NCBI GenBank assembly: GCA_028704555.1 | Contig: JAQWFD010000007.1 | Location: 10,764-74,763 of the forward strand | Source: Desulfobacterales bacterium | Lineage (GTDB): Bacteria; Desulfobacterota; Desulfobacteria; Desulfobacterales; JAQWFD01 | Length of the DNA: 64,000 nucleotides | Direction: 5' to 3' | Part shown: positions 1 to 64,000 of the stretch, in pieces | How the letters are laid out: every line of letters starts with the position of its first letter | How positions within the stretch are numbered: position 1 is the stretch's first letter | Notes under the pieces: model-generated | The model's database searches: none | Told to the model about the DNA's origin: nothing | The model's input: only the letters and a program-made list of their open reading frames with translations | Program-made: the position numbers and the translations under genes

Positions 1-763
1 CTTTCTGGTCCAGGGTTCGCATAAACGCGGCGGTGGTAATGCTCAGATCCCGGAATTCCTCCATATCCAGATAGACAAATTTGGAAACTGGATTGCCGTC
101 TTTGGGCGTAAACACATGCTCGGATGCGGTCTGATACAGGAGGGATAACCGGCGGCAGAGAATCTCGACGGCATGGTTAAACGCCAGGGAATGAATCTGA
201 GAGTATATGGTAGAAATTTTAACGGATACGGTTTCAATATCAGGGTCCTTCAGATCGTGGATATAGTCTTGAATCCTTCGGAACGCTTCGTCTTCTCCCA
301 ATACCGCCTCACCCAGATGATTGATGTTCATCTTAAGTCCCTGGCGTTTTCGCTTCCTGAGATGTGCATGAAAAAAGTCACTTTCTCCGGGAACAATCAT
401 CCGGCTGCTGTATTGCCTCATTTTGTCGATTATTACGGGAATCACAATTTTCGGAAGATGTCTGCCAAAGGCCAGAAACAGATACAGAAGAATTTTTTCA
501 ACCGGATAGAAAAAATCGGGGATTCCATAGCGGCTAAACAGGTGATGAAGATTGCGGGCCGTTCGTTTCGCGTTTTTGCTGCGAAAGCTCTGATCGATGA
601 GACGGGTTAATGTGACCTTGTCTGCCGGATGTGACAGGAGCCTGCTGAGCTGTTTCTGGTATCTTTTTTCAAAAGGCGTAATCAATTCATTGGCCCGTTT
701 CTGCCAGGATTCGGCCAGCTCTATGGTATCTTTCAGCAGAGAATGATCATTTGCCGGATTCAT
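1..763 (-). CDS. proline dehydrogenase / PutA-family enzyme, N-terminal part (partial, continues past window start)
   Basis: Absent from the ORF track because it has no stop inside the window. My minus-strand translation from ATG (rc of 761-763) reads MNPANDHSLLKDTIELAESWQKRANE...NINHLGEAVLGEDEAFRRIQDYI...VSVKISTIYSQI...FVYLDMEEFRDLSITTAAFMRTLDQK with no stop down to position 1. The LGEA, VKxS and LDMEE motifs fit the proline dehydrogenase domain of long PutA enzymes. Confidence 0.65.
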   Translation of the reverse strand, partial: MNPANDHSLLKDTIELAESWQKRANELITPFEKRYQKQLSRLLSHPADKVTLTRLIDQSFRSKNAKRTARNLHHLFSRYGIPDFFYPVEKILLYLFLAFGRHLPKIVIPVIIDKMRQYSSRMIVPGESDFFHAHLRKRKRQGLKMNINHLGEAVLGEDEAFRRIQDYIHDLKDPDIETVSVKISTIYSQIHSLAFNHAVEILCRRLSLLYQTASEHVFTPKDGNPVSKFVYLDMEEFRDLSITTAAFMRTLDQK

Positions 764-857
764 ATGATTATTCCTTATTTAAAGGTGCTTTCAGATGACA
801 GAAGACAGATGATACGTATCATGCATGTTGACTCACGACTCACAACCCACAACTGAT

Positions 858-2354
858 CTACACCCGTTCATAGATATGAGTCATTTCAAGCAGCATATCG
901 ATGGTCTCCGGGGTAATCTGATCGGAGCAAAGGCGCCATTGCCAGTTGCCGGTTTTCCGTGCGGGTTGATTCATTCGGGCATGGGTTCCCATTCCCAGAA
1001 TATCCTGCATGGGGATAATTGACAGGTCAGCAGTCGACATCATGGCCATCCGGATCATTTCACGGTGAATTTCCTCTACAGGCACTTTTCTTCCGAGGTA
1101 GCGATACAGGTTCAGCCGCTGGAGGCTGTTTTCCGGATCTTCAAACCAGCCCCTGACGGTATCGTTGTCATGGGTTCCTGTATAGACTACGCAGTGCTTC
1201 GGAAGGTTGTGCGGCATATAAGCACTGGCAGGAAAATCATCTCCAAATGCAAATTCGAGAATTTTCATGCCCGGGAATCCAAACTGATGCATGAGTTCCC
1301 GGACATCAGCGGTGATGGTCCCCAGATCTTCGGCAATCACGGGCAGACAGGGAAAGATTCGGATCAGCTGATTGAAAAAATCAATTCCCGGCGTGTCAAC
1401 CCATTTCCCGTTTTGGGCCGTTAATTCACTGGCGGGGACTTCCCAGCAGGCGCAGAATCCGCGGAAATGATCAATCCTGATCCGATCATATAATGCCAGA
1501 TTGTGACGTATCCGGTGAATCCACCAGCTGTACCCGAGTTGTATCAGTGCCGTCCAGTTATAAACCGGATGGCCCCACAGCTGACCGGTCCGGCTGAAAT
1601 AATCCGGCGGCACGCCGGATACGGCTATCGGCTTTTTGTGTTCGTCCAGCTTGAATATGTCCGGATGAATCCACAGATCCGCACTGTCATATGGCATGTA
1701 AATGGGGATATCTCCCAGCAGTTGAATGCGTTTGAGGTTGCAGTATCGTTTCAGACGGGTCCATTGCAGATGAAACATATACTGGAAAAATTTTTCCCTG
1801 TTTAAAGCGTCCGCCAGTTTGATTGCGGCTACCTCAAGAGAGCCGGGAAGTCGGTCACGAAGCGGAGCCGGCCACTCAGCCCATATTTTACCCCGGAAAT
1901 GAGATCGCAGAACAGTAAACAGCGAAAAATCATCCAGCCAGCCGGCATGATATCGGCAGAAGCGGTCAAAATCCGCATGGCTTTCCAGGGTTTTAAACCG
2001 TTCGTAAGCCAGTTCAAGAAGGTGTTTCTTAAACGAGACCGTCTTTTTGAAATCAACCCGGTCCTTTGGAAATTGCGGACGGGAATCAAGCTCTGATTGT
2101 TTGAGCAGTCCGTCTCTGACCAGAAACTCCGGGCTGATGAGCAGCTCATTGCCCGCGAAGGCTGACGTGCTGTAATACGGCGAGCAGCCATGAACAACCT
2201 CAACGGGATTCAGCGGCAGGAGCTGCCAGACGCTCTGGCGCGTTTGAGCCAGAAAATCGGCAAACCCATAGGCTCCCGGCCCCAGATCCCCGATTCCAAA
2301 GTCAGAAGGCAGAGACGTAATATGCAGAAGAATGCCGCTGGATCTTTTTGTCAT
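858..2354 (-). CDS. malQ: 4-alpha-glucanotransferase (amylomaltase, GH77)
   Basis: 498 aa. N-terminus RSSGILLHITSLPSDFGIGDLGPGAYGFADFL, plus the full-length GH77 pattern (YYSTSAFAGNELLISPE, HDNDT). Confidence 0.9.
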   Translation of the reverse strand: MTKRSSGILLHITSLPSDFGIGDLGPGAYGFADFLAQTRQSVWQLLPLNPVEVVHGCSPYYSTSAFAGNELLISPEFLVRDGLLKQSELDSRPQFPKDRVDFKKTVSFKKHLLELAYERFKTLESHADFDRFCRYHAGWLDDFSLFTVLRSHFRGKIWAEWPAPLRDRLPGSLEVAAIKLADALNREKFFQYMFHLQWTRLKRYCNLKRIQLLGDIPIYMPYDSADLWIHPDIFKLDEHKKPIAVSGVPPDYFSRTGQLWGHPVYNWTALIQLGYSWWIHRIRHNLALYDRIRIDHFRGFCACWEVPASELTAQNGKWVDTPGIDFFNQLIRIFPCLPVIAEDLGTITADVRELMHQFGFPGMKILEFAFGDDFPASAYMPHNLPKHCVVYTGTHDNDTVRGWFEDPENSLQRLNLYRYLGRKVPVEEIHREMIRMAMMSTADLSIIPMQDILGMGTHARMNQPARKTGNWQWRLCSDQITPETIDMLLEMTHIYERV

Positions 2355-2378
2355 TCACTGTCCTTGTCAGTCAGATGC

Positions 2379-2504
2379 GTCGTGAGTCTCAACAGTCGTG
2401 AGTCAAAAGATAAAGTCGTGAGTCACTAAAGTCGTGAGTCTCAACAGTCGTGAGTTGAGAGTTGAGAGTCTTCTGCCCTCTGACTTCTGTGCCCTTAACC
2501 CTCC
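2379..2504. repeat. intergenic short-repeat spacer (GTCGTGAGTC word x5, TTGAGAG x2, CTGCCCT and CCCTTAA units)
   Basis: GTCGTGAGTC starts at 2379, 2395, 2415, 2431 and 2447. It is followed by gagttgagagttgagag, ctgccctctgac and gcccttaaccctcc. The spacer lies between the treY stop and the malQ start. Confidence 0.8.
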
Positions 2505-2538
2505 GAGCTTTTCTACGCTTTTAACTCAGCACTCAGTC

Positions 2539-5331
2539 CTATTCCCTTTCCCCTGCCATCATCGCCACCGGAAACCGGTCCAGAATATCGCCGATAAAAA
2601 ACCGCTCATGGAGGCGAACCGGCTCGCCAGTCAATACATTGATCCACCGGGATGGCGCTTCCGGGGGCAGCATGATCTGCGTATCGTGCCAGACCTTTCG
2701 GCCAAGCGGATGCTGGGCCTCTTTTATCAGGGAAGTGAAAAATCTGGGGGCGATGGTCATGCACCACTGATCTTCCCAGACACGGATGTAGGCGATGATA
2801 TGATCTTTCAGTGTGCCGGATGCATACAACGGCATGTAACTGCGGCTCTGAAATGTGGTATGGTGCTTTCTGCGGGCCTCAAGGGCTTTTACTGTCAGAA
2901 AGCATTTGATCTCTCCGTTTTCTCTGGATGTCAGCAGGTCGGTCAGCAAAGAGGCGATATCGGTGCGTTCTTTTTCCCGGATCGCCCGCAGGCAGGCTTT
3001 CCGAGCCTTAAAATCAACGGGTTTTCGGTTGTCCGGATCGGTCAGGTTCAGGTCCCACAGTTCCGTACCCTGATAAAAATCCGGGATGCCCGGCGCTGTA
3101 ATTTTGATCAATACCTGTGAAAGTGAATTCCATATGCCGTAACCGGCCACCTTCCTGAAAAACGGATGAAAATGTTTCATAAATCCGTTGCCGGGCCTAT
3201 CCGTCAGAAGCCTGTCGATAAACTCCGTGCAGGCTGATTCATAAGATAAATCCGGATCAAACCATGAAGAGTGCACCTTCGCCTCTCTGAGCGATTTCAC
3301 CATATGCGCTTTGATCCGATGAGCGAAGGTGGACGGGTGGCTTCCGTCAAACGGAAAGGAGCCGATCAGGGTCTGATAAAGGTAGTATTCCTCATTGGGG
3401 TCCGGTGCCGGAACCCCGTTTTTTATGATTTTTTTATCCCTGTTCAGTCCGGACCAGATTTTGAGCGTACTTTCCCACTCGTGCGGGATTTCCGACAGGA
3501 CGTTGAGCCGGGACCGGACATCTTCACCCCGTTTGGTATCATGTGTAGCGGTGGCGTTCAGGCAATGGGGCCATTGATCCGCCCGATGCCGCATAGCATC
3601 ATGAAATAAATCCGGATTGCTGCCGAACCGGGCAGGGGCGGTACCCACATCGTTGAGCGACAGCAGGCGGTTGTACTGATAAAAGGCCGTATCTTCAAGC
3701 CCTTTGGCCATCACGGGAGCCATCATCTGCTGGAATTTCATGACAAATGTAAGGCATTTTTCCGTTGGGTCATGAAACCCTTTTAACCCCGATACCATCA
3801 TGGCCAAGATAAATTCAAGTTCACGCCTGAGTCCCGGCCGGTTTTCAATGGCTGTGGCAGCAGCAGATTGAAGATGGTCACGATCGATCGGGCTGCAGCC
3901 CCGGGCGGATATGAAGGTTCTGTATACCGGAAAGCAGGTCAGCAATTCTCTCAGAGCGGATCTTAACCGGTGGAACGTGAAATCTTTGCCGTGGCGGTAA
4001 CCAGCCGCGATATTTTTGAGCAGGAAGGATATATTATTCAGATCACCCGCCATTTCTTCTTCCATGAACCGTTTTTTTGATTGATGGACGAGGTCCGGCC
4101 ATGGGGTGATGTTTCCTGTAAATTCCTGATATATACGGGTAAATTCCGGAGCGGTATCGGTCCGGCAGAAGATCGAATTCACGTGGCCCAAAAAGTCATA
4201 GCCGGTAGTGCCCTGGACAGGCCATGACAAAGGAAGCTTCTCGGTGGCGCCGAGAATTTTTTCGACCACGATGAACCTGTCCCCGACACGTTCAGCAAGG
4301 TGCTTCAGGTATGCCTCCGGATCATAAAGCCCGTCAATATGGTCAATTCTTAATCCGGATATCCTCCCGGATTCGATCAGCTGAAGAACCAGTTTGTGAA
4401 CATGGTTGAATACTTCCTCCTTCTCTGTTCTCCAGCAGATCAATTCATTGATGCTGAAAAATCGGCGATAGTTGATTTCATCCGCAGCTGTTTTCCAGTA
4501 AGACAGACGAAACCGCTGAGATCCCAGAAGCTCATCAAGCCCGGAATAACTTTCCGGTGAATCCTGACTGCCGTTAAAGCGATCGACACCGGTGTCAATG
4601 ATGCTGCGGATAACCGGATTGCGGTTGTATATATTCCATAACGTTTTTTTTATATAGTGGCACTGTCGTCTGCGCAGTTTTATAAACGGGGACAACGATA
4701 AGGATGCGATATGAACCGAAGCGTTTCGCAGCCGGATCATGTCCGGATGGTCCGCAGGGATCCGGCTTTTGCATGCTTCACGTATCGGTTTAAGTATCAT
4801 TCCATAAGATTCTATGGATACAGGGAATATGAATTTATGATAATGGACTGAAAATCCGTTTGGACCATAAATCAGCCGAATCAGCCCTTTTTCAAGTTCA
4901 TCACCAAAATGCCCGCCGGCAAATGGCGCCAGCACTTTCTGATTCAGATCCCGGCAGGGATGGTTCCACAGGATATCAAAAAAACCGGCATAGTCTGAAG
5001 CCATGCCGTTTTCCAGAACATCCATGAGCAGGGCGTTATCCGGATCAAAGGCGGTATGGTTCGGAACGATATCCTGAACCCATCCCATTTGATTGAGGTT
5101 GATTTCATCTGCCAGTCGTTCGAATGTTTCAGCAGAACCCAGTTCAGGATTGATCTGATTTGGATCAATGATATCGTAGCCATGCTGCGATCCCTTTCTG
5201 GACTTGAAAATGGGAGACGCGTAAATATCTGTCATATTCAGATCCGACAAATAGGAAATGACACCGGCCGCCGAATTAAAATCAAACTGCTCGTTGAACT
5301 GAAGCCTGTAAGTGGCAATCGGAATTCTCAT
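2539..5331 (-). CDS. treY: malto-oligosyltrehalose synthase
   Basis: 930 aa. N-terminus MRIPIATYRLQFNEQFDFNSAAGVISYLSDLNMTDIYASPIFKSRKGSQHGYDIIDP is the classic TreY signature. Confidence 0.9.
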   Translation of the reverse strand: MRIPIATYRLQFNEQFDFNSAAGVISYLSDLNMTDIYASPIFKSRKGSQHGYDIIDPNQINPELGSAETFERLADEINLNQMGWVQDIVPNHTAFDPDNALLMDVLENGMASDYAGFFDILWNHPCRDLNQKVLAPFAGGHFGDELEKGLIRLIYGPNGFSVHYHKFIFPVSIESYGMILKPIREACKSRIPADHPDMIRLRNASVHIASLSLSPFIKLRRRQCHYIKKTLWNIYNRNPVIRSIIDTGVDRFNGSQDSPESYSGLDELLGSQRFRLSYWKTAADEINYRRFFSINELICWRTEKEEVFNHVHKLVLQLIESGRISGLRIDHIDGLYDPEAYLKHLAERVGDRFIVVEKILGATEKLPLSWPVQGTTGYDFLGHVNSIFCRTDTAPEFTRIYQEFTGNITPWPDLVHQSKKRFMEEEMAGDLNNISFLLKNIAAGYRHGKDFTFHRLRSALRELLTCFPVYRTFISARGCSPIDRDHLQSAAATAIENRPGLRRELEFILAMMVSGLKGFHDPTEKCLTFVMKFQQMMAPVMAKGLEDTAFYQYNRLLSLNDVGTAPARFGSNPDLFHDAMRHRADQWPHCLNATATHDTKRGEDVRSRLNVLSEIPHEWESTLKIWSGLNRDKKIIKNGVPAPDPNEEYYLYQTLIGSFPFDGSHPSTFAHRIKAHMVKSLREAKVHSSWFDPDLSYESACTEFIDRLLTDRPGNGFMKHFHPFFRKVAGYGIWNSLSQVLIKITAPGIPDFYQGTELWDLNLTDPDNRKPVDFKARKACLRAIREKERTDIASLLTDLLTSRENGEIKCFLTVKALEARRKHHTTFQSRSYMPLYASGTLKDHIIAYIRVWEDQWCMTIAPRFFTSLIKEAQHPLGRKVWHDTQIMLPPEAPSRWINVLTGEPVRLHERFFIGDILDRFPVAMMAGERE

Positions 5332-5398
5332 CGTATTAATCCGCAGTCATGAGTCGTGAGTCCGCAGTCGTCTGCCATCTGACCTCTGCCCTCCGTCC
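5332..5398. repeat. 67-bp spacer in continuous 7-nt register
   Basis: The minus (sense) strand reads GGACGGA GGGCAGA GGTCAGA TGGCAGA CGACTGC GGACTCA CGACTCA TGACTGC GGATTAA. This fills the gap between the GH57 stop (5399-5401) and the treY start (5331). Confidence 0.75.
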
Positions 5399-7846
5399 TC
5401 ATTCTTCGATATAAAATGACAGATTCCTGCCCACGGCGATAAAATGCTCAACCCACCGGCCAGCGGCTTCATCTTTTTGTTGAGCCTTGTTCTTCATTTC
5501 CGGATAGGTATCGGTCATGATGGTATTGAACATGTTTTGAATTTTTCTCAGATTCACGTTAAATGGAAGTATCTTCAGGAGATTGACTGCGGATTCCTGT
5601 TTTTCAAGGGCCGAAAAATCTAAGGGCTGCTTAGAAAATGAATCGGCAATCAGTTCAAGCGATTGCCGCAATGCATATTCAAGTGTCAGCGAATCCAGGG
5701 GAACGCCGATCATTCCGGCTTCATCCAGGTGACTTTTTATCTGATATTCCTCAAAATTTTCATTTTGAAATGCTTTTAGAAGGTGAAAATTCAGATAAAA
5801 TTCTGCTGATTTGTACAGACTGTCCGGAATAGGTATATTTATATTTTTCAGAAATCGCAGCATGGCGGCATTGCTTTCGTATATCTGCTGGAAGGCATTT
5901 TGTGCTTCATCTAAGGCCGGCTGCATGATTTGATCCAGAATTTTACGTTGTTCATCGTGGAATATAGTTTGAAGCGAATAGATGGATGTGCCGAAATAGT
6001 TATTCATTAACTGAAGCGTTTTTGGAAAATCCGCTTCGGAAAAGGCCTGAGAGATGGTTTCCTTCATTGACTCGTAATTTTCATCGGATTGAAATTCATG
6101 GGAACCGCAGGTAAGGGTATGTTTGCCCAGATGAAGCACGGCAAAACACAGCCGGACAGATTCGTTTATAATTTCCGATGTGATACGAATTCGTCCTGTC
6201 AGCAGCTTTGATCTGCCAATCGTATGGATCTGGTAATCTTCCCTGTCTGCGGTGTAGCAAAAGATGGATGCCTGATCGGCATATTGCTCGAATATCGAAC
6301 TCATGGCATAATGGGCTCCCACTTTTTTTAAATCCACCATAGACGGTATGATAAATTTTTCGTATATGAGTCGACCATTTCCATGTTCAGGAAAATTGCT
6401 CATTGCTTCTTCCAATTTTGTCAGAAAGTTTGTTTCTATGGAATTTCCAAACAACTCTTTGTAAATCTGGATGGCCCGTCCGGCGTATTGAATGATTTGT
6501 ACGGTTTCGATACCGGAGATTTCATCGAAGAACCAGCCGCAGCTGGTGAACATCAGCATGGCATTTCTCTGAAGTTCCATGAGCTTCAACACCGTGTTTA
6601 TTTCGGGAGGCTCCAGTTTTCTTACCGCATGACTGGAAAGAAACGCTTCGATCGTATCATTGGACCGGGGGGACCGGTTCAGGGACCGGTTCAGCAGGAT
6701 CTGGATATAATCATTGCGTGCGGTAACCGGATTTTTCAGAAGTTGTTGCGCCTTTTCCATATATGGGGGTGACAGTTGATCCCGGAGCCAGTTCAGGGAT
6801 GCCCGAAGCGGCGCACGCCATGACTGGTTCCAGTCCGGATGTCCTCCGGTACAGCATCCGCAGTTGCTTTTCCATCGCTCAATTCCGTGAGGACAGCTCC
6901 AGGAGGAATTTTCCACCAGTTGAACGTCATAAGCCGGTGGGTGCTTTTCCAGAAATTCGCCATAATTGGTTAACGATACCGATGTCTGGGATTCGATGAA
7001 GTTCAGCGCAAAGGCAAGTCCTTTGTCGCCACCCTGATAATGATGGCCATAGGTTTCTCCGTCTGTGGCGATATGGACCAGCCCGGAGCTGGTCTCGTCC
7101 GAAAAGCCGTTCAGGAGCATTTCGGCAAACTTTTTCCCATTCTGCATCAGTCCCTTGTATGCGACGGCATGCGATATTTCCGCGTCGTAAAAAAAGATGG
7201 ATATGGTTTTGCCGGATGGCAGCCGGGCGTTATAGGCCATGGTGGTATCGATCGTGTCAGGTGCTGCATCTGACCAGATGCCTTTATCCGAGGGTTTTAT
7301 CCGGGCAGCCTGATGCGGGGCGAGGATCGTAAACCGGATACCCAGTTCGACCATCATATCCAGGGATTCGAGATCAACCGCTGTCTCCGGCAGCCACATT
7401 CCCTCGGGTTTCCGGTTGAACCGGTGGGTGAAATCCTGGATTCCCCAGTATATCTGGGTATATTTATCCGCGGGATTGGCCAGAGGAAGAATCATATGGT
7501 TATACGGTTGAGCCAGCGCGGAACCGTGCCCTGAAAAAAATTGCCGGCTTTCAACATCCGCTGTTAAAATGGCATTATAGACGTCCGGTGCTTCATGTTC
7601 CAGCCAGGTCAGCAATGTGGGTCCGAAATTAAAGCTGATTCTGGAATAGTTATTCACGATTTTCAGAATCTGATTTTTCTGGTTTAAAATCCGGGAGGTG
7701 GCGTTGGTTGCATAACATTCAGCCGTAATCCGGTGATTCCAGTCATGGTATGGATATGCCGAGTCCTGGAGTTCTACGGCTTCCAGCCATGGATTTTCAC
7801 GGGGCGGCTGGTAAAAATGTCCGTGAATACAGATATATTTGTTCAT
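5399..7846 (-). CDS. GH57-family glycoside hydrolase with long C-terminal extension
   Basis: The sequence MNKYICIHGHFYQPPRENPWLEAVELQDSAYPYHDWNHRITAECY is typical of GH57. I chose the start at Met34 of the tracked ORF (ATG rc 7844-7846), 5 nt after the treZ stop. The upstream extension overlaps treZ. Confidence 0.8.
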   Translation of the reverse strand: MNKYICIHGHFYQPPRENPWLEAVELQDSAYPYHDWNHRITAECYATNATSRILNQKNQILKIVNNYSRISFNFGPTLLTWLEHEAPDVYNAILTADVESRQFFSGHGSALAQPYNHMILPLANPADKYTQIYWGIQDFTHRFNRKPEGMWLPETAVDLESLDMMVELGIRFTILAPHQAARIKPSDKGIWSDAAPDTIDTTMAYNARLPSGKTISIFFYDAEISHAVAYKGLMQNGKKFAEMLLNGFSDETSSGLVHIATDGETYGHHYQGGDKGLAFALNFIESQTSVSLTNYGEFLEKHPPAYDVQLVENSSWSCPHGIERWKSNCGCCTGGHPDWNQSWRAPLRASLNWLRDQLSPPYMEKAQQLLKNPVTARNDYIQILLNRSLNRSPRSNDTIEAFLSSHAVRKLEPPEINTVLKLMELQRNAMLMFTSCGWFFDEISGIETVQIIQYAGRAIQIYKELFGNSIETNFLTKLEEAMSNFPEHGNGRLIYEKFIIPSMVDLKKVGAHYAMSSIFEQYADQASIFCYTADREDYQIHTIGRSKLLTGRIRITSEIINESVRLCFAVLHLGKHTLTCGSHEFQSDENYESMKETISQAFSEADFPKTLQLMNNYFGTSIYSLQTIFHDEQRKILDQIMQPALDEAQNAFQQIYESNAAMLRFLKNINIPIPDSLYKSAEFYLNFHLLKAFQNENFEEYQIKSHLDEAGMIGVPLDSLTLEYALRQSLELIADSFSKQPLDFSALEKQESAVNLLKILPFNVNLRKIQNMFNTIMTDTYPEMKNKAQQKDEAAGRWVEHFIAVGRNLSFYIEE

Positions 7847-7850
7847 CTGT

Positions 7851-9749
7851 CTATCTCTCCTCTGTTTGAGTCTCGCCCGTTTGAATTTCCCCCGTGTGAA
7901 TCTGATTGGCCAGTTCGTTATCCAGGGTAAACAGAAGCACCGCATGCGGTGCTGAAGTTAGCGTTATCAGTCCTTCTGACAGGATTTGAGGTGGAATTGT
8001 GCTTCCGGGACCATTCCATTGCAGCTCTGTCGAATCCAGCCGTTTATCCCATTGGCCCGGAATCCCTCTTATTTCGAATTCGGCCGGTTCACTGTTAAAA
8101 TGATACAGCAGCAGGGCATGGCTGGAACCATTCCAGCGATGAACCGTCAGTGTGTGCCGGTTTTCATTTGCGGTTACCGTCATCTGATCTTTATTCAGAC
8201 AGGCCAGAGCAGGGATTGTTTTCCGCAGGTGTATCAGATAGCGGTAAAACTCAAACAATACCCGGTGATGGCCTTGGTGTCGAAGGCCATGATTGAGTTT
8301 GCACTGTAAAAAGGTGGAGATATCCTGAGGGTCCGGAGGAACCCCCTGCCATTGAAAAGCGGCAAACTCCTTTTCGCGTCCCTTGCGGACAGCTTCAATC
8401 AATGCGGGATCAGAATGGCTGATAAAGTACTGAAAGGGAGCCGGCTCCCCGTATTCCTCACCCATGAACAGCAGGGGAATAAACGGGGACAGCAGGGCCA
8501 GGGCCGCTGACAGTTTCAGGACTTCAAATGAAACCTGAGCGGATAAGCGCTCACCCATCATCCGGTTACCCACCTGATCATGATTCTGTATAAATACGAT
8601 CAGGCGGTCAGCGGTCAGTTGCCGTGAGGAATTTCCGTGTCTGCGATTTCGATAGAACGAATATTGTCCGGAATAAACAAATCCTTCCCGACAGGCTTTG
8701 GCCAGGTGATCCAATGTTCCGAAATCCTGAAAGTAGCCGGTTTTTTCTCCGGTTACCAGGCTGTGGACGCTGTGGTGGAAATCTTCATTCCACTGGGCAT
8801 CCAGATCATAGCCTCCAAGATATTCCGGGCGTACTATTTTTGTATCGTTGAGATCGCTTTCCGCAATCGTGTAGACGCGCCGGTTCAGGCTTTCTGACAG
8901 GCGGTGGACGGTTTCCGACAGCTCCAGGAGAAACGGACGGGCGGAAAAATCCATGATGGCATGAACCGCATCGATTCTCAGTGCGTCAATATGACAGTCG
9001 TGAATCCAGTAGATCGCATTTTCAATAAAAAACCGGCGGACATGGTCATTTCCCCGGTCATCGAAGTTCATGGCCGGTCCCCACGGGGTTGAATATACAT
9101 CGGTGAAATAAGGGCCAAACTTGCTGAAATAATTCCCCTCGGGCCCGAGATGATTGTAGACGACATCCAGAACAACGGCCAGTCCTTTGCGATGACAGGC
9201 GTTGACCAGATTTTTTAATCCGGTCGGACCCCCGTAGGAATGCTGAATCGCAAACGGATAGGCCGGATCATACCCCCAGTTTCGATCCCCCGGAAACTGG
9301 GCAACCGGCATCAGTTCGATGGCGGTAATTCCCAGATCTTTGAGTGTGTCCAGCCAGGGGATAACGGCTCCGAATGTCCCTTCCGGGGTAAAGGTGCCGA
9401 CATGCAGCTCATACAAAATGTACCGGCTCAGACAGATGCCGGACCAGTGGCTGTCATTCCATGAAAATACGGAGGGTATGATTTCCGAAGGGCCATGCAC
9501 GCCTTCGGGCTGGTATCGAGATGCAGGATCGGGCCACGGCCCCCCGTCATCCAGTTGATAAAAGTACCGGGTTCCGGGACCTGTGCCATCGATAATACCA
9601 GAATGGTAGCCATCGGCATTTTTTTTTAACGCCTCGCTCCGGTTTTCAGGATACACGATATGGACATTCACCTGCCGGGCAAAAGGTGCCCACACGATAA
9701 ACCGGCATCGGTTCAGTCCCAGAAAGGTGGCGCCCAGTTTTGTATTCAT
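7851..9749 (-). CDS. treZ: malto-oligosyltrehalose trehalohydrolase (GH13)
   Basis: Supported by GATFLG..CRFIVWAPFARQVNVHIV, the GH13 core (DVVYNHLGPEGNY, LRIDAVHAI, QNHDQVGNR) and its position with treY. The start is uncertain: 9749 (MNTKLGATF) or an upstream GTG at 9785. Confidence 0.85.
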   Translation of the reverse strand: MNTKLGATFLGLNRCRFIVWAPFARQVNVHIVYPENRSEALKKNADGYHSGIIDGTGPGTRYFYQLDDGGPWPDPASRYQPEGVHGPSEIIPSVFSWNDSHWSGICLSRYILYELHVGTFTPEGTFGAVIPWLDTLKDLGITAIELMPVAQFPGDRNWGYDPAYPFAIQHSYGGPTGLKNLVNACHRKGLAVVLDVVYNHLGPEGNYFSKFGPYFTDVYSTPWGPAMNFDDRGNDHVRRFFIENAIYWIHDCHIDALRIDAVHAIMDFSARPFLLELSETVHRLSESLNRRVYTIAESDLNDTKIVRPEYLGGYDLDAQWNEDFHHSVHSLVTGEKTGYFQDFGTLDHLAKACREGFVYSGQYSFYRNRRHGNSSRQLTADRLIVFIQNHDQVGNRMMGERLSAQVSFEVLKLSAALALLSPFIPLLFMGEEYGEPAPFQYFISHSDPALIEAVRKGREKEFAAFQWQGVPPDPQDISTFLQCKLNHGLRHQGHHRVLFEFYRYLIHLRKTIPALACLNKDQMTVTANENRHTLTVHRWNGSSHALLLYHFNSEPAEFEIRGIPGQWDKRLDSTELQWNGPGSTIPPQILSEGLITLTSAPHAVLLFTLDNELANQIHTGEIQTGETQTEER

Positions 9750-9780
9750 CCATAAACCCCATCGACCAGAGTCGATTCCC

Positions 9781-9822
9781 TGCACCTTATACCCTGCACC
9801 TTATACCCTATACCCTATACCT
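9781..9822. repeat. tandem repeat TGCACCTTATACCC x2 then TATACCC x2
   Basis: Read directly at 9781-9822. On the minus (sense) strand this gives GGGTATA units just downstream of the treT stop. Confidence 0.8.
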
Positions 9823-9836
9823 TTCATCCTGTTTTT

Positions 9837-11096
9837 TTACCGGTCCATTTTACAAAACAATTCAATCCGATCCCGGGTACCACGAATGACTGCCAGCATT
9901 AAAGACAGGTATTCGCGAAGATGACGTGTCAGGAGAAAATTTTCTCTGACGTAGGTTCTGGCTTTGGCGCCCATTTCATCCAGTTTCTCCCGGTTGTTGA
10001 GCAGATAACGGATGCGAAGTGCAGCCCCTTCCGGCGTATTGACCAGAAATCCGGTATGATTGTCGATCACCTGCCGGCGAATACCGCCGGTATTCCCTCC
10101 GATAACCGGTTTGCCTTTCCACATGGCTTCGGTAACGGTCAGTCCGAATCCTTCTTTGAGCGATTTTTGAAGCGATATATCGGCGATGCGCTGGAGGGCG
10201 TTGATGGTGCGATGGGCATCGGACGGAAGCAGCAGCACGTGAATATCCGGATCATCCTGAGCAATGCTTTTGACCTCGGACAGGACTTCTTCGCCTTCGG
10301 GGTCATCCGAAGCGCCTCCGCCGGCCAGCACCAGCTGCAGACGCGGATTGAACTCTTTGGCCAGCCGATAGGAACGGATGACGCCGACCGGGTCCTTGAA
10401 ACGATCAAATCTGGAGACCTGAACGAGTATGGGCCGTTCTCTGTCCAATCCGTATGTGGTGCAGACTGTATCGATTTCTTCGGGACATAACTCGGCGTTT
10501 TTATCACTTAACGGATCGATGCTCGGCGGTATGATGTATAACGGATGGGGCATGGGACGGGCAAAATCGGGCAGGGACCAGATGCTCGCGTCATATCCTA
10601 ATATGTACTGTCTTAAATATTTCCAGACGGGGCGGTGAGGGCGGCTGGCATCGATATGACACCGCCATATCCATTTGCCTTTCCGGTTGCTGCACAGGTT
10701 GAGCAGCGGTGCGGGTTGCGGATCATGGATAACTACGATATCGGCATCCTCCAGATCATTTCGGAGTTTTTCAAAATTGGTTTGATTCGTATGCTCGTAG
10801 GCGGTTAGCAGCGATTGCGATATGTCCTCACGGGTTCCCTGAAGTCCATTGTGCATTTTTTTGGTGCACTGGTAAAAATCCGATTCACCGGTGATGACGT
10901 GCCAGATCGCATTCAAGCCGAGTTCCTGCTTCAGGGGAATCAGATTATGCAGTATCTCAGCCACGCCCCCGCCTTCTTTGGTGGAATTGACATGGACCAC
11001 CTTGATGCCTTTGAGCGATTCAGCCACCTGCCTCAGATGATTGATAACGTCAGTGCCGGCGACCATTGCATAGTTGTCAAGTTTACTGGCCATCAT
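9837..11096 (-). CDS. treT: trehalose synthase, TreT-type GT4 glycosyltransferase
   Basis: 419 aa. [48 protein letters not shown] and [20 protein letters not shown] closely track my memory of archaeal/Thermotoga TreT. The assignment is from memory only. Confidence 0.7.
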
Positions 11097-11755
11097 GCCT
11101 CCCTTTTGTTAAAATAGGCATATAAAATAGTGACAAGCTGGTTGCGTAATTCCGTCAGGCTGTTAAAATATGGATCAATAGCAGCGATATCATCGGCAAG
11201 GGTTGTAAATTGGCCATCGATTCCTCTCAACCATTCTGAAAAATCATTTTCTCCTGAAACGGTTCTCCGGCGGGAGTCAATAAAATGGTAGAAAATACTG
11301 CTGGAAGACATTTTGCTGACGGTTTCGGGCAATTTTTCCGGATTGCTGATACGAATACACGTATCAAATACGATGATTTGAGAACGGAGCAGAAAAAACG
11401 GATGATCCACATGAATCCAGGGATTGAAGTCTTCCTCATCCATTCGATCCTCGATGACATCTATGACTTTCCGGCGCAGATCATCCATGCGGCTAAAGTC
11501 CGTCGGGTTCAGTATGGCCAGCCTTTCGGCCAGGCGATGGTCATGGAGATCATTCCAGGCCCAGGCAGCAAAATCATTCTGATACTCCCGATCGACAAAA
11601 CGCGGACGCAGCAGTGTGTCCCAGAAATGATAATACATGATTCCGAAATCGTCATTGGCTGTCAAACGGTCCTGTAATTCTCTCAGGGTGTGGGCTTTTT
11701 CACCTGTTGCGATGGCGAGCAGAGCACAATCCAGCACACCAAACGGATTGGCCAT
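11093..11755 (-). CDS. conserved hypothetical protein translationally coupled to treT (DUF5752-like, from memory)
   Basis: 220-aa ORF whose TGA overlaps the treT ATG in an ATGA overlap at 11093-11096. It has no enzymatic motif I recognise. Confidence 0.45.
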
Positions 11756-11957
11756 GGTCCTCTCCTTTCATGATTACGATTGATGAAGAATGTTACTAAG
11801 ATACGTGAAGACTTGCTGTTGCCGTGATATTATGCCGAGACGAGAAACGTTCAGTTGTCAGGTAATTTTACATAATCATCATATAAAGCCTGCGATATCT
11901 TTTCAAGAAAAACCTTTCTCCTGACCAGGGCAACGATTATTTTAAAAGGAACCTTTC

Positions 11958-13544
11958 ATGAATATTTTGATAATGGCATCGGAAAATGACGGTATCAAAG
12001 GCGGCAAGGTCGGTGGCCTGGGCGATGTGATCAGGGATGTTCCGCCGGCCCTTGCAGCACGTGGCCATATGGTGCATGTGGTGACGCCTTCATATGGCTT
12101 TTTGCATCGGATCAACGATTCCAGGCAAACCGGGACCGTCGGGTTCATGTTCTCCGGTCGGTTTCATGAAGCGGATCTGTATGAGGTTCAAGGGAAAAAC
12201 CACCATTCCCACATTCGCCTTTCGGTTATTGAACATCCCGTTTTTGCTTCCCAAGACAATCGGGGGGATCATTCGTTTTATTCTTTTGACCCGCCGGATC
12301 GTCCCTTTGCATCGGATGCGACGAAATTTGCGCTTTTCTGCATGGCAATCGCAAAAGCGGTTACAGATGGCGTGTTTGGCCGTTTGGACTGCATTCATCT
12401 GCATGACTGGCACATGGGTTTTTTCCTTATCCTGAGGGCATTTCATCCGGAGATGAAAGGGCTTCAACAGATTCGAAGTGTTTTCAGCATTCATAACCTG
12501 GCTCTCCAGGGAATTCGCCCGTTTCGCAACAGTGATTCATCGCTGGAAGCATGGTATCCAGGGCTCGGTTACAATCCGGATCTTCTTTCCGACCCCCGGT
12601 GGCGGAATTGCGTGAATCCAATGGCGTCGGCTATTCGATTAGCGGATGCAGTGCACACGGTTTCTCCTGCCTATGCCGATGAAATTCTTCATCCCAGCAG
12701 GCAGCCCATGTTTTACGGTGGGGAAGGACTTGAAGCCGATCTGGTGCAAGCCAGGGACAAGCACCGCCTGTCTGGTATTCTCAATGGCTGTGCTTATCCG
12801 GAATCGCACCAGCCTGCCAGGATGAAGTGGCAGGCGCTGCTGAAATTGCTGTCCAACGCTGTTATTCAATGGTGCGGGAAAAGCCATACGGTTCCGGCAG
12901 CCCATTTTATTGCCTGTGAACGGCTCAAACAGCTTGAGCGATTATCCCAAAAGCCGGATATGGTGATGACAACGGTCAGCCGGGTCGTTGAACAGAAACT
13001 GTATTTGATGAAAGCGCCCGGATCTGTTCAGATGACGGGTCAGATGTCCGGTCTGGACCAACTCCTGAGAGATATCGAAGGCCATGGCGTCTATCTGTTT
13101 CTTGGCGCCGGTGACCCGGAATATGAATGGTTTTTGACACAGATGAGTTCCCGGTACCGTCATTTTGTGTTTTTAAACGGGTATTCGGAGGATTGCGCAC
13201 AGGCGTTATACGCAAACGGGGATCTTTTTGTTATGCCCAGCAGTTTTGAACCCTGCGGAATCAGCCAGATGCTGGCCATGCGTGACGGCCAGCCCTGCCT
13301 CGTCCATAATGTGGGGGGGTTAAAAGATACGGTTCAACACGGATACAATGGGTTTGTTTTCAATGGGAACACTGTCATCGAGATGGTGGATGATTTTATC
13401 AGGACAGGCAGGGAAGCAGCTGAAATAAAACTGAATGCCCCGGATAAATGGAAGAAAATATGCCGCCAGGCATCGGATTGCCGATTTCTGTGGGATGACT
13501 CGATTGGGCAATATGTTAAGGGACTGTATGAGGGGAAGGGATAG
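11958..13544 (+). CDS. glgA: glycogen/starch synthase (GT5)
   Basis: MNILIMASENDGIKGGKVGGLGDVIRDVPPALAARGH carries the K-x-GGL-x-DV motif. The C-terminal SSFEPCGISQM matches GT5/GT-B. Confidence 0.85.
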   Translation: MNILIMASENDGIKGGKVGGLGDVIRDVPPALAARGHMVHVVTPSYGFLHRINDSRQTGTVGFMFSGRFHEADLYEVQGKNHHSHIRLSVIEHPVFASQDNRGDHSFYSFDPPDRPFASDATKFALFCMAIAKAVTDGVFGRLDCIHLHDWHMGFFLILRAFHPEMKGLQQIRSVFSIHNLALQGIRPFRNSDSSLEAWYPGLGYNPDLLSDPRWRNCVNPMASAIRLADAVHTVSPAYADEILHPSRQPMFYGGEGLEADLVQARDKHRLSGILNGCAYPESHQPARMKWQALLKLLSNAVIQWCGKSHTVPAAHFIACERLKQLERLSQKPDMVMTTVSRVVEQKLYLMKAPGSVQMTGQMSGLDQLLRDIEGHGVYLFLGAGDPEYEWFLTQMSSRYRHFVFLNGYSEDCAQALYANGDLFVMPSSFEPCGISQMLAMRDGQPCLVHNVGGLKDTVQHGYNGFVFNGNTVIEMVDDFIRTGREAAEIKLNAPDKWKKICRQASDCRFLWDDSIGQYVKGLYEGKG

Positions 13545-13697
13545 TAGGGAGTAGGGAGTAGGGAGTAGGGAGTAGGGAGAGAAAGATAGGGGGCGGGTAA
13601 AAGAGTATAAGGTTTAGGGTACAGGGATAAAGGGGAAAGTGGTCTGTATTTCTGCCTACTCCCTACTGCTTACTCTGCCCTCTGCCCTCCGTCCCCC
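13545..13697. repeat. (TAGGGAG)x5 run plus inverted heptamer units between convergent genes
   Basis: TAGGGAG occurs five times in exact tandem at 13545-13579, starting on the base after the glgA TAG. The inverted copy CTACTCCCTAC lies at 13656-13666. TCTGCCC units at 13671-13690 run up to the kinase stop. Confidence 0.85.
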
Positions 13698-16532
13698 TTA
13701 ACTTATTTTTTTAAGCAATTCGAGCGCTTCATCGTACTCATAATCATGAATATGTCTTTCGAGAGCCTGCCGGTTCGGTGGGTCAAAAAACGGGCTGACC
13801 GATTTTAAATGGCGGTAGACACCGATTGGATCATAATGAATCAGGGCGTCGGTCAACAATTGCAGTTCGGGCTTGACATCGTTGCTCTCGTCCGGTTCAA
13901 TCTTTTCAACCGGGCTCTCGGTCAGTGTCTGCAAAGACGACAGAACCTGATTCAGCTTCTGTATCAGCGGGTCAATCAGGCTGGCATCCGGTGCTTCAGT
14001 GTCGTTTACGGTGGCGCTCTCAAGATCGTATGCGGCAGCGCGCAGGGGTTCGGCGCAAATATTGGCGGCACTTCCTTTGAGACTGTGGGCGATCAGATGA
14101 AGCTGCTTCCAGTCGTTTTTTTCAACACAGTCTTTTATTCTTTCTCCGGTTTGCAGATTGCTCTGATGAAATCCGGTCAGGATTCGTCTGAATATATCCG
14201 GGGCAATATTCAAGGCGGACAAAGCGCTTTGGATATCAATTCCGGGCAGTGTTGCGGGTAAAATATCTACAGAGCGCTGTTTCTTTTCATCCGGGTGCTC
14301 AAATTCAAGGGCAGGCTTGTCCGCCTCTGCGGGAGGCTCAACGGCCTTATATCGTTCGATGGCTTTCCAGAGAATCTGATACAGCCTGTCCTGACGGATG
14401 GGTTTGGAAATGTATGCGTCCATTCCCGCTTCAAGGCATTGTTTTTCAATGTCTTTTGTGGTGTCAGCCGTCATGGCGATGATCGGAAGATTTTTTAATT
14501 CCGGATTGTTACGAATCGTGAGGGTAGCCTCGTACCCGTCCATATCCGGCAGCTGAATGTCCATAAATACGGCATCGAAATCATGTTGTTTCAAGGCATT
14601 TAAGGCTTCAGTACCGTTTTTCGCAATGTGTACCGTAACACGAGCGGTTTCAAGCAGGACCTTTGCAATTTCCCGACTGGTTTCGTCGTCTTCAACAAGT
14701 AATACACGCAATCCTTTCAGTCTGTGTTGATTCAGAGCGGAGCGGCTCTTAACGGATGTCTGTCGGACCGGATATCGGAATACCTGTTTTCCGAATGCAT
14801 CCATGATTGCGTTAAACACGGCGGCGGGTGACATCGGTTTCATCAGAAAACCGTTGATCCCCGTTTTTACGGTATCCATTTTTTCATTTTCAATACCGTA
14901 TACGGACATGAGTATAATTGGAATGTCCAGCTGTAAATCCTGTCTGATTTTTTTCGATGTCTCTATTCCGTTCATATCCGGCATGTTGAAATCTATCATG
15001 ATCAGCGAAAAGGGGACTTCCGTACTTTGGGTGCCTTTGAGCATGTCCAGTGCGTCAATTCCGGATGACACGGCTGTCACATGGAATCTGAAAAATTCGA
15101 GGTACTTTCGGATGATATCCCGGCTGTCCGGGCAGTCATCAACGACCATTACCTTAAAGCCATCCATCTCATCAGGTACCGTTATCACCGGATATTCGAC
15201 CTCCGGCTGCAAATCAAATTCTGCGGTAAATGAAAATGTACTGCCTTTTCCCGGCTGGCTTTGAACCTGAATATCTCCATTCATCAGCCTGGCCACTTGA
15301 CTGCTGATACTCAGGCCGAGACCGGCCCCCTCATATTTGCGTGTGGTGGAAATATCCTCCTGTGTGAATGGTTTAAACAGCATTTGCTGATGCTTTTCAG
15401 ATATACCGATTCCGGTATCTTTCACAATAAATGATAATTGGATCCGGTTGGCGGACAGCTCCGATGCGGTTACACTGATCAGGATCATACCGTTGTTCGG
15501 AGTAAATTTTAAGGCGTTTCCGACCAGATTGTATAAAATCTGCTGAAGCCGGAGAGCATCTCCAATCAAAGCTTTTGGCATTTCCGGATCAATATCGGTG
15601 AGAAATTCGATTTGTTTTACCGCCGCTTTGCTGACAAACGTATTGGTAACCCGGTCAAGTATGTCATCGAGCCGGAACGGTTTGATGCTCAGAGCCAGTC
15701 TGCCGGCTTCGATTTTTGAAAAATCGAGAATGTCATTGATAATTCCGAGCAGGGAGCTGGCCGAGGCATGAATGATTTTCAGATAATGTTTTACTTTCGG
15801 CGAAATGGCCTCGCTCTGTGCCAGTTCAGCAGCTGCAATGACCCCATTCATGGGGGTTCGGATTTCATGGCTCATATTGGTTATAAAAGCGCTTTTTGCC
15901 CGGGTTGCGACCTCGGCCTCCTTTTTTGCCTGTTGAAGCTCTATCTCCATCTGAACCCGGTCGGTAATGTCCCTGCCTTCCGGTATCAGATATTCAATAT
16001 CGCCGGCAGGGTTTTTTACGGGTTTGAGTGAAAAGTCAAAATGATGCCATTGCCCGTCCGCGGTGGGATGAATCGATTCAAAACGGATAAATTCACCAGC
16101 GGCCGCTTTTGTTATGGCATCCTGAAGCCGGATCTGAAGATCCGGAGAATGGCTCCACCATGGGGTTTCCCATAAAAGTTTTCCTTTTATATCGGATTCG
16201 CGGACGCCGATGGCATCCAGAGCCGTCTGGTTGGCGGTTATGATCGTACCGTCGGGTGTCAGAAGGCCGATAAATTGAAATGTCTGATTGAATATGGTGT
16301 TCAGCTTTTTTTCATTTTCCTGTAACTGCTGTTTCATCATCCGGAAGTCAGATTTTTTTTTGAGAAGGAGCGTGGTGGCTCTGTTTAACTGGGCGGATCG
16401 TTTTTCGGCTAACTGTTCAAGCTGATCCCGGTGCTCCATCAGTTTTTTGTTTTGATGACAGAGGCGGGTTGTCTTTGACTCGAATTGTCTGATCCGCCGG
16501 ACCAGATTATCGTAAGTCCGTTGATCGTTCAT
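13698..16532 (-). CDS. hybrid sensor histidine kinase/response regulator (coiled coil, PAS, HisKA, HATPase, REC, REC, HPt)
   Basis: 944 aa. H-box SHEIRTPMNG, a G-box (GAGLGLSIS), two receiver domains (VMVVDDCPDS, VLLVEDDETS) and a C-terminal HPt-like HSLKGSAANI. Confidence 0.85.
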   Translation of the reverse strand: MNDQRTYDNLVRRIRQFESKTTRLCHQNKKLMEHRDQLEQLAEKRSAQLNRATTLLLKKKSDFRMMKQQLQENEKKLNTIFNQTFQFIGLLTPDGTIITANQTALDAIGVRESDIKGKLLWETPWWSHSPDLQIRLQDAITKAAAGEFIRFESIHPTADGQWHHFDFSLKPVKNPAGDIEYLIPEGRDITDRVQMEIELQQAKKEAEVATRAKSAFITNMSHEIRTPMNGVIAAAELAQSEAISPKVKHYLKIIHASASSLLGIINDILDFSKIEAGRLALSIKPFRLDDILDRVTNTFVSKAAVKQIEFLTDIDPEMPKALIGDALRLQQILYNLVGNALKFTPNNGMILISVTASELSANRIQLSFIVKDTGIGISEKHQQMLFKPFTQEDISTTRKYEGAGLGLSISSQVARLMNGDIQVQSQPGKGSTFSFTAEFDLQPEVEYPVITVPDEMDGFKVMVVDDCPDSRDIIRKYLEFFRFHVTAVSSGIDALDMLKGTQSTEVPFSLIMIDFNMPDMNGIETSKKIRQDLQLDIPIILMSVYGIENEKMDTVKTGINGFLMKPMSPAAVFNAIMDAFGKQVFRYPVRQTSVKSRSALNQHRLKGLRVLLVEDDETSREIAKVLLETARVTVHIAKNGTEALNALKQHDFDAVFMDIQLPDMDGYEATLTIRNNPELKNLPIIAMTADTTKDIEKQCLEAGMDAYISKPIRQDRLYQILWKAIERYKAVEPPAEADKPALEFEHPDEKKQRSVDILPATLPGIDIQSALSALNIAPDIFRRILTGFHQSNLQTGERIKDCVEKNDWKQLHLIAHSLKGSAANICAEPLRAAAYDLESATVNDTEAPDASLIDPLIQKLNQVLSSLQTLTESPVEKIEPDESNDVKPELQLLTDALIHYDPIGVYRHLKSVSPFFDPPNRQALERHIHDYEYDEALELLKKIS

Positions 16533-16973
16533 CAGGATTTCCTCGTTCGTTTACCAAGGGGGAATTGGGGAACAGCTGATCCGTGTCGCAGTTCTTATTA
16601 TATACTGATAAAACAGATAGTTATTTAATAATATGAGTGGATTGCATGAAAATTTAATCCTTGCCAATCCGTGACGGATTAATGTATGAAATTCGGTTAA
16701 TATATTTATTTATAACCATAGGCCGTGATTTTGTAAATTCAATTTTGAAATAGCGCACGGCCATTGCTGATTTATTATTTTACTTTGGGCCTCGGAAGGA
16801 ATTAATTGCCACAGCCTTGCTTGTTTTTTTGTCCGTCTTCTGCGTTGCATCAAAGAGCACATGCAGCAAGCATGCACTTTTTGAATGCGCCTTGAAGACG
16901 AATAAAAATCCTGCCCAATTTTTGTGGAATTAATGCCTTCCGAGGCCCTTAAAAGACAGCGAGCGAGATACAC

Positions 16974-17540
16974 ATGAAAAAAGACATGATAGAAATCAGA
17001 TGGCACGGAAGGGGAGGGCAGGGGGCGATTACCGCAGCCAAAATCGTTGCGAAAGCCGCCTTTGAATCCGGCTACCCGGGCGTCGTGATGGTGCCGTCAT
17101 TCGGTACCGAACGCAGGGGGGCACCGGTAATGACCTCTTTGAAAATATCCAGGCAGAAAATATATGACCTTTCTCCGAGCCTGACTCCGGGCATGGTCGT
17201 TGTGCTGGATCATATGCTTCTTGAAGAAGTGGATGTGACCGCGGGGTTGAAGCCGGGCGGGTGTATGATCCTGAACTCCTCCGTTGAACCGGCTACCCTG
17301 GATTTTCCGTGGATTACGATTGCGGTTGCGGATATCAATTCCATTGCCGCAGAGGCCGGGCTGCCAAAAGCCATTGTAAATACCGGAATCATCGGCGCAT
17401 TTGCCAAAGCCGCCGGATTTTTGGATATGAATGTATTGGTCCCGATTATAGAGGATGAGTTTCGGAAGATCAGGCCGGAAGAAAATGCCCTGGCGGCAAG
17501 GCTTGCTTACGAACGGACACGTGTGGAGGTGTGCAGATGA
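16974..17540 (+). CDS. 2-oxoacid:ferredoxin oxidoreductase, gamma subunit (POR/VOR type)
   Basis: IRWHGRGGQGAITAAKIVAKAAF is the typical gamma-subunit start. It is the first gene of a gamma-delta-alpha-beta cluster. Substrate (pyruvate or another 2-oxoacid) cannot be assigned from sequence. Confidence 0.8.
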   Translation: MKKDMIEIRWHGRGGQGAITAAKIVAKAAFESGYPGVVMVPSFGTERRGAPVMTSLKISRQKIYDLSPSLTPGMVVVLDHMLLEEVDVTAGLKPGGCMILNSSVEPATLDFPWITIAVADINSIAAEAGLPKAIVNTGIIGAFAKAAGFLDMNVLVPIIEDEFRKIRPEENALAARLAYERTRVEVCR

Positions 17541-17845
17541 CAAACCCGGATTCTAACTGTAAGTTCTCATATAGTCGTCCCGGTCCGGGCGATGGGGGCC
17601 ATACCGGTTCATGGCGGGTGCTGCGGCCGGTTATTGACATGGATAAATGTACGCCTGCCAGAAAAAAGGCACCGGCCTGTTTCATGTGCTGGCTGTATTG
17701 CCCCGAAGGGGTCGTATCCCGCACTATTCCCCCAACGATCGATTACCAGTACTGTAAAGGGTGCGGAATATGCGCCGAACAATGCCCGGTTCATGCCATT
17801 AAGATGGTTGAGGAAAGCGGATTGACTGCAAAGGAGGAGGACTGA
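17531..17845 (+). CDS. 2-oxoacid:ferredoxin oxidoreductase, delta subunit (2x[4Fe-4S])
   Basis: 104 aa with cysteine clusters CTPARKKAPACFMCWLYCP and CKGCGICAEQCP. It overlaps the gamma stop by 10 nt. Confidence 0.8.
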   Translation: MQMTNPDSNCKFSYSRPGPGDGGHTGSWRVLRPVIDMDKCTPARKKAPACFMCWLYCPEGVVSRTIPPTIDYQYCKGCGICAEQCPVHAIKMVEESGLTAKEED

Positions 17846-17849
17846 GACC

Positions 17850-19061
17850 ATGCATATCATTGAATCAGGCAATGTGGCAGCGGCGTGGGGCGTAAAGCTG
17901 TCAAAAGCACAGGTGGTGGCGGCCTACCCCATTACTCCCCAGACGCCGCTGACCGAAAAGCTCTCGGAACTGATCGAATCCGGTGAAATGAAAGCCCAGT
18001 ATATTCCGGTTGAAAGTGAACACAGCGCGCTGGCCGTGTGTATCGCCGCATCCACCACCGGTGCCAGGGCCTTTACGGCCACGAGCGCAAATGGACTGTT
18101 GTATATGAATGAGCAGATTCACTGGGCAGCAGGCGCACGGCTGCCGCTGGTGATGTGTGTCGTAAACCGGGGCGTCGGGGCGCCGTGGACGATCTGGAAT
18201 GATCATCAGGATTCCATGTCACAGAGGGATACCGGATGGATTCAGATATATGCCTGTGATCATCAGCAGATTATCGACACGGTGATCAAAGCCTTCCGGC
18301 TGGCAGAAACGGTCAGTATTCCCGTAATGGTCTGTTATGACGGCTATCTGCTGTCTCATACCTATATGCCCTTTGATGTACCCGATGAAACGCAGGTGGA
18401 TAGATTCCTGCCATCGTATCGGCCCGAACGGTTTCTGGACCCGAATATGCCGGCCAACTTCAATACGGTCACACTGCCGGAGTCCCGGCCGGACCTGCAG
18501 GGTGAACCGGCGCCCGGATATATGGAATTCAGGACCCTGCTGCACAAGGATATGCGAAATGCCCTGAATACGGCAGCTGACATTGAACAGGCGTTTTCAG
18601 AGGCGTTTGGCCGCGGCGGTGATCCGTTCATCGAGGCCTGGCGATGTGAGGATGCCGACTGTATCGCGGTGGCGCTGGGGTCTCTGGCCTACCAGCTCAG
18701 GGATGTGGTGGATGTGCTTCGCGAGGAGGGGATCAGGGCCGGTGTCGCGGCGATTCGCATTTATCGACCGTTTCCGGATGAGGCGGTTTTCCGGTTGCTG
18801 GCCGGAGCCAAAAAGGTGATCGTGTTTGAAAAGGCGCTGAGTTACGGCTATGAAGGGCCGCTTTGCGCGGATATAAAATCGGCGCTGTATGCCCATCTAT
18901 CGAGTTTGCCGGAGCGGCCCGATGTGCAGGGGGTCATCCTGGGACTTGGCGGCAGAGAGATTAAAACCGATGATCTGGTCGATGTGTTTCGACAATCGTG
19001 CAAAGATGACCGTGCGTCAGGCAAAACAAAGTGGTTAGGGCTCGCGCAAAAACAATTATAA
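17850..19061 (+). CDS. 2-oxoacid:ferredoxin oxidoreductase, alpha subunit
   Basis: AAYPITPQTPLTEKL, IPVESEHSALAVCIAAS.TGARAFTATSANGL and RDTGWIQIY are the alpha-subunit signature. Confidence 0.85.
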   Translation: MHIIESGNVAAAWGVKLSKAQVVAAYPITPQTPLTEKLSELIESGEMKAQYIPVESEHSALAVCIAASTTGARAFTATSANGLLYMNEQIHWAAGARLPLVMCVVNRGVGAPWTIWNDHQDSMSQRDTGWIQIYACDHQQIIDTVIKAFRLAETVSIPVMVCYDGYLLSHTYMPFDVPDETQVDRFLPSYRPERFLDPNMPANFNTVTLPESRPDLQGEPAPGYMEFRTLLHKDMRNALNTAADIEQAFSEAFGRGGDPFIEAWRCEDADCIAVALGSLAYQLRDVVDVLREEGIRAGVAAIRIYRPFPDEAVFRLLAGAKKVIVFEKALSYGYEGPLCADIKSALYAHLSSLPERPDVQGVILGLGGREIKTDDLVDVFRQSCKDDRASGKTKWLGLAQKQL

Positions 19062-19110
19062 ACGGATTTTTGTGCGAACCCTTGGCCTGAAGATACAGGA
19101 GTAAAAACAT

Positions 19111-20013
19111 ATGCAAGCGAAAACCAGTATATTAAGCCTTCCTGAAGAGGAATTCATTCATCCCGGTAATCGGGCCTGCTCTGGCTGCGGACTGGGCATT
19201 GCCTATAGAATCGGGCTCAAGGCTCTTGGGAAAGATACGATTCTGGTGGTTCCCCCCAGCTGTCTGACAGTTCTTCAGGGACTTTATCCCATAGCCTCCA
19301 CGAAACTGCCGTGTCTCAACGTGACGTTTGCCTCCACGGCAGCGGGCGCCACTGGTGTCCTCGGTGCCCTGAAGGCGCTGGGAAGAACAAAAACAACCGT
19401 AGCTGCCTGGGCAGGTGACGGCGGAACCGGCGATATCGGCATCCAGGCGCTGTCCGGCGCTTCAGAACGGCAGGAAAACTTTATTTATATCTGCTATGAC
19501 AATGAAGCCTACATGAATACGGGGGTACAGCGGTCCGGTACCACACCGCACGGGGCGCTGACGTCAAACACCCCGTTGTTAGGCAAACTTCAGCAGAAAA
19601 AAGATGTCCCTTCGATCATGTCCGCTCACGGCATACCCTATGTGGCATCGTGTTCGGCGGCCTATCCCCTGGATCTGTATGATAAAATCCGGAAGGCCAG
19701 AACCATTACCGGAACCAGGTATATCCACATCCATACACCTTGTCCGTCCGGATGGGGATTTGATCCGAAATATACGGTAAAAATGGGACAGATGGCCGTG
19801 CAAAGCGGCCTGTTTGATCTGTATGAAATTGAAAACGGGCAGTTCCGCCTGACCGGCCCGTCTGCAAAACTGATGACAACCGGCAAAATGGCTGATGTCG
19901 AAGATTATCTCAAGTCACAGCGCCGTTTTCGGATTTTATCCGCAGAGCAGATTTCACAGCTTCGTCAGCAGATACAGACGAAATGGGATGGGTACAGGAA
20001 GGCTTTAAGCTGA
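19111..20013 (+). CDS. 2-oxoacid:ferredoxin oxidoreductase, beta subunit (TPP-binding)
   Basis: Supported by CSGCG near the N-terminus, the GDGGTGDIG TPP motif and YDNEAYMNTGVQRS. Confidence 0.85.
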   Translation: MQAKTSILSLPEEEFIHPGNRACSGCGLGIAYRIGLKALGKDTILVVPPSCLTVLQGLYPIASTKLPCLNVTFASTAAGATGVLGALKALGRTKTTVAAWAGDGGTGDIGIQALSGASERQENFIYICYDNEAYMNTGVQRSGTTPHGALTSNTPLLGKLQQKKDVPSIMSAHGIPYVASCSAAYPLDLYDKIRKARTITGTRYIHIHTPCPSGWGFDPKYTVKMGQMAVQSGLFDLYEIENGQFRLTGPSAKLMTTGKMADVEDYLKSQRRFRILSAEQISQLRQQIQTKWDGYRKALS

Positions 20014-20118
20014 AAATATATTCAACACACCACAATCTGTCTTTTCTTTAATCTGCGGAAAATATTTTTTTTGACAGATTACGCAGATTGTTATTAATAT
20101 TTTTTCAGAAATAAATCA

Positions 20119-20167
20119 GGTCTTCAACGCCCCCCCTTCAGAGGCGTTGAAGACCCTTCTTGTTTTT
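20119..20167 (+). terminator. rho-independent terminator after the oxidoreductase operon
   Basis: The hairpin GGTCTTCAACGCC/GGCGTTGAAGACC (13-bp stem) is followed by CTTCTTGTTTTT. Confidence 0.7.
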
Positions 20168-20173
20168 ATGGTT

Positions 20174-20202
20174 TTGACACGTTGAACGACATTTATTATA
20201 CT
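20174..20202 (+). promoter_or_regulatory. sigma70-type promoter candidate for the octaheme cytochrome gene
   Basis: TTGACA (20174-20179), a 17-nt spacer, then TATACT (20197-20202). It lies about 120 nt upstream of the ATG at 20321. Confidence 0.5.
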
Positions 20203-20320
20203 TCAGTAAATGTTCCTGTCCGATAGAAATCCCCCGAATCTTCATAGCATTTCCAGTTTATAGGCGGTCGAAAATATTAACCGCGTGTTTTTTTACTCAT
20301 ATTTCCAAGAAGGAGGCCTT

Positions 20321-21625
20321 ATGAAAAGATCCATGTGTGTCGCGTTAATGATGGGCTTGTTGATGATGACGGGAAGTTTCAGCCCGGTGGTTGCAGCTGA
20401 AACGGCTGAAAAGGTCGAAGTCTGTATTACCTGTCATAACCGAATGAGCCCGGGGCAGGTTGCGGACTGGAAATCCAGTAAACATGCGGCAGAGGGCATT
20501 ACCTGCTCAGCCTGCCATGGGGATGCACATAAGGGGCCGGCGAGTGTGGAAAAAGCGGTGCTGCCGGATGAACAGGTTTGTGCCGAGTGCCATGAAGATA
20601 AGTTTAACCAGTTTGTAAAAGGAAAACATAATCTGGGATGGGACACGTTGAACGCGATGCCCGTTACCCATGTGGAACCGGATGAATTGATGGAAGGCGG
20701 CAAAGGTTGCGGCGGATGTCATAACATGGGAATTAAGAGCGATGAAGAGAGAAAAAAACTTCATGACAGCGGCTACCGGTATCAGAATAATTCCTGTGAT
20801 GAATGTCATACCCGCCACAGTTTTTCCAGAAAGGAAGCGCTTCACCCGGCGGCCTGTCAGCAATGCCACATGGGATTTGATCATCCCCAATGGGAAATGT
20901 GGAGCAGCTCCAAGCACGGGACACGATGGAAAGCCAAGATCTCGGGTATGTTGCCAGAAACTGCGAATGCGCCAAAATGCCAGGATTGCCATATGCCGGG
21001 TGGGTCTCATGAAAACCACACCGCCTGGGGCTTTCTGGGCGTACGCCTTCCGTTGCCTGAAGATCCCCAGTGGGCTGCGGATCGGGTGACCATCCTTAAG
21101 GCCCTGGGCGTTTTGAATCCGCAAACCGGAGAACCCACTGCCCGGCTTGATGCGGTTAAAACCCTTGACCTGGCTCGGCTGACCGCAGAGTCCTGGGAAA
21201 AAGAGCGGGCGAAAATGATAAAAACCTGCCGCAACTGTCATTCCGAACAATACGCCAGAAAGCAGCTTGAAATGGGGGATGCCATCATGCAAAAAGCCGA
21301 CCGGCTCATGGCCGAAGCCATTGAAACCGTGGCAGCGCTTTATCGTGACGGCATTCTCAAAAAACCGGATGCGTATGCCTTTGCCTATCCGGATCTTCTG
21401 TATTTCATGCGAACCGGGGGCGGGAACCTGAATCAGGCATCCCATATCGATCAGATGCTGCTGGAAATGTATCTGAAAGACCGGATGCGGACGTATCAGG
21501 CCTTTTTCCATGTCAATCCCGATTATGCATACTGGTATGGCTGGGCCATGATGACCGAAAAACTGACCGCCATAAAGGAAAAGGCGGTCGTGCTCAGAAA
21601 ATTGCATGAACCGGCGAAAGAATAG
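20321..21625 (+). CDS. periplasmic octaheme c-type cytochrome, hydroxylamine oxidoreductase (HAO) family-like
   Basis: Eight CxxCH motifs (CITCH, CSACH, CAECH, CGGCH, CDECH, CQQCH, CQDCH, CRNCH) and a Sec signal MKRSMCVALMMGLLMMTGSFSPVVA. I chose the start at Met13 of the tracked ORF, behind GAAGGAGG. The HAO-family assignment is from memory of size and heme spacing. Confidence 0.7.
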   Translation: MKRSMCVALMMGLLMMTGSFSPVVAAETAEKVEVCITCHNRMSPGQVADWKSSKHAAEGITCSACHGDAHKGPASVEKAVLPDEQVCAECHEDKFNQFVKGKHNLGWDTLNAMPVTHVEPDELMEGGKGCGGCHNMGIKSDEERKKLHDSGYRYQNNSCDECHTRHSFSRKEALHPAACQQCHMGFDHPQWEMWSSSKHGTRWKAKISGMLPETANAPKCQDCHMPGGSHENHTAWGFLGVRLPLPEDPQWAADRVTILKALGVLNPQTGEPTARLDAVKTLDLARLTAESWEKERAKMIKTCRNCHSEQYARKQLEMGDAIMQKADRLMAEAIETVAALYRDGILKKPDAYAFAYPDLLYFMRTGGGNLNQASHIDQMLLEMYLKDRMRTYQAFFHVNPDYAYWYGWAMMTEKLTAIKEKAVVLRKLHEPAKE

Positions 21626-21639
21626 CGAGCCCTACGTTT

Positions 21640-22554
21640 CTACGCCATCATCAGAACGACCGATAACGAGGCAAACGACAATACGGTGGACAATACCACC
21701 GTGGCGGCGGCCAGCTGTGTATCGCTGTTGAGCTGGGATGACAGGACATAAATCGCCGGTGAAGTGGGAAGGGCGAAAAAAATCATCCCGGTTTTAAAGG
21801 GGATGGGATCAACCCGAAACAGCGTCATGCATAAGAATCCCAACACCGGAAATGCGATCAGCTTGAAAAAAGATCCTATAAGCGAGAGGTTAAAATACCC
21901 TTTGATTGAGCCGAGCGTCAGACTGCCGCCGATGGACAGCAGGGCCAGGGGCAAAGTTACCAGAGATGCCAGGTGAAAGGTGTTATCGATATAAACGGGA
22001 AAATGGTTCACTGTCCGGGCATACACCAGTCCGCCGATGCAGGCGATGATCAGTGGATTTGAAATCAGCGCTTTGATCGTCACCTGCATTCGATGCCCGA
22101 GACTGAACTGAAACCCGGAAAACCAGATCAGGGTGGATACCGCCAGCACGTTGATCAGCGGAATGATTATCCCGATCAGGATTCCAAAATACATGATACC
22201 TTCCTCACCGGTTGCGTTGAGTATGACAGCCATTCCGATATAGGTGTTGAACCGGTAGCAGCTCTGGGAAAAAGAGCCGGCTTTAAAGTCCGGAATCTTG
22301 TATTTGACGATATACCACGTGCTGAGAATGTACAGTATCAGAAGCGCGCAAATGGAGGCCGCACAGAATGCCCAGTCAACGGCCGCCCCAGTTTTTGAGC
22401 TGCCGATTTTCCAGAACAGCATGACAGGGAAAAAGATGTAATAAATCAGTTTGTCGGAGGTGTTCAGAAATTCACTGGAAGTCATTTTAAAGGCTTTCAG
22501 CAATGCCCCCAGCGCCAGTAATGCAAAAATCGGAAAAAGGCTGTTCAGTACCAT
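21640..22554 (-). CDS. AEC (auxin efflux carrier) family permease
   Basis: 304 aa, polytopic, with two-repeat membrane architecture and a typical AEC N-terminus (LFPIFALLALGALLK). Confidence 0.7.
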   Translation of the reverse strand: MVLNSLFPIFALLALGALLKAFKMTSSEFLNTSDKLIYYIFFPVMLFWKIGSSKTGAAVDWAFCAASICALLILYILSTWYIVKYKIPDFKAGSFSQSCYRFNTYIGMAVILNATGEEGIMYFGILIGIIIPLINVLAVSTLIWFSGFQFSLGHRMQVTIKALISNPLIIACIGGLVYARTVNHFPVYIDNTFHLASLVTLPLALLSIGGSLTLGSIKGYFNLSLIGSFFKLIAFPVLGFLCMTLFRVDPIPFKTGMIFFALPTSPAIYVLSSQLNSDTQLAAATVVLSTVLSFASLSVVLMMA

Positions 22555-22744
22555 GGATACGATTCCTGTAGTTAATATGTCTGTTCGTTCTGATCTCAGG
22601 GCCCCGGCAAACCGGTGTTTTTTATGTGCCGAGTGTTATAAGGTGAATTTGCTTGCAATGTCAATCAGAAGTCAGAGATCAGAGAGAACGGATGGCTGCG
22701 TGGGTCGTTATGTAGCGGGCCGGCAAGGAAAACTGGTGCCTTAC

Positions 22745-22834
22745 GATTTACTCACGACTTACGGACTTACGGACTCACGACTCAAGACTCAAGACTCAAG
22801 ACTCACGACTGATAACCCATAACAGATAACCCAT
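22745..22834. repeat. heptamer-repeat spacer (GACTCAC/GACTCAA x5, GACTGAT, AACCCAT, AACAGAT, AACCCAT)
   Basis: Read directly. GACTCAC at 22772, GACTCAA x3, GACTCAC at 22800, then GATAACCCATAACAGATAACCCAT ending 7 nt before the ATG at 22841. Confidence 0.8.
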
Positions 22835-22840
22835 CCCTTC

Positions 22841-24229
22841 ATGCCAGGTACCGTAGAAATCACCATATTCCTCTTATGTGTCAATGCCGTCCCGGCGTTG
22901 CTGGGTTTTGTCATTCCGGAAATAGGCGCTCAGCCGCTGGATGGCAATGCACGGTTCAGGGATGGGTTTGCTCTGTTCGGTAGCCATAAAACGATCCGGG
23001 GGGTTGCAGGGGGGATCTTTACGGGCGGAGTTGCGGCGCATCTGATAGGGGTTTCTGCGTTGGCCGGTCTGACGGCCGGTCTGTTGAGCATGATCGGTGA
23101 TGTTCTGTCCAGTTTTATTAAGCGCCGCATGGTCCTCTCTGAAGGGAGCCATGCACCGCTGCTGGATCAGTGTTTTGAAACCGGTTTCCCGCTGCTGTTT
23201 TTCCATTGGGCATATGCCATGCCCTGGGTCAGGATGGTTGAATGCGGTTTGTTTTTTTTCGCCATTGATCAAACCGCATCCATTTTTTTACAGAAAATGC
23301 TGATTCCTCCCCCTGCCGGGGAATTGACCCGGCTGGTAAGGTCTTCAGCCAGATTGCGGGTATGGCGCGCCTGCCATGCAACCTCTTCAACACTGGCAAG
23401 ATACCTGAATTTTGAAAATGTTATCTATTATCACTGGTTCATGAAAAATACGTTTAAAATCGTCGGGATATATGAACGGGGCCGTCATAACGCACTGGAT
23501 GTCCGGTTGCAACATCTTCATTTTTCATGTCCGGGGCTTCCTGCGGTATTTGATCCGTTTCAAATCCTGTTTATCGCTGATCTGCATATAGACGGACTCG
23601 ATGGTCTCGATGACCGTCTGATCAGTCTGGTTTCGTCGCTGCAGGTGGATGTCTGTCTTCTGGGCGGAGATTACCGCATGGAGATGTATGGACCGTTCTT
23701 TAAAGTGATGCACAGGCTCCGCCGGATCATCAGACACATACAGGCCTCGGAGGGGATATTCGGTATTCTGGGCAATCATGACTGCATCAGCACCATACCC
23801 GATCTTGAAGACTGTGGTATCTGCATGCTGGTCAATGATGCATTTAAACTGGAGAAAAACGGAGAGCAACTATGGCTGGTCGGGGTGGATGATCCCCATT
23901 ATTATAAATGCCATGATTTAAAAATGGCATTTCGGGATGTGCCGCAGGGGGCCTTTTCGATCCTGATGTCACATTCGCCGGAAATAATGAAGAGCTCAGC
24001 CGGCTATAAGATTGATCTGTGCCTCTGCGGCCATACCCATGGGGGGCAGATTCGATTGCCGGTTATCGGTCCGGTATTTACCCATATTCAAATGCCGCGG
24101 CGGTTTGCCGGGGGAATGTGGTCCTATGACGCTACGATCGGATACACCTCATCCGGAGCCGGTGCTTCCGGGGTGCCGGTTCGCTTCAACTGTCCGCCGG
24201 AGGTGGCACTGATCACATTGAGCCGGTAA
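22841..24229 (+). CDS. fusion protein: CarS/DUF46-like membrane cytidylyltransferase domain plus calcineurin-like metallophosphoesterase
   Basis: The N-terminal 150 aa carry PLDGNARFRDGFALFGSHKTIRGVAGG and GDVLSSFIKRRMVLSEGSHAPLLDQ, the CarS-family motifs. The C-terminal half carries DLHIDG, GGDY, GNHD and GHTHGGQ, the metallophosphoesterase motifs. Confidence 0.65.
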   Translation: MPGTVEITIFLLCVNAVPALLGFVIPEIGAQPLDGNARFRDGFALFGSHKTIRGVAGGIFTGGVAAHLIGVSALAGLTAGLLSMIGDVLSSFIKRRMVLSEGSHAPLLDQCFETGFPLLFFHWAYAMPWVRMVECGLFFFAIDQTASIFLQKMLIPPPAGELTRLVRSSARLRVWRACHATSSTLARYLNFENVIYYHWFMKNTFKIVGIYERGRHNALDVRLQHLHFSCPGLPAVFDPFQILFIADLHIDGLDGLDDRLISLVSSLQVDVCLLGGDYRMEMYGPFFKVMHRLRRIIRHIQASEGIFGILGNHDCISTIPDLEDCGICMLVNDAFKLEKNGEQLWLVGVDDPHYYKCHDLKMAFRDVPQGAFSILMSHSPEIMKSSAGYKIDLCLCGHTHGGQIRLPVIGPVFTHIQMPRRFAGGMWSYDATIGYTSSGAGASGVPVRFNCPPEVALITLSR

Positions 24230-24259
24230 TATCCTGATATCGGTGGCCGGATCAGGTGG

Positions 24260-24652
24260 CTATTCCTGAAGGATGTCCTTCAGTTTGGATTGGATGCTTT
24301 TAAAGGAATACGGCTTTTGGATAAATCCGTCTGCACCGGCAAGCAGGAGATCCCGGATGATCTCGTTAAAATTGTACCCACTGCTGAGCAGCGTTTTTAT
24401 ATCCGGACGAGACTGCCTGAGTATATCAAACAACTCTTTGCATGCGATATCCGGTAATACGATATCGAGAATGGCCAGGGCAATCGGTCCGTCATAATAT
24501 CTGGCGATATCTATGGCCTGTTCACCGGATTCGGCTTCGATCACATGGTAGCCGATTTTTTCGATGATTGCCCGGGCAATATGTCTTACCATCTGATCGT
24601 CATCGACAACGAGGATCGTTTTTTTTGCTTTGAAATGGCCTGTGCCATGCAT
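24260..24652 (-). CDS. single-domain response regulator (CheY-like receiver)
   Basis: 130 aa. KTILVVDDDQMVRHI, LDIVLPDI and a conserved K region (GFIQKP). Confidence 0.85.
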   Translation of the reverse strand: MHGTGHFKAKKTILVVDDDQMVRHIARAIIEKIGYHVIEAESGEQAIDIARYYDGPIALAILDIVLPDIACKELFDILRQSRPDIKTLLSSGYNFNEIIRDLLLAGADGFIQKPYSFKSIQSKLKDILQE

Positions 24653-24986
24653 AATTATTTATCCATGAATTGAGTGTGTTGTATTATTTATGTTAAAGTT
24701 AAAACTTAATCTGTCATGAATCCTTCTGGAGCCCTGTTGAAGTATGTATTCCCCCGTAAAAGCGTAAAAATGAGTAAAATTGCGGCACCAAACGCGGCAG
24801 CCGTTCCGGATAACGGGGAACCGCGGTCCATACAGCCATCGGGTTTCAGGTACGCTGATTATATTTATCGTTACACAAAGCCTGTACGGGGGTCAAGTTC
24901 GTTTCCATTCGTAAATGGTCTTTTTTCCCACAATCTCTGTGCTTGTGCCCTGTGGAAGGCAACGCCGCTTTCTTCGGGGCTAAAAT

Positions 24987-25053
24987 AGCGCTCTGCGGCC
25001 GGACTGAGGAGCACTGCCGCTGGCAGGAGCACTTCGTTTGAGGCAAAAAGCAA
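24987..25053 (-). repeat. dispersed repeat family 2, copy 1
   Basis: The reverse complement reads TTGCTTTTTGCCTCAAACGAAGTGCTCCTGCCAGCGGCAGTGCTCCTCAGTCCGGCCGCAGAGCGCT. It aligns with 36227-36296 and 63621-63700. Confidence 0.75.
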
Positions 25054-25125
25054 TATGCCTCCGTGCAATGCCTTTTAATTTTGCGGAAGACTCATCGCTT
25101 TGAAAGATGAAACGGGGACGGAAAA

Positions 25126-26472
25126 ATGCGAAAAGCGCATCTGCTGCTCTGGATTGTCGTATGGATGTTTACCGGTTCCGTGTTTCCGGTGCAGTCACGA
25201 ACGGTTGAAGACGGGGTGTTTACGCTTGAGCAGATCATCGAACAGGCGATTGAGGCTAATATCGGCTTGAAACAGTCCCGGGAAGATACCCGTGCGGCAT
25301 TTGATGTCAAGAATATTGAGCGATCCAGACTGCTGCCGACTTTTTCTGCCGGTTACAGATACCGGAGAAATGATGATGAGGTAACGATTCCTGCGTTCGG
25401 CCAGCTTTCACTCCGGGATGAATATACATTTTCACTGTCCATGACCCAGCCGCTGTTTTCCGGATTTTCGTTGATTAATCAGTATGAGATATCGGCGTTG
25501 GGTATTGATGTGTCAAAAATGAGGGAAACACTGCTTCTGCAAAATATTGTGCTCGCAGCCCGGCAAGCCTGTTTCAACTTTCTCAAGTCCCGGCAGCTGG
25601 AAGCAGTATCGCGGGAAACCGTTCACCAGATCAGCGCTCATGAGCAAGTTGCCCGGGAGTTTTATGATGTGGGTATGATACCGTTGAATGATTTGCTGCA
25701 GGCCCGGGTTGAGCTGGCCAATGCCGGGCAGGCGTTGACCCGGGCATCCAATGCGCTGGAAGAAGCCGCAGCGGCGCTGAATACACTGCTCAGACGCCCG
25801 CTCAATTCTGTGATGCAGGTATCCGATATCCGATCCGATCGGTTGCAGTATCCGTCGTTTGAACATGACATCGATTATTGTCTGGACAGCGCGGTCACCC
25901 ATCGGGTTGAGTTTAAAATTGCCGATCTTCAGATTCAGATCGCTCAAAAAGAGGTCCAGGTGGCAAAAAAAGACTATTATCCGTCGGTCAATCTGCAGGG
26001 AATCTACCGGCAGGTCGGCGACCGGCCGGATACCACCGGGGAATCCGGGATAACTGATTCCGGCTCCTGGGAGGTGTCTGCTGCCGCCACGTGGAATTTC
26101 TGGGACTGGAACAGAACCCGGAGCCGTGTCAGGGAAAAATCAAACCGTCTGGCACAGGCACGATTGCAAAAACAGCAATTCCAGGATGATATTGCATTTG
26201 AAGTTAAAAGGGCATATCTGAAGGTCAGGGAATCTGAAAAGAATATCAAAACGGCCGAACAGGCGATCGAGCAGGCAAAGGAAAATTTCAGAATCAATCA
26301 GGAGCGATATCAGCAGCAGATCGCCACTTCCACCGATGTTCTGGATGCCCAGACGCTGCTGTCAGGAACCCTGACCAGTTATTACAATGCGTTATATGAC
26401 GTTCATATTTCCAGGGCCGTATTGTTGAGGGCCATGGGTCAGGGGGGAAAAAAGGAAGGTCAAGCCCAATGA
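25126..26472 (+). CDS. TolC-family outer membrane efflux protein
   Basis: 448 aa with a signal peptide and two repeated coiled-coil/beta halves (LTLEQIIEQAIEANIGLK, ...QERYQQQIATSTDVLDAQTLL). Confidence 0.85.
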   Translation: MRKAHLLLWIVVWMFTGSVFPVQSRTVEDGVFTLEQIIEQAIEANIGLKQSREDTRAAFDVKNIERSRLLPTFSAGYRYRRNDDEVTIPAFGQLSLRDEYTFSLSMTQPLFSGFSLINQYEISALGIDVSKMRETLLLQNIVLAARQACFNFLKSRQLEAVSRETVHQISAHEQVAREFYDVGMIPLNDLLQARVELANAGQALTRASNALEEAAAALNTLLRRPLNSVMQVSDIRSDRLQYPSFEHDIDYCLDSAVTHRVEFKIADLQIQIAQKEVQVAKKDYYPSVNLQGIYRQVGDRPDTTGESGITDSGSWEVSAAATWNFWDWNRTRSRVREKSNRLAQARLQKQQFQDDIAFEVKRAYLKVRESEKNIKTAEQAIEQAKENFRINQERYQQQIATSTDVLDAQTLLSGTLTSYYNALYDVHISRAVLLRAMGQGGKKEGQAQ

Positions 26473-26674
26473 CATATCAATGTCCATCCATAAATTCGGT
26501 ATTCACCGGATGGGCACCAAAGTATGTTTCCAAACTTGGCATATTCGGCAGCAATATGCTATAGGAAGAATAAGGGGCTAAAAGCCCGGAAGTTAAACTC
26601 TGATCCAATGGCAGGGTGAACAACTGCGTTGATAATATCGTTTCAAATAATTTGACTGCAAGGAATATATTCAT

Positions 26675-28378
26675 ATGACTGACATCGAAGCGAAGCCCTC
26701 AAGTGATTTTATTCGGACCATCGTGACTGAAGACGTTAAAGCCGGGAAAAATGACGGCAGGGTCGTCACCCGTTTTCCTCCGGAACCAAACGGATATCTG
26801 CATATCGGACATGCCAAATCCATCTGTCTTAATTTTGGCATTTCAAGTGAATTTGGCGGTATCTGCCATCTGAGATTCGATGACACCAATCCTGCCAGAG
26901 AAGATGTCGAATACATTGACTCCATCAAGGAAGATGTCAAATGGCTCGGGTTTGACTGGGGAGGCCACGAGTACTTCGCATCCGATTATTTTGACCGTAT
27001 CTATGCTTTTGCCATTGAACTCATCAAAAAAGGCAAGGCGTACATCGACAGTTCAAGTGCTGATGAAATCCGCGAAAACCGGGGTACACTCACCGAACCG
27101 GGTAAGGACAGCCCGTACCGGAACCGGTCGGTCGTGGAAAATCTGGATCTGTTCGAACGGATGAAAAACGGTGAATTCGAAGACGGCAGTCAGGTGCTCA
27201 GGGCAAAGATCGATATGGCCTCTCCCAACTTCGTCATGAGAGACCCGGTCCTGTACCGTATCCGGAAGGTGTCCCATCACCGGACCGGTGACCGGTGGTG
27301 TATTTATCCCATGTATGATTTTACCCACTGCCTGTCGGATTCCATCGAGGGAATTACCCATTCCATCTGTACTCTGGAATTTGAGATCAACCGGCCCCTG
27401 TATGACTGGGTACTGGATCAGCTTGACGTGCTCTGCCACCCGCAGCAGATCGAGTTTGCCCGGCTGAATCTCAGCTTCACGATCATGAGTAAACGTAAAC
27501 TGCTCAAGCTCGTCCAGTCCGGTCATGTCAGCGGATGGGATGATCCCCGACTGCCCACTATATCCGGAATCCGGAGACGGGGATATACCCCCGAGGCCAT
27601 CCGTAATTTCTGCAGCCGTATTGGCGTGGCCAAACGCGACAGCATTGTGGATATGGCCCTTCTGGAATTCACTCTGCGGGAGGATCTGAATAAACGCGCT
27701 GCCCGTGCCATGGGGGTTCTCAGGCCCCTGAAGGTGGTGATCGTCAATTACCCCGAAGATCAGGTGGAAGAGCTCGATGCCATCAATAATCCGGAAGATG
27801 AATCCATGGGGACCCGAAAGGTTCCCTTTTCACGGGTCATCTATATCGAACAGGATGATTTCCGTGAAGATGCCCCCAGAAAGTATTTCCGCCTGGCGCC
27901 CGGCAGAGAGGTCAGACTGAGATATGCCTACTATATAAAGTGTGAGGAAGTGATCAAGGATGAGACCAGCGGAGAAGTGATCGCGCTTCACTGTACGTAT
28001 GATCCGGAAACCCGCGGCGGGTATTCTCCGGACGGTCGAAAGGTCAAGGGAACCATCCACTGGGTGTCAGCGGCCCATGCGCTCGATGCTGAAGTGCGTC
28101 TGTATGACCGCCTGTTTACCAGTGAAAACCCGGATGATGTGCAGGAGGGAATGGATTTTACATCCAGTCTGAATCCAAATTCTCTGGAAATTCTCAAGAA
28201 CTGCAAGCTGGAACCCGGATTAAAAGAGGCGCAGCCGGGCATACCGTATCAGTTTGAGCGAATGGGTTATTTCTGTGTGGATTTGAAAGATTCCCGACCC
28301 GATGCCCCGGTGTTCAACAGGACCGTGACCCTGCGCGACAGCTGGGCCAAAATCGAACAGAAACAAAATGACAAATAA
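26675..28378 (+). CDS. glnS: glutamine--tRNA ligase
   Basis: DFIRTIV..D...G....[20 protein letters not shown] (HIGH motif) and FTIMSKRKL (KMSKS-type). The length of 567 aa fits. Confidence 0.9.
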
Positions 28379-28419
28379 GGGCTCTGGCTCAAATCTTCTT
28401 TATAATGCTATAGGAACGT

Positions 28420-29598
28420 ATGGAAATAAAACTAAGAAAAGGCAAGCCGAGGGTACCCGTATACCAGTACGAGAAAGATGGCCGGTATTTTGCCCAGATT
28501 GCGGATGACATCAAGGAGGCCGGTGCAGAGGAGCTGTCCGAACTCGGGGCAGAAAGTATCCTTCCTGCATATCGCGGATTGTATTTTAAAGCCGACAGAT
28601 CCGTGATGTACCGGATCAATTATCAGTCCAGACTGATTTCACGGTGTCTTGCGCCGCTGATCTCATTCAGCTGTCCGGATACCGAAACCTTGTATTCGGT
28701 GGCAAAGCAGATCCGGTGGGAAGATTTTTTTTCAGATGGCAGCACATTTGCCATATCGGCCAATGTCGCCAACAGTGCCATTACGCATTCACAATATGCC
28801 TCTTTGCGTCTCAAGGATGCGGTTGCGGATTATTTCCGGGAAAAAACCGGCAGCCGGCCGAATGTATCCGTGGACGATCCGGATATTCTGCTGAACCTTC
28901 ATATCAGTGAGGACAAGGCAGATTTGAGCCTTGATACCTCTGGCGGCCCGCTTCACAAACGTGGCTACCGGGAGGAGACGGTATCTGCCCCGATGCAGGA
29001 AACCATTGCCGCGGCGATTATCCGGCTTTCAGAATGGGACGGGTCTGTCCCGCTGTATGATCCCATGTGCGGCTCAGGGACGCTCCTGTGTGAAGCGCTG
29101 ATGCGCTACAGCAGAATTCCTGCGGGGATTTTCAGGGAAAAATTCGGGTTTGAATGCCTGCCGGATTTCAGCCGTTTGGCCTGGAGACAGGTCAAAGCTG
29201 AAGGAAATGGAAACATCCGGGAACTGCCCAAAGGACTGGTTGCCGGAAGCGACCTGTCCGAACAGGCGGTAGAGGCTGCAAAGACCAACCTGATGGGCCT
29301 TCATTACGGAAAGAATGTAATAATCGAACAGGCTGATTTTAACAGTTTATCCGGTATTGAAGGGCAGATCATTGTCATCAATCCCCCCTACGGCATACGG
29401 ATGGGGGCAGATCAGGATCTGGATGCCCTGTACAAAAATCTCGGTGATTTCCTCAAAAACAAATGCATCGGCTCAACCGCCTTTATTTATTTCGGAGACC
29501 GCGACTATATCAAAAAACTCGGCCTGAAACCCTTATGGAAAAAGCCGATCGAGGCAGGGGGGCTTGACGGCAGACTGGTAAAATATGAAATGTATTAG
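28420..29598 (+). CDS. THUMP-domain class I SAM-dependent RNA methyltransferase (RlmL/K-like, UPF0020)
   Basis: DPMCGSGTLLCEA (SAM motif I) and VINPPYGIR (motif IV), with an N-terminal THUMP-like region. Confidence 0.75.
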   Translation: MEIKLRKGKPRVPVYQYEKDGRYFAQIADDIKEAGAEELSELGAESILPAYRGLYFKADRSVMYRINYQSRLISRCLAPLISFSCPDTETLYSVAKQIRWEDFFSDGSTFAISANVANSAITHSQYASLRLKDAVADYFREKTGSRPNVSVDDPDILLNLHISEDKADLSLDTSGGPLHKRGYREETVSAPMQETIAAAIIRLSEWDGSVPLYDPMCGSGTLLCEALMRYSRIPAGIFREKFGFECLPDFSRLAWRQVKAEGNGNIRELPKGLVAGSDLSEQAVEAAKTNLMGLHYGKNVIIEQADFNSLSGIEGQIIVINPPYGIRMGADQDLDALYKNLGDFLKNKCIGSTAFIYFGDRDYIKKLGLKPLWKKPIEAGGLDGRLVKYEMY

Positions 29599-29609
29599 GA
29601 ATACATGCC

Positions 29610-30398
29610 ATGTCTACGATTATCATCGATAATGAAAAATGCCGGCGCTGCGGGATCTGCTCTCAAGTTTGTCCCATGAGGGTACTGAGAATGGACGAAG
29701 CGGGTAAAATTCATACGGTGGACGGATACGAACTGCTTTGTCTGGGCTGCGGCCATTGCGCAGCTGTTTGTCCGGAGGCCGCCATTTCGGTGGATGGTGT
29801 CGCGGGCGAACAGATGAAACCGGCAGTTGTTGATCCGAACGAAAGACAGATCTTCGAACAGCTGGTTCGCCGTCGCCGCTCCATCCGCGCCTATAAACCG
29901 GATACCGTACCCGCCGGAGAACTTCAGCGACTGATCGATGTGACCCGGTGGGCGCCTACGGCCAAAAATTCCCAGGCGGTCTGCTGGACCGTGATACAGA
30001 GCCCGGAGCGGGTTCATAAACTGGCCGGTATGGTTGTTGACTGGTTCAGGGAGATCGGGGTTACAGGGATCGTCAAGGCATGGGAGGCCGGAAAGGATAT
30101 TATCCTTCGCAATGCGCCGCACCTTGTCATCGCACACGCGCCGGGCGATGCCTTTATGCCAAAAACCGACTGCGCCATTGCCATGACCCTCCTCGATCTG
30201 GCCGCAATCGCATCCGGACTCGGCACTTGCTGGGCAGGGTTTTTCATGAATGCCGCAGATGCCTGGGCGCCGATCGCACGGGAAATAAAGCTGCCCGAAA
30301 ATCACCGGGTCTGCGGTGCCCTGATGATCGGGTATCCGGTATACCATTTCAAGCGGGTTCCGCCCCGGAATGATTGCAATATTACATTTTTAACCTGA
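29610..30398 (+). CDS. nitroreductase-family protein with N-terminal 2x[4Fe-4S] ferredoxin domain
   Basis: CRRCGICSQVCP and CLGCGHCAAVCP are followed by RRRRSIRAYKPD...WAPTAKNSQ, the nitroreductase fold. Confidence 0.8.
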   Translation: MSTIIIDNEKCRRCGICSQVCPMRVLRMDEAGKIHTVDGYELLCLGCGHCAAVCPEAAISVDGVAGEQMKPAVVDPNERQIFEQLVRRRRSIRAYKPDTVPAGELQRLIDVTRWAPTAKNSQAVCWTVIQSPERVHKLAGMVVDWFREIGVTGIVKAWEAGKDIILRNAPHLVIAHAPGDAFMPKTDCAIAMTLLDLAAIASGLGTCWAGFFMNAADAWAPIAREIKLPENHRVCGALMIGYPVYHFKRVPPRNDCNITFLT

Positions 30399-30561
30399 CG
30401 GATTGTTGAAAAACAACAATCGGGTCGTCAGACAATGCGTTTTATGATTCGTCAAACGCAGCATGGCGTACCGATGCGTAATTTTCCAACATCCGAATGC
30501 AGGGGGCAGCCCCCGTGTCTGCTCAGCCAATCATTTTTCCTGTATATCTGCCAGCATTCTT

Positions 30562-31818
30562 TTACAGAATAACATACAGCCACCAGGTTCCGAATATCAG
30601 TGTTATCAAAGTTACGGGCAGCCCGGCTTTCAGGTAATCCATAAATCCCATATCGATATGCATCGAACTGGCTTTTTCCGCCACAATCAGGTTGGCGACC
30701 GAACCGATCAGGGTCAGGTTTCCGGCAAAGGTGGAGGCCATTGCCAGCAGGAGCCAGAAGCTGTCGCTGTAGCCGAAATGACTTCCCACGGGCTGGATCA
30801 GAATGACGGCCGGTACATTGCTGACGATATTGGAGAGAAATGCCGTGATACACGCCAGACCAAGATGACTTGCCAGACTGTTGTCCATAAAATATTTCGA
30901 GGTAAATGATAAGATGGATGTCATGTAACCGGCTTTTTCAAAGGCGCCCATCACCACAAACAGCCCGGCAAAAAAAAGAAGAATCGTCCAGTTCACGTTG
31001 ACGAGAACCTCCCGCGGGGGAACGCGTCCGATCAGGAAGATAACCGACATACCGGCCAGTACGGCCAGGGGATAGCCGGTCCTGGAGATGAAAAGTATCA
31101 GGACGCCTCCCAGTACAATGAGCGTTTTTATCATGAGGCGTTTTTTCAGGGGCGGAATCTCGTCGATGGCAACCGGAGTCAGCGGCCGGTTATGAATATC
31201 TTTTCGGAACAGCCACCGGATGACGGCATAATCGGCCACCAGTCCGACGACAACCGGAACGGTCATGACCCCGATGAATTTGAGAAAGGCCATGCCTGAC
31301 TGGACCCCGATATACATGTTCTGCGGATTTCCCGTTATGGTCAGTGCAGAGCCGATATTTGAGGCCGTGGCAATGGCAATCAGATAGGGCAGGGGATTGA
31401 GCCTGAGATAGGATGTGGCTTTGAGCAGAATCGGGGTGAAAAGCAGACAGACCGTGTCATTGACAAAAAAAGCGGACAGCAGGGCACAGACGGCGATGGT
31501 GGCGGCCAGCAGCTGGTTCGTTGAACGGGAAATCCTGACCAGCCACAATGCCGTATGTTCAAAAAAACCGGAAAATTCAAGATAGGCAATGATGACCATC
31601 ATCCCCAGTAAAAAGGTGATAACGTCCCAATCGACAAAGGAATAGGCCTCACGGACAGTCACCAGCCCGGTGAGCAGCAGCAGGGTGCTGCCGATGGTTA
31701 CTCCGGATGGCCGGTCAATTCGCAGCCCCGGAATTCGTTGAACGGTAATCAGGATATAGGTGATGATAAAAACCGATACAATTAATAAGCGATGTTCCAT
31801 TTTTCCCCGGCAGTTCAC
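30562..31818 (-). CDS. ArsB/NhaD (SLC13-like) family anion permease
   Basis: 418 aa, polytopic. IATASNIGSALTITGNPQNMYIG and GNLTLIGSVANLIV are hairpin motifs typical of this family. Confidence 0.7.
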   Translation of the reverse strand: MNCRGKMEHRLLIVSVFIITYILITVQRIPGLRIDRPSGVTIGSTLLLLTGLVTVREAYSFVDWDVITFLLGMMVIIAYLEFSGFFEHTALWLVRISRSTNQLLAATIAVCALLSAFFVNDTVCLLFTPILLKATSYLRLNPLPYLIAIATASNIGSALTITGNPQNMYIGVQSGMAFLKFIGVMTVPVVVGLVADYAVIRWLFRKDIHNRPLTPVAIDEIPPLKKRLMIKTLIVLGGVLILFISRTGYPLAVLAGMSVIFLIGRVPPREVLVNVNWTILLFFAGLFVVMGAFEKAGYMTSILSFTSKYFMDNSLASHLGLACITAFLSNIVSNVPAVILIQPVGSHFGYSDSFWLLLAMASTFAGNLTLIGSVANLIVAEKASSMHIDMGFMDYLKAGLPVTLITLIFGTWWLYVIL

Positions 31819-31947
31819 TGGGTTCGATTGTTGGGTCCGGTCCGTTTTTCCAGACGTTACACCGCCTGACGCGGCGGACCAGATGAGGTAACATGTTTTA
31901 TCCGGAAATTCCAGATCATACGCTTCTATTTTTTAAAATTTTCATTC

Positions 31948-31976
31948 TTGACATCTCCGGCTAAAGAAAGTATAGA
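31948..31976 (+). promoter_or_regulatory. sigma70-type promoter candidate for tRNA-Leu
   Basis: TTGACA (31948-31953), a 17-nt spacer, then TATAGA (31971-31976). It lies about 35 nt upstream of the tRNA 5' end. Confidence 0.5.
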
Positions 31977-32010
31977 TTTCTGGTTAATTGAGCAATTAAT
32001 TGTTTTTTGT

Positions 32011-32097
32011 GCCGAAGTGGCGGAACTGGTAGACGCGCTAGGTTCAGGGTCTAGTCGGAGTATTCCGGTGGGAGTTCGAGTCTCCCCTTCGGCACCA
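32011..32097 (+). tRNA. tRNA-Leu (anticodon CAG)
   Basis: 87 nt. Acceptor stem GCCGAAG/CTTCGGC, anticodon arm CTAGG-TTCAGGG-TCTAG, long variable arm, T-arm GGGAG-TTCGAGT-CTCCC, encoded CCA. Confidence 0.9.
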
Positions 32098-32109
32098 TAA
32101 AAAAATAAA

Positions 32110-32147
32110 GGCTGTAATCAGAATTGATTACAGCCTTTTGTTTTTTT
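32110..32147 (+). terminator. rho-independent terminator after tRNA-Leu
   Basis: GGCTGTAATCA-GAAT-TGATTACAGCC (11-bp stem) is followed by TTTTGTTTTTTT. Confidence 0.8.
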
Positions 32148-32378
32148 ATGGGCGCCCATTCCTTAATGGCGAATTTGTCATACCAGCAGAACGGGGACCG
32201 GTAAATTATGCTGCTGGACAAGCGTGAGTTGACCTGCTACATGACAAAGACCGAGTCTCAAAACGCCATACCAGGAAAGACAATATTCAATGCCTCGTTT
32301 GAGCCAGGCTGCGGTTTGGTCTTGTCGTTTGAAACCTCTGCCATTAACCCCGCACTACCGCGGGACGGCTGAAATTTG

Positions 32379-32447
32379 GGGCTTGATCATAACTGCGGCC
32401 ATATTTTGCTGTGTGTAGCCCGATTCCACCCGGGGCCACCTGCCTTT
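32379..32447 (+). mobile_element. MITE-like element, truncated copy A (one end only)
   Basis: GGGCTTGATCATAACTGCGGCCATATTTTGCTGTGTGTAGCC... matches the terminal 40 bp of the full copies. Similarity stops where the AT-rich island begins. Confidence 0.7.
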
Positions 32448-32465
32448 GATAAGAGAATTTAATTT

Positions 32466-33794
32466 ATGAAAAACAATAAATACAACTTAGCAGTAATTGG
32501 CGGCGGACCAGCTGGAATGATCGCGGCAGGACATGCAGCAGAATTCGGCTTCCGTGTTATTTTACTTGATAAAAACGAACGTCTGGGATTAAAGCTTTCA
32601 ATTACCGGGAAGGGCAGATGTAATATTACAAATGCGGAAGAGAATTTGAAAAAAATAATAGATAGTTATGGGAAAAATGGAAAATTTTTATATTCTGCTT
32701 TAAATCAATTTTCAAACAAAGATGCAGTGGCTTTTTTCGAAAGTCACGGACTTAAAACAAAAGTGGAAAGAGGCGGGAGAGTCTTTCCTGTCTCAGATAA
32801 TGCCAAAGATGTTGCAGAATGTTTAAAAAAATTTTTAAAAGATAACGATGTTGAAATTAAATTCAATAGTTCAGTAGAAAAAATAATTATCAGTAGCGAA
32901 AATTGTAATGCAAAAAAAATTGAAAAAATTATTTTAAAAAATGGAGAAGAAGTTTTCGCTGATAATTTTGTGTTTGCAACAGGAGGGAAATCTTACCCCG
33001 GGACGGGTTCTACCGGTGATGCATACAAATGGCTTAAAAATATAGGGCATACGGTTGTAGCGCCAAAGCCAGCCCTTACCCCTATTATTGTTAAAGAAGA
33101 AATAGTCAAAAAACTTGAAGGCTTAAGTTTGAAAAATGTAGAAGTAAGTTTATGGGAAAAACGCAAACTTGATTCTCGTTTTGGTGAAGCATCTTTTACG
33201 GGTAATGGTTTAAGCGGCCCGGTAGTATTGGATCTGAGTAAAAAAGTAAGTGAAAACAAAACAAAAGATTTAAAAATAAAAATAAATTTCAAACCTGCCC
33301 TTGATTACCCGATTTTAGACAAAAGAATCCTGAAGGATTTCGAAGAACAAAAAAACAAACAATTTAAAAACAGTTTAAATAAACTGCTGCCTAAAAAACT
33401 TATCCCTGTTATTATTGAATTGTCCGGAATTGACGAAAATAAAAAAGTAAATGAAGTGACAAAAATTGAAAGAAAAAAAATAATTAAACTTTTAACCGAA
33501 TTTGAGCTTAGCGTTAAAGGGCTTGTCGGTTTTGGAAAAGCGATTGTAACTTCAGGCGGAGTTGACTTGAAAGAAGTCGATCCAAAAACAATGAAGTCAA
33601 AAATAATAGACAATCTATATTTTGCCGGAGAAATTTTAGATATTGATGGCCCGACGGGTGGATATAATCTGCAAGTCGCGTGGAGTACCGGGTATCTGGC
33701 TGGTGAAAAGCGGCCGTTGGGTCGAAAACCGCCGGATTCAGGTCCGGAAAATGGCGATATAGAATGCTGCGGAGTCGATAAGCGGAGCGGATGA
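32466..33794 (+). CDS. HI0933/YhiN-like FAD-dependent oxidoreductase on an AT-rich island; the last ~30 codons read into host-composition DNA
   Basis: The GxGxxG start NLAVIGGGPAGMIAAGHAAE, ITGKGRCNITN, and C-terminal GEILDIDGPTGGYNLQVAWSTGYLAG. Codon usage is strikingly AT-rich compared with every neighbour. Confidence 0.8.
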   Translation: MKNNKYNLAVIGGGPAGMIAAGHAAEFGFRVILLDKNERLGLKLSITGKGRCNITNAEENLKKIIDSYGKNGKFLYSALNQFSNKDAVAFFESHGLKTKVERGGRVFPVSDNAKDVAECLKKFLKDNDVEIKFNSSVEKIIISSENCNAKKIEKIILKNGEEVFADNFVFATGGKSYPGTGSTGDAYKWLKNIGHTVVAPKPALTPIIVKEEIVKKLEGLSLKNVEVSLWEKRKLDSRFGEASFTGNGLSGPVVLDLSKKVSENKTKDLKIKINFKPALDYPILDKRILKDFEEQKNKQFKNSLNKLLPKKLIPVIIELSGIDENKKVNEVTKIERKKIIKLLTEFELSVKGLVGFGKAIVTSGGVDLKEVDPKTMKSKIIDNLYFAGEILDIDGPTGGYNLQVAWSTGYLAGEKRPLGRKPPDSGPENGDIECCGVDKRSG

Positions 33795-34118
33795 ATACGT
33801 AAAGACACCTTATGAAATAGAGAAGCTCGGTATGGCCGTTCGCATAAAACCGGATAAAGATTAGACGCATGTATTGTCACACATATAGCTATTTTCTGCA
33901 GGAAGTGTAGCTCTTACCGCCACAATCTCAATTTCTTAACACGGTATAACCGGAATCAGTTTGACGGCTTCCTGCAATACCGGGTATCAGGAGATTTTCC
34001 TATGGAAATGAGGTCTTTTTCCTATAGACAACAGAACGAAAAATTACTTAAACTGCGATTAATAAATTGAATTCATGAAGAATTCATGAAGAATTAATGG
34101 AAAGGAGAACATCACTTC

Positions 34119-34319
34119 ATGGCTAAGGGTACTGTGAAATGGTTTAACGACAGCAAGGGTTTTGGTTTTATCGAGCAGGAAGACGGACCGGATGTATTCG
34201 TACACCATTCTGCAATCATAGGGACCGGGTTTAAGTCTCTCAAGGAGGGTGACAGGGTTACTTTTGATGTCGAGCAGGGCCAAAAGGGGCCTACGGCAGT
34301 CAATGTCAAGGTAGAGTAG
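34119..34319 (+). CDS. cold-shock protein (CspA family)
   Basis: [33 protein letters not shown] contains the RNP1/RNP2 motifs. 66 aa. Confidence 0.95.
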
Positions 34320-34355
34320 CACGGGACGGGCCGGCTTTCGGTTACCGTATTAAAA

Positions 34356-34393
34356 AAGGGCGTTCCTTTAAATTGTGAGGGAACGCCCTTTTT
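34356..34393 (+). terminator. rho-independent terminator after csp
   Basis: GGGCGTTCC (34358-34366) pairs with GGAACGCCC (34380-34388) and is followed by TTTTT. Confidence 0.75.
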
Positions 34394-34718
34394 CAGTTTA
34401 ATACCCTGTCGATTGCGCAGGCAGTGGGGCGCAGGAAAGGTGGCAGGCAAATTATGTTGGCCGTGGCAGGAAAAAAAGACAGCAGTCTGATGAATGAAAA
34501 AAACGGAGAACATCCACCAACGGATGGAAGGCTTCATCGAACGGTAAAAGCAGCACAATACGCATATCGATAAAATGGTCGTGGACTATGAATTTGTCAA
34601 AAAATTCTGGGGAATTTCATCTCAATATGTGGTATCCAGTCAATCACAGAACGAGTAACCCGTTAGAATAATGGAATGAGATGATATCCCGGAAAGGGTT
34701 TGACAGGAGATAAGATTC

Positions 34719-35933
34719 ATGACAATGGTCCCTTTTTCAGAGCTTCAATGCCGGTGGCAAAGCTGCCGTGCGCTGCTTCATGAGCAATTCAGTGATGCCG
34801 GTGGCATACTGGTATTTTCCCGATTGAACATTTACTACCTGACCGGCACGTTTGGAAATGGCCTGTTCTGGCTTCCGATGGAAGGCAGTCCGGTGCTGCT
34901 TTGCAGGCGGGGACTGGAACGGGCCCGTCTGGAATCACCCGTCGAAACCATCGTGCCGTTTCGAAGCTACAGGGAAATTATCGAAATCCTTAAAAATGCC
35001 GGATCCCCGTTGGCAGAAACCGTTGGGGTGGAAATGAACGCTCTGTCATGGACGTTGGGAATGAAACTCAAGGAGGATCTTCCTGACCGGCATTTTGTCA
35101 GGGCCGATATGGTGCTGTCCATGACCCGGAGTGTCAAGTCCGCATGGGAACTGGATAAAATAAGACAGGCCGGGGCAAAACATGACAAGTGCCTGCGGCA
35201 ATTGCTTCCTGAGCTTTTGTCTGAGGGCATGACTGAAACCCAGGTAGCGCATGCCGTCTGGAAAGTTTTTTTCTCAGAGCAGCATCAGGGACTTTTAAGA
35301 ATGGAAAAATACGGGGAAGAGGTTTTTCTGGGCCATATCTCAGTTGGTGAAAGCGCGAATTACCCCAGTGTCTATAATGGACCGGTCGGGTTGCGGGGGG
35401 TAAGCCCTGCCGTCCCCCATATGGGTTCACAGCAGATAAGCTGGGAGCAGGGTGCCCCGCTGGTCTGCGATGTCGGATTCATGCTCGACGGGTATCAGAC
35501 AGATAAAACCCAGGTATACTGGCTGGGGCGGGAGGACAGCATTCCTTCAATGGTCAGAAAAGCACAGGACTTCTGTATCGATGTGCAGGACTGGCTTGCC
35601 CGGAATCTGAAACCCGGGGCCATTCCGGCAGAGCTGTGGGAACATTGTTCTGCCTGGGCAAAAAAAGCCGGCTGGTCCGAAGGATACATGGCGCTGGGAG
35701 GAAACAAGGTCGATTTTGTCGGTCACGGCATCGGTCTGGCAATTGATGAATTTCCGGTACTGGCAAAGGGGTTTGATCACCCGCTGAAAGAAGGGATGGT
35801 GTTGGCACTTGAACCCAAGATCGGAATCCGGGGAATTGGCATGGCAGGGGTTGAAAATACCTTTGAAGTAACCCCGGAAGGGGGTAAATCCCTGACCGGA
35901 GAGCAATATGATATCGTGTGCATCCCGGGGTGA
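34719..35933 (+). CDS. M24-family metallopeptidase (Xaa-Pro aminopeptidase/creatinase-like)
   Basis: Creatinase-like N-domain followed by the pita-bread fold: DVGFMLDGYQTDKT, HGIGLAIDEFP, LEPKIG, VENTFEVT. Confidence 0.8.
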   Translation: MTMVPFSELQCRWQSCRALLHEQFSDAGGILVFSRLNIYYLTGTFGNGLFWLPMEGSPVLLCRRGLERARLESPVETIVPFRSYREIIEILKNAGSPLAETVGVEMNALSWTLGMKLKEDLPDRHFVRADMVLSMTRSVKSAWELDKIRQAGAKHDKCLRQLLPELLSEGMTETQVAHAVWKVFFSEQHQGLLRMEKYGEEVFLGHISVGESANYPSVYNGPVGLRGVSPAVPHMGSQQISWEQGAPLVCDVGFMLDGYQTDKTQVYWLGREDSIPSMVRKAQDFCIDVQDWLARNLKPGAIPAELWEHCSAWAKKAGWSEGYMALGGNKVDFVGHGIGLAIDEFPVLAKGFDHPLKEGMVLALEPKIGIRGIGMAGVENTFEVTPEGGKSLTGEQYDIVCIPG

Positions 35934-36099
35934 GTAAAACCCGGCAGGGCAACTGCCATGGAACTTCATTTTTGAAATACAGGCGTTACCTGCGTAAAGG
36001 TGAAGAATATTTTATCAGCAGGTTACAGACGGAGGGCCGTTGCGTTTGAGGGGCGGAAGCTTTGTTCCTTTGAGGGGGTTAGCAGATAAAAGTTTTTTG

Positions 36100-36226
36100 G
36101 GGCTTGATCATACCTGCGGCCATATTCTCTCTTACGTGTAGTTTCGAAGTCCCGGCCGTTGCCCCGTATCGTGCTGGAGAAGCCGGGAACGGCCGAAACG
36201 GTTCTCACGACGTTATGACCAAGCCT
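36100..36226 (+). mobile_element. MITE-like element, copy B (degenerate right end)
   Basis: Begins GGGCTTGATCATACCTGCGGCCATAT and ends CGTTATGACCAAGCCT. Flanking 8-mers are GTTTTTTG (36092-36099) and GCTTTTTG (36227-36234). Confidence 0.75.
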
Positions 36227-36296
36227 GCTTTTTGCTTCCTGGCTTTTGCCTCAAACGAGGTGCTCCTCATGCGCTTCAGCCCGCCCGCAAGGGCGG
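36227..36296 (+). repeat. dispersed repeat family 2, copy 2
   Basis: GCTTTTTGCTTCCTGGCTTTTGCCTCAAACGAGGTGCTCCTCATGCGCTTCAGCCCGCCCGCAAGGGCGG. It ends about 33 nt before the ATG at 36330. Confidence 0.75.
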
Positions 36297-36329
36297 TAAT
36301 ATCGGATTTTCTTCAGGGGGGGACTATTT

Positions 36330-37436
36330 ATGCAGATTGAGCCATTTAAACTGGAAAGATATTTTGCGGAATATGAATTCAATGCACCGCATCTGTTATG
36401 CTGCTCGGATTGTGAATCCCTGTCTATAGGTGATGTTCTCGATATGGAGCCGGGGGCTGAAGACGAGCTTAAAAAATTATGGCTCGGCTATACGCAGAGC
36501 AAAGGCGCTCCTTTGCTGCGGGAACAGATCGCCGCGCTGTATCCGGGGATCAGCCCGGATCAGATACTGGTCCACACCGGTGCCGAGGAGGCGATATTCA
36601 ATACCATGAACGCCGTTTTACAAAAAGGCGATCACGTGATCGTGCATTATCCGTGCTACCAGTCCCTGATGGAGGTGGCAGCGTCTCTGGGCTGTGAAAC
36701 GACGTTATGGAAAACTTACGAGCACAGCGACTGGGCACTGGATCTGGCTGTCCTGAAAAAAAACATCCGGCCCAATACCCGGCTGGTGGTGATCAACTGC
36801 CCTCACAATCCGACCGGATATGTCATGGCGTCTGATGCCTTTGCCGAATTGGTGGAATTGTCTCAAAAACATGGCTTCATGATCTTTTCTGACGAGGTAT
36901 ACCGTTTTCTTGAATATGATGCGCAGGACCGGCTGCCGTCAATCTGTGAGGTGGATGACCGGGGTGTCGCGTTAGGGGTCATGTCTAAGGCTTTCGGACT
37001 TGCCGGGCTTCGGATCGGCTGGATTGCAACGCGCAATCGGCAGGCATATGAAAAAATCGCCTCTTTCAAGGACTACACCACGATCTGCAACAGCGCGCCT
37101 GCCGAGTTTCTTTCGATGATTGCGTTAAAACACAAAAATCGGATTTTGAGCCGGAATCTGAACAGGCTCAAAAATAATCTGGCTGCCCTGAACCGGTTTT
37201 TTCAGAAGTATCCGGATATGTTTCAATGGACAGCGCCAAAGGCCGGTCCGATCGCCTTCCCATCCCTCAGGAAAGGGGCCGTCGATCAATTTTGTCATGA
37301 TCTGGTTACCCGTGCCGGGGTGCTGCTGCTTCCGGGAACATTGTATGATGCCTCATGCCCGAATTTTCGCATCGGATTCGGCCGGGCGAATATGGTGAAA
37401 TGCCTCCGGAAATTTGATGATTACCTGCAGCAGTGA
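36330..37436 (+). CDS. class I/II PLP-dependent aminotransferase
   Basis: 368 aa. N-terminal PFKLERYFAEYEFNAPHLLCCSD and the lysine motif VMSKAFGLAGLRIGWI. Confidence 0.8.
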   Translation: MQIEPFKLERYFAEYEFNAPHLLCCSDCESLSIGDVLDMEPGAEDELKKLWLGYTQSKGAPLLREQIAALYPGISPDQILVHTGAEEAIFNTMNAVLQKGDHVIVHYPCYQSLMEVAASLGCETTLWKTYEHSDWALDLAVLKKNIRPNTRLVVINCPHNPTGYVMASDAFAELVELSQKHGFMIFSDEVYRFLEYDAQDRLPSICEVDDRGVALGVMSKAFGLAGLRIGWIATRNRQAYEKIASFKDYTTICNSAPAEFLSMIALKHKNRILSRNLNRLKNNLAALNRFFQKYPDMFQWTAPKAGPIAFPSLRKGAVDQFCHDLVTRAGVLLLPGTLYDASCPNFRIGFGRANMVKCLRKFDDYLQQ

Positions 37437-37515
37437 CCAGTGGCAGGGGCGGCTCAACGCTCGTATGCCGGGGAATATGAGCGCCATGGCCATTAACCGT
37501 ATCGATGAGGTGCTG

Positions 37516-37526
37516 CCCCCCCCCCC
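37516..37526. repeat. homopolymeric C11 tract
   Basis: Eleven consecutive C residues, counted directly. They sit at the boundary between normal-composition DNA and the roughly 570-bp AT-rich non-coding leader of the GT2 gene. Confidence 0.9.
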
Positions 37527-38096
37527 TCCATATTAAAATCGTTTATAAAATCTCATCTGAAAAATCATCGGGAATTGTGGCGAAAATTGAGAAAAATTTA
37601 AAAAATGAGAGTTTTTTCCTTGCGACTTTATAAATTTCAAAATACACTGTTGAAAATGTAGCCAGCCAAATCCATTTAACCTGAATGAGCCGGTCTCAAG
37701 GGCTGAACTAAACTATCATATTGAAATTCAATTGATTCGCTTCAAAGCAACTCTCTGGATACAGCTCAGAGCGTACGTTTCAATATTCAAAAGCGACCTT
37801 TAAAAAAATTTCATGCAACCCGGAACTGTTTTTTACCTTGCGTTCTCAATGCCTCGAGCGAAACGGGCGGTATGAATATTTTTCATGGAAGGGCGACCCT
37901 ACCTGTCTGGATATTTTTTATAAGCTTGTAACATACTGAAATCTTTTTTAATAAACAATTAAGGAGGTATAATTTTTCCTTGTTGACTTTATTCTGAGGC
38001 GGCAGTAAAACAATCCGTCCCATGATCAGGTCGGAAGAGAAAACCTTTATCGAACATGGAAATAACATTAAATTTTGTTAAATCGAGGATAATCAT

Positions 38097-39704
38097 ATGA
38101 CAACTCATATAACTAAACCCCAGTGCCGATTGCCGGTAACCAGGTTCTCCGGAACCGGCTGTGCTCAGGGGGAAAAAACAGCGGTAAGGCGTTTTGAAAA
38201 AATTCCTGATCCGGTTCATACGAAACCGGAATTTTTAATCAAATTTATAATTTTTGTATCAATCGGAGTGGTCATCCTTTCTGCCATCATGAGTTTTGAT
38301 CGGATTGAATCTACCCATGAGTTCATGAACCAGAATGCCTGGGGAAGCTGGTTTCTGCTGTGGGGTAAGATTTTCCTGGGGGTCAGCCTGGCGGCCTTTC
38401 TGTGGCGATTATACCTTGTGTGCCGTTACCGGCCTGCGCCGGCTTGTCTGGATGCGCAGCTTCCGGTATGTACGGTGGTGGTTCCCGCTTACAATGAGGG
38501 GCAGCAGGTACTGGCGACCTTGAAGAGTCTTGCAGCCAACGACTATCCTCCGGAAAAGCTGAAAATTATCGCGGTTGATGATGGAAGCGCAGATGATACC
38601 TGGCATTGGATACAATCGGCTAAAAGGGAACTCACCGGCCGGATTCTCACCATAAAACTGCCGGTAAACCGTGGCAAGCGACACGCGCTCTATGCGGGAT
38701 TTCAGAAAAGCATCGGCGAAGTTCTCGTGACGGTGGACAGTGATTCGGTGGTCGACAGGCAGACGCTCAGGCAACTGGTCAGCCCCTTTGTGCAAAATCA
38801 ACGCGTTGGAGCGGTAGCCGGAAATGTCCGGGTGCTTAACCGGCACAAGGGTATCATTCCGCGAATGCTCGATATAATCTTTGTATTCAGCTTTGACTTC
38901 ATGCGAGCCAGCCAGAGCATGGTTGACACGGTGATGTGCACGCCGGGGGCTCTGTCCGCATATCGTCGTTCGATTGTCATGAATGTTCTGGAAGAATGGC
39001 TCGGGCAGACGTTTTTCGGAAAACCGGCAAACATCGGTGAAGACCGCGCGATGACCAATCTGATTCTTCGGGAAGGGCATTTTGTCCGCTTCCAGCAGAA
39101 TGCGATCGTCTATACCAATGTGCCGGTTGGCTACAATAACCTGTGCAGGATGTTTTTGCGGTGGGCCCGAAGCAATATCCGGGAATCGATTGTCATGAGT
39201 TGTTTTATATTCCGGCGGTTTCGTACAGAATCCATGCTGGGTGCCCGGATCAATCTGATTTTGCAGCTGCTTTCCTTGACAAAATCCCAGGCCCTTCTGG
39301 CGGTGACCCTGATCTGTTTTGTATGGCAGCCGACGGTGTTTGGGGTCAATATCCTGGTCGGGGTTGTGATCGGCTCATCGTTTCCAGCCGTGCTCTACGC
39401 ATTAAAACGCCGAAGCAGTGACTGTCTGCTGGCCTACCTGTATGGAATCTTCTGGATGATCGGTCTGACCTGGATAACGCCGTTTGCCCTGTTGACGCCG
39501 CATAAATCCGGCTGGCTGACACGTCAGATCAAAAAGACGGATGCGCCCTCAGGAGAACCTGTCCCGGCTGCATTTCCGGGTATTCGGGGCTCTCTTGTTG
39601 AGGTGGTGCCTCCTTCGATGAATACCACCACCGCCAACAGCCTGGTAGCGCCTTATATGCTTCAACCGCACTGTAATCGTCGGGTTTCTGCAAAGTCGGT
39701 ATAG
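38097..39704 (+). CDS. family 2 glycosyltransferase, NodC/hyaluronan-synthase-like membrane-integrated processive synthase
   Basis: VVVPAYNEG, AVDDGSADDT, TVDSDSVV, GEDRAMT and FLRWARSN (xxRW motif). There are N- and C-terminal TM helices and a GAGGA Shine-Dalgarno upstream. Confidence 0.75.
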   Translation: MTTHITKPQCRLPVTRFSGTGCAQGEKTAVRRFEKIPDPVHTKPEFLIKFIIFVSIGVVILSAIMSFDRIESTHEFMNQNAWGSWFLLWGKIFLGVSLAAFLWRLYLVCRYRPAPACLDAQLPVCTVVVPAYNEGQQVLATLKSLAANDYPPEKLKIIAVDDGSADDTWHWIQSAKRELTGRILTIKLPVNRGKRHALYAGFQKSIGEVLVTVDSDSVVDRQTLRQLVSPFVQNQRVGAVAGNVRVLNRHKGIIPRMLDIIFVFSFDFMRASQSMVDTVMCTPGALSAYRRSIVMNVLEEWLGQTFFGKPANIGEDRAMTNLILREGHFVRFQQNAIVYTNVPVGYNNLCRMFLRWARSNIRESIVMSCFIFRRFRTESMLGARINLILQLLSLTKSQALLAVTLICFVWQPTVFGVNILVGVVIGSSFPAVLYALKRRSSDCLLAYLYGIFWMIGLTWITPFALLTPHKSGWLTRQIKKTDAPSGEPVPAAFPGIRGSLVEVVPPSMNTTTANSLVAPYMLQPHCNRRVSAKSV

Positions 39705-39915
39705 AAAGCGCCGGCAGACAGCGTGCCTGAATGCCCGTATGAATCTGTATCACTGGATACGGCTCCATGAACGGTTGAGGCCTTTGGCGACGTATGCCTG
39801 AGAGCTTGTCAACAGAACAGATTGACATTATATGACTGCGTTTGAAAACTAACGCGGGCCGTGCCCGCAACCCAATTTACATGGAATTGCCGTTACAAAA
39901 AACGTTTTAATTTTC

Positions 39916-40078
39916 GGGCTTGATCATTACTGCGGCCATATTTTGCTGTGCGTAGCCTCGAAGTCCCGCCCATTGCCGGCGTACGACATGGCCACGGTAT
40001 CCCCCGGATCGTGCTGGAGAAGCCGACAATGGGCGGGGCGGACCCCGTGACATTGTGGCCGCAGTTATGATCAAGCCC
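39916..40078 (+). mobile_element. MITE-like element, copy C (full length)
   Basis: GGGCTTGATCATTACTGCGGCCATATTTTGCTG ... CATTGTGGCCGCAGTTATGATCAAGCCC. The internal pair CCCGCCCATTGCCGGC/GCCGACAATGGGCGGGG is self-complementary. Confidence 0.8.
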
Positions 40079-40153
40079 TTTTTTCTGACATTCCGCTTGC
40101 CGTAATTCCGCTTCTGTGTCAGTTCATAACCTTTTCCCCGGAGTCTGCGCATA

Positions 40154-40273
40154 ATGATCTGTCTGAACAACATCACCAAACAACACGGGGATCAGATCCT
40201 GTTCCGGGGCGACGATGCGGGAAAGCGAATCGACAAGCTCACCGGCGGCGAGAATAGCCGGGTGGTGAGGGTC
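40154..40273 (+). pseudogene. possible remnant of an ABC(-F) ATPase gene
   Basis: MICLNNITKQHGDQILFRG resembles an ABC ATPase N-terminus. It jumps directly to RIDKLTGGENSRVV (an LSGGE-like signature) with no Walker A or B in between. The remainder of the tracked ORF looks non-coding. Confidence 0.3.
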
Positions 40274-40585
40274 AGTCACGACCGGAAAAAACAGGGGCGT
40301 CAGGCCCCACGTATTTTAAAAATACAAAATATTATAGATTTTTCACACCAGGCGCAAGTGCACAAAAAAATGTTTAATTTTTTTGACAGGTTGCGCACGC
40401 CAGATGAATTTTATTTCGATGCCGTTTCATTGTCTGTAAAATGGACATGGAAGTATTCTGCCGAATCAGATACAATAAAAAAAATAATGGCGAATCAGCC
40501 GTTTTTTTGGAAAAACTCTTTGCAAATATAGTGGGCAACCGCTATGCAATCGCCAATGCGTTAAATCCTTCAGGAGTGATCATAT

Positions 40586-42409
40586 ATGTTTTGCATCAGA
40601 CGAATTTTTGATGATGTCCACGACAGAAACCAAAATGCCCTGGAACAGGTTCGTACGATACTGTCAACGCAGTTCATCGGGCTCAGTCAGGCCAAGATCG
40701 ACAGAATTCCGGATATTTTTCGTAACCCCTTCAAATATGATTTCCAGTCTATTTTATATATTGCGGAAGGGGTGTCAACGGTGCTGGGGTTTGCCCTTTT
40801 ATCCAACGAGCCGCAGATGCAGTTCAGCTACCTGGATTTTCTGGCGACAAACAAAAACGCTCCCGGCCGGGGCATCGGGGCCGCGCTTTATGAACGGGTT
40901 CGTGAAGAGGCTTCCCTGATGCATGCTAGGGGGCTGTTTTTTGAATGTCTGCCGGATGATCCGAAACTTTGCCGGAATCCCGGGATGCTCAAGGAAAATA
41001 AGGCGAGGCTTCGATTTTATGAAATGTTTGGCGCACGCCCGATCGATAACACGGGCTATGAGACTCCGGTGAACCCGGGCGGGGATAATCCACCGTATCT
41101 GGTATTTGACGATCTCGGACAGCAGAAACCTCTCAACGTGGACTTCGCCCGAAAGGTCGTCAAGGCCATTCTTCAGAGAAAATATAAATCGGTCTGCAGC
41201 CCAGAATATGTTCAGGCGGTGGTTAAATCCTTCAGAGATGACCCGGTTCATATCCGTATGCCCAGATATGTCAAAGCCTCTGATCAGGAACCCCACCCGG
41301 TTTTAAACCGGCTGACTACCATTGCGCTGGTGGTCAACGACCGTCATGATATCCATCATGTAAAGGAGCGCGGATACGTCGAGGCTCCGGTTCGCATCCG
41401 TTCCATTCTCGAGGCGCTGCAGCGTACCCGGCTTTTTGCCGCTATCCCTCCCATGGAATTTCCCGATCGTCATATCGTAACTGTCCATGATCCGGCTTAT
41501 GTCCGCTATTTCAAGCGGGTCACTGAGAAAATGGCAGTGGGATCATCGGTTTATCCTTACGTATTTCCCATCAGAAACAAGGCCCGTCCTCCTATGGAGC
41601 TGGCTGTCCGCGCAGGTTACTACTGCATAGACACCTTTACTCCGCTGAACCGGAACGCATTTCTGGCGGCCCGGCGGGCGGTCGATTGCGCGCTGACGGG
41701 TGCCACCAAAATTCTGGAGGGCATTCGCCTGGCATATGCCCTGGTCAGGCCGCCTGGTCACCACGCGGAAATACGCTCCTTTGGAGGATTCTGCTATTTC
41801 AATAACTCGGCTATTGCCGCCCAGTATCTGAGTGAATACGGAAATGTGGCCATGCTCGACATCGATTACCACCATGGGAACGGGCAGCAGATGATTTTTT
41901 ACGCAAGAAGCGATGTGCTGACGGTCTCCATACATGGCCGACCGGCTATCGCTTACCCTTATTTCAGCGGATTTGCCGATGAACGGGGCGAGGGCAACGG
42001 AACCGGATACAATGTAAACTATCCAATGCCTGAAAAGATGGACGGAATAAAGTATATCCGGGTGCTGGACAGGGCTTTGATCCGCATCCGTCAGTTTGCC
42101 CCCAGGTTTCTGATCGTGTGTCTCGGACTCGACACCGCCAAAGGAGATCCCACCGGCTCCTGGAGCCTTATGGCTTCTGATTTTAAGGAAATTGGCGGGA
42201 AAATCGGCCGGATGCATCTGCCGACGCTGGTGGTTCAGGAAGGTGGATACAAAACCCGGTCGATCGGATCCAATGCAAGGGCGTTTTTTGAAGGTCTCTG
42301 GAGTGCGATGGTTTCAGATGAAAAGGCTGTTTCAAAAATCCGATCCGTCAGTAACCGGAAGTCGAACAATCCGAAATCCCAAAATTCTGAAATTCTGTCT
42401 GAGAGGTGA
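40586..42409 (+). CDS. fusion protein: GNAT-type acetyltransferase domain plus histone-deacetylase-family (AcuC/APAH-like) amidohydrolase
   Basis: The N-terminal domain has LDFLATNKNAPGRGIGAALYERV (GNAT motif A). The C-terminal domain has RPPGHHAE, FCYFNNSAIAA, DIDYHHGNGQQ and QEGGY (HDAC catalytic motifs). Confidence 0.75.
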   Translation: MFCIRRIFDDVHDRNQNALEQVRTILSTQFIGLSQAKIDRIPDIFRNPFKYDFQSILYIAEGVSTVLGFALLSNEPQMQFSYLDFLATNKNAPGRGIGAALYERVREEASLMHARGLFFECLPDDPKLCRNPGMLKENKARLRFYEMFGARPIDNTGYETPVNPGGDNPPYLVFDDLGQQKPLNVDFARKVVKAILQRKYKSVCSPEYVQAVVKSFRDDPVHIRMPRYVKASDQEPHPVLNRLTTIALVVNDRHDIHHVKERGYVEAPVRIRSILEALQRTRLFAAIPPMEFPDRHIVTVHDPAYVRYFKRVTEKMAVGSSVYPYVFPIRNKARPPMELAVRAGYYCIDTFTPLNRNAFLAARRAVDCALTGATKILEGIRLAYALVRPPGHHAEIRSFGGFCYFNNSAIAAQYLSEYGNVAMLDIDYHHGNGQQMIFYARSDVLTVSIHGRPAIAYPYFSGFADERGEGNGTGYNVNYPMPEKMDGIKYIRVLDRALIRIRQFAPRFLIVCLGLDTAKGDPTGSWSLMASDFKEIGGKIGRMHLPTLVVQEGGYKTRSIGSNARAFFEGLWSAMVSDEKAVSKIRSVSNRKSNNPKSQNSEILSER

Positions 42410-42566
42410 AGGCCATTCGAATCAAGGTACGGGAAAAGTAAATGCGCCGCATTGAGTGAAACTAAAGAGACATCGGCTTTCGAATGCGAGGAAAGTTTAT
42501 TCAGATCCTGCGCTGAATCGACCCACTATGATTTGTTCAAAAGGCCACAGCGTCATTTATTTTATC

Positions 42567-42642
42567 TGGTGGAGATGAGGGGGCTCGAACCCCTGACCTC
42601 GGCGTTGCGAACGCCGCGCTCTCCCAGCTGAGCTACATCCCC
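42567..42642 (-). tRNA. tRNA-Ala (anticodon CGC)
   Basis: The reverse complement is GGGGATGTAGCTCAGCTGGGAGAGCGCGGCGTTCGCAACGCCGAGGTCAGGGGTTCGAGCCCCCTCATCTCCACCA. It has the G3:U70 identity pair, anticodon loop TTCGCAA and an encoded CCA. Confidence 0.9.
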
Positions 42643-42787
42643 ATATAGACAATAAATAAATCTACTATCATACCTGATGGAAGCCGTCAAATAATTTGAT
42701 GAGGGTCGCCTGAATAGTTTGTCCGGAACACCCCGGTCCCAAACGCCTGACTTTTTCGCCGGTCCCAGGGATTTTTTAAAATCCCTG

Positions 42788-42936
42788 GGGCTCGATCATA
42801 TCTTCGGCCACGTGGTCGAGGCCTCCGTCCCGCCCATTCCCGGCTTCTTCAGCGTGATCCGGGGAAAAGATGCCGGGAACGGGCGGGACTCCGAAGCGAT
42901 ATGTACGGAAATATGGCCGAAGTTATGATCGAGCCC
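42788..42936 (-). mobile_element. MITE-like element, copy D (variant ends, opposite orientation to copy C)
   Basis: GGGCTCGATCATATCTTCGGCCA ... TGGCCGAAGTTATGATCGAGCCC. Flanking 8-mers are AATCCCTG (42780-42787) and AATCCCTT (42937-42944). Confidence 0.8.
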
Positions 42937-43088
42937 AATCCCTTATTCATCGTAACCTTTTATACATTTCGTCCGCATGACTGTAAAACGATTTTTACCG
43001 TTACCGGACATCGGTACCCGTAAAGACCTTTTTTTAAATTCTGAATAGTGTATGTACTTGTACTCACTAAAGAAAGGAGATCATCCAG

Positions 43089-43283
43089 ATGAGGGAAAAA
43101 GTCATCATCGAAACGGAAAAATGTATTGGATGTGGCACTTGCATTGATATGTGCCCTGATATTTTTGCATTTGATGAAAGTGAGGAAAAAGCAGAAGTGA
43201 TTCTTCCTGAGGGAGGGGCGGAGGAATGTATCGAAGATGCCATTTTTTCATGTCCGGTAGGTTGTATTCATTGGGAAGAATAA
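43089..43283 (+). CDS. small [4Fe-4S] ferredoxin
   Basis: 64 aa. CIGCGTCIDMCP plus a distal CP, resembling Desulfovibrio-type ferredoxins. An AAGGAG Shine-Dalgarno lies upstream. Confidence 0.85.
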   Translation: MREKVIIETEKCIGCGTCIDMCPDIFAFDESEEKAEVILPEGGAEECIEDAIFSCPVGCIHWEE

Positions 43284-43368
43284 TGAAAAAGTCCGTCATG
43301 ATGCAGTGCCTTTATCGTGTCCCCGTGTAGCCCCATTTTCCGTTTAAAAGCCCTCCATCACAAAAAAG

Positions 43369-43425
43369 TTGACTGCCTCATCCTTAGCGACAGGTCTCAT
43401 CTGGTGGAGGCAGCCAATTTTTTTT
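43369..43425 (+). terminator. rho-independent terminator after ferredoxin
   Basis: TTGACTGCCTC ... GAGGCAGCCAA (11-bp stem with one mismatch and a long loop) is followed by T8. Confidence 0.6.
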
Positions 43426-43491
43426 GCGACTTTGTGTGAGAATAAAATAATCAGGGGCCAGAGGACATATGACCGCCGACTGTCGTAGTAC

Positions 43492-45531
43492 TCAAAACTG
43501 CGTGGTAACCTGTTTGACCGGCAATGTGACGATAAACGTCGAACCTTTCCCGGGCACGCTTTTTGCTTTTATGCTCCCGCTGTGGCGGTCCACTATTTTT
43601 TTACAGATGGACAGTCCGATGCCGGTTCCCTTGAACATATCACGACTGTGGAGTCGCTGAAACACCCCGAAAATCCGATCGGCATATTTTTCATCAAATC
43701 CGATGCCATTATCTTCGATACAAAGTTGACAGACTTTTCCTGCGAAAAATTTTTCGGAAATTTTCTCCTCCCGATCGGATATGATCTGTCCGCTGATCTT
43801 AACCACCGGTGGAACCCCCTCCCTGTGAAACTTCAACCCGTTTCCGATCAGGTTCTGCAGTAGTTGGCCCATCTGCGTCCGATCGGCTTCAATTTCAGGC
43901 AGATCGCCTGCTTCAACTCGTCCGTGGGTCTCTTCTATCAGGATTGCCAGATTGGTTAACGTTTGGGTCAGTGTTTGATTTAAATTGACCGGGGTATAGG
44001 GAAGGGCACGAGTTGAAACTCTGGAAAAATTCAGCAGATCAATAATTAAATTCTGCATCCGTTTGGAGGCGTTCTGAATACGGATCAGATAATCCAGCCC
44101 CTGGTCACTGAGGTTGTCACCGCATTTAGTCTTGAGACGTTCACCAAACGCCTGGATTTTACGAAGCGGTTCCTGCAGATCGTGAGAGGCAACATAGGCG
44201 AACTGTTCCAGTTCGGCATTGGACCGTGCCAGTTCCAAAGCCTGTTTTGCCAGCGCCTGTTCAGCCAGTTTGCGCTTCGAGATATCGGTGACAATGGCAA
44301 AACTGCCTGTAAAGTTCCCCTCGTGATCAAATAGCGATGTCGGTGATAAAATGGTGGCTACTTTTTGACCATCCGGCCGGGTCCAGGTAATTTCGTAAGG
44401 CTCATAAATTCCCTGTTCCCGTTTGGCCATTTGATCCATAAAAATGGGGCGGTTTTCATCATCCAGAAAGTTGGACATTAAATTATTGATGATGTCATCT
44501 CGGGACGCTCCCCATATTTGACACAATCGGTCATTGACAAAGGTAATTAACCCGGTTTTATCCCGCACGATCAAACCGTCGGTCATGGTATCCACCAGAC
44601 TGCGGTATCTTTGTTCGCTGTCGCGTATGGCGAATTCCGTCTCGCGCTGGCTGGTCATATCGCGAAGCGATTCGATGGCACCGACAATATTGCCCTGATC
44701 ATCGTATATTGGACCTGCCATTCCCCATAAATACAGGGACCTGCCGTTTGATAACGACACCGGGGTTTCGGCTATGATCGTATGATCTTTTTTTTGGTTG
44801 ATGGGATAGGCCATTTTCAGATTCGGATCGGATTTAAAAATCTGATCGATCAGAATCGGTCTTCTTTTACCGTAAAAGGGCAGGCTGTACTCGTAATTTC
44901 CCTTACCCAGAATATCTTCGGCATTAACCCCGGTCATTTTTTTCATGGCATTGTTCCAGATGACCACTTTGCCCGTATTGTCGATGACAAACGTGGCGTC
45001 CGGCAAAAAATTGATGATGTCGGAGAGCCATTTTTCAGATACGTTAAGCCGATCCTGCGCCTGTCTGCGCTGGGTGATATCATTGCCGACTGTGAGAAAA
45101 CCGGTAATGGTTCCCTCATCGTTTCGAACCGCCTTATGCTTTAATTCGATCCAGTAAGTTTTTCCATCTTTTCGTATAAATTTGTTTTCATTCGTGATGA
45201 ATCTGTCAGAATGGTCAATGTCCATACCGGTTAATTCCGTATAATCCGGTAACCGGGGGATGATCTCAGACAGCTTTTTCCCGAGGATTTTATCTTCCGA
45301 ATATCCCAGAACCTCCTGGGCCGAATGATTGACCAGGGTGATGGTTCTATCCGGATCAGATTCTATGATGATACTGGTGGTATCCTGAACCAGTTTCTGG
45401 TATCTGTATTCACTTCTGCGTATTGTTTCTATGGAGCTGGTTAATTCACTGATTTGCTGTTCCAGTTGTTCTTTTGTTAAATGAGATTTCATCAACATTC
45501 CTTTGTGTTTATAAAACAACAGGTTATGCAA
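43492..45531 (-). CDS. multi-PAS sensor histidine kinase
   Basis: 679 aa with several PAS repeats (TDISKRK, VGNDITQRRQ boundaries), H-box VASHDLQEPLRK and an HATPase region GTGIGLSICKKIV. Confidence 0.85.
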   Translation of the reverse strand: MHNLLFYKHKGMLMKSHLTKEQLEQQISELTSSIETIRRSEYRYQKLVQDTTSIIIESDPDRTITLVNHSAQEVLGYSEDKILGKKLSEIIPRLPDYTELTGMDIDHSDRFITNENKFIRKDGKTYWIELKHKAVRNDEGTITGFLTVGNDITQRRQAQDRLNVSEKWLSDIINFLPDATFVIDNTGKVVIWNNAMKKMTGVNAEDILGKGNYEYSLPFYGKRRPILIDQIFKSDPNLKMAYPINQKKDHTIIAETPVSLSNGRSLYLWGMAGPIYDDQGNIVGAIESLRDMTSQRETEFAIRDSEQRYRSLVDTMTDGLIVRDKTGLITFVNDRLCQIWGASRDDIINNLMSNFLDDENRPIFMDQMAKREQGIYEPYEITWTRPDGQKVATILSPTSLFDHEGNFTGSFAIVTDISKRKLAEQALAKQALELARSNAELEQFAYVASHDLQEPLRKIQAFGERLKTKCGDNLSDQGLDYLIRIQNASKRMQNLIIDLLNFSRVSTRALPYTPVNLNQTLTQTLTNLAILIEETHGRVEAGDLPEIEADRTQMGQLLQNLIGNGLKFHREGVPPVVKISGQIISDREEKISEKFFAGKVCQLCIEDNGIGFDEKYADRIFGVFQRLHSRDMFKGTGIGLSICKKIVDRHSGSIKAKSVPGKGSTFIVTLPVKQVTTQF

Positions 45532-45767
45532 ATATATTCAAACGGACGGGTTGACGGCTTTGTTTGCCTGAGCAAGTCTTTATTATGTATCGGCGTGATT
45601 AATTTCAAAAAAATATCATAAGTTGGATTTTAAATAAAGACAAGTAGAAAAAAGTGATTGATATTCAAGAAAAGTAAATTGTTTCTGATGGTATCTGCCA
45701 CGAGATACAGCTGCTCTTGCAACCCATTGAAATGTTTTAAAAATCAGCATACATCCGGTATCACTCA

Positions 45768-46505
45768 CTATTTATTAAATACTTTTTTTAGCAGGTCGGT
45801 CGTTCGGGCGGCCGGATCGAGACGAATTTTCTGCTCTTCTAAAGATATCATGTGAAAGAGACCGTCGATGGCCCGGTCCGTGGCATACTGGTCAATATCG
45901 AGGACCTGGGATTCGGCAAAGGGTATGGTTTGTATTTTGGAATTCAGATCCTGATAGGCGCGTGTGGCTCCTGTCGCCGACATGGACTTGTTTATGATGG
46001 GTTTGAAGATTTTGGCCAGCGGTTCAGAGGTTTTGTCCTTAAAATAATCGGTAGCGGCTGTATCCGGGCCGTCCAAAATCTTTTTTGCATCTGTAAATGT
46101 CATTTTCTGTATGGCGTCCATAAATAATGCACCCGCTTCAGGAGCCGCTTCTTCGGCCGCACGGTTCATACTCAGTTCAAACTCGTCAATATATGAACCG
46201 AAGCCGGCGCTTTTGATGAGAGGCGATATGCTATTGATCGTATCCGGCAGGGGAATTTTGATGTCGGGATTTTTAAAAAAACCATCAGCCTGCGAAACTG
46301 TGCTGACCGCGTTGGAGGTGCCAAGGCTGAGTGCTTCCTTCAAACCGTTAATGATATCACTTTCCGGAAGCGCCCGGGTTCCGATGACCTGCTTTTTGAT
46401 GCTGTCAAAAAAGCTGCCCACCCCGCCGTACGCCGGGGATAAGTGAACAGCAAAGATCATTATGACACAAAAAATAATGGGTTTGAATTTACGAGTTGTT
46501 GTCAT
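45768..46505 (-). CDS. DUF4197-family secreted/lipoprotein
   Basis: Signal peptide followed by SDIINGLKEALSLGTSNAVSTVSQADGFFKNPDIKIPLP, which matches my memory of DUF4197. Confidence 0.6.
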   Translation of the reverse strand: MTTTRKFKPIIFCVIMIFAVHLSPAYGGVGSFFDSIKKQVIGTRALPESDIINGLKEALSLGTSNAVSTVSQADGFFKNPDIKIPLPDTINSISPLIKSAGFGSYIDEFELSMNRAAEEAAPEAGALFMDAIQKMTFTDAKKILDGPDTAATDYFKDKTSEPLAKIFKPIINKSMSATGATRAYQDLNSKIQTIPFAESQVLDIDQYATDRAIDGLFHMISLEEQKIRLDPAARTTDLLKKVFNK

Positions 46506-46591
46506 AGCATACCTTTCTTTTGAGAGTCATGCGTCGCCAGTTTTAGGGTTTAAGTCATAAGAGATTGTATGAGCTGATAAAGTTTTCTGGG

Positions 46592-47158
46592 TTACAAAAG
46601 TCGATAGGGATATGCGCGTTGGGTCCATTCATCGTTAGGAAATTCATCCGTTAACTGCTCGTAGGCTTTTTTGAGAAACCCAGCGTCATTGGATTGTTTA
46701 TACAGGGTTACTCCCTGAAGGTATATGCCTTCAGGGGCTGACCGGGTGGACGGGAAATCTGATAGAAGATTTTTCAGATTTTCAAGGGCCCCATTGAATT
46801 GATCGTGGTCAAAATCTATTTTGGCAATCCCCAGCAGCATGGAGGCCATAAATTCATCCGCTTTAAGAAACCCCACGGTTCGATGATGTTCTTTCCCGTC
46901 ATAATCGAGCGTGACGATCGTCGGCGTCCATTTGACGTTAAAATCACCAGCTGTCGGCTGCGCATCATACCTTACGCGAAGGGGTATCATGTGATCGCTG
47001 ATAAAAGAAATAACCGAAGACTCGGGATACGTAACCGTATCCATCTGTTGACATCCGATTCAGTCCGGATTGAAAAAATCCAGCAGAATCGGTTTGAACT
47101 CGGATTTGGCTTTTTTCAATGCATCATTCATTTGTTTTTCCCACATCATCTTTTTCAT
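46592..47158 (-). CDS. thioredoxin-fold selenoprotein (UxxC), 188 codons with in-frame UGA at codon 33
   Basis: The frame continues upstream of the tracked ORF. ATG at 47158-47156 sits behind AAGGAG and reads MKKMMWEKQMNDALKKAKSEFKPILLDFFNPD, then TGA (47062-47060), then IGCQQMDTVTYPE. The hairpin GGAUACG-GUUA-CGUAUCC (47042-47025) starts 17 nt after the UGA. Confidence 0.7.
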
Positions 47159-47171
47159 GGCAGATCTCCTT

Positions 47172-47423
47172 GGTTAAGGGTTAAGGGTTAAGGGTTAAGG
47201 GTTGATGGCTAATGGCTAATGGCTGAGGGTTGAAGGGTTAAAGGCTTTCCGACTCATGACTGAAGACTCCCGACTGGAGACTCCCGACTGGAGACTCCCG
47301 ACTGGAGACTCCCGACTGGAGACTCACGACTGGAGACTCACGACTGGAGACTCACGACTGGAGACTCACGACCGAAGACTCTCGACTCCCGACTCACGAC
47401 CGAAGACTCACGACTCTTGACTG
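47172..47423. repeat. large tandem array: about 10 heptamer units (GGTTAAG x4 and variants) plus twelve 14-bp units (GACTCCCGACTGGA x4, GACTCACGACTGGA x3 and variants)
   Basis: Units counted directly. Heptamers span 47172-47243 and 14-mers span 47251-47418, with a partial unit ending at 47423. The array fills the spacer between the CBS gene stop and the selenoprotein gene Shine-Dalgarno. Confidence 0.9.
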
Positions 47424-47429
47424 TTAATT

Positions 47430-48047
47430 TCAGATCCAGAGTTCGATAGGCGCCTGGCAGATCAACGTTCGAAGGATATCGCTGCGAGTGATAATGCCAG
47501 CCAGGCTGTCATGGGCGTTGATAATCGGCATGGAACCGATTCGTTCTTCAAATAAAATTCTGGCGATTTTGCGAATTTCCGTTTGAGGCCCTGCGGTCAG
47601 TACCTGCGATTTCATGATGGTTTGAATGGTTATGTGAACCGGATCCCGATGATCCGATCCGTATGCCTGATGCCTGCAGATTTGCGCGGTTTGCCTGAGT
47701 ATATCACGATCGGAGATGATCCCGATAAGCTTGTCTTGTCTGTCAACAACCGGCAGGTGGCGGAACCGGCGGTCGCATATGAGCTGCCATGCGCTATCCA
47801 GACTCGTCTCCGCGGTCAGCGTAACGACAGGAGAAGACATGATCTGATTTGCTGTAATCGCCGGCTTTCGTTCCGGGATCCTGTCATATCGGGTTTGATA
47901 GGATTGCACGGGTGATATCGACTGCTTTGATGATGGGTTTTTGTCCGGTTCAGGTCGAACGGAAATGGCCGATACCCGTGAGGATTTTGAAAGCGGCCGA
48001 ATCCGGTTTGAAATATCAATTCCGTTTTCAAGCCATTTGAAATCCAT
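47430..48047 (-). CDS. CBS-pair domain protein
   Basis: Two CBS motifs (IMSSPVVTLTAETSL...HLPVVDRQDKLIGIISDRDILR and IMKSQVLTAGPQT...MPIINAHDSLAGIITRSDILR). The N-terminal ~60 aa are low complexity, so the start is uncertain. Confidence 0.75.
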   Translation of the reverse strand: MDFKWLENGIDISNRIRPLSKSSRVSAISVRPEPDKNPSSKQSISPVQSYQTRYDRIPERKPAITANQIMSSPVVTLTAETSLDSAWQLICDRRFRHLPVVDRQDKLIGIISDRDILRQTAQICRHQAYGSDHRDPVHITIQTIMKSQVLTAGPQTEIRKIARILFEERIGSMPIINAHDSLAGIITRSDILRTLICQAPIELWI

Positions 48048-48411
48048 GGCACCCCGTCTGAAGGTCTGACAGCATAAGGTTGTTGATTGTCAACGTTACA
48101 CCCTGTTAACAAAAACAGGAGAATCAAGGTAGCCCATTTAATATGGTTTTAAAGAATTATTTAACAAAATAACACAAATAGCAGATTGGATAAAGCATGA
48201 AATTCGGAATTCAGAACGCCTGGCCTCAGTTCATAATACATGGAATCAGGACCTCTGAACTGCTGATTTCATGCAATGCGTCAAGCAACACAACGCTGCG
48301 GCGTACGGGAAAGATAACGTTGATATTTAAGGCTTGACGGTGTAAAATTATTTTTTTCTGTGAAGTCAGTATTCGCCATAATCATTATTTAAACGACAGG
48401 AAATATCCGTC

Positions 48412-48894
48412 ATGATTACCCGAGAAGATTTTTCAAGCCTTGATATTTTTAATGGTTTTAATGATGATAAATTGAACCGGGTGCTCCGGTGTGCTCAGGA
48501 ATTTGAGTTCAAAAGCAAAGAAATCATCATCGAGGAGTCAAGCATCAGTTATGATTTATATCTGATTTGCAAAGGCCGGGTCAGTATTGAGCTCGATGTG
48601 ATGCTGTCTCAGGGTGTTCAAAGAGAGCAGATGGTGATCCTGCGAGCAGGTGATATATTCGGCGAGATCGGATTTCTGGAAAAAAAACGAAGATCCGCCT
48701 ATGTTATTGCTATCGATGATATCCGTGCTTTGAAACTTGATGAGAAACAGCTCAAGGATCTGTTCGGGAAACAATATGATATCGGATATCTTTTTATGCG
48801 TAACCTGGCGGTCATTTCGGCACAACGGTTGATCAAGACGAATTTCAGGTGGCGCAATGATATTCGGATGATTCATCCATGTCAAAAATGTTAG
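48412..48894 (+). CDS. cyclic-nucleotide-binding domain protein (no DNA-binding domain)
   Basis: 160 aa. GDIFGEIGFLEKKRRSAYVIA is the cNMP-binding phosphate-binding cassette. Confidence 0.75.
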   Translation: MITREDFSSLDIFNGFNDDKLNRVLRCAQEFEFKSKEIIIEESSISYDLYLICKGRVSIELDVMLSQGVQREQMVILRAGDIFGEIGFLEKKRRSAYVIAIDDIRALKLDEKQLKDLFGKQYDIGYLFMRNLAVISAQRLIKTNFRWRNDIRMIHPCQKC

Positions 48895-48895
48895 T

Positions 48896-49639
48896 TCAAC
48901 GGTCCCCGTTGAGAAGTGCCTGCATCGGCTCGGGTATCTGAGGTGATATGACCGTGACCGGCTGCCGTGTATCAGGCGGCTGGAATGTGATTGCCATGGA
49001 ATGGAGCGCCAGCCGGTCAAATCCGAGGTGTTGTTTCAGAAAGGCTATCGCTCTGGATGATCCATAGCGCCTGTCTCCGACAACCGGGTGGCCGGCCAGT
49101 TTGGCATGGCGGCGTATTTGATGGCTTCTGCCGGTTACCGGGACGCATTCCGCAAGACAGTAATGGGGGCTGGAGGCCAGCAGCCGGTAACGGGTTTCGC
49201 ATGACAGCATCAGGCCGTCCCCCTGAGGATTGAGCCTGCCCCCGGCCTGCCGGGATAACGGCCATTTCCATTCACGCGCGGTGGTATCATCTCCAATGGG
49301 TTCCAGGTTTCCATGTAACAGCGCAATATAGCGTTTTCGGGTTCGACGTTCTTCAAATTGAAATGAAATATCCCGGAATACATCACATCGACAGGCCACC
49401 AGTATTACGCCGCTGGTGTGTTTATCGAGGCGGTGCGGAGCATGAACGCCATATCCGCAATCATAGGCCAACTGGCGTTGCAAGGATTCGTTCTGCCCGA
49501 TATATGAAGCGATGACGGAACACAGGTCATTTCCGGGATCATTATGAACACTCATATCATATGGCTTGTCCACAACCAGCCAGCCTTTGCCCGTTGCCAG
49601 AATCGGCATCGTAAACTGTTTGTTACTGATAATCTGCAC
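48896..49639 (-). CDS. RluA-family pseudouridine synthase
   Basis: The catalytic motif HRLDKHTSGVILVA and a downstream GRSHQIRRH. Confidence 0.85.
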   Translation of the reverse strand: MQIISNKQFTMPILATGKGWLVVDKPYDMSVHNDPGNDLCSVIASYIGQNESLQRQLAYDCGYGVHAPHRLDKHTSGVILVACRCDVFRDISFQFEERRTRKRYIALLHGNLEPIGDDTTAREWKWPLSRQAGGRLNPQGDGLMLSCETRYRLLASSPHYCLAECVPVTGRSHQIRRHAKLAGHPVVGDRRYGSSRAIAFLKQHLGFDRLALHSMAITFQPPDTRQPVTVISPQIPEPMQALLNGDR

Positions 49640-49729
49640 GCCGTCTTCCTGTCCCCAAACGCATGAAATTTGATTGAGCCCCCCACCCCTTTTCCCGGGG
49701 GGGCCAGGTCGTTGAACCCCGGCAGTATA

Positions 49730-50368
49730 TCAGACATGCCGCGTAAAGCAAAGTCTGAAGTCGATGGATTGGAGACCGGCGGCTACACCGCTTTGAATAA
49801 AATAGAAAATCCCTTTTCGGACAATCATCACCGCAATGGCGGCCAGCAGAAGGCTGGCGATCTTTGACAGGATTTTGGCTCCCGCGTCTCCCAGGATTTT
49901 GTTGATAGATTCTGCAAACCAGAATATGACGCCGATCAGAAGGATATTCAGGATAATGGAAACAGCGGTAAAAATAAATCCGTACTCATTCATCAGAATA
50001 ATGGATGTTGTAAGCAACGCCGGCCCGGCGATTAAGGGTACCCCGAGGGGAACCGCTCCCAGTGTGTCCGGATCGAATTTTCTCTGTGCTTTTTCAGAGG
50101 CATACAGATCACCCATGGAAAAGAAGAAAAGTAAAATTCCGCCAGCGATCATGAAATCGGCGATCTGTATACCAAGAATTTTGAGGACTGATGAACCGAT
50201 GGCAAGAAAGACAATGGCAACTGCTACGGAGGTCAGCACGGATTGCCATATGATACGGTGAACTTTGTGAATTGGAATGCCTTCCGTCAGAGCCAGAAAC
50301 ATGGGAATCACTCCGATCGGGTCCACAGCGATAAATATCGGGACAAAACAGAGCCAGAAATCGTTCAT
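49730..50368 (-). CDS. MarC-family (UPF0056) integral membrane protein
   Basis: FVPIFIAVDPIGVIPMFLALTEG is the typical MarC start. I chose the start at Met21 of the tracked ORF (ATG rc 50366-50368). Confidence 0.75.
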   Translation of the reverse strand: MNDFWLCFVPIFIAVDPIGVIPMFLALTEGIPIHKVHRIIWQSVLTSVAVAIVFLAIGSSVLKILGIQIADFMIAGGILLFFFSMGDLYASEKAQRKFDPDTLGAVPLGVPLIAGPALLTTSIILMNEYGFIFTAVSIILNILLIGVIFWFAESINKILGDAGAKILSKIASLLLAAIAVMIVRKGIFYFIQSGVAAGLQSIDFRLCFTRHV

Positions 50369-50548
50369 GATTTTACTCTCTTGGATCGTTAATTGGTTTT
50401 CAGTTATTCGTTGAAGTCCATAGCCCATTTATATCGGGGTGATTCAATTGCCGGTCTGACGGAAAATATTGCCCTCAAAATCCGTATGGATATGCGAGTT
50501 GAAATTAAATTTATAAAAATATCAAGATGTTAGAATTTAATATGGCGA

Positions 50549-50564
50549 TGGCACCTTTTTTGCT
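50549..50564 (+). promoter_or_regulatory. sigma54 (-24/-12) promoter candidate
   Basis: TGGCAC CTTTT TTGCT matches the TGGCAC-N5-TTGCW consensus with correct GG/GC spacing. It lies about 135 nt upstream of the ATG at 50700. Confidence 0.5.
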
Positions 50565-50699
50565 TCATTCATGATTAAATGTTATACAAACAGGTCTGGC
50601 AGGCCTGAGAGAGATTTATCATTACACGTTGTGTAATCAAGTTGAATACATATTCATTACAGTTAATCAGTGTCCGTCCGGAAAGGAGACGATCTATTT

Positions 50700-50858
50700 A
50701 TGGGATACATGGTGGCCACGGCCTTTTGTCTTGCGATGCTTGTTGGTGCTTTCGTATATGAAGCCAGGCGATTGAAAAAAGAGCAATTATACTATCGCAC
50801 GATCATTGATGATCTTCTTCAGAATACCGATTCAGTATCGGATATGCGTACCTGGTAA
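50700..50858 (+). CDS. hypothetical small membrane protein (52 aa)
   Basis: MGYMVATAFCLAMLVGAFVYEARRLKKEQ... has one TM helix and a charged tail. GGAAAGGAGA lies about 10 nt upstream of this ATG. I recognise no homologue. Confidence 0.35.
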   Translation: MGYMVATAFCLAMLVGAFVYEARRLKKEQLYYRTIIDDLLQNTDSVSDMRTW

Positions 50859-50903
50859 AAACACCGGATTCACCAGTAACTGACCGATGGTGCATCTTGG
50901 TTT

Positions 50904-51407
50904 TCAGAACGGCCAGAAGTGATTGTCAAACCAGATTTTTTCCGTCAGTTGCCGGTTGAGGGAGTAAAGAAAATCCAGATGGGTTTTTTCCCACTGCCAA
51001 AGCCACTGATACAGAGTTTTTTCCTCCGGATCGGTTGCCGTCGAAGACCGATGCGAATAAAGACTGACTGAGAGGGCTTCCATTGATATGGCGGCTGAAA
51101 TTGCCGCCGCTTCAAATCCAGCTGATTCAATCTGATCCATGACGTTTTGGGTTAGAATTGAAGACGCCAGTGTTGAGTGCTTTTTGATGGTATTTTCATC
51201 TGACGAAAACCTGCGGTTTTCCATCCAGAATGAAAACTGCCGGTTCAGAATGAGTGTATGGCTGAATTCTTCCGTGGACAGCAGTTCAAAAAACTCTTTA
51301 ACTGCGGGTGTGACAGAAATTTGAGCCACTTTACGATAAAACAACCCCCCCCGTCGTTCCAGAAGCAGGGCGCTTTTTAATATTTCCAGAGCGTTTTCTT
51401 CGGGCAT
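50904..51407 (-). CDS. ferritin-like/rubrerythrin-fold domain protein
   Basis: 167 aa. ALEILKSALLLERRGGLFYRKVA...EFFELLSTEEFSH and a second half with EALSVSLY...WEKTH fit a di-iron four-helix-bundle pattern. Confidence 0.55.
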   Translation of the reverse strand: MPEENALEILKSALLLERRGGLFYRKVAQISVTPAVKEFFELLSTEEFSHTLILNRQFSFWMENRRFSSDENTIKKHSTLASSILTQNVMDQIESAGFEAAAISAAISMEALSVSLYSHRSSTATDPEEKTLYQWLWQWEKTHLDFLYSLNRQLTEKIWFDNHFWPF

Positions 51408-51582
51408 GCCGTATCCTCCTGAACTGGATCAGTTTTTGGGAAAAGCCAAGAATGCGGGTTGGTTCTGGATAGACAGAAGATATCTGATTACCATTGCATT
51501 GTAACGGTGAACAATACGGCGTGTCAATGATAGGGTTATGGGGCTGTGGAGAAATTTTTGCGAATCCGGGTTCTCCGCCGGC

Positions 51583-52788
51583 TTAAAGGTTCTTTTTTTT
51601 CAGCCAGATTGCAATTCGGTCAAACGACTCGTTGATGACATCTTCGCTGCTTCCGAAAGAAAGTCGGAGATGGCCGTCTCCGCCGGGGCCGAAAGAGGCG
51701 CCGGGTACGGTGATAACCCTGGCTTCATTGACCAGTCTTATGGCGACATCCCGGGAGGATTCATCGGTAAAGCAGTAGCGGGCCATGATATAGAAGGCGC
51801 CGCCTGGGCGGACATAGTCAAATGCCCCGTTGAGCGCATCGATCCGGCTGCAGCACAGATCCCGTCTGCCTTTCAATACGTTTTGCATATATTCCACATA
51901 ATCCTGAGGCCCGCACAATGCGGCGAGCGCCGCGTACTGAGACGGGGTCGGCGCGCATATGGCGGTGCAGTCGTGGACTTTCATGATCTGACTCATCAGG
52001 GGCCGGGATGCCGTTACCCATCCGATTCGCCAGCCCGTCAGGGCGTATTTCTTGGAAAATGAGGAAATGGTGATGATCCGGTCTTTATATTCGGCAAGGC
52101 TTGCCGGGCTCAGGGGAATATTGCCGTCATAGGTCAGATAGTCATAGGTTTCATCCGAAATGATGACAAAATTTTTCTCGGCGGCCAGCCGGCACAGGGC
52201 AACGACATCTTCATCGGAAAAGACTGCGCCGGTCGGGTTTCCCGGATTGCAGAGGATCAGCGCCCGGGTCCGGGGTGTTACGGCACGTTTGATGACATCG
52301 ATATCCAGTCCCCAGTTTTCTTTTCGGAGGGGGGCAAACACGGGCTTTCCCTCGGCCAGAAGCACCTGCTCGATATGGGAGGCATAGGCAGGGGAGGGCA
52401 GTATCACCTCGTCACCGCGATCAACTACGGTCAGAATGGCCGCCAGAAGGGCTTCCATGGCTCCGACGGTAATCAGTACCTCATGTTCGGGATCGGTATC
52501 GATATGTTTTTCTATTTTCAGGTGATCGGATACCGCGCGGCGAAGTTCAGGCAGACCGGTCTGAAGCGTATATTTGCCAATGTCCGGATTTTCTTTCAAG
52601 GCCCTGCAGACAGCCTCAAGAATATAGGCAGGCGTGGAAAAAGAAGGTATGCCCTGGCCCAGGGACACACATCCCCCGACCCTGGCTGCGAGGATGGGCA
52701 TTTCCTTGGTCGCGGACATGGAAATTTGACTTACCCTGCGGCTGATCACCGGTGATGTCACAGCGGGTGTATCGTTGGTCGTATTCAT
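51583..52788 (-). CDS. class I/II PLP-dependent aminotransferase (aspartate aminotransferase-like)
   Basis: NPGNPTGAVF and the lysine motif SSFSKKYALTGWRIGW. Its start overlaps the upstream stop in an ATGA overlap. Confidence 0.85.
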   Translation of the reverse strand: MNTTNDTPAVTSPVISRRVSQISMSATKEMPILAARVGGCVSLGQGIPSFSTPAYILEAVCRALKENPDIGKYTLQTGLPELRRAVSDHLKIEKHIDTDPEHEVLITVGAMEALLAAILTVVDRGDEVILPSPAYASHIEQVLLAEGKPVFAPLRKENWGLDIDVIKRAVTPRTRALILCNPGNPTGAVFSDEDVVALCRLAAEKNFVIISDETYDYLTYDGNIPLSPASLAEYKDRIITISSFSKKYALTGWRIGWVTASRPLMSQIMKVHDCTAICAPTPSQYAALAALCGPQDYVEYMQNVLKGRRDLCCSRIDALNGAFDYVRPGGAFYIMARYCFTDESSRDVAIRLVNEARVITVPGASFGPGGDGHLRLSFGSSEDVINESFDRIAIWLKKKNL

Positions 52789-54236
52789 GCGTCAGTTCCT
52801 GTCTCGGTTTCACCGTTATCCATCCGGAATAATTTTCCCGGATTCAGGATCAGGTTCGGGTCAAAGAGCTTTTTGATGCCGACCTGCAACCGGATGTTCT
52901 CCGGTTCCAGTTCCATTGGCAGATAATTCATTTTTCCTGCCCCGATGCCGTGCTCTCCGGATATGGTGCCGTCCATCTCCAGCACCAGTGACAGGATGGC
53001 CCTGACGCCTTTTTCAACCCGATCCATATGGTCCCGGTTTTCCGCCGTAATATTCAAGTGGATATTGCCGTCACCGGCATGGCCGAAGGCATAAATGTAA
53101 AGATTGTATCGGCGTTCGAATTCGGGCAGTGCGTTGACAAGATCGGCAATCCTGCCGATAGGAACCACAATGTCTTCAGCGATATACAGGGCCGAATGAT
53201 CATGAATACGGAGCGATACCTGCCTTCTGACCCCCCAGATACGCTCCCGGTCTTTTTCTTCAGGAGCCGGCATCAGATGGGTGGCCCCGATTTTTTCGCA
53301 GATCTGTCCGATTTGAGAAATTTCATGTTCTATCGGCTCCCGGACCCCGTCGGTTTCGATAATCAGCAGCGAGGCCTGATCTCCCGGCACTTGAAATGGC
53401 AGCAGATCACCCACCAGCTTCAGGCATTTTTTATCCAGAAACTCGATGGCCGACGGCAGATGCCCGTGATTCATGATTTCCATTACCGCCCGCATTGCCG
53501 TATCAAGATCAGAAAATGCGGCGGTCAGCCCTGTTACCGCCGGGGGGTGTGGAATCAGTTTCAGGGTCAATCCGGTAATGATTCCTAACGTGCCTTCCGA
53601 GCCGACCAGCAGGTGGGTCATGTCGTAGCCGACGACCCCTTTGCGGGTTTTGGCTCCGGTTCGGATCCGCCTGCCGCTGGGAAGGACGGCCTCCAGTTCC
53701 AGAACATAGTCTTTTGTGGTGCCGTATTTGGCACAGGCCGGCCCTCCGGCGTTGGTTGCGGCATTTCCGCCGATGGTGCTTTTGTCCATACCAGCGGGGT
53801 CCGGGGGGTAAAATAAACCTTTTTTGCGGGCGGCATCTCTCAGGTCCTGAGTAAGGACACCGGGTTCCACTTCTGCTACCAGATTGGCGCTGTCAATTTT
53901 TCGAATCCGGTTCATATGTTCCAGAGACAGCACCACACCCCCTTGAACGGCCAGACAGCCTCCGGCCAGTCCGGTGCCGGCTCCTCTGGGCGTGACCGGA
54001 AACCGGTATTCATTGGCCAGCGCCATCAGTTTTTGAATCTGGTGGACGGCTCGCGGTTTCACCACCACATCGGGCATGTATCGGAGTTCTGATGCATCCC
54101 TGTCGTACGGATTTATGGAATTGGTATCGATTAATACGCATTCGGGTCCGAGTTCATGGATCATGCGCTGGAAAATTTCATGGGAAAGGGGACAATAATC
54201 GTACATGTGCAGCACCTGATTAGTGATGATGGCCAA
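52785..54236 (-). CDS. FAD-binding oxidase, GlcD/D-lactate dehydrogenase family
   Basis: FAD-binding PCMH domain (PRGAGTGLAGG, GGVVLSLEHMNRI), then GTISGEHGIGAGK in the C-terminal domain. The start may be the second Met (54206). Confidence 0.85.
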   Translation of the reverse strand: MAIITNQVLHMYDYCPLSHEIFQRMIHELGPECVLIDTNSINPYDRDASELRYMPDVVVKPRAVHQIQKLMALANEYRFPVTPRGAGTGLAGGCLAVQGGVVLSLEHMNRIRKIDSANLVAEVEPGVLTQDLRDAARKKGLFYPPDPAGMDKSTIGGNAATNAGGPACAKYGTTKDYVLELEAVLPSGRRIRTGAKTRKGVVGYDMTHLLVGSEGTLGIITGLTLKLIPHPPAVTGLTAAFSDLDTAMRAVMEIMNHGHLPSAIEFLDKKCLKLVGDLLPFQVPGDQASLLIIETDGVREPIEHEISQIGQICEKIGATHLMPAPEEKDRERIWGVRRQVSLRIHDHSALYIAEDIVVPIGRIADLVNALPEFERRYNLYIYAFGHAGDGNIHLNITAENRDHMDRVEKGVRAILSLVLEMDGTISGEHGIGAGKMNYLPMELEPENIRLQVGIKKLFDPNLILNPGKLFRMDNGETETGTDA

Positions 54237-54888
54237 ATCCGGGGATATAGAGCTTTTTTTCGAGCTTTTTCAGTCCGAAGGTGGTCAGTGTGACAAGAAT
54301 TAAATAATACAGTCCAATGACAAGGAAGACTTCCGTAAACCGGAAATATTTCGTTGCGATGATTTTGCCTTCGCCGGTCAGTTCGATGCAGGTGATGATA
54401 TAGGCCAGCGATGAATATTTTATCAGATAGATGATTTCATTGCCGCATCCTGGAAGCGCTTTTCGGATTGCCTGCGGGATAACGATGTACACCATGGTTT
54501 TTACGGTTGAGAATCCCAATGCCTGGGCGGCCAGAAGCTGTCCTTTTTTGATGGACAGAAGTCCGCCGCGGATATATTCGGAATGATAAGCGCTGCTGCA
54601 AAGCATGAAACCGATGACAGCTGCCGCATAGGGGCTCAGATAAATTCCTAAATTGGGAAGACCGAAGTACAGTACAAAAAGTTGAACCACCAGTGGGGTG
54701 CCGCGGAACAGGATCGCATAGCTGTTGGTTAATTTCCGGACCAGGGGGTGTCCGATGGACCGGAGGGTGCCGATGATGATTCCGAAAAACAGGCCCCCGG
54801 TTGCCGATGGAATGATCAACATCAGACTCATCCCCAGGCCCCGGTTCAGCGCCGGTATCAATTGATTCGTATAAAAAGCCACATCCAT
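54220..54888 (-). CDS. amino acid ABC transporter permease
   Basis: His/Glu/Gln/Arg-type permease with an EAA-like loop (AAQALGFSTVKTMVYIVIPQAIRKALPG). Confidence 0.85.
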   Translation of the reverse strand: MDVAFYTNQLIPALNRGLGMSLMLIIPSATGGLFFGIIIGTLRSIGHPLVRKLTNSYAILFRGTPLVVQLFVLYFGLPNLGIYLSPYAAAVIGFMLCSSAYHSEYIRGGLLSIKKGQLLAAQALGFSTVKTMVYIVIPQAIRKALPGCGNEIIYLIKYSSLAYIITCIELTGEGKIIATKYFRFTEVFLVIGLYYLILVTLTTFGLKKLEKKLYIPGFGHHH

Positions 54889-54891
54889 CAG

Positions 54892-55668
54892 TTAAACGAC
54901 CTCCCCATTCAGGTCGTTGAGCTTTGAGCAGAAGTCGGCGGTCCGGGTTCCTGAGTCCGGGGACAACAGTTCGTTCGGACGTCCGCGTTCAATGATTTCA
55001 CCTTCTTGCATGAATACGATTTCATCGGCCAGGGATTTGATAAATCCGATCTGATGGGTTGCCATCAGCATGGTCATACCGCCCTGAGAAAGGTTGCGGA
55101 TGACTGCCAGAACTTCTCCGATCAGTTCAGGGTCCAGTGCAGACGTGGGTTCATCGAGCAGCATGACTTTCGGGTCCATGGCCAGGGCTCTGGCAATCGA
55201 GACTCTTTGCTTTTGACCTCCGGACAGCTGGGCCGGATACAGATTGGCCTTGTCGCCCACCCCGACTTTTTCCAGTTCGATCATCGCCAGTTGCTTTGCG
55301 TCGGTTTTATTCATTTTTTTGACCTTTCGCAAGGCAATCGTCACATTGTCCAGAGCGTTCAGGTGATCAAACAGGTTAAAATCCTGGAAAATCATTCCCA
55401 CCTGCTGCCGAAATTCGAACAGTTGCTGCTTGTTGTGGGTGCTGACCGTTTGGCCTTCCAGCACGATATGGCCCGAATCCGGGGGGATCAGATAATTGAT
55501 GCACTGAAGAAGGGTGCTTTTGCCTCCGCCGGAAGGGCCGATCAGTACTTTGAGATCGCCCTTGTTCAGGTTCAGGGAAACAGATTTGAGGATTTTTTTT
55601 CCTCCCAGATTTTTTGAAACTTGTTCCACCTGCAGAATGGGTATCGGTTCCATTATCATTGGTAACAA
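54892..55668 (-). CDS. amino acid ABC transporter ATP-binding protein
   Basis: Walker A GPSGGGKST, signature LSGGQKQRVSIARAL, Walker B MLLDEPTSALD. Confidence 0.9.
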   Translation of the reverse strand: MLPMIMEPIPILQVEQVSKNLGGKKILKSVSLNLNKGDLKVLIGPSGGGKSTLLQCINYLIPPDSGHIVLEGQTVSTHNKQQLFEFRQQVGMIFQDFNLFDHLNALDNVTIALRKVKKMNKTDAKQLAMIELEKVGVGDKANLYPAQLSGGQKQRVSIARALAMDPKVMLLDEPTSALDPELIGEVLAVIRNLSQGGMTMLMATHQIGFIKSLADEIVFMQEGEIIERGRPNELLSPDSGTRTADFCSKLNDLNGEVV

Positions 55669-56343
55669 CTATTCCTGATGAGTATAGCCCGGTATCCGGA
55701 CTTTTCGTTCAAGTTTTGAAAGGGCTTTAACCCCAAGCCATGTCAGGATAAAATACAGAACCCCGGCAGTTAAATACAGTTCCAGATGTTTATAGGTCCG
55801 TGATGCTACAAAATGGGTTCGGGCCATGATCTCGGAAGTGCCCAGAACAAACGCAAGTGCTGAATCTTTAAGAATGATGGAGTATTCATTGGACCAGCCC
55901 GGAATCGAGAGGCGTAACGCCTGGGGAAGAATAATGGAGCGGATAGACTTTGCATCGCTCATGCCTAAGGCACGGGCTGCCTTTAACTGTCCCTGGGGAA
56001 GTGATTGGATCGCTCCTCGAAATATCTGGGACTGATAGGCTCCGGTTGTCATGCCAAGCACCAGGGTTACAGACCAGAAGGCGCTCAGATTCAGCTCCAG
56101 AAGTGAAAACAGTCCAAAATAAAACAGAAAGAGGAGCACCAGAACCGGCACCCCTCTGAAAAACCAGACATAGACTCCGACCAGGGTGCGAATGAGTCTG
56201 TTTCCGTATACCTGGCCCACCGCCATCGTGATACCCAGAACAAGCCCAAGCCCCATTGCGCCTGCAACGGCGCTGATGGTGACCAGAGCTCCCTGCAGCA
56301 AATAGGGCAGGGCTTCCTTTATGGTAACTAAACTATCCAGCAT
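55669..56343 (-). CDS. amino acid ABC transporter permease
   Basis: Second permease paralogue. EAA loop AARALGMSDAKSIRSIILPQALRLSIPG. Confidence 0.85.
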   Translation of the reverse strand: MLDSLVTIKEALPYLLQGALVTISAVAGAMGLGLVLGITMAVGQVYGNRLIRTLVGVYVWFFRGVPVLVLLFLFYFGLFSLLELNLSAFWSVTLVLGMTTGAYQSQIFRGAIQSLPQGQLKAARALGMSDAKSIRSIILPQALRLSIPGWSNEYSIILKDSALAFVLGTSEIMARTHFVASRTYKHLELYLTAGVLYFILTWLGVKALSKLERKVRIPGYTHQE

Positions 56344-56465
56344 ATGAATTCGGAATCAATCCGTCTTTCAGAACGCGCATAACAGAAAAAAATGGAAGGC
56401 GGCGGATTGCCCAGCGCCTTCCATTTTGGGTATCATTTTAAAAACTATAACAGCCATAAAACGAA

Positions 56466-57218
56466 CTATTTATCAAGGTATTTCTTAACCAGTTCCTGCC
56501 AGTAAGGATCAGCCATCAGTTTTTTCAGACCCTCATTCATGGTGTTGAGAAGCTGCGTGTCGTCTTTTCGGACCGCGATTCCGAATTTTTCATCGTTCAT
56601 GCCAAATGTACCCAGTATTTTTGCCGGTTTTTTTGAAACCGCATCTTTGGCCGGCGCATCGTCCATGGCGGCTGCATCGATTCGGCCATTAATGACATCT
56701 TCTACAGCCATGGGTGCGGAATCGTAATACCGGAGCGTAAAATTCCATCCGTTTTTGGGCGAATTGTCTTTCAGCCATTCGGCTTCGGTGGTGCCCCGTT
56801 GAACACCGAGGGTTTTTCCAGCCTTGAGAATGTCATCAACGGTATTGGGCGAGTCTTTTTTGGCGACAAAAACTTGTTTGATAATCCAGTAGGGAGTGCT
56901 GAAGTTGACGATTTTTTCCCGTTCCGGAGTAATGCTCATGCCTGAGGCTACGAAATCGATTTTTTTGGCTACCAGGTTCGGGATGATGCCGTCCCAGTCC
57001 ATGGGTTGATGTTTTACCGTAAAACCCATTTCCCCGGCGATCCAGTTGATGGCATCGATATCGAAACCACTTGGATTACCGGATTTGTCCACATAGGCAA
57101 AGGGCGGAAAATTTGCATCGATGCCATTGATATAAGTTGTTTCGGCAAAAGCGCCATTGCTGCACACCAGAGCGAACGTCAGAACAGCCGCCAGCAGCCA
57201 TAATGATTTTCTGACCAT
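56466..57218 (-). CDS. amino acid ABC transporter substrate-binding protein (family 3)
   Basis: Signal peptide followed by GIDANFPPFAY, GFDIDAINWIA and DFVASGMSITPEREK. Confidence 0.85.
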   Translation of the reverse strand: MVRKSLWLLAAVLTFALVCSNGAFAETTYINGIDANFPPFAYVDKSGNPSGFDIDAINWIAGEMGFTVKHQPMDWDGIIPNLVAKKIDFVASGMSITPEREKIVNFSTPYWIIKQVFVAKKDSPNTVDDILKAGKTLGVQRGTTEAEWLKDNSPKNGWNFTLRYYDSAPMAVEDVINGRIDAAAMDDAPAKDAVSKKPAKILGTFGMNDEKFGIAVRKDDTQLLNTMNEGLKKLMADPYWQELVKKYLDK

Positions 57219-57648
57219 GATGTCTGTCTCCTTTTAATTTGGTGGGTTAATGATTGTTTGAAAAAAATCATCGACGATATGATTAAGAAGTACCTACGCG
57301 AAATCCATAAGGATATCGTAGTGTGTGGTGCTAAAAAAAGACGAAAATAACAGTTTGAAACAGAGGCTGTCAAGAAGTATCCTTGCCGGAAGCAATGTAA
57401 TCGCGTTTCTCGGTCCGGTAACCTGTCATATGAAAAATTTTTGAAAAATATGTATCCGTCAGGAATACCAAAAAAATCAGGTCCGGACATTTTTTTAAGT
57501 TCAAGGAAGGCAAATGATGGATGGTGTATGCTGTTAAACACCGTATCAGTTTTTCAGCCGATGTTCAACAGCCGTGAACCATGACTTGACAAACCGGATA
57601 TTTTACTTAAAATATTTCATTTAACAGGCTGTTGGAAAAGAAGAATCG

Positions 57649-57902
57649 GGGCTTGATCATAACTGCGGACACAATGTCACGGGGTCCGTCCCGCCCGTTG
57701 ACGGCTTTTCCAGCACGATCCGGGGGATGCCGGGCCCATCAAGCTAAAACGCAAAAACTCGGGATGCCTCAAACCGTTTGCGCTTCTTAACGCTTCATGG
57801 CTCCGACATCTTTTCCCCGGATCGTGCCATGTCGTACGCCGGCAATGGGCGGGACTCAGAGACTACGCACAGCAAAATATGGCCGCAGTTATGATCAAGC
57901 CC
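57649..57902 (-). mobile_element. MITE-like element, copy E (full ends plus about 90 bp of extra central sequence)
   Basis: GGGCTTGATCATAACTGCGGACACAATG ... AAATATGGCCGCAGTTATGATCAAGCCC. It is flanked by a perfect 8-bp direct repeat, AAGAATCG, at 57641-57648 and 57903-57910. Confidence 0.85.
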
Positions 57903-58049
57903 AAGAATCGGGTCGCCGCGTAACGACGCATGGCGGCCTGAGGCGAAGCTTTTCAACTTAAAACTGAAGGAAATATCATGATCGGCTGTGTTTGAGCCGG
58001 ACGGATTTGTCACGATATGGCTGCATATTTATAAATCAAGGAGAAAAAC

Positions 58050-59030
58050 GTGATTGTTGAAGAATTAACCCGACGGGTTGAGGAAAAACATGCGCTGGTC
58101 AACAGCATTAAAAGCGAAATCCGGAAGGTGCTGGTCGGGCAGTCAGCCTTGATTGACGGGCTTTTGATCGGCTTGTTTACCAAGGGGCATGTGCTGATTG
58201 AGGGGGTTCCGGGTCTGGCCAAAACCAGCGCGGTAATGGCGCTGGCCAATACGGTCCAGGCCGGTTTCAAGCGGATTCAGTTTACCCCGGATCTGCTTCC
58301 GGCCGATTTGATCGGAACGGAGGTTTTCCGTCCCAAAACCGCTGATTTTGTCATCAAAAAAGGACCGGTGTTCAACAATATCATTCTTGCTGACGAAATC
58401 AACCGGGCCCCGTCCAAAGTACAATCCGCACTGCTGGAAGCCATGCAGGAGCGGCAGGTGACCATCGGTGACCATACGTTTCCGCTTCCGGATCCGTTTC
58501 TCGTTCTGGCCACCCAGAATCCAATCGAGCAGGAAGGTACCTATCCGCTTCCCGAAGCACAGGTGGACCGGTTCATGCTCAAGATTCTGATCGATTACCC
58601 GGATAAAAGCGAAGAAAAAGAGATCATGAAGCGGGTCGGGTTTGATGCCCCGTCAGAAGTCCGGCAGATGATCACGCATGAACAGGTCAACGAAATTGCT
58701 TCCCTGATCAAAGAAATCTACATGGATGAAAAGCTCAAAGACTATATCGTGGATCTGGTGTTTGCCACCCGGAATCCTAAAGACTATAACATTGATATCG
58801 CCGAATATATCCAGTTCGGCGCTTCCCCCCGGGCGACGATTTTTCTGAGCCTGGCTGCCCGGGCCTATGCGTTTTTGCAGGGAAGGGCGTACGTGACGCC
58901 GCAGGATATAAAAACCGTGGCTCCGGATGTCCTGCGGCATCGGATTATTCTGACCTATGAGGCGGAGGCCGAAGATATTACCACGGAGCAGATTATCGGC
59001 CATGTGTTTGATTCTGTTGAAGTGCCCTGA
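58050..59030 (+). CDS. MoxR-family AAA+ ATPase
   Basis: GTG start. GHVLIEGVPGLAKT (Walker A), ILADEINRAPSKVQSALLEAMQE (Walker B/sensor), LATQNPIEQEGTYPLPEAQVDRF. Confidence 0.9.
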   Translation: MIVEELTRRVEEKHALVNSIKSEIRKVLVGQSALIDGLLIGLFTKGHVLIEGVPGLAKTSAVMALANTVQAGFKRIQFTPDLLPADLIGTEVFRPKTADFVIKKGPVFNNIILADEINRAPSKVQSALLEAMQERQVTIGDHTFPLPDPFLVLATQNPIEQEGTYPLPEAQVDRFMLKILIDYPDKSEEKEIMKRVGFDAPSEVRQMITHEQVNEIASLIKEIYMDEKLKDYIVDLVFATRNPKDYNIDIAEYIQFGASPRATIFLSLAARAYAFLQGRAYVTPQDIKTVAPDVLRHRIILTYEAEAEDITTEQIIGHVFDSVEVP

Positions 59031-59039
59031 TCCCGGGAA

Positions 59040-59915
59040 TTGAATATGCTTGATCCGGAATTTATAAAAAAAATTAAAAAAATGCACATTAAAACGGGCC
59101 GGATGGTCAATACCATGATGGCCGGTCAATACCGCTCGGTGTTCAGGGGCTCGGGTATCGAATTTGAGGAAGTGCGGGAATATTCCCCCGGCGATGATGT
59201 CAAGAGCATCGACTGGAAAGTCTCTGCACGGATGGGACGCCCGTATGTCAAACTCTACCGTGAGGAACGTGAACTGGTGGTGATGCTTCTGGTGGATATG
59301 AGTGCATCCGGAAGTTTTGGAACCACCGGTAGTATCAAACGGGAAGCTGCTGCGGAAATTGCCGGTGTCCTGGCCTTTAATGCCATAAAGAATAATGATA
59401 AGGTCGGCGCCGTTTTATTTACCGACCGGGTTGAAAAATATATCCCTCCGAAAAAAGGCTCGGCCCATGTCTGGCGGGTGATCAGGGAAATTTTTTCGTT
59501 TGAGCCTCAACACCGGCAGACCGACATCCAGAGCGCGGTCCGGTATCTGGGCAGAGTGTGCCGCAAAAAAACCGTATCATTTCTGATATCCGATTTTCTG
59601 TCCCCTGAATATATTCGCCAGTTGAAAATTGTGTCCAAAAAACATGAACTCATCGGAATCGTGCTTTCCGATCCCGGTGAATTCAGGCTTCCCGAAGCCG
59701 GAATTCTTTCTGTGGAGGATCTTGAAACCGGAGGGACGGCGATGCTGGATGCTTCCGATGCCAACACGCGCAAGTTGTTTGCGCAGCAGACCATCTGCGC
59801 GTACCGAACGAATCTGGACAGGCTCAAATCGGCAGATATTGATTACGTGGAGATCAGCACCTCGGACCATGTGGTGGACCCGTTGCTCCGATATTTCCGG
59901 GCAAGGGGAAAATGA
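59040..59915 (+). CDS. DUF58 (vWA-like) protein, MoxR partner
   Basis: GIEFEEVREYSPGDDVKSIDWKVSARMGRPYVKLYREERE and LLVDMSASG. Confidence 0.85.
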   Translation: MNMLDPEFIKKIKKMHIKTGRMVNTMMAGQYRSVFRGSGIEFEEVREYSPGDDVKSIDWKVSARMGRPYVKLYREERELVVMLLVDMSASGSFGTTGSIKREAAAEIAGVLAFNAIKNNDKVGAVLFTDRVEKYIPPKKGSAHVWRVIREIFSFEPQHRQTDIQSAVRYLGRVCRKKTVSFLISDFLSPEYIRQLKIVSKKHELIGIVLSDPGEFRLPEAGILSVEDLETGGTAMLDASDANTRKLFAQQTICAYRTNLDRLKSADIDYVEISTSDHVVDPLLRYFRARGK

Positions 59916-59948
59916 TAAAAAAGCAACCCAGACAACTCAAAGATCCCG

Positions 59949-60635
59949 ATGAACTCAAAGAACCCCATAACCCTGATAATGATCCTGATGGTCATGCTTG
60001 GCAGCCTGGCTGCAGCCGCGGCGGAACCCGCTGTTGATCCGGCGATCGATCCGGCTGCCATATCTCAAAGCAACGCTTTAACAGATCAGGCACAATCATC
60101 TGATATATATGATATAAAACCGATAGAGAAAATTGGATTTAATTCGGACTATATTCGATATACGGTTTATGCCGCCCTTGCGATTGCGGGCCTTGCCCTG
60201 ATCTCAGCCGTGTTGATTTTCTGGAATAAATGGCGCCGGAAGCCGGTTCAGGATGTTGTCGCACACCTTTGCCCGAAGGAGGAAGCGTTTCAGCTGCTGG
60301 ATCAGGCCGCTGATCTGATGAATACGGACGGACGGCAGTTTTATTTTCAGCTGTCCATGATACTGAGGGGCTATATTGATAAAAGATTTGATATCGATGC
60401 GGTTGAAATGACGACAGAAGAACTCATTCCCTGCATCGTTCAGTTGCGTCTTGACACGGACCTGCAGCGCGGGGTGAAGGAATTTTTCAACGCGAGTGAC
60501 CCCGTAAAGTTTGCCGGTTTTACACCGGATCGGCTCTTGATGGCAGCGCATCTTGAATTTGTAAAAAACTTTGTGAAAGCGACAGCCCCCGCGGACTTAG
60601 AGGACAGTGGCCAACCCTTAACCCTTAACCAATAA
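59949..60635 (+). CDS. DUF4381-like membrane protein of Bat operons
   Basis: Position between DUF58 and BatA, one central TM helix followed by WRRKP..A...L, and a C-terminal DPVKFAG motif. The last codons are encoded by CCCTTAA heptamer repeats. Confidence 0.6.
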   Translation: MNSKNPITLIMILMVMLGSLAAAAAEPAVDPAIDPAAISQSNALTDQAQSSDIYDIKPIEKIGFNSDYIRYTVYAALAIAGLALISAVLIFWNKWRRKPVQDVVAHLCPKEEAFQLLDQAADLMNTDGRQFYFQLSMILRGYIDKRFDIDAVEMTTEELIPCIVQLRLDTDLQRGVKEFFNASDPVKFAGFTPDRLLMAAHLEFVKNFVKATAPADLEDSGQPLTLNQ

Positions 60636-60644
60636 CAGATAACC

Positions 60645-61643
60645 ATGTTCCAATTTGCTTCACCCTATTTTTTCCTGTGCCTTCTGGCCATTCCGGTATC
60701 GCTGTATGTGCGCCGGAAGCGGCCGGGGCATCCACGGATGCGGATTTCAAGTCTTTTGCAGGCAAAGGAAATCCGGCCTTCTGGCGTGCTGAAGTTCCAA
60801 TGGATCGTGCCATTTTTGAAATATGCCGCCCTGGTGCTGATGATTGTGGCGATTGCCAGGCCCCAGTGGGGGACCCGGCAGCTCAGCGTGAAAACCGAGG
60901 GGATTAATATCATACTGGCGGTCGACCTTTCCGAGAGCATGGCAGCGCTGGATTTTAAGCGAAAAGGGGAGATCGTCAACCGCCTGGAAGCGGTCAAAGG
61001 GGTTGTGGAGGACTTTGTCGGCAAGCGAAACGGTGACCGTATCGGCATGGTTGTATTCGGGTCCAATGCCTATACGCAACTGCCCCTGACCCGCGATTAC
61101 ACCACCATCGTATCGATTCTGGAACGGTTGAAGATCGGTGCGGCAGGCAAGGCCACCGCTATCGGGGATGCCCTTGGGATCTCCCTCAAGCGTCTGGAGG
61201 ATATCCCGGGCAAATCCAATGTCATTATTCTCCTGACCGACGGACAGAGCAATACCGGGGAGCTGTCTCCGCAGACGGCCGCTGAAATTGCCGTTCAAAA
61301 ATCGGTTAAAGTGTATACCATCGGCGTCGGCAGCCGGGGAAGGGCTCCTTTTCTGATCAATCATCCCGTCTTTGGCGAGCGCTACGTGTATCAGCAGGTC
61401 GATATTGATGAAGATACATTGAAAGATATCGCATCGAAAACCGATGGCCTGTATTTCCGGGCTGAAAATACCGAAGGGCTTGAGCAGATTTATGATACGA
61501 TTGACCAGTTGGAAAAAACCGAGGTAACGGTCAAAACCTTTGCAGAATACCGGGAGCTTTACTTCTGGTTTCTGCTCACGGGCGTCTGCCTGCTCATGCT
61601 CCGGATGGTGCTGACCCATACGCGATTTTTGAGGATACCATGA
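60645..61643 (+). CDS. batA: VWA-domain membrane protein BatA
   Basis: N-terminal TM helices, MIDAS motif ILAVDLSESM, LLTDGQSNTG and a C-terminal TM helix. Confidence 0.8.
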   Translation: MFQFASPYFFLCLLAIPVSLYVRRKRPGHPRMRISSLLQAKEIRPSGVLKFQWIVPFLKYAALVLMIVAIARPQWGTRQLSVKTEGINIILAVDLSESMAALDFKRKGEIVNRLEAVKGVVEDFVGKRNGDRIGMVVFGSNAYTQLPLTRDYTTIVSILERLKIGAAGKATAIGDALGISLKRLEDIPGKSNVIILLTDGQSNTGELSPQTAAEIAVQKSVKVYTIGVGSRGRAPFLINHPVFGERYVYQQVDIDEDTLKDIASKTDGLYFRAENTEGLEQIYDTIDQLEKTEVTVKTFAEYRELYFWFLLTGVCLLMLRMVLTHTRFLRIP

Positions 61644-63511
61644 AATTTGTAAGAATCGAGATGCTGTTTCTGATATGGGTGGTGCCGGTGCTGCTGCTGG
61701 TCTGTATCCTGGGCATGAGAAAACGCAGGGCTGTGTTATCGAAATTTTCATCATTAAAGGGGTTAAGCTGCATTGTTCCGGATGCCGCCGGAAAACGGCG
61801 ATGGGTTAAAACGTTTCTGATGCTCTGCGTGGTGATGTTTGCGTCCGTTGCCCTGTCAGGTCCCCAATACGGCTATAAATGGCAGGAGATCGAACGCAAG
61901 GGGATCGATATCATTATCGCGCTGGACTGCTCCCGAAGCATGCTGGCCGATGACATCAAGCCCACCCGTCTGGACCGGGCCAAGCGCGAGGTGTTTGATC
62001 TTCTCAACATGCTCAGGGGAGACCGTGTGGGGCTGGTCGCGTTTGCCGGCACCGCATTTCTCCAGTGTCCCCTTACGCTCGATTACGAAGCGTTCAACCT
62101 GTTTTTAAATACCCTGACGCCGGATTTTCTGCCGATCGGGGGAACGGATCTGCCGGCGGCGCTTGATACGGCCAGCGCGGCCTTTAATACACAGGATCGC
62201 TCGGAAAAGGCGATCCTCCTGATTACCGATGGTGAAAGCACTGGGGAAAACCCTGAAGAGACCGCGCAGCGGTTGAAAAAAGCCGGCGTGAAGCTGTTTT
62301 GTGTCGGAGTGGGCAAACCCGAAGGCGTTCCGGTGCCGGACCCGAAAGGCGGGTTCAAAAAAGATGCATCGGGCAGCATCGTATTGACGCGGCTGGATGA
62401 AAAGACGCTGCAAACCCTATCTGTTCTGACCGGAGGAGCCTATGTCCGCTCGGTTGCCGGCGATATGGATCTGGATGTAATTTATTCCAGGGAAATTCGG
62501 GGAAAAATGGAAGCCTCCACGGTATCGGGCGGAAGAAAACAAGTCTGGGAAGACCGTTACCAGTGGCCCCTGGCCCTGGCGATCATCGCATTTATCATAG
62601 AGCTGTTTCTTCCCTCAGTCCGCGCCGGGGTGGCGATAGTTGTCATGGGTATGGTCTTGCTCAATGGGCCTGTCGCTGAAGCGCAGAGCCTGAACCGGAG
62701 TCTGCAAAACGGTGTTAAAGCCTATGAAACCGGTGAATACGAAACCGCGTTAAAACAATTTATAGATGCCCAGCTCAAAGCCCCGGACCGTCCCGAGCTC
62801 TATTATAATATCGGCAATACCTATTACCGGATCGATGACTTTGAATCGGCCGGGCAGAATTACAAACAGGCCCTGAGCAGTGAAAACCCTCAGATCCGGC
62901 AAAAGGCGTATTATAATCTCGGAAATGTGCAATATCGAACCGGGAACTACCCGGAGGCCGTATCCTCTTATGAACAGGCGCTGAAACTGGACCCGAACGA
63001 TGAACAGGCCAGTGCCAATATGCAATTTGTCAAAAAAGTCATGCAGCAGCAGAAAGAGCAGAAGTCGCCACCCGGATCGAATGATGGCAGCAAACAGAAA
63101 AAAAAGGAGGGTGATGCTTCCGAAAATCCGGATCGGGGCGCCGGGGATAAACCGCAGGAAGGACAGCCATCCGGTGATAAGGAAAATTCATCAGATAAGA
63201 AAAATACATCCGGCTCCGGTCAGCAGCAGAATGAAAATGAGCAGGATGTCCCGGATTACGGCAGCCGCATGAATGATGACCGGAAACCCGAGCCTCAGAG
63301 CAAAGCCGGTCCCGCCGGCAGGCCGGATGATAAAACCGGTGACGACCGGCAGCAGTCTTCCGGCCAGGGCACCGCGGCACAAGCCCGTGATGCAAAGGAA
63401 GACCCGAACGAAAACGGGCAGGCTGAGCGCCTGCTCAACCGGCTCAAGGACATGCCGGGAAAAGCCATGGTGCCGATTTACCAGAAGCGCCAAGTGGAAA
63501 AGGACTGGTGA
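61640..63511 (+). CDS. batB: VWA plus TPR protein BatB (BatB/BatC-like fusion) with acidic low-complexity tail
   Basis: MIDAS motif IIALDCSRSM, LITDGESTG, TPR repeats (YYNIGNTYYRIDDFESAGQNYKQAL, YYNLGNVQYRTGNYPEAVSSYEQALKLDP) and a K/E/D/Q-rich tail. Confidence 0.8.
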   Translation: MKFVRIEMLFLIWVVPVLLLVCILGMRKRRAVLSKFSSLKGLSCIVPDAAGKRRWVKTFLMLCVVMFASVALSGPQYGYKWQEIERKGIDIIIALDCSRSMLADDIKPTRLDRAKREVFDLLNMLRGDRVGLVAFAGTAFLQCPLTLDYEAFNLFLNTLTPDFLPIGGTDLPAALDTASAAFNTQDRSEKAILLITDGESTGENPEETAQRLKKAGVKLFCVGVGKPEGVPVPDPKGGFKKDASGSIVLTRLDEKTLQTLSVLTGGAYVRSVAGDMDLDVIYSREIRGKMEASTVSGGRKQVWEDRYQWPLALAIIAFIIELFLPSVRAGVAIVVMGMVLLNGPVAEAQSLNRSLQNGVKAYETGEYETALKQFIDAQLKAPDRPELYYNIGNTYYRIDDFESAGQNYKQALSSENPQIRQKAYYNLGNVQYRTGNYPEAVSSYEQALKLDPNDEQASANMQFVKKVMQQQKEQKSPPGSNDGSKQKKKEGDASENPDRGAGDKPQEGQPSGDKENSSDKKNTSGSGQQQNENEQDVPDYGSRMNDDRKPEPQSKAGPAGRPDDKTGDDRQQSSGQGTAAQARDAKEDPNENGQAERLLNRLKDMPGKAMVPIYQKRQVEKDW

Positions 63512-63517
63512 TGGACA

Positions 63518-63541
63518 GTCGTGAGTCGTGAGTCGTGAGTC
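63518..63541. repeat. (GTCGTGA)x3 heptamer repeat
   Basis: GTCGTGAGTCGTGAGTCGTGAGTC begins 7 nt after the batB TGA. Confidence 0.85.
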
Positions 63542-63620
63542 AAGGGATACGAGAAGGTGTTAGAAGTGGGAGCAGTTAATCAGAACAGCCGTATGGCGCG
63601 GCCCCCCGTGTCCGACCTTT

Positions 63621-63700
63621 TTGCTTTTTAGCATTTATCTTTTGCCTCAAACGAAGTGCTCCTCAAGCGATAGCGCTCCTCAATCCGTCCGCAGGGCGCT
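63621..63700 (+). repeat. dispersed repeat family 2, copy 3
   Basis: TTGCTTTTTAGCATTTATCTTTTGCCTCAAACGAAGTGCTCCTCAAGCGATAGCGCTCCTCAATCCGTCCGCAGGGCGCT. It ends 25 nt before the batD ATG. Confidence 0.75.
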
Positions 63701-63725
63701 TCTTTTTCATTGTTTTGGAAACGAT

Positions 63726-64000
63726 ATGATAAAACATGTGGTAAAATTTATATTGATGCTATGGGTACTGATGGTGCCGGCGATGGCGTTGGGGCTGGAT
63801 ATTCAGGCCGATGTGAACCGGACGAAGATCACGGTGAATGAATCTGTTGAGCTGACCGTTACGTTGAGCGGGGGTGAAGGGATCGTGGATACGTCTCCTA
63901 TCAAAGATTTTCGGGTTGTGTCTCAGGGCACCAGCACCCGCATTCAGATTCTCAATAATCATGTCCGTAAAGAACTTACTTATAACTTCAGACTGGTTCC
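63726..64000 (+). CDS. batD: BatD-like oxygen-tolerance protein, N-terminal part (partial, runs off window end)
   Basis: Not in the ORF track because it has no stop in the window. My translation reads MIKHVVKFILMLWVLMVPAMALGLDIQADVNRTKITVNESVELTVTLSGGEG...RVVSQGTSTRIQILNN, giving a signal peptide plus the BatD N-terminal pattern. The operon position also fits. Confidence 0.6.
   Translation, partial: MIKHVVKFILMLWVLMVPAMALGLDIQADVNRTKITVNESVELTVTLSGGEGIVDTSPIKDFRVVSQGTSTRIQILNNHVRKELTYNFRLV

Follow-up and report, generated by a model that had tools for sequence, protein, structure and literature searches.

Heptamer repeat arrays in a Desulfobacterales contig are oriented relative to the nearest open reading frame

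Why should a simple repeat keep a fixed orientation relative to the genes beside it? For heptamer repeats (STRR/LSSR), recognised in bacteria since about 1990, no function has gained acceptance. An initial annotation of a 64,000-nt stretch from a Desulfobacterales bacterium (the window; GCA_028704555.1, JAQWFD010000007.1:10764-74763) pointed to intergenic spacers built from 7-nt words, in which GGG words follow stop codons and CCC words precede start codons. It proposed that these spacers function in termination, insulation or mRNA processing rather than resulting from slippage.

To address this question, we scored 7-nt periodicity in the 34 window spacers of at least 40 nt, a check that the annotation had itself suggested. 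Nine are strongly periodic, with a lag-7 identity of 0.43-0.66 (z 3.8-14.6 against shuffles), while the other 25 stay at about 0.25. A scan of the window found six near-perfect segments of period 7 (173 nt) and, for each of the periods 4-6 and 8-12, none or one. TRF returned period-7 arrays (or 14/16/21 composites) of 2.4-11.8 copies at every place where the annotation had seen them, bearing out its count of at least eight spacers, and also at 831-854, which it had overlooked. The 67-nt treY/GH57 spacer (5332-5398, lag-7 identity 0.60) does carry the unbroken register claimed for it, as nine consecutive units in one frame: GGACGGA GGGCAGA GGTCAGA TGGCAGA CGACTGC GGACTCA CGACTCA TGACTGC GGATTAA. 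Words are common to several spacers. In fact, a small set (GTGAGTC, GGGCAGA, AGTAGGG, GGGTTAA, ATAGGGT, GGGTTAT and their point variants) is reused across many junctions, and the 10-mer GTCGTGAGTC, with at most one mismatch, occurs at 32 sites in the window against 2.0 expected, 31 of them in spacers.

The arrays are heptanucleotide simple-sequence repeats of the LSSR or cyanobacterial STRR kind: their tandem units run longer than chance, they are mostly intergenic with few words at many loci, and both copy number and sequence are unstable between close strains. The cyanobacterial STRR heptamers were reportedly described by Mazel et al. in 1990. LSSRs of 5-11 nt (Mrazek et al. 2007, as summarised in PMC4679880) have, according to that summary, heptanucleotides as their commonest class, a sporadic phylogeny and non-coding positions, and polymerase slippage has been proposed for them; the accounts of LSSR and STRR surveys that we consulted report no G/C polarity relative to ORF ends. 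Rfam 15 covariance models at gathering score hit only two tRNAs in the window, so that the arrays match no known RNA family, and a literature text search on the heptamers GTGAGTC and GACTCAC returned nothing relevant. An extra 13 kb of flank beyond the window holds no further intergenic arrays. The copies of the window in the MAGs GCA_028701075.1 and GCA_028684125.1 are identical to it and show no variation.

How are these arrays oriented? In all 14 repeat blocks of the window, the G-rich strand begins beside the nearest ORF and points away from it in the 5'->3' direction, regardless of how that ORF is oriented. Read on the sense strand, G-type words thus fall within about 15 nt past stops, and C-type words precede starts by about 6-40 nt. 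Thus, TCAGATG ACAGAAG ACAGATG (791..811, +) is G-type, lies 27 nt from the putA-like start (763) and reads on the sense (-) strand as C-type TCTGTCx units before that start, while GTTGTGG GTTGTGA GTCGTGA GTC (831..854, -) stands on the sense strand 3 nt past the malQ (GH77) stop at 858. The block at 2379..2469 (+), with five copies of GTCGTGAGTC at 16-nt spacing followed by GAGTTGA x2.6, has its G-rich strand on +, adjoins the malQ start (2354) and reads GACTCACGAC on the sense (-) strand; the G-type units GACTGAGTGCTGAGT ... GGAGGGTTAAGGGCACAGAAGTCAGAGGGCAGA (2472..2538, -) follow the treY stop (2539) on the sense (-) strand. In the treY/GH57 spacer, GCAGTCA TGAGTCG TGAGTCC GCAGTC (5343..5369, +, G-rich strand +) comes 11 nt from the treY start (5331), with GACTCACGACTCATGAC as sense strand, and GGACGGAGGGCAGAGGTCAGATGGCAGA (5371..5398, -) comes on the sense (-) strand immediately past the GH57 stop (5399), in the same register. 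Further on, GGTATAGGGTATAGGGTATAAGGTGCAGGGTATAAGGTGCAGGG (9778..9823, -) lies on the sense (-) strand 13-15 nt past the TreT stop (9837), next to a treZ-like ORF whose exact start is uncertain.

(AGTAGGG)5 (13543..13591, +) overlaps the glgA stop codon (13542-13544) and GGGGGACGGAGGGCAGAGGGCAGAGTAAGCAGTAGGGAGTAGGCAG (13652..13697, -) lies immediately past the stop of a hybrid histidine kinase (13698). These two blocks form a convergent inverted pair within one spacer, as the left arm and the complementary right arm of a long imperfect hairpin. At 22750..22834 (+), ACTCACG/ACTCAAG x8.4 and then ATAACCC x3.3, C-type on the sense (+) strand, end 6 nt before a CarS-like/metallophosphoesterase start (22841). 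GGTTAAG x4.5 followed by ATGGCTA x3 (47172..47244, +, G-rich strand +) lies 13 nt from the start (47158) of a Sec-containing ORF and gives, on the sense (-) strand, CCCTTAA ahead of the SD AAGGAG. Next to it, (TCCAGTCGTGAGTC) x11.8, a 14-nt unit of two heptamers (47251..47415, -), stands on the sense (-) strand 14 nt past the stop of a CBS-domain gene (47430). AACCCTT x2.6 (60613..60630, +), C-type on the sense (+) strand, precedes the batA start (60645) by 14 nt and sits inside the last 8 codons of an upstream ORF, 59949-60635 (stop 60633-60635). Finally, (AGTCGTG) x3.6 (63517..63541, +) lies on the sense (+) strand 5 nt past the stop (63511) of a BatB-like VWA/TPR gene; a public contig of the same organism ends at this array.

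All eight stop/start assignments of the annotation, and its six orientations of the shared 10-mer, agree with our ORF map. Its wording needs one change: in a co-directional spacer an array both follows a stop and precedes a start, so that "follows" and "precedes" really mean "nearer to". Where two arrays share a spacer, they are ordered as G-array, then C-array. The polarity is no effect of the replication strand, since six blocks have G on the + strand and eight have C there, although the GC skew is positive throughout. Nor does a fixed [G-type][GACTCAC] cassette inserted either way account for it: spacer 22750-22834 and single arrays from other phyla do not fit such a cassette, whereas a nearest-ORF rule accommodates all cases.

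To see how far the rule extends, we tallied word orientation against the flanking stop or start, another check that the annotation had put forward, on 289 heptamer arrays that lie between genes in unrelated genomes, in metagenomes and in viral contigs. The consistent bias that it had noticed reaches far beyond the window: the rule holds 92:5 within 15 nt of a stop and 41:9 within 40 nt of a start (45:7 and 26:2, respectively, by distinct word), in gene calls from a home-made ORF scorer with which C-type stop-free arrays may be swallowed by 5' ORF extensions and lost from the intergenic tally. Two subsets are immune to this artefact, namely convergent spacers (13/14) and the stop-free word GGGCAGA at 1-15 nt past stops (17:0). 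A genome-contig search seeded with (GACTCAC)3 gave at least 120 loci in many phyla; among the matches listed, which do not include the source genome, the seeded arrays follow the rule 54:19 and other words in the same loci 49:17. In viral contigs GACTCAC itself is not over-represented (4 loci, against 15 and 12 for two scrambles of the same composition). Any heptamer with a G/C skew shows the polarity, across many phyla as well as viral contigs.

The polarity also has a definite reach. At stops it falls from 92:5 up to 15 nt to 15:10 at 16-40 nt, with none beyond; at starts it goes from 35:4 at 6-40 nt to 19:10 at 41-100 nt, again with none beyond. This decay fits ribosome footprints. G minus C is the only compositional predictor, and the pooled arrays have no A/T polarity. 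Array-free flanks are unbiased (308:259 and 323:325), which rejects the idea that arrays inherit a local compositional skew. Mimicry of start codons and of SD sequences was rejected as a general cause as well, since the polarity persists in the respective controls (16:4 and 29:4).

Could the polarity be chance, or come from the way ORFs are defined? G-rich words contain stop codons, and ORFs might merely end at them. GTGAGTC contains TGA and, repeated every 7 nt, places a stop in each frame; among arrays that overlap a stop, G-type prevails 30:0, and within ORFs GACTCAC-seeded arrays occur, among the matches listed, only in the stop-free orientation. However, arrays lying 1-15 nt strictly past the stop are still biased 24:1, words free of stop codons on either strand give 40:7 and GGGCAGA 17:0, the GGGAATC of Xanthomonas is stop-free in both orientations, and the array-free flanks are unbiased. 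The stop-free words refute such an artefact, and we consider it almost certainly wrong.

The polarity itself is already published for other bacteria, and we deal here with a further case of a known phenomenon. Rehm et al. (2015, PLoS One, PMC4692102) described it for GGGAATC in Xanthomonas and GGGGAYT in Anabaena/Nostoc, as dispersed 7-nt tandem units, about 90% intergenic, with frequent convergent inverted pairs, whose sequence and length vary at the same junctions between close relatives; no leading/lagging-strand bias and no function were found. The window arrays share the tandem 7-nt units, intergenic position, inverted pairs and strain variation, as well as the polarity (G-rich on the coding strand up to 50 bp past stops and on the non-coding strand up to 50 bp before starts). 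They differ in host phylum (a Desulfobacterota-like MAG, best named homologues in Desulfobacter at ~51% identity) and in using several words instead of one, of which the dominant GTGAGTC and many others cannot form a G-quadruplex (G4) and yet have the same polarity.

This last difference bears on the explanation that Rehm et al. (PMC4692102) favoured, in which the G-rich strand folds into a G4, as DNA or RNA, positioned relative to ORFs. Repeats of GGGAATC and GGGGAYT form G4s in vitro with the same polarity (PMC4692102), and (AGTAGGG)5 at 13532-13577 and (GGGTTAA)4 at 47178-47201 are canonical G4 motifs. However, only 2 of the 14 window blocks contain such a motif, GTGAGTC, the commonest word, contains no run of Gs, and the arrays as a group do not consist of four or more units that each bear a tract of at least three Gs. 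Words lacking any GG or CC are still polar, 55:6 at stops and 25:3 at starts, which largely refutes G4s as the general cause and leaves this explanation highly improbable.

Other known heptamers and dispersed repeats resemble the arrays in part. TAACTGA direct repeats of marine Beggiatoaceae, some Cyanobacteria and Bacteroidetes (MacGregor 2015, PMC4679880) are intergenic heptamers whose orientation is strongly biased with respect to ORFs: of 170 sets, 147 face a start codon; the repeats sit just ahead of starts, often without a canonical RBS, and S1, Csp or CsrA has been suggested to bind there. They have no G/C skew and are essentially start-associated, whereas the larger class here is stop-associated; in the window, tandem TAACTGA is absent from both strands, each of which has three single copies.

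REP/BIME elements of enterobacteria are also dispersed short repeats just past stops inside operons and between convergent genes, and they are imperfect palindromes acting as hairpins. The window units are non-palindromic, and eight of ten folded spacers have MFE z values of -0.8 to +2.4. The only spacer predicted to be significantly structured is the convergent 13545-13697, whose two strands each give a long hairpin (z -3.7 and -4.0) lacking a T run. A general hairpin or REP-like structure is thus rejected for every folded spacer but this one.

Do the arrays nevertheless act on transcription, as the annotation had proposed? Dedicated cis-elements at gene boundaries would end transcription, insulate it or guide mRNA processing, such that RNA leaving an ORF meets a G-rich and RNA entering it a C-rich stretch. 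The rule is indeed very strong and symmetric about ORF ends, spacer 13545-13697 is predicted to fold like a bidirectional terminator, and in Xanthomonas RNA-seq transcript starts and stops were commoner at G4-capable than at control repeats (Rehm 2015, PMC4692102). Most repeats in that study lay inside transcripts, however, and no regulatory effect was found (PMC4692102). Here, the array spacers within the operon described below lack terminators and any consensus promoter that could serve the downstream gene, and the 67-nt spacer is repeat throughout, with no room for a promoter. Within 1-20000, array spacers have no terminator-like sites, the total there does not exceed that of shuffles, and none of the arrays there combines the G+C-rich hairpin and T run of an intrinsic (Rho-independent) terminator; except for 13545-13697, the folded spacers (nine of ten) are not significantly more structured than shuffles (z -1.9 to +2.4).

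The genomic context points the same way. The trehalose/glycogen operon DUF5752-treT-treZ-GH57-treY-malQ(-putA), whose genes are closely packed in relatives, contains five of the array spacers. In the orthologues from Desulfobacter latus and a second relative, spacers measure -4 to 63 nt and have neither repeats nor 7-nt periodicity, and junctions that are 3-23 nt or overlapping there are occupied here by whole-repeat spacers. The arrays are recent, lineage-specific insertions that enlarged formerly tight operon junctions. Since the orthologous junctions in relatives are without arrays, arrays are not needed there. A role in termination, insulation or processing is thus unsupported, given the missing promoter and terminator sites, the scant predicted structure, the instability between strains and the compact repeat-free operon of relatives; we regard dedicated cis-elements as unlikely.

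A related idea invokes Rho. The C-rich, G-poor strand would be a rut-like loading site, kept off the sense RNA behind stops so as to avoid operon polarity and placed to end antisense or untranslated RNA entering an ORF. Such logic would suit G minus C as sole predictor, and the C content of every C-type word is 43-57%, its G content 0-14%. However, arrays of 3-5 units (21-35 nt) fall below the typical length of rut sites, and the rule is obeyed at convergent gene ends, at which termination by Rho would do no harm, as strictly as at operon junctions. The sense RNA past stops does not have the C-rich, G-poor make-up of a rut site, being G-rich in 92 of 97 cases. Cyanobacteria, to our knowledge, lack Rho. 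Yet Anabaena shows the same polarity (PMC4692102), and we think it very unlikely that Rho explains the rule.

Between strains that are 98.3% identical, array spacers differ by one SNP, a 9-nt indel, a replacement of 94 by 277 nt and rearranged edges, while the array-free spacer 11756-11957 is 100% identical. Indels, unit shuffling and wholesale replacement at this level of identity mean that slippage-type instability clearly generates the arrays. The polarity is nevertheless retained despite this hypervariability, even in a spacer whose words were completely replaced. What needs explaining is the orientation filter rather than some alternative to slippage.

To explain these results, we propose that repeats generated by slippage are filtered by orientation near ORF ends, the best explanation in our judgement, with a probability of about one half. 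Arrays would arise and turn over by slipped-strand mispairing, with 7 nt as a unit that, according to a published idea, is slippage-prone for the replicase. Selection on the transcript would then filter their orientation in the zones that the ribosome touches while terminating or initiating: before a start, a copy may be tolerated only if it is G-poor, unstructured and rich in pyrimidines, and directly behind a stop only if it is G-rich and C-poor. The arrays would then be transcribed-through filler with an orientation-dependent cost, not dedicated terminators, as the lack of promoter- or terminator-like sites in operon spacers and of significant predicted structure in nine of ten spacers supports.

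Against such a filter, there is no known molecular reason to prefer a G-rich over a C-rich trailer behind a stop. Moreover, arrays of opposite skew in one spacer are ordered G-then-C 35:2, and 7:0 (a small sample) when both lie more than 40 nt from ORFs; together with the 16 of 35 pairs that are inverted copies of one word, the far pairs hint at a polarity intrinsic to pair formation and not due to ORF proximity alone. Word replacement with polarity kept is also easier to explain by a polar generating process. In such a process, 3' ends directed into the spacer would be extended with G-rich repeats, through break repair at the junction or fold-back/template switching of a G-rich nascent strand, so that G-strands converge from both sides. 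The pairs, the independence from ORF direction, the whole-repeat spacers at once tight junctions and the telomere-like look of many G-type words (GGGTTAA, AGTAGGG) all speak for it. On the other side, this purely inferential scheme names neither an enzyme nor a template, arrays that stand alone at more than 40 nt from ORFs have no polarity relative to the nearest ORF, and blocks of point-variant units are what ordinary slippage produces; we take polar synthesis to be an improbable alternative. We hold it slightly less probable still that polarity is universal among bacterial heptamer arrays, independent of G4s and imposed when they are made, each junction with two converging G-strands being a scar akin to telomere healing. 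If true, this would explain the ORF-direction independence, the 35:2 pair order, the all-repeat spacers and the polarity-keeping word replacement.

The locus thus adds a new phylum and a multi-word case to the polar heptamer repeats, and according to the cross-check on independent arrays, the published polarity does not depend on G-quadruplex words and is confined to roughly 15 nt past stops and 40 nt before starts. With G4 independence and such narrow zones, the question reduces to two options: the selection filter in mRNA zones contacted by ribosomes that we prefer, or a polar repeat-making process. Annotators should recognise these arrays, which disrupt short-read assemblies, enlarge operon spacers and move annotated stop codons. 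For glgA, the shifted stop codon makes the annotated product 526 aa long in one strain but 528 aa in the other.

Heptamer-built spacers, which the initial annotation had read from the sequence, were borne out by repeat searches. Tandem Repeats Finder detected period-7 arrays, or 14-, 16- and 21-nt heptamer composites, at 2379-2469, 5367-5400, 9778-9823, 13543-13591, 13673-13689, 22750-22834, 47172-47415, 60613-60630 and 63517-63541, and also at 831-854, an array absent from that annotation. A self-match scan of the window returned six clean segments at period 7 and no more than one at any of periods 4-6 and 8-12. Lag-7 identity reached about 0.41-0.61 (z about 3.8-11.9) in 9 of the 34 spacers of at least 40 nt in our ORF map, the remaining spacers lying near 0.25. 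The 10-mer GTCGTGAGTC, with at most one mismatch, occurs 32 times in the window (2.0 expected), and 31 of these copies are intergenic. In the 67-nt GH57/treY spacer, nine units run in a single unbroken 7-nt register, as had been proposed. The gene names also stand: among array-flanking genes, Pfam supports GH57, an alpha-amylase (TreZ-like), TreT, GlgA, the hybrid histidine kinase, the CarS-like/metallophosphoesterase fusion, a CBS protein and BatA/BatB, while MalQ is a GH77 protein and TreY is named from its homologues.

The orientation of these repeats follows one rule. At 14 of the 14 repeat blocks mapped at gene junctions, the + strand is G-rich with the nearest ORF on the left and C-rich with it on the right, with the caveats that array 60613-60630 falls within the final eight codons of its upstream ORF and that the start of the TreZ-like ORF beside 9778-9823 is uncertain (maximal ORF 644 aa vs 614 and 630 aa in orthologues). 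In other words, the G-rich strand starts at the nearest ORF and heads away from it, at stops and starts alike and for either ORF strand. Read on the sense strand, GGG units follow stops and CCC units precede starts, and the 10-mer appears as GTCGTGAGTC near stops and as GACTCACGAC near starts, just as first described. GC skew is positive across the whole window, yet blocks occur in both orientations, which rules out replication direction as the cause.

We then asked whether the rule holds in unrelated genomes, metagenomes and viral sequence. A (GACTCAC)3 scan with one genome per species gave at least 120 loci, a (GGGCAGA)3 metagenome scan a further 120 and three viral scans 31 in total; gene calling used a self-trained ORF scorer based on codon usage, which returns the public gene calls when applied to the window. 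The (GACTCAC)3 matches listed include Chloroflexota, Gemmatimonadota, Bacteroidota, Acidobacteriota, Actinomycetota, Halomonas, Vulcanimicrobiota, cyanobacteria and others. Among these listed matches, transcription direction alone gave no bias (sense GACTCAC 25 vs GTGAGTC 24 in co-directional spacers), 13 of 14 arrays in convergent spacers were nearer the gene whose sense strand reads GTGAGTC, and arrays 1-15 nt past a stop codon were G-type by 24:1 (rule-following to rule-breaking arrays, here and below). When 289 independent intergenic arrays were pooled, the strand running 5' to 3' away from the nearest ORF held more G than C in 92 cases vs 5 up to 15 nt from a stop (p ~1e-21) and in 41 vs 9 up to 40 nt from a start (p ~6e-6). 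With every distinct word entered a single time, the ratios were 45:7 at stops and 26:2 at starts. Neither the A/T skew of the pooled arrays nor the array-free flanks of the same loci (308:259 and 323:325) showed polarity. At stops, the bias fell from 92:5 within 15 nt to 15:10 at 16-40 nt and was absent farther out; at starts, it fell from 35:4 at 6-40 nt to 19:10 at 41-100 nt and was absent past 100 nt. The consistent orientation bias suspected in the window is thus confirmed as real and statistically robust.

Several trivial explanations were weighed. GTGAGTC includes TGA, and its tandem copies put a stop in every reading frame, 7 mod 3 being 1; stop-overlapping arrays are therefore necessarily GTGAGTC-oriented (30:0 among the matches listed). 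Stop codons are ruled out as the general cause, as words stop-free on both strands still gave 40:7 at stops, and stop-free GGGCAGA gave 17:0 at 1-15 nt. As general causes, start-codon mimicry is ruled out by words whose two strands both lack a start-codon triplet (16:4 at starts), and Shine-Dalgarno mimicry by words with no SD 4-mer (29:4 at starts). A gene caller might let 5' ORF extensions swallow stop-free arrays; convergent spacers and stop-free words are immune to this possible artefact, and at starts its effect opposes the rule.

The pattern is a published phenomenon met again in a new lineage. Rehm et al. (2015, PMC4692102) had examined the GGGAATC heptamers of two Xanthomonas genomes and the GGGGA(C/T)T heptamers of Anabaena, both of which show the same polarity; convergent inverted pairs were numerous, close relatives differed in their repeats, and no function was identified. 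In a Beggiatoaceae genome, 147 of 170 TAACTGA repeat sets are directed toward a start codon (MacGregor 2015, PMC4679880). As summarised in that paper, Mrazek et al. (2007) found heptanucleotide units to be the commonest among the long simple sequence repeats (SSRs) of prokaryotes, for which they proposed an origin by polymerase slippage. The window's arrays belong to the class of polar heptameric SSRs that Rehm et al. described and read as G-quadruplex-forming elements. Here, however, polarity extends to words unable to form such structures: heptamers free of GG and CC dinucleotides gave 55:6 at stops and 25:3 at starts. G-quadruplex potential is thus not required, and G-quadruplex elements are an improbable reading, less well supported than the favoured one. 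What is new in the present tallies is that polarity follows G-minus-C skew for any heptamer word, with no need for quadruplex potential.

The arrays are also young and unstable. Among named organisms, Desulfobacter has the closest TreY homologues (~51% identity), and Desulfobacter latus carries the same gene string (DUF5752, treT, treZ, GH57, treY, malQ) with junctions of 23, 8, 3 and -4 nt; a second relative with wider synteny has spacers of 21-63 nt at background lag-7 identity (0.21-0.35). The corresponding junctions here measure 51, 67, 184 and 94 nt and are mostly or entirely heptamers, so that the arrays are lineage-specific insertions into a once-compact operon. Against a second strain, which came from other samples and shares 98.3% identity over 6 kb, the array-free spacer 11756-11957 (202 nt) shows no difference, the GH57/treY spacer one substitution and the treY/malQ spacer a 9-nt indel within its repeats. 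The malQ/putA spacer differs between the strains both in length (94 vs 277 nt) and in its words; in the longer version, the stop is followed by AGTAGGT-type units and GGGGTTAAGGGG, and the start is preceded by TCTGCCT, TCTGTAA and TCTGTCC. In the glgA/kinase spacer the centre is conserved and both edges are rearranged, shifting the glgA stop, which lies inside an (AGTAGGG) array (13542-13544; 3324-3326 in the other strain's locus, L281); the protein is 528 aa long in the window, against 526 aa in that strain (99% identical). Array turnover thus edits the C-terminus of a housekeeping enzyme. Polarity was kept in every strain-to-strain change compared.

The arrays are therefore unstable, recently inserted heptamer SSRs with a G/C polarity limited to the immediate vicinity of ORF ends. 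We envision that slippage would generate them and that an array beside an ORF would survive only if its orientation suits translation at that end, giving a G-poor, unstructured leader or a C-poor trailer. We favour this reading, at a probability of about 0.5, because the polarity zones match ribosome-held mRNA: ~15 nt 3' of the stop, which would be held by the terminating ribosome, and ~40 nt 5' of the start, which would accommodate the initiating 30S subunit and its upstream standby region. The main rival, that the generating process is itself polar, is unlikely, though it draws on opposite-skew pairs, which run G-then-C by 35:2 (7:0 even far from ORFs) and of which 16 of 35 are inverted copies of one word, and on the swapping of words between close strains with polarity intact.

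The initial annotation had preferred termination, insulation or mRNA processing to random slippage. The orientation is indeed non-random, but slippage is clearly involved, and array spacers within 1-20000 contain no consensus promoter for the downstream gene and no hairpin plus T run resembling a terminator; neither type of site is enriched over shuffles. Of ten spacers folded, only the convergent one at 13545-13697, where (AGTAGGG)n faces CCCTACT-type units, has significant predicted RNA structure (z -3.7 and -4.0), compared with -1.9 for malQ/putA in the second strain and -0.8 to +2.4 for the other eight. Rfam had no match at the arrays. Strong termination would leave treZ, treY, malQ and putA promoterless, and we infer that transcription reads through the arrays. 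Dedicated terminator or insulator elements are also unlikely, and less well supported. On a Rho-based reading, C-rich, G-poor RNA would act as a loading site, which fits the compositional predictor. Cyanobacteria are not known to carry Rho. The same polarity in Anabaena (PMC4692102), the shortness of the arrays and convergent gene ends that follow the rule as strictly as operon junctions make a Rho-based logic improbable. A distance-limited, word-independent rule makes the function of such repeats approachable by experiment.

About 20 (GACTCAC)n-seeded arrays lie deep in long ORFs (L012, L017, L042, L051, L060, L062, L110 and other loci of that scan), always in the stop-free orientation, and would encode a DSRLTTH-type heptapeptide repeat; stop-free GGGCAGA, by contrast with none of this restriction, takes either orientation within ORFs (14:16). 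Some distant-phylum genomes hold 5-9 separate (GACTCAC)3 loci apiece (for example JAXLWN01 Chloroflexia, CAYNFH01 Chthonomonadaceae, DATCMP01 Thermomicrobiales, JBEHWP01 Vulcanimicrobiota), with one-mismatch relatives such as GTGAATC, GTAAGTC, TTGAGTC and GTGGGTC, which suggests word repertoires that are genome-specific yet overlap across phyla. Public short-read contigs terminate exactly at heptamer arrays, in this organism (63541-63543, the end of contig L126) and in many others, at (GACTCAC)3 loci; because they break assemblies, such arrays are probably under-counted in metagenome-assembled genomes.

The minus-strand ORF 46592-47158, preceded by a good SD (AAGGAG), has an in-frame TGA within a U-x-x-C motif (D-U-I-G-C) and, from its sequence, looks like a thioredoxin-fold selenoprotein; Pfam had no match in the 150 aa following the TGA. 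Unrelated to the heptamers, a MITE-like dispersed element with terminal inverted repeats of the form GGGCTTGATCATAACTGCGGCCA (for example 39916-39943 and 40051-40078) has at least five copies or fragments in spacers (32365-32420, 36086-36220, 39902-40080, 42787-42938 and 57648-57908), and related sequence lies in a relative's spacer (L282, 14868-15188). Finally, a 24-nt motif, TTTTGCCTCAAACGAAGTGCTCCT, occurs in three spacers (25025-25048, 36244-36267 and 63640-63663), one copy being inverted, and is a possible binding site for a regulator; it overlaps a tandem repeat with a 17-nt unit, CCTCAAACGATAGCGCT, at 63645-63683.

Follow-up and report, generated by a model that had tools for sequence, protein, structure and literature searches.

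A predicted thioredoxin-fold selenoprotein of a known family, truncated in current annotation, in a Desulfobacterales genome

On the minus strand of the window, by which we mean the whole 64-kb stretch of Desulfobacterales DNA that was analysed, a Shine-Dalgarno-like element precedes a 188-codon reading frame that is interrupted by a single in-frame TGA (Table 1). The ATG at 47158-47156 opens a run of 32 sense codons, MKKMMWEKQMNDALKKAKSEFKPILLDFFNPD, and after the TGA at 47062-47060 the frame continues as IGCQQMDTVTYPE... and runs on to a TAA at 46594-46592. The conceptual product, of about 21 kDa, is 188 residues long; the stop falls at residue 33, where the UGA supplies the first position of a U-I-G-C redox motif (47051-47062, minus strand). 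The positions given in a preliminary description of this DNA for the ATG, the AAGGAG, the TGA, the open reading frame at 46592-47044 and a hairpin downstream of the TGA all agree with our re-reading of the minus strand. Homologues begin 3-6 residues ahead of the conserved Trp6, which is consistent with the ATG at 47158-47156 as the start codon.

Table 1. Features of the locus, listed 5' to 3' along the minus strand
Feature	Position	Strand	Basis or remark
Shine-Dalgarno-like AAGGAG	47166..47171	-	7-nt spacer to ATG 47158-47156; read from the sequence
Complete selenoprotein CDS (predicted)	46592..47158	-	188 codons plus TAA stop, Sec at codon 33; translation
Thioredoxin-fold domain, residues ~4-113	46820..47149	-	closest to the C-terminal gamma domain of DsbD
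In-frame UGA, predicted Sec codon (residue 33)	47060..47062	-	column comparison; aligns with published U
150-aa ORF from Met39, truncation artefact of standard callers	46592..47044	-	ORF list
Bacterial SECIS hairpin (predicted), 7-bp stem GGAUACG/CGUAUCC, loop GUUA at 47032-47035	47025..47042	-	folds, covariation, synonymous constraint
cis-Proline loop W-T-P-T	46919-46930	-	inside the thioredoxin-fold domain
C-terminal helical TPR-like domain, residues ~114-188	46595..46819	-	CpoB/YbgF and BamD TPR profile matches

Public records bear out the further claim of that description that standard gene callers truncate the locus. NCBI holds the identical 150-aa product as 'hypothetical protein PHP23_10900', and at a related locus in one assembly (L173) the gene has been called as two, of 32 aa and 150 aa. 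The best database matches are mostly truncations of about 150 aa that carry the names 'hypothetical', 'TPR repeat', 'TolA-binding' or 'BamD', while some pipelines read the UGA of the family as Trp. A search of NCBIfam returned no dedicated model, the top match being the thioredoxin domain of the selenoprotein TsoB with 47 bits where the cutoff is 805, and since NCBIfam is without such a model the truncation error will persist. The present data would suffice for one, with 144 Sec-form sequences that are all unique, a hairpin of 6-7 bp in which two pairs covary, and synonymous sites that do not vary.

Homology extends across the TGA. The Pfam family Thioredoxin_2 (PF13098) matches residues 17-105 with 43.2 bits, above its cutoff of 27, and the leader residues W6, A13, A17 and F28 are conserved among homologues. 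Relatives are encoded in 239 stretches from a genome scan and 434 from a metagenome scan, including DNA from Brocadia, Nitrospirota and Nitrospinota. The carriers include the cultured Hydrosulfovibrio ferrireducens CB1MN (locus L078). The DNA of the relatives retains the 32-codon leader, and none begin at the Met after the UGA, a start that the preliminary description had named as evidence against its own proposal. The alignment check that it proposed, whether Cys falls in the UGA column, likewise came out in its favour: 170 loci were parsed, from Desulfobacterota, Nitrospirota, Brocadia, Nitrospinota and others, a sample skewed towards relatives of the Sec-form query, and the codon is TGA at 162 of them and a Cys codon (TGC/TGT) at 8. 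The 8 Cys loci, whose DNA was obtained protein by protein, represent seven distinct proteins; they translate correctly under code 11, each as a single protein of 185-190 aa. Another 8 full-length proteins from Geobacteraceae/Geomonas, one of them from the isolate Geomonas silvestris, also have Cys in this column, mostly as ECIGC. A metagenome scan seeded with a Cys-only alignment returned almost exclusively TGA loci. On these comparisons, the UGA at codon 33 almost certainly encodes selenocysteine.

The same column bears on two other explanations. A Cys-to-stop nonsense mutation (TGC or TGT to TGA), for which a single third-position transversion suffices, would make the locus a pseudogene with the 32 upstream codons as a decaying remnant; such a history would suit both the 150-aa ORF of the public annotation and a window in which no Sec machinery is visible. 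The TGA, however, recurs in one and the same column across several phyla behind intact, conserved leaders and start codons, and the hairpin downstream of it is held by synonymous-site selection. Because independent decay cannot yield such a multi-phylum pattern, we regard the pseudogene as effectively refuted and give it a negligible probability. The second explanation is an alternative code in which UGA is read as Trp (code 4) or Gly (code 25) and selenium is not involved, as might be taken from the W that several metagenome pipelines put at the Sec column of homologues. At the DNA level this W is a TGA; table 11 does not give the stored W proteins, and one code-4 call also crossed an unrelated upstream TGA. 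Within the window, 16 of the 34 long ORFs end in an ordinary TGA, the commonest stop there, and the column alternates with Cys but never with a real TGG or Gly codon. The organisms concerned belong to Desulfobacterota, Nitrospirota and Brocadia, and to our knowledge neither code 4 nor code 25 has been reported for any of them. Reassignment of UGA is thus extremely unlikely, and we retain selenocysteine as the reading of codon 33.

The hairpin that would direct selenocysteine insertion starts 17 nt past the UGA, within the codons for M-D-T-V-T-Y-P, and is present in both the MFE and the centroid folds. Folding of a 76-nt stretch of the window gave z = -0.79, which is not statistically remarkable, so that a single sequence could not tell the hairpin from chance. 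The comparative signal, made up of conservation, covariation and synonymous-site constraint, is far above chance. An unbiased consensus fold of 144 sequences kept a 6-bp apical hairpin as its sole structure. A longer SECIS element, in which a lower stem would enclose the UGA, appeared in several single-sequence folds; it was absent from this consensus and was rejected. The six core pairs are retained in 138-148 of the 148 unique Sec forms. Pair 24:35 shows no mismatch among these, with U:A in 143 and A:U in 5, and at pair 23:36 a C stands solely opposite G (17/24 vs 0/124; Fisher p = 4e-17, a statistic that ignores kinship). Double-change cells numbered 21, compared with 2.8 +/- 1.4 after shuffling, and 0 of 500 shuffles reached 21, phylogeny not being modelled; pairing amounted to 17-68% in slid registers and to 90.6% in the true one.

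These numbers have to be read against the protein sequence. The stem lies wholly inside conserved codons and part of its conservation is therefore owed to the peptide; the hairpin could in that case be a by-product of a conserved M-D-A/T-V-T-Y-P segment, without a recoding role, and any read-through would have another cause. Four of the seven stem pairs are near-invariant or invariant, and one Cys form (L170) retains the hairpin. Rfam returned no match at the hairpin, either for the whole window at gathering thresholds or for 46950-47110 at E up to 10; as no bacterial SECIS model was evident in Rfam, this outcome is uninformative. Third-codon positions, which are free of protein constraint, are nevertheless locked to the base that pairs: all 95 Asp codons at this site in a 126-sequence set are GAU, compared with 58% elsewhere in the same genes, and the Thr/Ser codon ends in G (NCG) in 147 of 148 sequences, where Thr elsewhere in the same genes does so in 25%. 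About 88% of sequences use GUU as the loop codon, a share that is about 20% for Val elsewhere, the codon UAC occurs solely where the paired base is G, and the swap of pair 24:35 from U:A to A:U accompanies D-to-E plus Y-to-F changes. A fully paired stem survives in 1 of 7 Cys forms, that of L170, despite similar peptides. Together with a geometry and a loop that agree with the published model for such elements, this leaves the by-product explanation with very little probability, and we take the hairpin to be a predicted bacterial SECIS element.

That model, the bSECISearch consensus (Zhang & Gladyshev 2005), is summarised in Fig. 2 of PMC13188914; its criteria include 3-9 nt for the apical loop, 4-16 bp for the upper stem and an MFE <= -7.5 kcal/mol. 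The window hairpin agrees with the model on all four published criteria. Its stem has 7 bp and its loop 4 nt, and the stem has 6-7 bp in 133/144 family sequences; the loop sequence GUUA, with G-U first, conforms to the loop criterion, as do the loops of 134/144 members. The remaining 10/144 have one internal C-U mismatch (a GCU Ala codon), where stem parsing halted. The distance from UGA to loop is 24 nt in the window and 23-24 nt in 133/144 members. The window hairpin alone has a folding energy of -10.4 kcal/mol, and the stretch from the UGA to +41 reaches -7.5 or below in 141/144. The preliminary description had spoken of a SECIS-like hairpin, a claim strengthened here by conservation, by compensatory changes and by the fit to the bacterial model.

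The protein encoded across the UGA would consist of two domains. For the thioredoxin-fold part, a PDB profile search returned the C-terminal domain of DsbD with E about 2e-9 and the entry 2kuc with E = 3e-10, and the residues K76, W77, T78, P79 and T80 are invariant among homologues. The AlphaFold model, which is of a Cys homologue with 50% identity and not of the window protein itself, has a pLDDT of 93.8, and a Foldseek search with it gave DsbD gamma at 28% identity and 2.5 Å rmsd. In the same model the TPR-like domain comprises four to five helices; the TPR and YfiO matches in Pfam are weak, every one below its cutoff.

This architecture can be set against a reading in which the UGA is a real stop and the locus yields two products, a 32-residue peptide and a separate 150-residue TPR-type protein initiated at AUG 47044. 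Gene callers output precisely such a split, the C-terminal part weakly resembles the TPR domains of CpoB/YbgF and BamD, and bacterial Sec-UGA codons normally show some termination. A start at Met39, however, would sever the thioredoxin fold after strand beta-1 and drop the first redox residue, and AUG 47044 has no Shine-Dalgarno sequence, the upstream bases being AUCGGAUGUCAACAG. The scores against the BamD and YbgF models lie far under their cutoffs, and the Cys forms are one uninterrupted protein. We therefore consider two separate products very improbable. It is highly likely, in our judgement, that a single gene at this locus encodes a two-domain selenoprotein of 188 residues, its UGA recoded by means of the SECIS element.

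In the mechanism we propose, the UGA at codon 33 would be recoded to selenocysteine during translation, the hairpin serving as its bacterial-type SECIS. If the process follows the one established for bacteria, this element would bring SelB, loaded with GTP and Sec-tRNA(Sec), to a ribosome that has stalled on the UGA. The DsbD-gamma-like thioredoxin fold would then bear a Sec33-Ile-Gly-Cys36 redox centre, followed by the C-terminal TPR-like helical domain. The N-terminus is charged and non-hydrophobic, and the location of the protein is probably cytoplasmic. The mature protein is most likely a thiol/selenol-disulfide oxidoreductase. Sec33, at the N-terminus of helix alpha-1, would act as the attacking nucleophile, and the intermediate would be resolved by Cys36 via a selenenylsulfide. 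Binding of partners or substrates is a plausible task of the TPR-like domain.

Within the 64-kb window we found neither selA, selB or selD, the 20 ORFs of plausible size or position being unrelated proteins, nor a tRNA-Sec. No second selenoprotein gene was recognised there either, and the 88 TGA-bridged ORF pairs of the window are adjacent genes or non-coding frames. There is no conserved gene neighbour: the commonest neighbour family occurs at 11 of 170 loci, and no particular cellular role is backed by conserved neighbours. Thioredoxin reductase and a DUF255-type protein appear as sporadic neighbours, too rare for interpretation.

As to a wider role, one may speculate that this is a Sec-dependent cytoplasmic thioredoxin-TPR redox protein that docks on client or chaperone proteins through its TPR-like domain, as in CnoX, and belongs to the core redox toolkit of strict anaerobes. 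What speaks specifically for this is the domain architecture and the breadth of the family, which takes in Brocadia anammox bacteria, Nitrospirota, Nitrospinota and many Desulfobacterota, and we hold it to be rather unlikely.

Comparison with proteins of solved structure places the thioredoxin-fold domain closest to the gamma domain of DsbD (PDB codes 1uc7, 2fwe and 1vrs), the best solved fold for residues ~4-113, with the CxxC and UxxC centres equally placed. This resemblance is presumably the source of the historical name of the family. DsbD is a membrane protein of ~570 residues whose gamma domain is periplasmic. It combines three domains, a periplasmic alpha, a transmembrane beta and a thioredoxin-like gamma domain, whereas the 188-aa window protein has only a gamma-like domain and a TPR-like tail. 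An assignment as DsbD proper was rejected: the protein scores 39.2 bits against an NCBIfam cutoff of 330, and Pfam finds no DsbD membrane domain in it.

The same order of domains, a thioredoxin fold followed by TPR-type helices in a soluble protein, is found in the chaperedoxin YbbN/CnoX of E. coli and Salmonella (PDB codes 3qou and 3qdn), with which Foldseek aligned ~200 columns at E about 1e-5 to 3e-5. Membership in the CnoX family was rejected at an rmsd of 10.7-11.7 Å, a TM-score of 0.41-0.43 and 11-13% identity, with no tie through Pfam or NCBIfam, and the likeness is one of architecture, not of family. E. coli CnoX has an SxxC centre, not UxxC or CxxC. The C-terminal 75 residues weakly match the TPR helices of BamD and CpoB (YbgF), and neither identity holds (YfiO 15.3 vs 25, TIGR03302 17.2 vs 81.4, tol_pal_ybgF 20.8 vs 90.1). 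The window protein is without a lipoprotein signal and the match is limited to the tail of a thioredoxin-fold protein; the BamD and CpoB names in public records are artefacts of truncation at the UGA.

Among known recoding elements, that of E. coli fdhF is ~40 nt long. The window family differs from it in having no conserved lower stem around the UGA. As in the bSECIS model, the element is a hairpin within the coding sequence shortly 3' of the UGA, and the values of the window fall inside the published ranges.

Judged by sequence, the window protein belongs as an orthologue to a selenoprotein family already known, its lineage (a Desulfobacterales MAG) being a different one. The name 'thiol:disulfide interchange protein' was reportedly first used for this family by Kryukov and Gladyshev in 2004 (EMBO Rep 5:538), and catalogues of predicted selenoproteins have included the family since that year. 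The locus is accordingly an annotation correction and not a discovery; it should be annotated as a 188-aa selenoprotein instead of a 150-aa hypothetical protein, and the biology added is slight, a further orthologue in a family whose prediction dates from 2004, from the type of anaerobe where it is expected. The family was counted in 3 genomes in 2006, and Zhang et al. 2006 (PMC1794560) print its sequences in their supplement, where it is called 'thiol:disulfide interchange protein'. It is treated in the reviews PMC13188914 and PMC9312934, of which the former, from 2026, grades it 'predicted with high confidence' and not 'experimentally verified' (PMC13188914). The family is listed with PF13098, a UxxC motif and the exemplar WP_011366075.1 from Geobacter metallireducens. 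The preliminary description was correct in calling UxxC thioredoxin-like selenoproteins an established class, and went less far than the record, which already contains the window's own family.

Traits of the family that the window protein shares are full-length homology, a UGA in the Sec column, homologues with Cys in that column and PF13098. It aligns without gaps with the published members from Geobacter uraniumreducens (55% identity, E = 3e-80, 183 columns) and G. metallireducens (41% identity, E = 1e-60, 188 columns). The Sec column is shared, with FFNPD-UGA-IGCQQMD in the window and FFNPG-U-IGCKQMD in the published sequence. The published family and the window protein have in common a length of 186-190 aa, the motif LLDFFNPxU-I-G-C-x-Q-M-D, the KWTPT and EHHRTVGF blocks and a PY(R/S)LL C-terminus. 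Their hosts are alike as well, anaerobic Deltaproteobacteria/Desulfobacterota, and there is no substantive difference between the two.

On the minus strand of the window (46592-47158), a 188-codon thioredoxin-like frame is interrupted by a UGA, and every feature described for it beforehand, namely the ATG, leader, TGA, continuing frame and hairpin, is present in the sequence. With Cys put in at residue 33, Pfam Thioredoxin_2 matched residues 17-105 (43 bits, cutoff 27), and Thioredoxin_7 and Thioredox_DsbH also matched across the UGA, which therefore interrupts one domain and is not the boundary of two genes. Genome-wide reassignment of UGA is excluded by the use of TGA as the stop of 16 of the 34 window ORFs of at least 250 aa. 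Searches within the 64-kb window found no selA, selB, selD or tRNA-Sec, and no second selenoprotein gene was recognised there.

Features of the window discussed in the text
Feature	Position	Strand	Remarks
Shine-Dalgarno-like AAGGAG	47171-47166	-	7 nt upstream of ATG
Start ATG	47158-47156	-	followed by 32 sense codons
In-frame TGA	47062-47060	-	codon 33 of 188
Hairpin GGAUACG-GUUA-CGUAUCC	47042-47025	-	starts 17 nt past UGA; in MFE and centroid folds
Downstream frame beginning IGCQQMDTVTYPE	ends at TAA 46594-46592	-	translation, 188 codons in total
150-aa ORF	46592-47044	-	sole piece given by mechanical ORF list
Flanking genes			CBS-domain protein upstream; DUF4197 protein, then PAS histidine kinase downstream
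Two tandem arrays	47172-47241 and 47251-47415		most of the spacer between CBS-domain gene and selenoprotein start; 7-nt unit (TTAACCC on the gene's strand), ~10 copies; 14-nt unit, ~12 copies
MoxR-type AAA ATPase, two BatA/VWA-domain proteins, VWA-TPR protein	58050-63511	+	in a run
Multi-haem cytochrome c	20285-21625	+	446 aa

The arrays upstream of the gene are a copy-number-variable repeat in the probable promoter region. Copy numbers are equal in a second assembly encoding an identical protein (L171); a third assembly (L173) has ~7.3 and ~7 copies, and its spacer is 77 nt shorter because of this. Elsewhere in the window, the gene order of the MoxR-BatA run resembles that of the Bacteroides aerotolerance (Bat) operon and appears unrelated to the selenoprotein. 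The cytochrome c is consistent with an anaerobic respiratory lifestyle of the host.

A protein-collection search returned two populations of homologues, full-length proteins of ~189 aa and a far more numerous set, all exactly 150 aa long, found in Desulfobacterales, Nitrospirota, Brocadiales and Tectomicrobia. The latter contains an identical 'hypothetical protein PHP23_10900 [Desulfobacterales bacterium]', and, like the ORF list, bears out the preliminary description's expectation that standard callers truncate the gene. In an alignment of the full-length proteins the second Cys of the motif (C36) was invariant; at the UGA position eight of them have Cys and most of the rest 'W'. The 'W' entries, which come from Logan, JGI and one NCBI assembly, are gene calls under genetic code 4 with TGA as Trp; the DNA underlying three of them (L001, L002 and L003) has TGA at that codon, and at L002 the mis-call also read through an unrelated TGA further upstream, which lengthened the N-terminus. 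In big protein collections, a Sec can lie hidden behind a 'W' that aligns with a redox Cys.

Encoding loci were taken from named genomes (80) and metagenomes (80, Cys-form seed), with seven Cys-form proteins added individually, and 170 of 171 could be parsed. The residue-33 column is TGA in 162 of the 170 and TGC or TGT in 8, so that Cys aligns with the UGA as anticipated, and every locus has the conserved 32-residue leader ahead of this codon. Eight more full-length Geobacteraceae/Geomonas proteins, one from the isolate Geomonas silvestris, have Cys there, mostly as ECIGC. Judged from these alignments, the alternation of TGA and Cys in one column is the classical Sec/Cys signature. One Sec form, on metagenome contig Ga0187785_10013209 (L102:1066-1143), reads U-I-G-W, its otherwise invariant resolving Cys being TGG (Trp); possible readings are an error in sequencing, a copy in decay or a variant with a single selenol.

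No gene neighbour is conserved, the commonest family occurring in 11/170 loci; a thioredoxin-reductase-like neighbour occurs in 6/170, too few for linkage. One Cys-form homologue is followed, ~3 kb downstream, by genes for a thioredoxin and a thioredoxin-reductase-like (Pyr_redox_2) protein (L167:9193-10450). Two genes from another Cys form, L170:3185-4195 encodes a 336-aa AIRS/AIRS_C protein, a domain pair that fits selenophosphate synthetase SelD and equally HypE, ThiL or PurM.

The 76-nt stretch bearing the hairpin folds no better than shuffled sequence (z = -0.79), so a single sequence cannot show the hairpin to be meaningful, and since the stem sits in codons for M-D-A/T-V-T-Y-P, protein conservation alone could mimic structure. 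We therefore tested the hairpin at protein-unconstrained positions across 148 distinct Sec forms, with position 1 being the U of UGA. Pairs 21:38 and 22:37 are G:C in all 148. Pair 23:36 is A:U in 114, G:C in 17, G:U in 7 and a C-U mismatch in 10; pair 24:35 is U:A in 143 and A:U in 5, with zero mismatches; pair 25:34 is G:U in 126 and A:U in 22; and pair 26:33 is formed in 147. C at position 36, a synonymous Tyr change (UAU to UAC), occurs solely with G at position 23 (17/24 versus 0/124; Fisher p = 4e-17, not corrected for phylogeny). The stem Asp codon is GAU in 95/95 cases (126-sequence set), compared with 58% elsewhere in the same genes, the stem Thr/Ser codon ends in G in 147/148 (25% ACG among Thr codons elsewhere), and the loop Val codon is GUU in ~88% (~20% elsewhere). 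Only one of seven unique Cys forms (L170) has a fully paired stem, and only two hold pair 24:35. RNAalifold returned this hairpin alone from 144 unique 78-mers, the lower stem being absent. With the 3' partners of the 7-pair structure in register, 90.6% of cells pair, versus 17-68% when they are slid, and 21 double-change cells were observed versus 2.8 ± 1.4 in shuffles, none of 500 reaching 21.

Published limits for bacterial SECIS elements are a loop of 3-9 nt with G in its first two positions, a stem of 4-16 bp, a UGA-to-loop distance of 16-37 nt and an MFE of -7.5 kcal/mol or lower (PMC13188914). The 4-nt GUUA loop, 7-bp stem, 24-nt spacing and -10.4 kcal/mol of the window hairpin place it within these bounds on all four counts. 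Conservation, covariation, fixed synonymous sites and published criteria all agree with the SECIS-like hairpin originally proposed. A pseudogene is excluded, as TGA, leader and hairpin are conserved across phyla. The Sec/Cys column, homology across the UGA and hairpin conservation support the selenoprotein interpretation, and the gene very probably encodes Sec with a functional SECIS.

Profile searches of PDB sequences matched residues ~4-113 to the DsbD thioredoxin-like gamma domain (E ~2e-9) and the putative disulphide isomerase 2kuc, and residues ~112-184 to TPR domains of CpoB/YbgF and BamD. For a Cys homologue with 50% identity, AlphaFold gave a confident model (pLDDT 93.8, pTM 0.90) of a thioredoxin fold: the first long helix has the redox motif at its N-terminal end, an invariant W-T-P-T cis-proline loop precedes strand beta-3, and 4-5 helices come after. 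Foldseek matched the N-terminal domain to DsbD gamma (28% identity, 2.5 Å rmsd), DsbH and 2kuc; the thioredoxin-plus-TPR protein YbbN/CnoX is alike in architecture only (rmsd ~11 Å). By analogy with thioredoxin-fold chemistry, Sec33 would act as the nucleophile and Cys36 would resolve the intermediate through a selenenylsulfide. The charged, non-hydrophobic N-terminus suggests a cytoplasmic location.

Were the locus instead to encode a separate, BamD/YbgF-like protein of 150 aa, its start would fall mid-thioredoxin fold and without a ribosome-binding site, and its BamD/YbgF scores are far below family cutoffs. Several 150-aa forms (P0121, P0125, P0126, P0022, P0046 and P0090) are named BamD, TolA-binding or tetratricopeptide repeat protein, and 'outer membrane protein assembly factor BamD' and like names occur in NCBI and JGI records, because after truncation the TPR-like tail alone drives naming. 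NCBIfam has no dedicated family model (best match 47 bits, cutoff 805), consistent with the persistence of shortened annotations.

UxxC thioredoxin-like selenoproteins had been called an established class, and the gene's own family proves to be catalogued already. Two reviews on prokaryotic selenoproteins, of 2026 and 2022, include a 'Thiol:disulfide interchange protein' family (PF13098, UxxC, WP_011366075.1, citing Kryukov & Gladyshev 2004), filed under 'predicted with high confidence' and not experimentally verified (PMC13188914, PMC9312934). Zhang et al. 2006 reported it in Syntrophus aciditrophicus, Geobacter metallireducens and G. uraniumreducens, printing the example MIKWETEMSKALARGQAEKRTILLDFFNPGUIGCKQMDAVTYP...MWTPT...EHHRTVGF...PYSLL (PMC1794560). 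The window gene is a mis-annotated further member of this known predicted family; novelty is low, and it is of use chiefly for correcting annotations and for building a model of the family and its SECIS. The G. uraniumreducens and G. metallireducens members align with the window protein over the full length without gaps (55% identity, E = 3e-80, and 41%, E = 1e-60), and the U of the published members falls on the window's UGA, which identifies the gene as an orthologue.

Follow-up and report, generated by a model that had tools for sequence, protein, structure and literature searches.

The spacer considered here lies in a 64-kb stretch of DNA (the window, by which we mean the whole stretch analyzed) from a metagenome-assembled genome (MAG), a protein of which is labelled Desulfobacterales bacterium at NCBI, and separates two genes that are both encoded on the minus strand. 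The upstream gene, with its stop codon TGA at 47432-47430, encodes a CBS-pair domain protein, and the downstream gene, with its start codon ATG at 47158-47156, encodes a thioredoxin-fold selenoprotein. Read along the sense strand, the locus comprises the following features:

47430-48047, minus strand: upstream gene for a CBS-pair domain protein of 205 aa (ORF list; Pfam PF00571, E=2.5e-26, in two stretches)
47248-47422, minus strand: array of 25 in-phase heptamers of the AGTCnnn type (TRF and heptamer parsing)
47172-47247, minus strand: C-rich heptamer array adjoining the Shine-Dalgarno sequence (TRF, composition, fold, allele comparison)
47166-47171, minus strand: Shine-Dalgarno (SD) sequence AAGGAG, 7 nt upstream of the ATG (direct reading)
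46592-47158, minus strand: downstream gene for a thioredoxin-fold selenoprotein of 188 aa (translation, Pfam, conserved UGA)

An identical CBS protein is encoded on five public contigs according to an exact-protein look-up. The thioredoxin-fold gene matches Pfam Thioredoxin_2 (E=5e-11) when U is read as C, and its in-frame TGA (47062-47060) falls within the motif FFNPD-U-IGC, of which U-IGC constitutes the redox motif. The position of this TGA is kept in homologues that are 61-65% identical and are encoded on unrelated contigs (FFNPG*IGCQQMD, FFNPD*IGCQQMD). Gene callers break the gene into pieces of 32 aa and 150 aa, and its relatives in the databases include many 150-aa truncations that begin just past the TGA, along with full-length homologues of 189 aa. 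Given the conserved in-frame TGA and these full-length relatives, the identification of the gene as a selenoprotein gene, made in the original prediction, is sound, and so is the start codon. In other organisms, the homologous genes have different surroundings and no CBS neighbour, and we reject the notion that repeat arrays are a trait of this selenoprotein gene family: homologues with a conserved UGA elsewhere showed no arrays in ~45 kb, which makes the array a property of this genome and not of the gene family.

The 258 nt between the CBS stop codon and the SD sequence can be read from one end to the other as ~37 in-phase heptamers, so that, as had been proposed, essentially no unique sequence separates the two. 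On the sense strand, the stop codon is followed by AATTAAC, 25 heptamers of the AGTCnnn type and 11 heptamers of the TnAnCCn type, with no out-of-phase indel. TRF resolved a period-7 array at 47172-47241 (9.9 copies, consensus GGTTAAG, score 75) and a period-14 array at 47251-47415 (11.8 copies, consensus GACTCACGACTGGA, 88% matches, 0 indels, score 232), the unit of the latter being the heptamer pair GACTCAC + GACTGGA. Direct reading of the plus strand gives GGTTAAG x4 at 47172-47199, then GGTTGAT, GGCTAAT x2, GGCTGAG and GGTTGAA, and, within the period-14 part, GACTCCCGACTGGA x4 followed by GACTCACGACTGGA x3; the coordinates and unit counts predicted for these repeats are all correct. In the sense orientation, the core of the AGTCnnn array is a 14-nt superunit, arranged as (AGTCGTG AGTCTCC)x4, (AGTCGGG AGTCTCC)x3 and one AGTCGGG AGTCTTC, and the C-rich array has the order AAGCCTT TAACCCT TCAACCC TCAGCCA TTAGCCA x2 TCAACCC TTAACCC x3-4. 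The C-rich tract (47172-47247, ~77 nt; C 40%, G 5%) directly precedes a normal SD sequence. Over 47159-47429, the self-match at lags 7, 14, 21 and 28 reaches 0.62, 0.74, 0.56 and 0.70, respectively, as against 0.14-0.24 at all remaining lags, and the periodicity of this segment greatly exceeds chance.

Several other assignments of this sequence were tried and rejected. It is not a CRISPR array, as the units are 7 or 14 nt long, contiguous and direct, whereas CRISPR arrays consist of repeats of at least 23 nt and unique spacers. REP-BIME elements, which have palindromic units, and MITEs, which have terminal inverted repeats, are excluded by direct units that are non-palindromic in RNA and DNA and by the negative Rfam result. 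The plus-strand ORF at 47256-47420 is a mechanical ORF in repeats, and its reading as coding sequence is rejected because the 56-nt indel that distinguishes two alleles of the spacer is not a multiple of 3.

In these two alleles, which were found in public assemblies, the distance between the CBS stop and the SD sequence is 258 nt in one and 181 nt in the other, and their flanks are 99.6% and ~99% identical. The difference of 77 nt equals 11 x 7 (21 + 56 nt) and is accompanied by two or three substitutions in the array. The short allele is devoid of three CCCTTAA units (21 nt) and of four 14-nt units that represent the entire GTG-type block of the long allele:

47318-47373, minus strand: block present in the long allele only, four 14-nt GTG-type units, 56 nt (allele comparison; the placement is ambiguous, the sequence being repetitive)

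The window and GCA_028684125.1 share the long allele base for base, and parts of it are found in GCA_028701075.1, whose contig terminates in the array at 47237, and in a Logan contig of SRR22315502 that begins at the (CCCTTAA)4 run (47199). ENA ERZ27250894, a MEGAHIT contig, and JGI 3300028602 carry identical copies of the short allele. The short allele is thus known from two assemblies generated by different pipelines and the long allele from three or four, all of them short-read assemblies and apparently from one municipal landfill site (Ga0265294, an identifier that appears in a municipal landfill study, PMC10076291). A metagenome scan for further alleles gave only the JGI 3300028602 contig and no third allele.

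That short-read assemblers created the array or the length difference is extremely improbable. Contigs do break within arrays (at 47237, 47199 and 13571), and short-read assemblies were used throughout, but the long allele is the same to the base in the window, two NCBI MAGs and the Logan contig, the ENA MEGAHIT contig and the JGI contig agree on the short allele, and the homogeneous blocks, at no more than 56 nt, are shorter than reads. Furthermore, the short allele cannot be derived from the long one by loss of units alone: it has its own substitutions and linked SNPs in the flanks, which identify it as a second strain and not as an assembler collapse. The comparison of unit counts across strains that had been suggested as a check therefore reveals a polymorphism (258 vs 181 nt, a step of 11 heptamers), so that the repeat number varies, in the form of two alleles, as it does in contingency loci. 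The proposed recent block amplification is supported by the absence of the whole GTG-type block and three CCCTTAA units from the short allele between flanks at least 99% identical, and the expectation that a change in unit number would alter the 5' region of the selenoprotein gene is borne out in that the unit counts of the strains do differ. Look-ups at the other array loci described below gave the same strain or nothing; since the second strain was not found there, the polymorphism is established at this locus only. In a search of genome contigs for close relatives, the thioredoxin (Trx) query had no match, and the best GlnRS match was 72% identical, with mixed phyla among the matches and without synteny.

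The heptamers of the spacer belong to a family that extends across the window. A tandem-repeat scan for periods 7 and 14, envisaged genome-wide in the original prediction and run here on the 64 kb, showed that these two periods alone are enriched, with 373 and 349 bases, respectively, whereas none of the remaining periods between 5 and 15 exceeds 62 bases. Intergenic DNA accounts for 17% of the window (83% is coding) and holds 345 of the 373 period-7 bases and 332 of the 349 period-14 bases (~92-95%). The density of period-7 repeats is 5.8 bases/kb, compared with 0.71/kb (an ~8-fold difference) in control DNA consisting of 1.31 Mb surrounding the GlnRS genes of 80 other bacterial genomes. Isolated heptamer arrays occur in the control DNA as well, namely in MAGs of Calditrichia, Chloroflexia, Clostridiales and Desulfurivibrionaceae.

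Within the window, a few heptamers (AGTCGTG, GGGTTAA, CTCTGCC) reappear in at least eight further spacers. With up to one mismatch, AGTCGTGAGTC has 31 matches (0.41 expected) at six intergenic loci, GGGTTAAGGG occurs 13 times (3.6 expected), and units of the CTCTGCC type are found in three spacers. The arrays are as follows:

830-853, unstranded: GACTCAC array of the AGTCGTG family, 4 nt from the stop of the 4-alpha-glucanotransferase gene
2378-2501, unstranded: intercistronic spacer with AGTCGTGAGTC units, GAGTTGA x2.6, CTCTGCC-like units and one GGGTTAAGGG (TRF, motif scans)
5345-5398, unstranded: intercistronic spacer with AGTCATG/AGTCGTG and CTCTGCC-type heptamers (TRF, motif scan)
9778-9824, unstranded: intercistronic array, CCCTGCACCTTATA x2 and CCCTATA (TRF, period scan)
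13540-13694, unstranded: (AGTAGGG)x5, its partial inverted copy CCTACTCCCTACT and CTCTGCC x2, between convergent genes (TRF, period scan)
22749-22834, unstranded: divergent-promoter region with GACTTAC/GACTCAC/GACTCAA x8, then ATAACCC-type units (TRF, scans)
60613-60636, plus strand: AACCCTT x2.6 directly upstream of the ATG at 60645 (TRF, scans)
63514-63544, plus strand: (AGTCGTG)x3.6, beginning 3 nt past the stop of the BatA/VWA/TPR gene (TRF, scans)

The inverted arrangement at 13540-13694 is predicted to form a hairpin of -56.6 kcal/mol (z=-5.4). The ATAACCC-type units of 22749-22834 stop 7 nt from the ATG at 22841, and the array at 60613-60636 shares both unit and sense orientation with the array that adjoins the selenoprotein SD sequence, so that C-rich units adjoin start codons in the sense orientation at three loci (47172, 60613 and 22812). 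The orientation of the AGTCGTG family is mixed, the mRNA containing AGTCGTG at 47248-47422, 63514 and 830 and CACGACT at 2378 and 5345, and that of the GGGTTAA/GGGTATA family relative to transcription is mixed likewise, which speaks against reading either as a single RNA-level motif. In a row of glycogen/trehalose genes (858-11096), four consecutive spacers carry arrays; in this genome, it is thus usual for arrays to lie between genes of the same strand. The idea that GAGTC is a restriction or methylation motif concentrated in the arrays was discarded, as this sequence is not depleted outside of them (GAGTC, 23 observed vs 23.2 expected; GACTC, 19 vs 24.4).

Scans of the selenoprotein spacer detected no sigma-70-like promoter and no intrinsic-terminator-like site at the consensus level, Rfam families had no match in it, and the closest minus-strand sequence that resembles a promoter lies upstream of the CBS gene. 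Of the earlier proposal that any promoter or 5' UTR of the selenoprotein gene must lie inside repeats, the part concerning the spacer stands, since the spacer consists wholly of repeats, but the array contains no promoter-like site, which makes co-transcription with the CBS gene likelier than a promoter in repeat DNA. The RNA of the whole spacer is predicted to fold less than dinucleotide shuffles (z=+2.5), and the 92 nt beside the start codon are nearly free of structure (-2.7 vs -8.2 kcal/mol for shuffles, z=+1.97). The SD sequence is predicted to be unpaired with a probability of 0.33 in the long and 0.34 in the short allele, values that fall inside the range of spacer shuffles; accessibility being equal, folding predicts no effect of copy number. 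Sequestration of the SD by CUCC/CCUU segments in a manner that scales with copy number is excluded by the same values.

We regard as unlikely that the spacer is an expression-tuning locus of the contingency type, in which the heptamer copy number sets the amount of selenoprotein, either as a transcribed repeat in the 5' UTR, comparable to (ATCTTTC)n of Haemophilus influenzae hmw1A, or by means of a G-quadruplex (G4) that acts as a toggle on the template strand near the SD sequence. What recommends this explanation is a strain-level difference in copy number located directly at the SD sequence, together with the precedent of hmw1A, whose expression is controlled by the length of a heptamer SSR via 5'-UTR structure and RNase III (PMC12721329). 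Like the array described here, the hmw1A/hmw2A SSR has a 7-nt unit, separates the upstream signals from the start codon, is transcribed as part of the leader (as would be the case here) and varies in copy number among isolates (PMC12721329, PMC8262952). However, the hmw repeat forms a long hairpin that has a G-rich arm and is cleaved by RNase III, whereas the RNA in question is less structured than shuffled sequences, and the z-scores of the whole spacer (+2.5) and of the proximal 92 nt (+2.0) rule out that the leader forms a stable hmw-like hairpin. Furthermore, the hmw repeat stands alone as a specialised locus, in a pathogen adapted to its host, in contrast to the present array, which is one of many in an environmental anaerobe and lies next to a redox enzyme gene.

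The proposed G4 toggle would rest on the following motif, which is situated 7 nt from the SD sequence and is present in the long allele only:

47178-47201, plus strand (template strand): canonical G-quadruplex motif GGGTTAAGGGTTAAGGGTTAAGGG, (GGGTTAA)3GGG (regex scan)

The long allele thus contains at least four G3 tracts with loops of no more than 7 nt, from which a G4 is predicted. Two of the five G4 motifs that the regex scan detected in the 64 kb fall within heptamer arrays. The G-rich heptamer arrays of Xanthomonas (GGGNATC) and Nostoc (GGGGAYT), which form G4s (Rehm 2015, PMC4692102), resemble those of the window in several respects: they are intergenic G3N4 heptamers, represented here by GGGTTAA, GGGAGTA and GGGTATA, they vary widely in length between close relatives, and some of them form inverted pairs between convergent genes, as at 13540-13694. 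They are unlike them in loop sequences, and within our spacer, G3N4 units are limited to 47172-47247, the AGTCnnn array having no G4 potential. Apart from the equal accessibility of the SD in the two alleles and the missing hairpin, the tuning explanation is weakened by the nature of the downstream gene, which encodes a thioredoxin-fold redox protein and not a typical phase-variable surface protein, by the occurrence of only two alleles without a ladder, and by the placement of similar arrays past stop codons and between convergent genes, where the tuning of a start site would make no sense.

Sites of Rho loading (rut sites) are, by their compositional hallmarks, C-rich, G-poor and unstructured. 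The 77-nt tract next to the SD sequence might accordingly be rut-like and cause polarity or attenuation between the CBS and selenoprotein genes, a function compatible with its base composition, with the near absence of structure over 77-92 nt and with its location in an untranslated gap of 258 nt that has no intrinsic terminator. Nevertheless, the case is purely compositional, the short allele retains most of the tract, and the tract ends at a strong SD sequence, where the loading of ribosomes would counteract Rho; we consider this function highly unlikely.

Yet another explanation, which we find quite unlikely, is that the arrays are binding sites for a heptamer-reading protein, with one protein per 7 nt, and form part of a genome-wide regulatory network; the reader could be an RNA binder of the OB-fold, S1, Csp or CsrA-like kind or a DNA-binding regulator. 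This would account for the identical heptamer families at many loci, for the phase that is strictly held over 25 and 11 units, for the sense C-rich units next to the starts at 47172, 60613 and 22812, and for a proximal leader that is predicted to be single-stranded, and binding proteins have been proposed for the TAACTGA repeats of Beggiatoaceae and the heptamers of Nostoc (PMC4679880; bioRxiv 10.1101/2022.06.06.494920). It is difficult to reconcile with the presence of the AGTCGTG and GGGTTAA/GGGTATA families in both orientations relative to transcription and with the variable positions of the arrays (5' of starts, 3' of stops, and in convergent and divergent gaps). In addition, with at least four unrelated unit families, several binders would be required, and no candidate protein was identified.

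The TAACTGA repeats, known from marine Beggiatoaceae, some Cyanobacteria and Bacteroidetes (MacGregor 2015, PMC4679880), are in themselves an instructive parallel. They too are intergenic direct heptamers that often end near a start codon in the sense orientation, close strains differ by indels in steps of 7 nt, contigs end in the repeats, and arrays are present inside operons (PMC4679880). In the window, C-rich arrays adjoin starts at 47172, 60613 and 22812, but an AAGGAG follows at 47172, and other arrays lie past stops. The TAACTGA sets in Beggiatoa comprise 2-6 copies, are dominated by a single unit and usually take the place of the SD sequence (PMC4679880), in contrast to ~37 units of several types followed by a canonical AAGGAG. 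The window has no TAACTGA tandems; it contains two matches with two mismatches, neither of them in an array.

The original prediction likened the spacer to the heptameric STRR repeats of filamentous cyanobacteria more than to anything known from deltaproteobacteria, the group with which the NCBI label Desulfobacterales is in keeping. As in the STRRs of Calothrix, Nostoc and Anabaena, 7-nt units are repeated in tandem, several families coexist in a genome in many dispersed copies, and the arrays are confined to intergenic DNA and occur in both orientations. The consensus units of the cyanobacterial STRR1-3 are CCCCA(A/G)T, TT(G/T)GTCA and CAACAGT; tandem dimers of these units in the window did not exceed chance. 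The STRRs thus differ in unit sequences, and also in that their host is a heterocystous cyanobacterium and not a member of Desulfobacterales and that one of the arrays in the window has a 14-nt superunit. The resemblance consequently holds at the level of kind (dispersed intergenic heptamer arrays with few recurring families) and does not extend to the sequence family. In every respect tested, the spacer array behaves as a member of the heptanucleotide LSSR/STRR-like class, the genome-wide excess of period 7 being represented by the 64-kb window. It is a real bacterial microsatellite, of a kind already known from cyanobacteria, Beggiatoa and Xanthomonas, and not a new type of element. Our literature search found no link between heptamer repeats and Desulfobacter-type bacteria, and the host lineage may therefore be new for such arrays.

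Taken together, we are fairly confident that the spacer belongs to an STRR-like family of heptanucleotide SSRs that is spread over the genome of an uncultured, sulfate-reducer-type member of Desulfobacterales, that its length is driven by slippage and that it is read through as a leader. The arrays would lengthen and shorten in steps of 7 or 14 nt via slipped-strand mispairing or unequal recombination, and they would survive in non-coding DNA only, as 7 is not divisible by 3; such tolerance outside of reading frames matches the observed restriction of the arrays to intergenic DNA. Heptanucleotide LSSRs are described as the commonest class of long SSRs in many bacteria and are ascribed to polymerase slippage (Mrazek 2007, as reported in PMC4679880 and PMC4692102). 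Slippage appears consistent with the two alleles and with this explanation in the form in which the two later papers convey it. Strains of Cyanothece differ by indels in 7-nt steps, and contigs tend to terminate in such heptamer repeats (PMC4679880). Transcription would proceed through the array, which would form an untranslated, structure-poor intercistronic leader in a transcript shared by the CBS and thioredoxin-fold selenoprotein genes, as suggested by the absence of consensus promoter and terminator signals and by the arrays present in neighbouring operon-like gene rows. Heptamer copy number would have, at most, a quantitative effect on the expression of the downstream gene. A regulatory effect exerted via a G4 toggle, a heptamer-binding protein or Rho loading is possible but unproven.

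No new mechanism is revealed by these data; what novelty is left is that identical heptamers turn up at many loci without an evident reason, and such arrays pose the long-standing puzzle of why the unit has 7 nt and why identical units are found at many loci. As the same heptamers recur in unrelated spacers, local slippage is insufficient and needs to be complemented by seeding, selection or sequence preference. Conceivably, if quite improbably, the ~four heptamer families that recur strictly in phase in many unrelated spacers point to an active system with sequence specificity in this lineage of Desulfobacterales as opposed to passive slippage. Such a system could be a dedicated network of heptamer-binding regulators or a mechanism of seeding and spreading. 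If it existed, the copy number at the spacer described here, G4 toggle included, would set the output of the selenoprotein, and the system would be analogous to, yet independent of, the STRR system of cyanobacteria and the TAACTGA system of Beggiatoaceae.

Heptamer arrays have the practical effect of breaking short-read contigs and confusing gene callers, and they could act as strain markers in metagenomes. The locus provides a natural pair of alleles that are 11 heptamers apart in nearly identical flanks. With it, intergenic heptamer arrays, a class that includes STRR, TAACTGA and GGGNATC repeats, are now known from an uncultured bacterium of the Desulfobacterales from landfill, and the locus shows that such arrays can constitute an entire intercistronic spacer.

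Heptamer arrays, that is, the mostly intergenic tandem repeats of period 7 or 14, recur in several settings within the window, including a convergent gene pair and a row of glycogen and trehalose genes.

11958-13544, plus strand, glgA-like gene, left partner of the convergent pair
13698-16532, minus strand, hybrid histidine kinase gene, right partner of the convergent pair
858-11096, minus strand, glycogen/trehalose gene row (4-alpha-glucanotransferase, two alpha-amylase-family proteins, GH57/DUF3536, TreT-like glycosyltransferase)

Between the convergent genes, at 13538-13685, an (AGTAGGG)x5 array lies opposite a partial inverted copy, CCTACTCCCTACT, and the two are predicted to fold into a highly stable hairpin of -56.6 kcal/mol (z=-5.4), with none of 200 shuffles equally good; its G-rich arm doubles as a G4 motif (13532-13556). 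As modeled, this hairpin could serve as a bidirectional terminator made of heptamer arrays. In the glycogen/trehalose row, four consecutive intercistronic spacers each carry heptamer arrays. Rfam matches in the window at the gathering threshold consist of two tRNA genes and none besides.

32011-32094, plus strand, tRNA gene
42570-42642, minus strand, tRNA gene

C-rich, heptamer-like DNA also surrounds a 13-mer, ATAACAGATAACC, that two unrelated genes share directly 5' of the ATG (starts 22841 and 60645; sites 22818-22840 and 60630-60644), and no obvious Shine-Dalgarno sequence was found for either gene at these upstream sites. Within the repeat-filled spacer, at 47216-47257 on the minus strand, an AUG contained in the heptamer AGTCATG, with GGGAG 9 nt before it, opens a 13-codon ORF, MSRKAFNPSTLSH*; both spacer alleles have this ORF, which may have arisen by chance.

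The gene bordering this spacer belongs to a thioredoxin-fold selenoprotein family whose motif, FFNP(D/G)-U-IGCQQMD, is conserved in the window and in two contigs from other organisms (L092, L096).

46592-47158, minus strand, window copy
L092 4766-5353, family member
L096 9884-10453, family member

Gene callers routinely divide the gene into ORFs of 32-39 aa and 150 aa, and hundreds of the 150-aa truncations are found among database entries. A candidate bacterial SECIS element, the 7-bp hairpin GGAUACG-GUUA-CGUAUCC, begins ~21 nt 3' of the UGA.

The arrays break up short-read assemblies: among this organism's public contigs, three terminate within them, one ending at 47237 (GCA_028701075.1) and two beginning at 47199 (Logan, SRR22315502) and at 13571. 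At the JAQUGN010000104.1 locus (L098, GCA_028684125.1), nt 1-118 fail to align with ~58450-58566 and the remainder is 100% identical to the window; chimerism at the contig end may explain the mismatch, as may a minor structural difference.

Arrays also lie in the vicinity of GlnRS genes in unrelated MAGs, from Calditrichia (GTCAATC x13), Chloroflexia (AGTAAGA x6), Clostridiales PH28_bin88 and Desulfurivibrionaceae.

L041 14243-14332, array
L014 11696-11738, array
L046, arrays at five sites
L042 4639-4675 and 9910-9945, arrays

Heptamer arrays show a wider scatter among phyla than the cited heptamer-repeat literature records.
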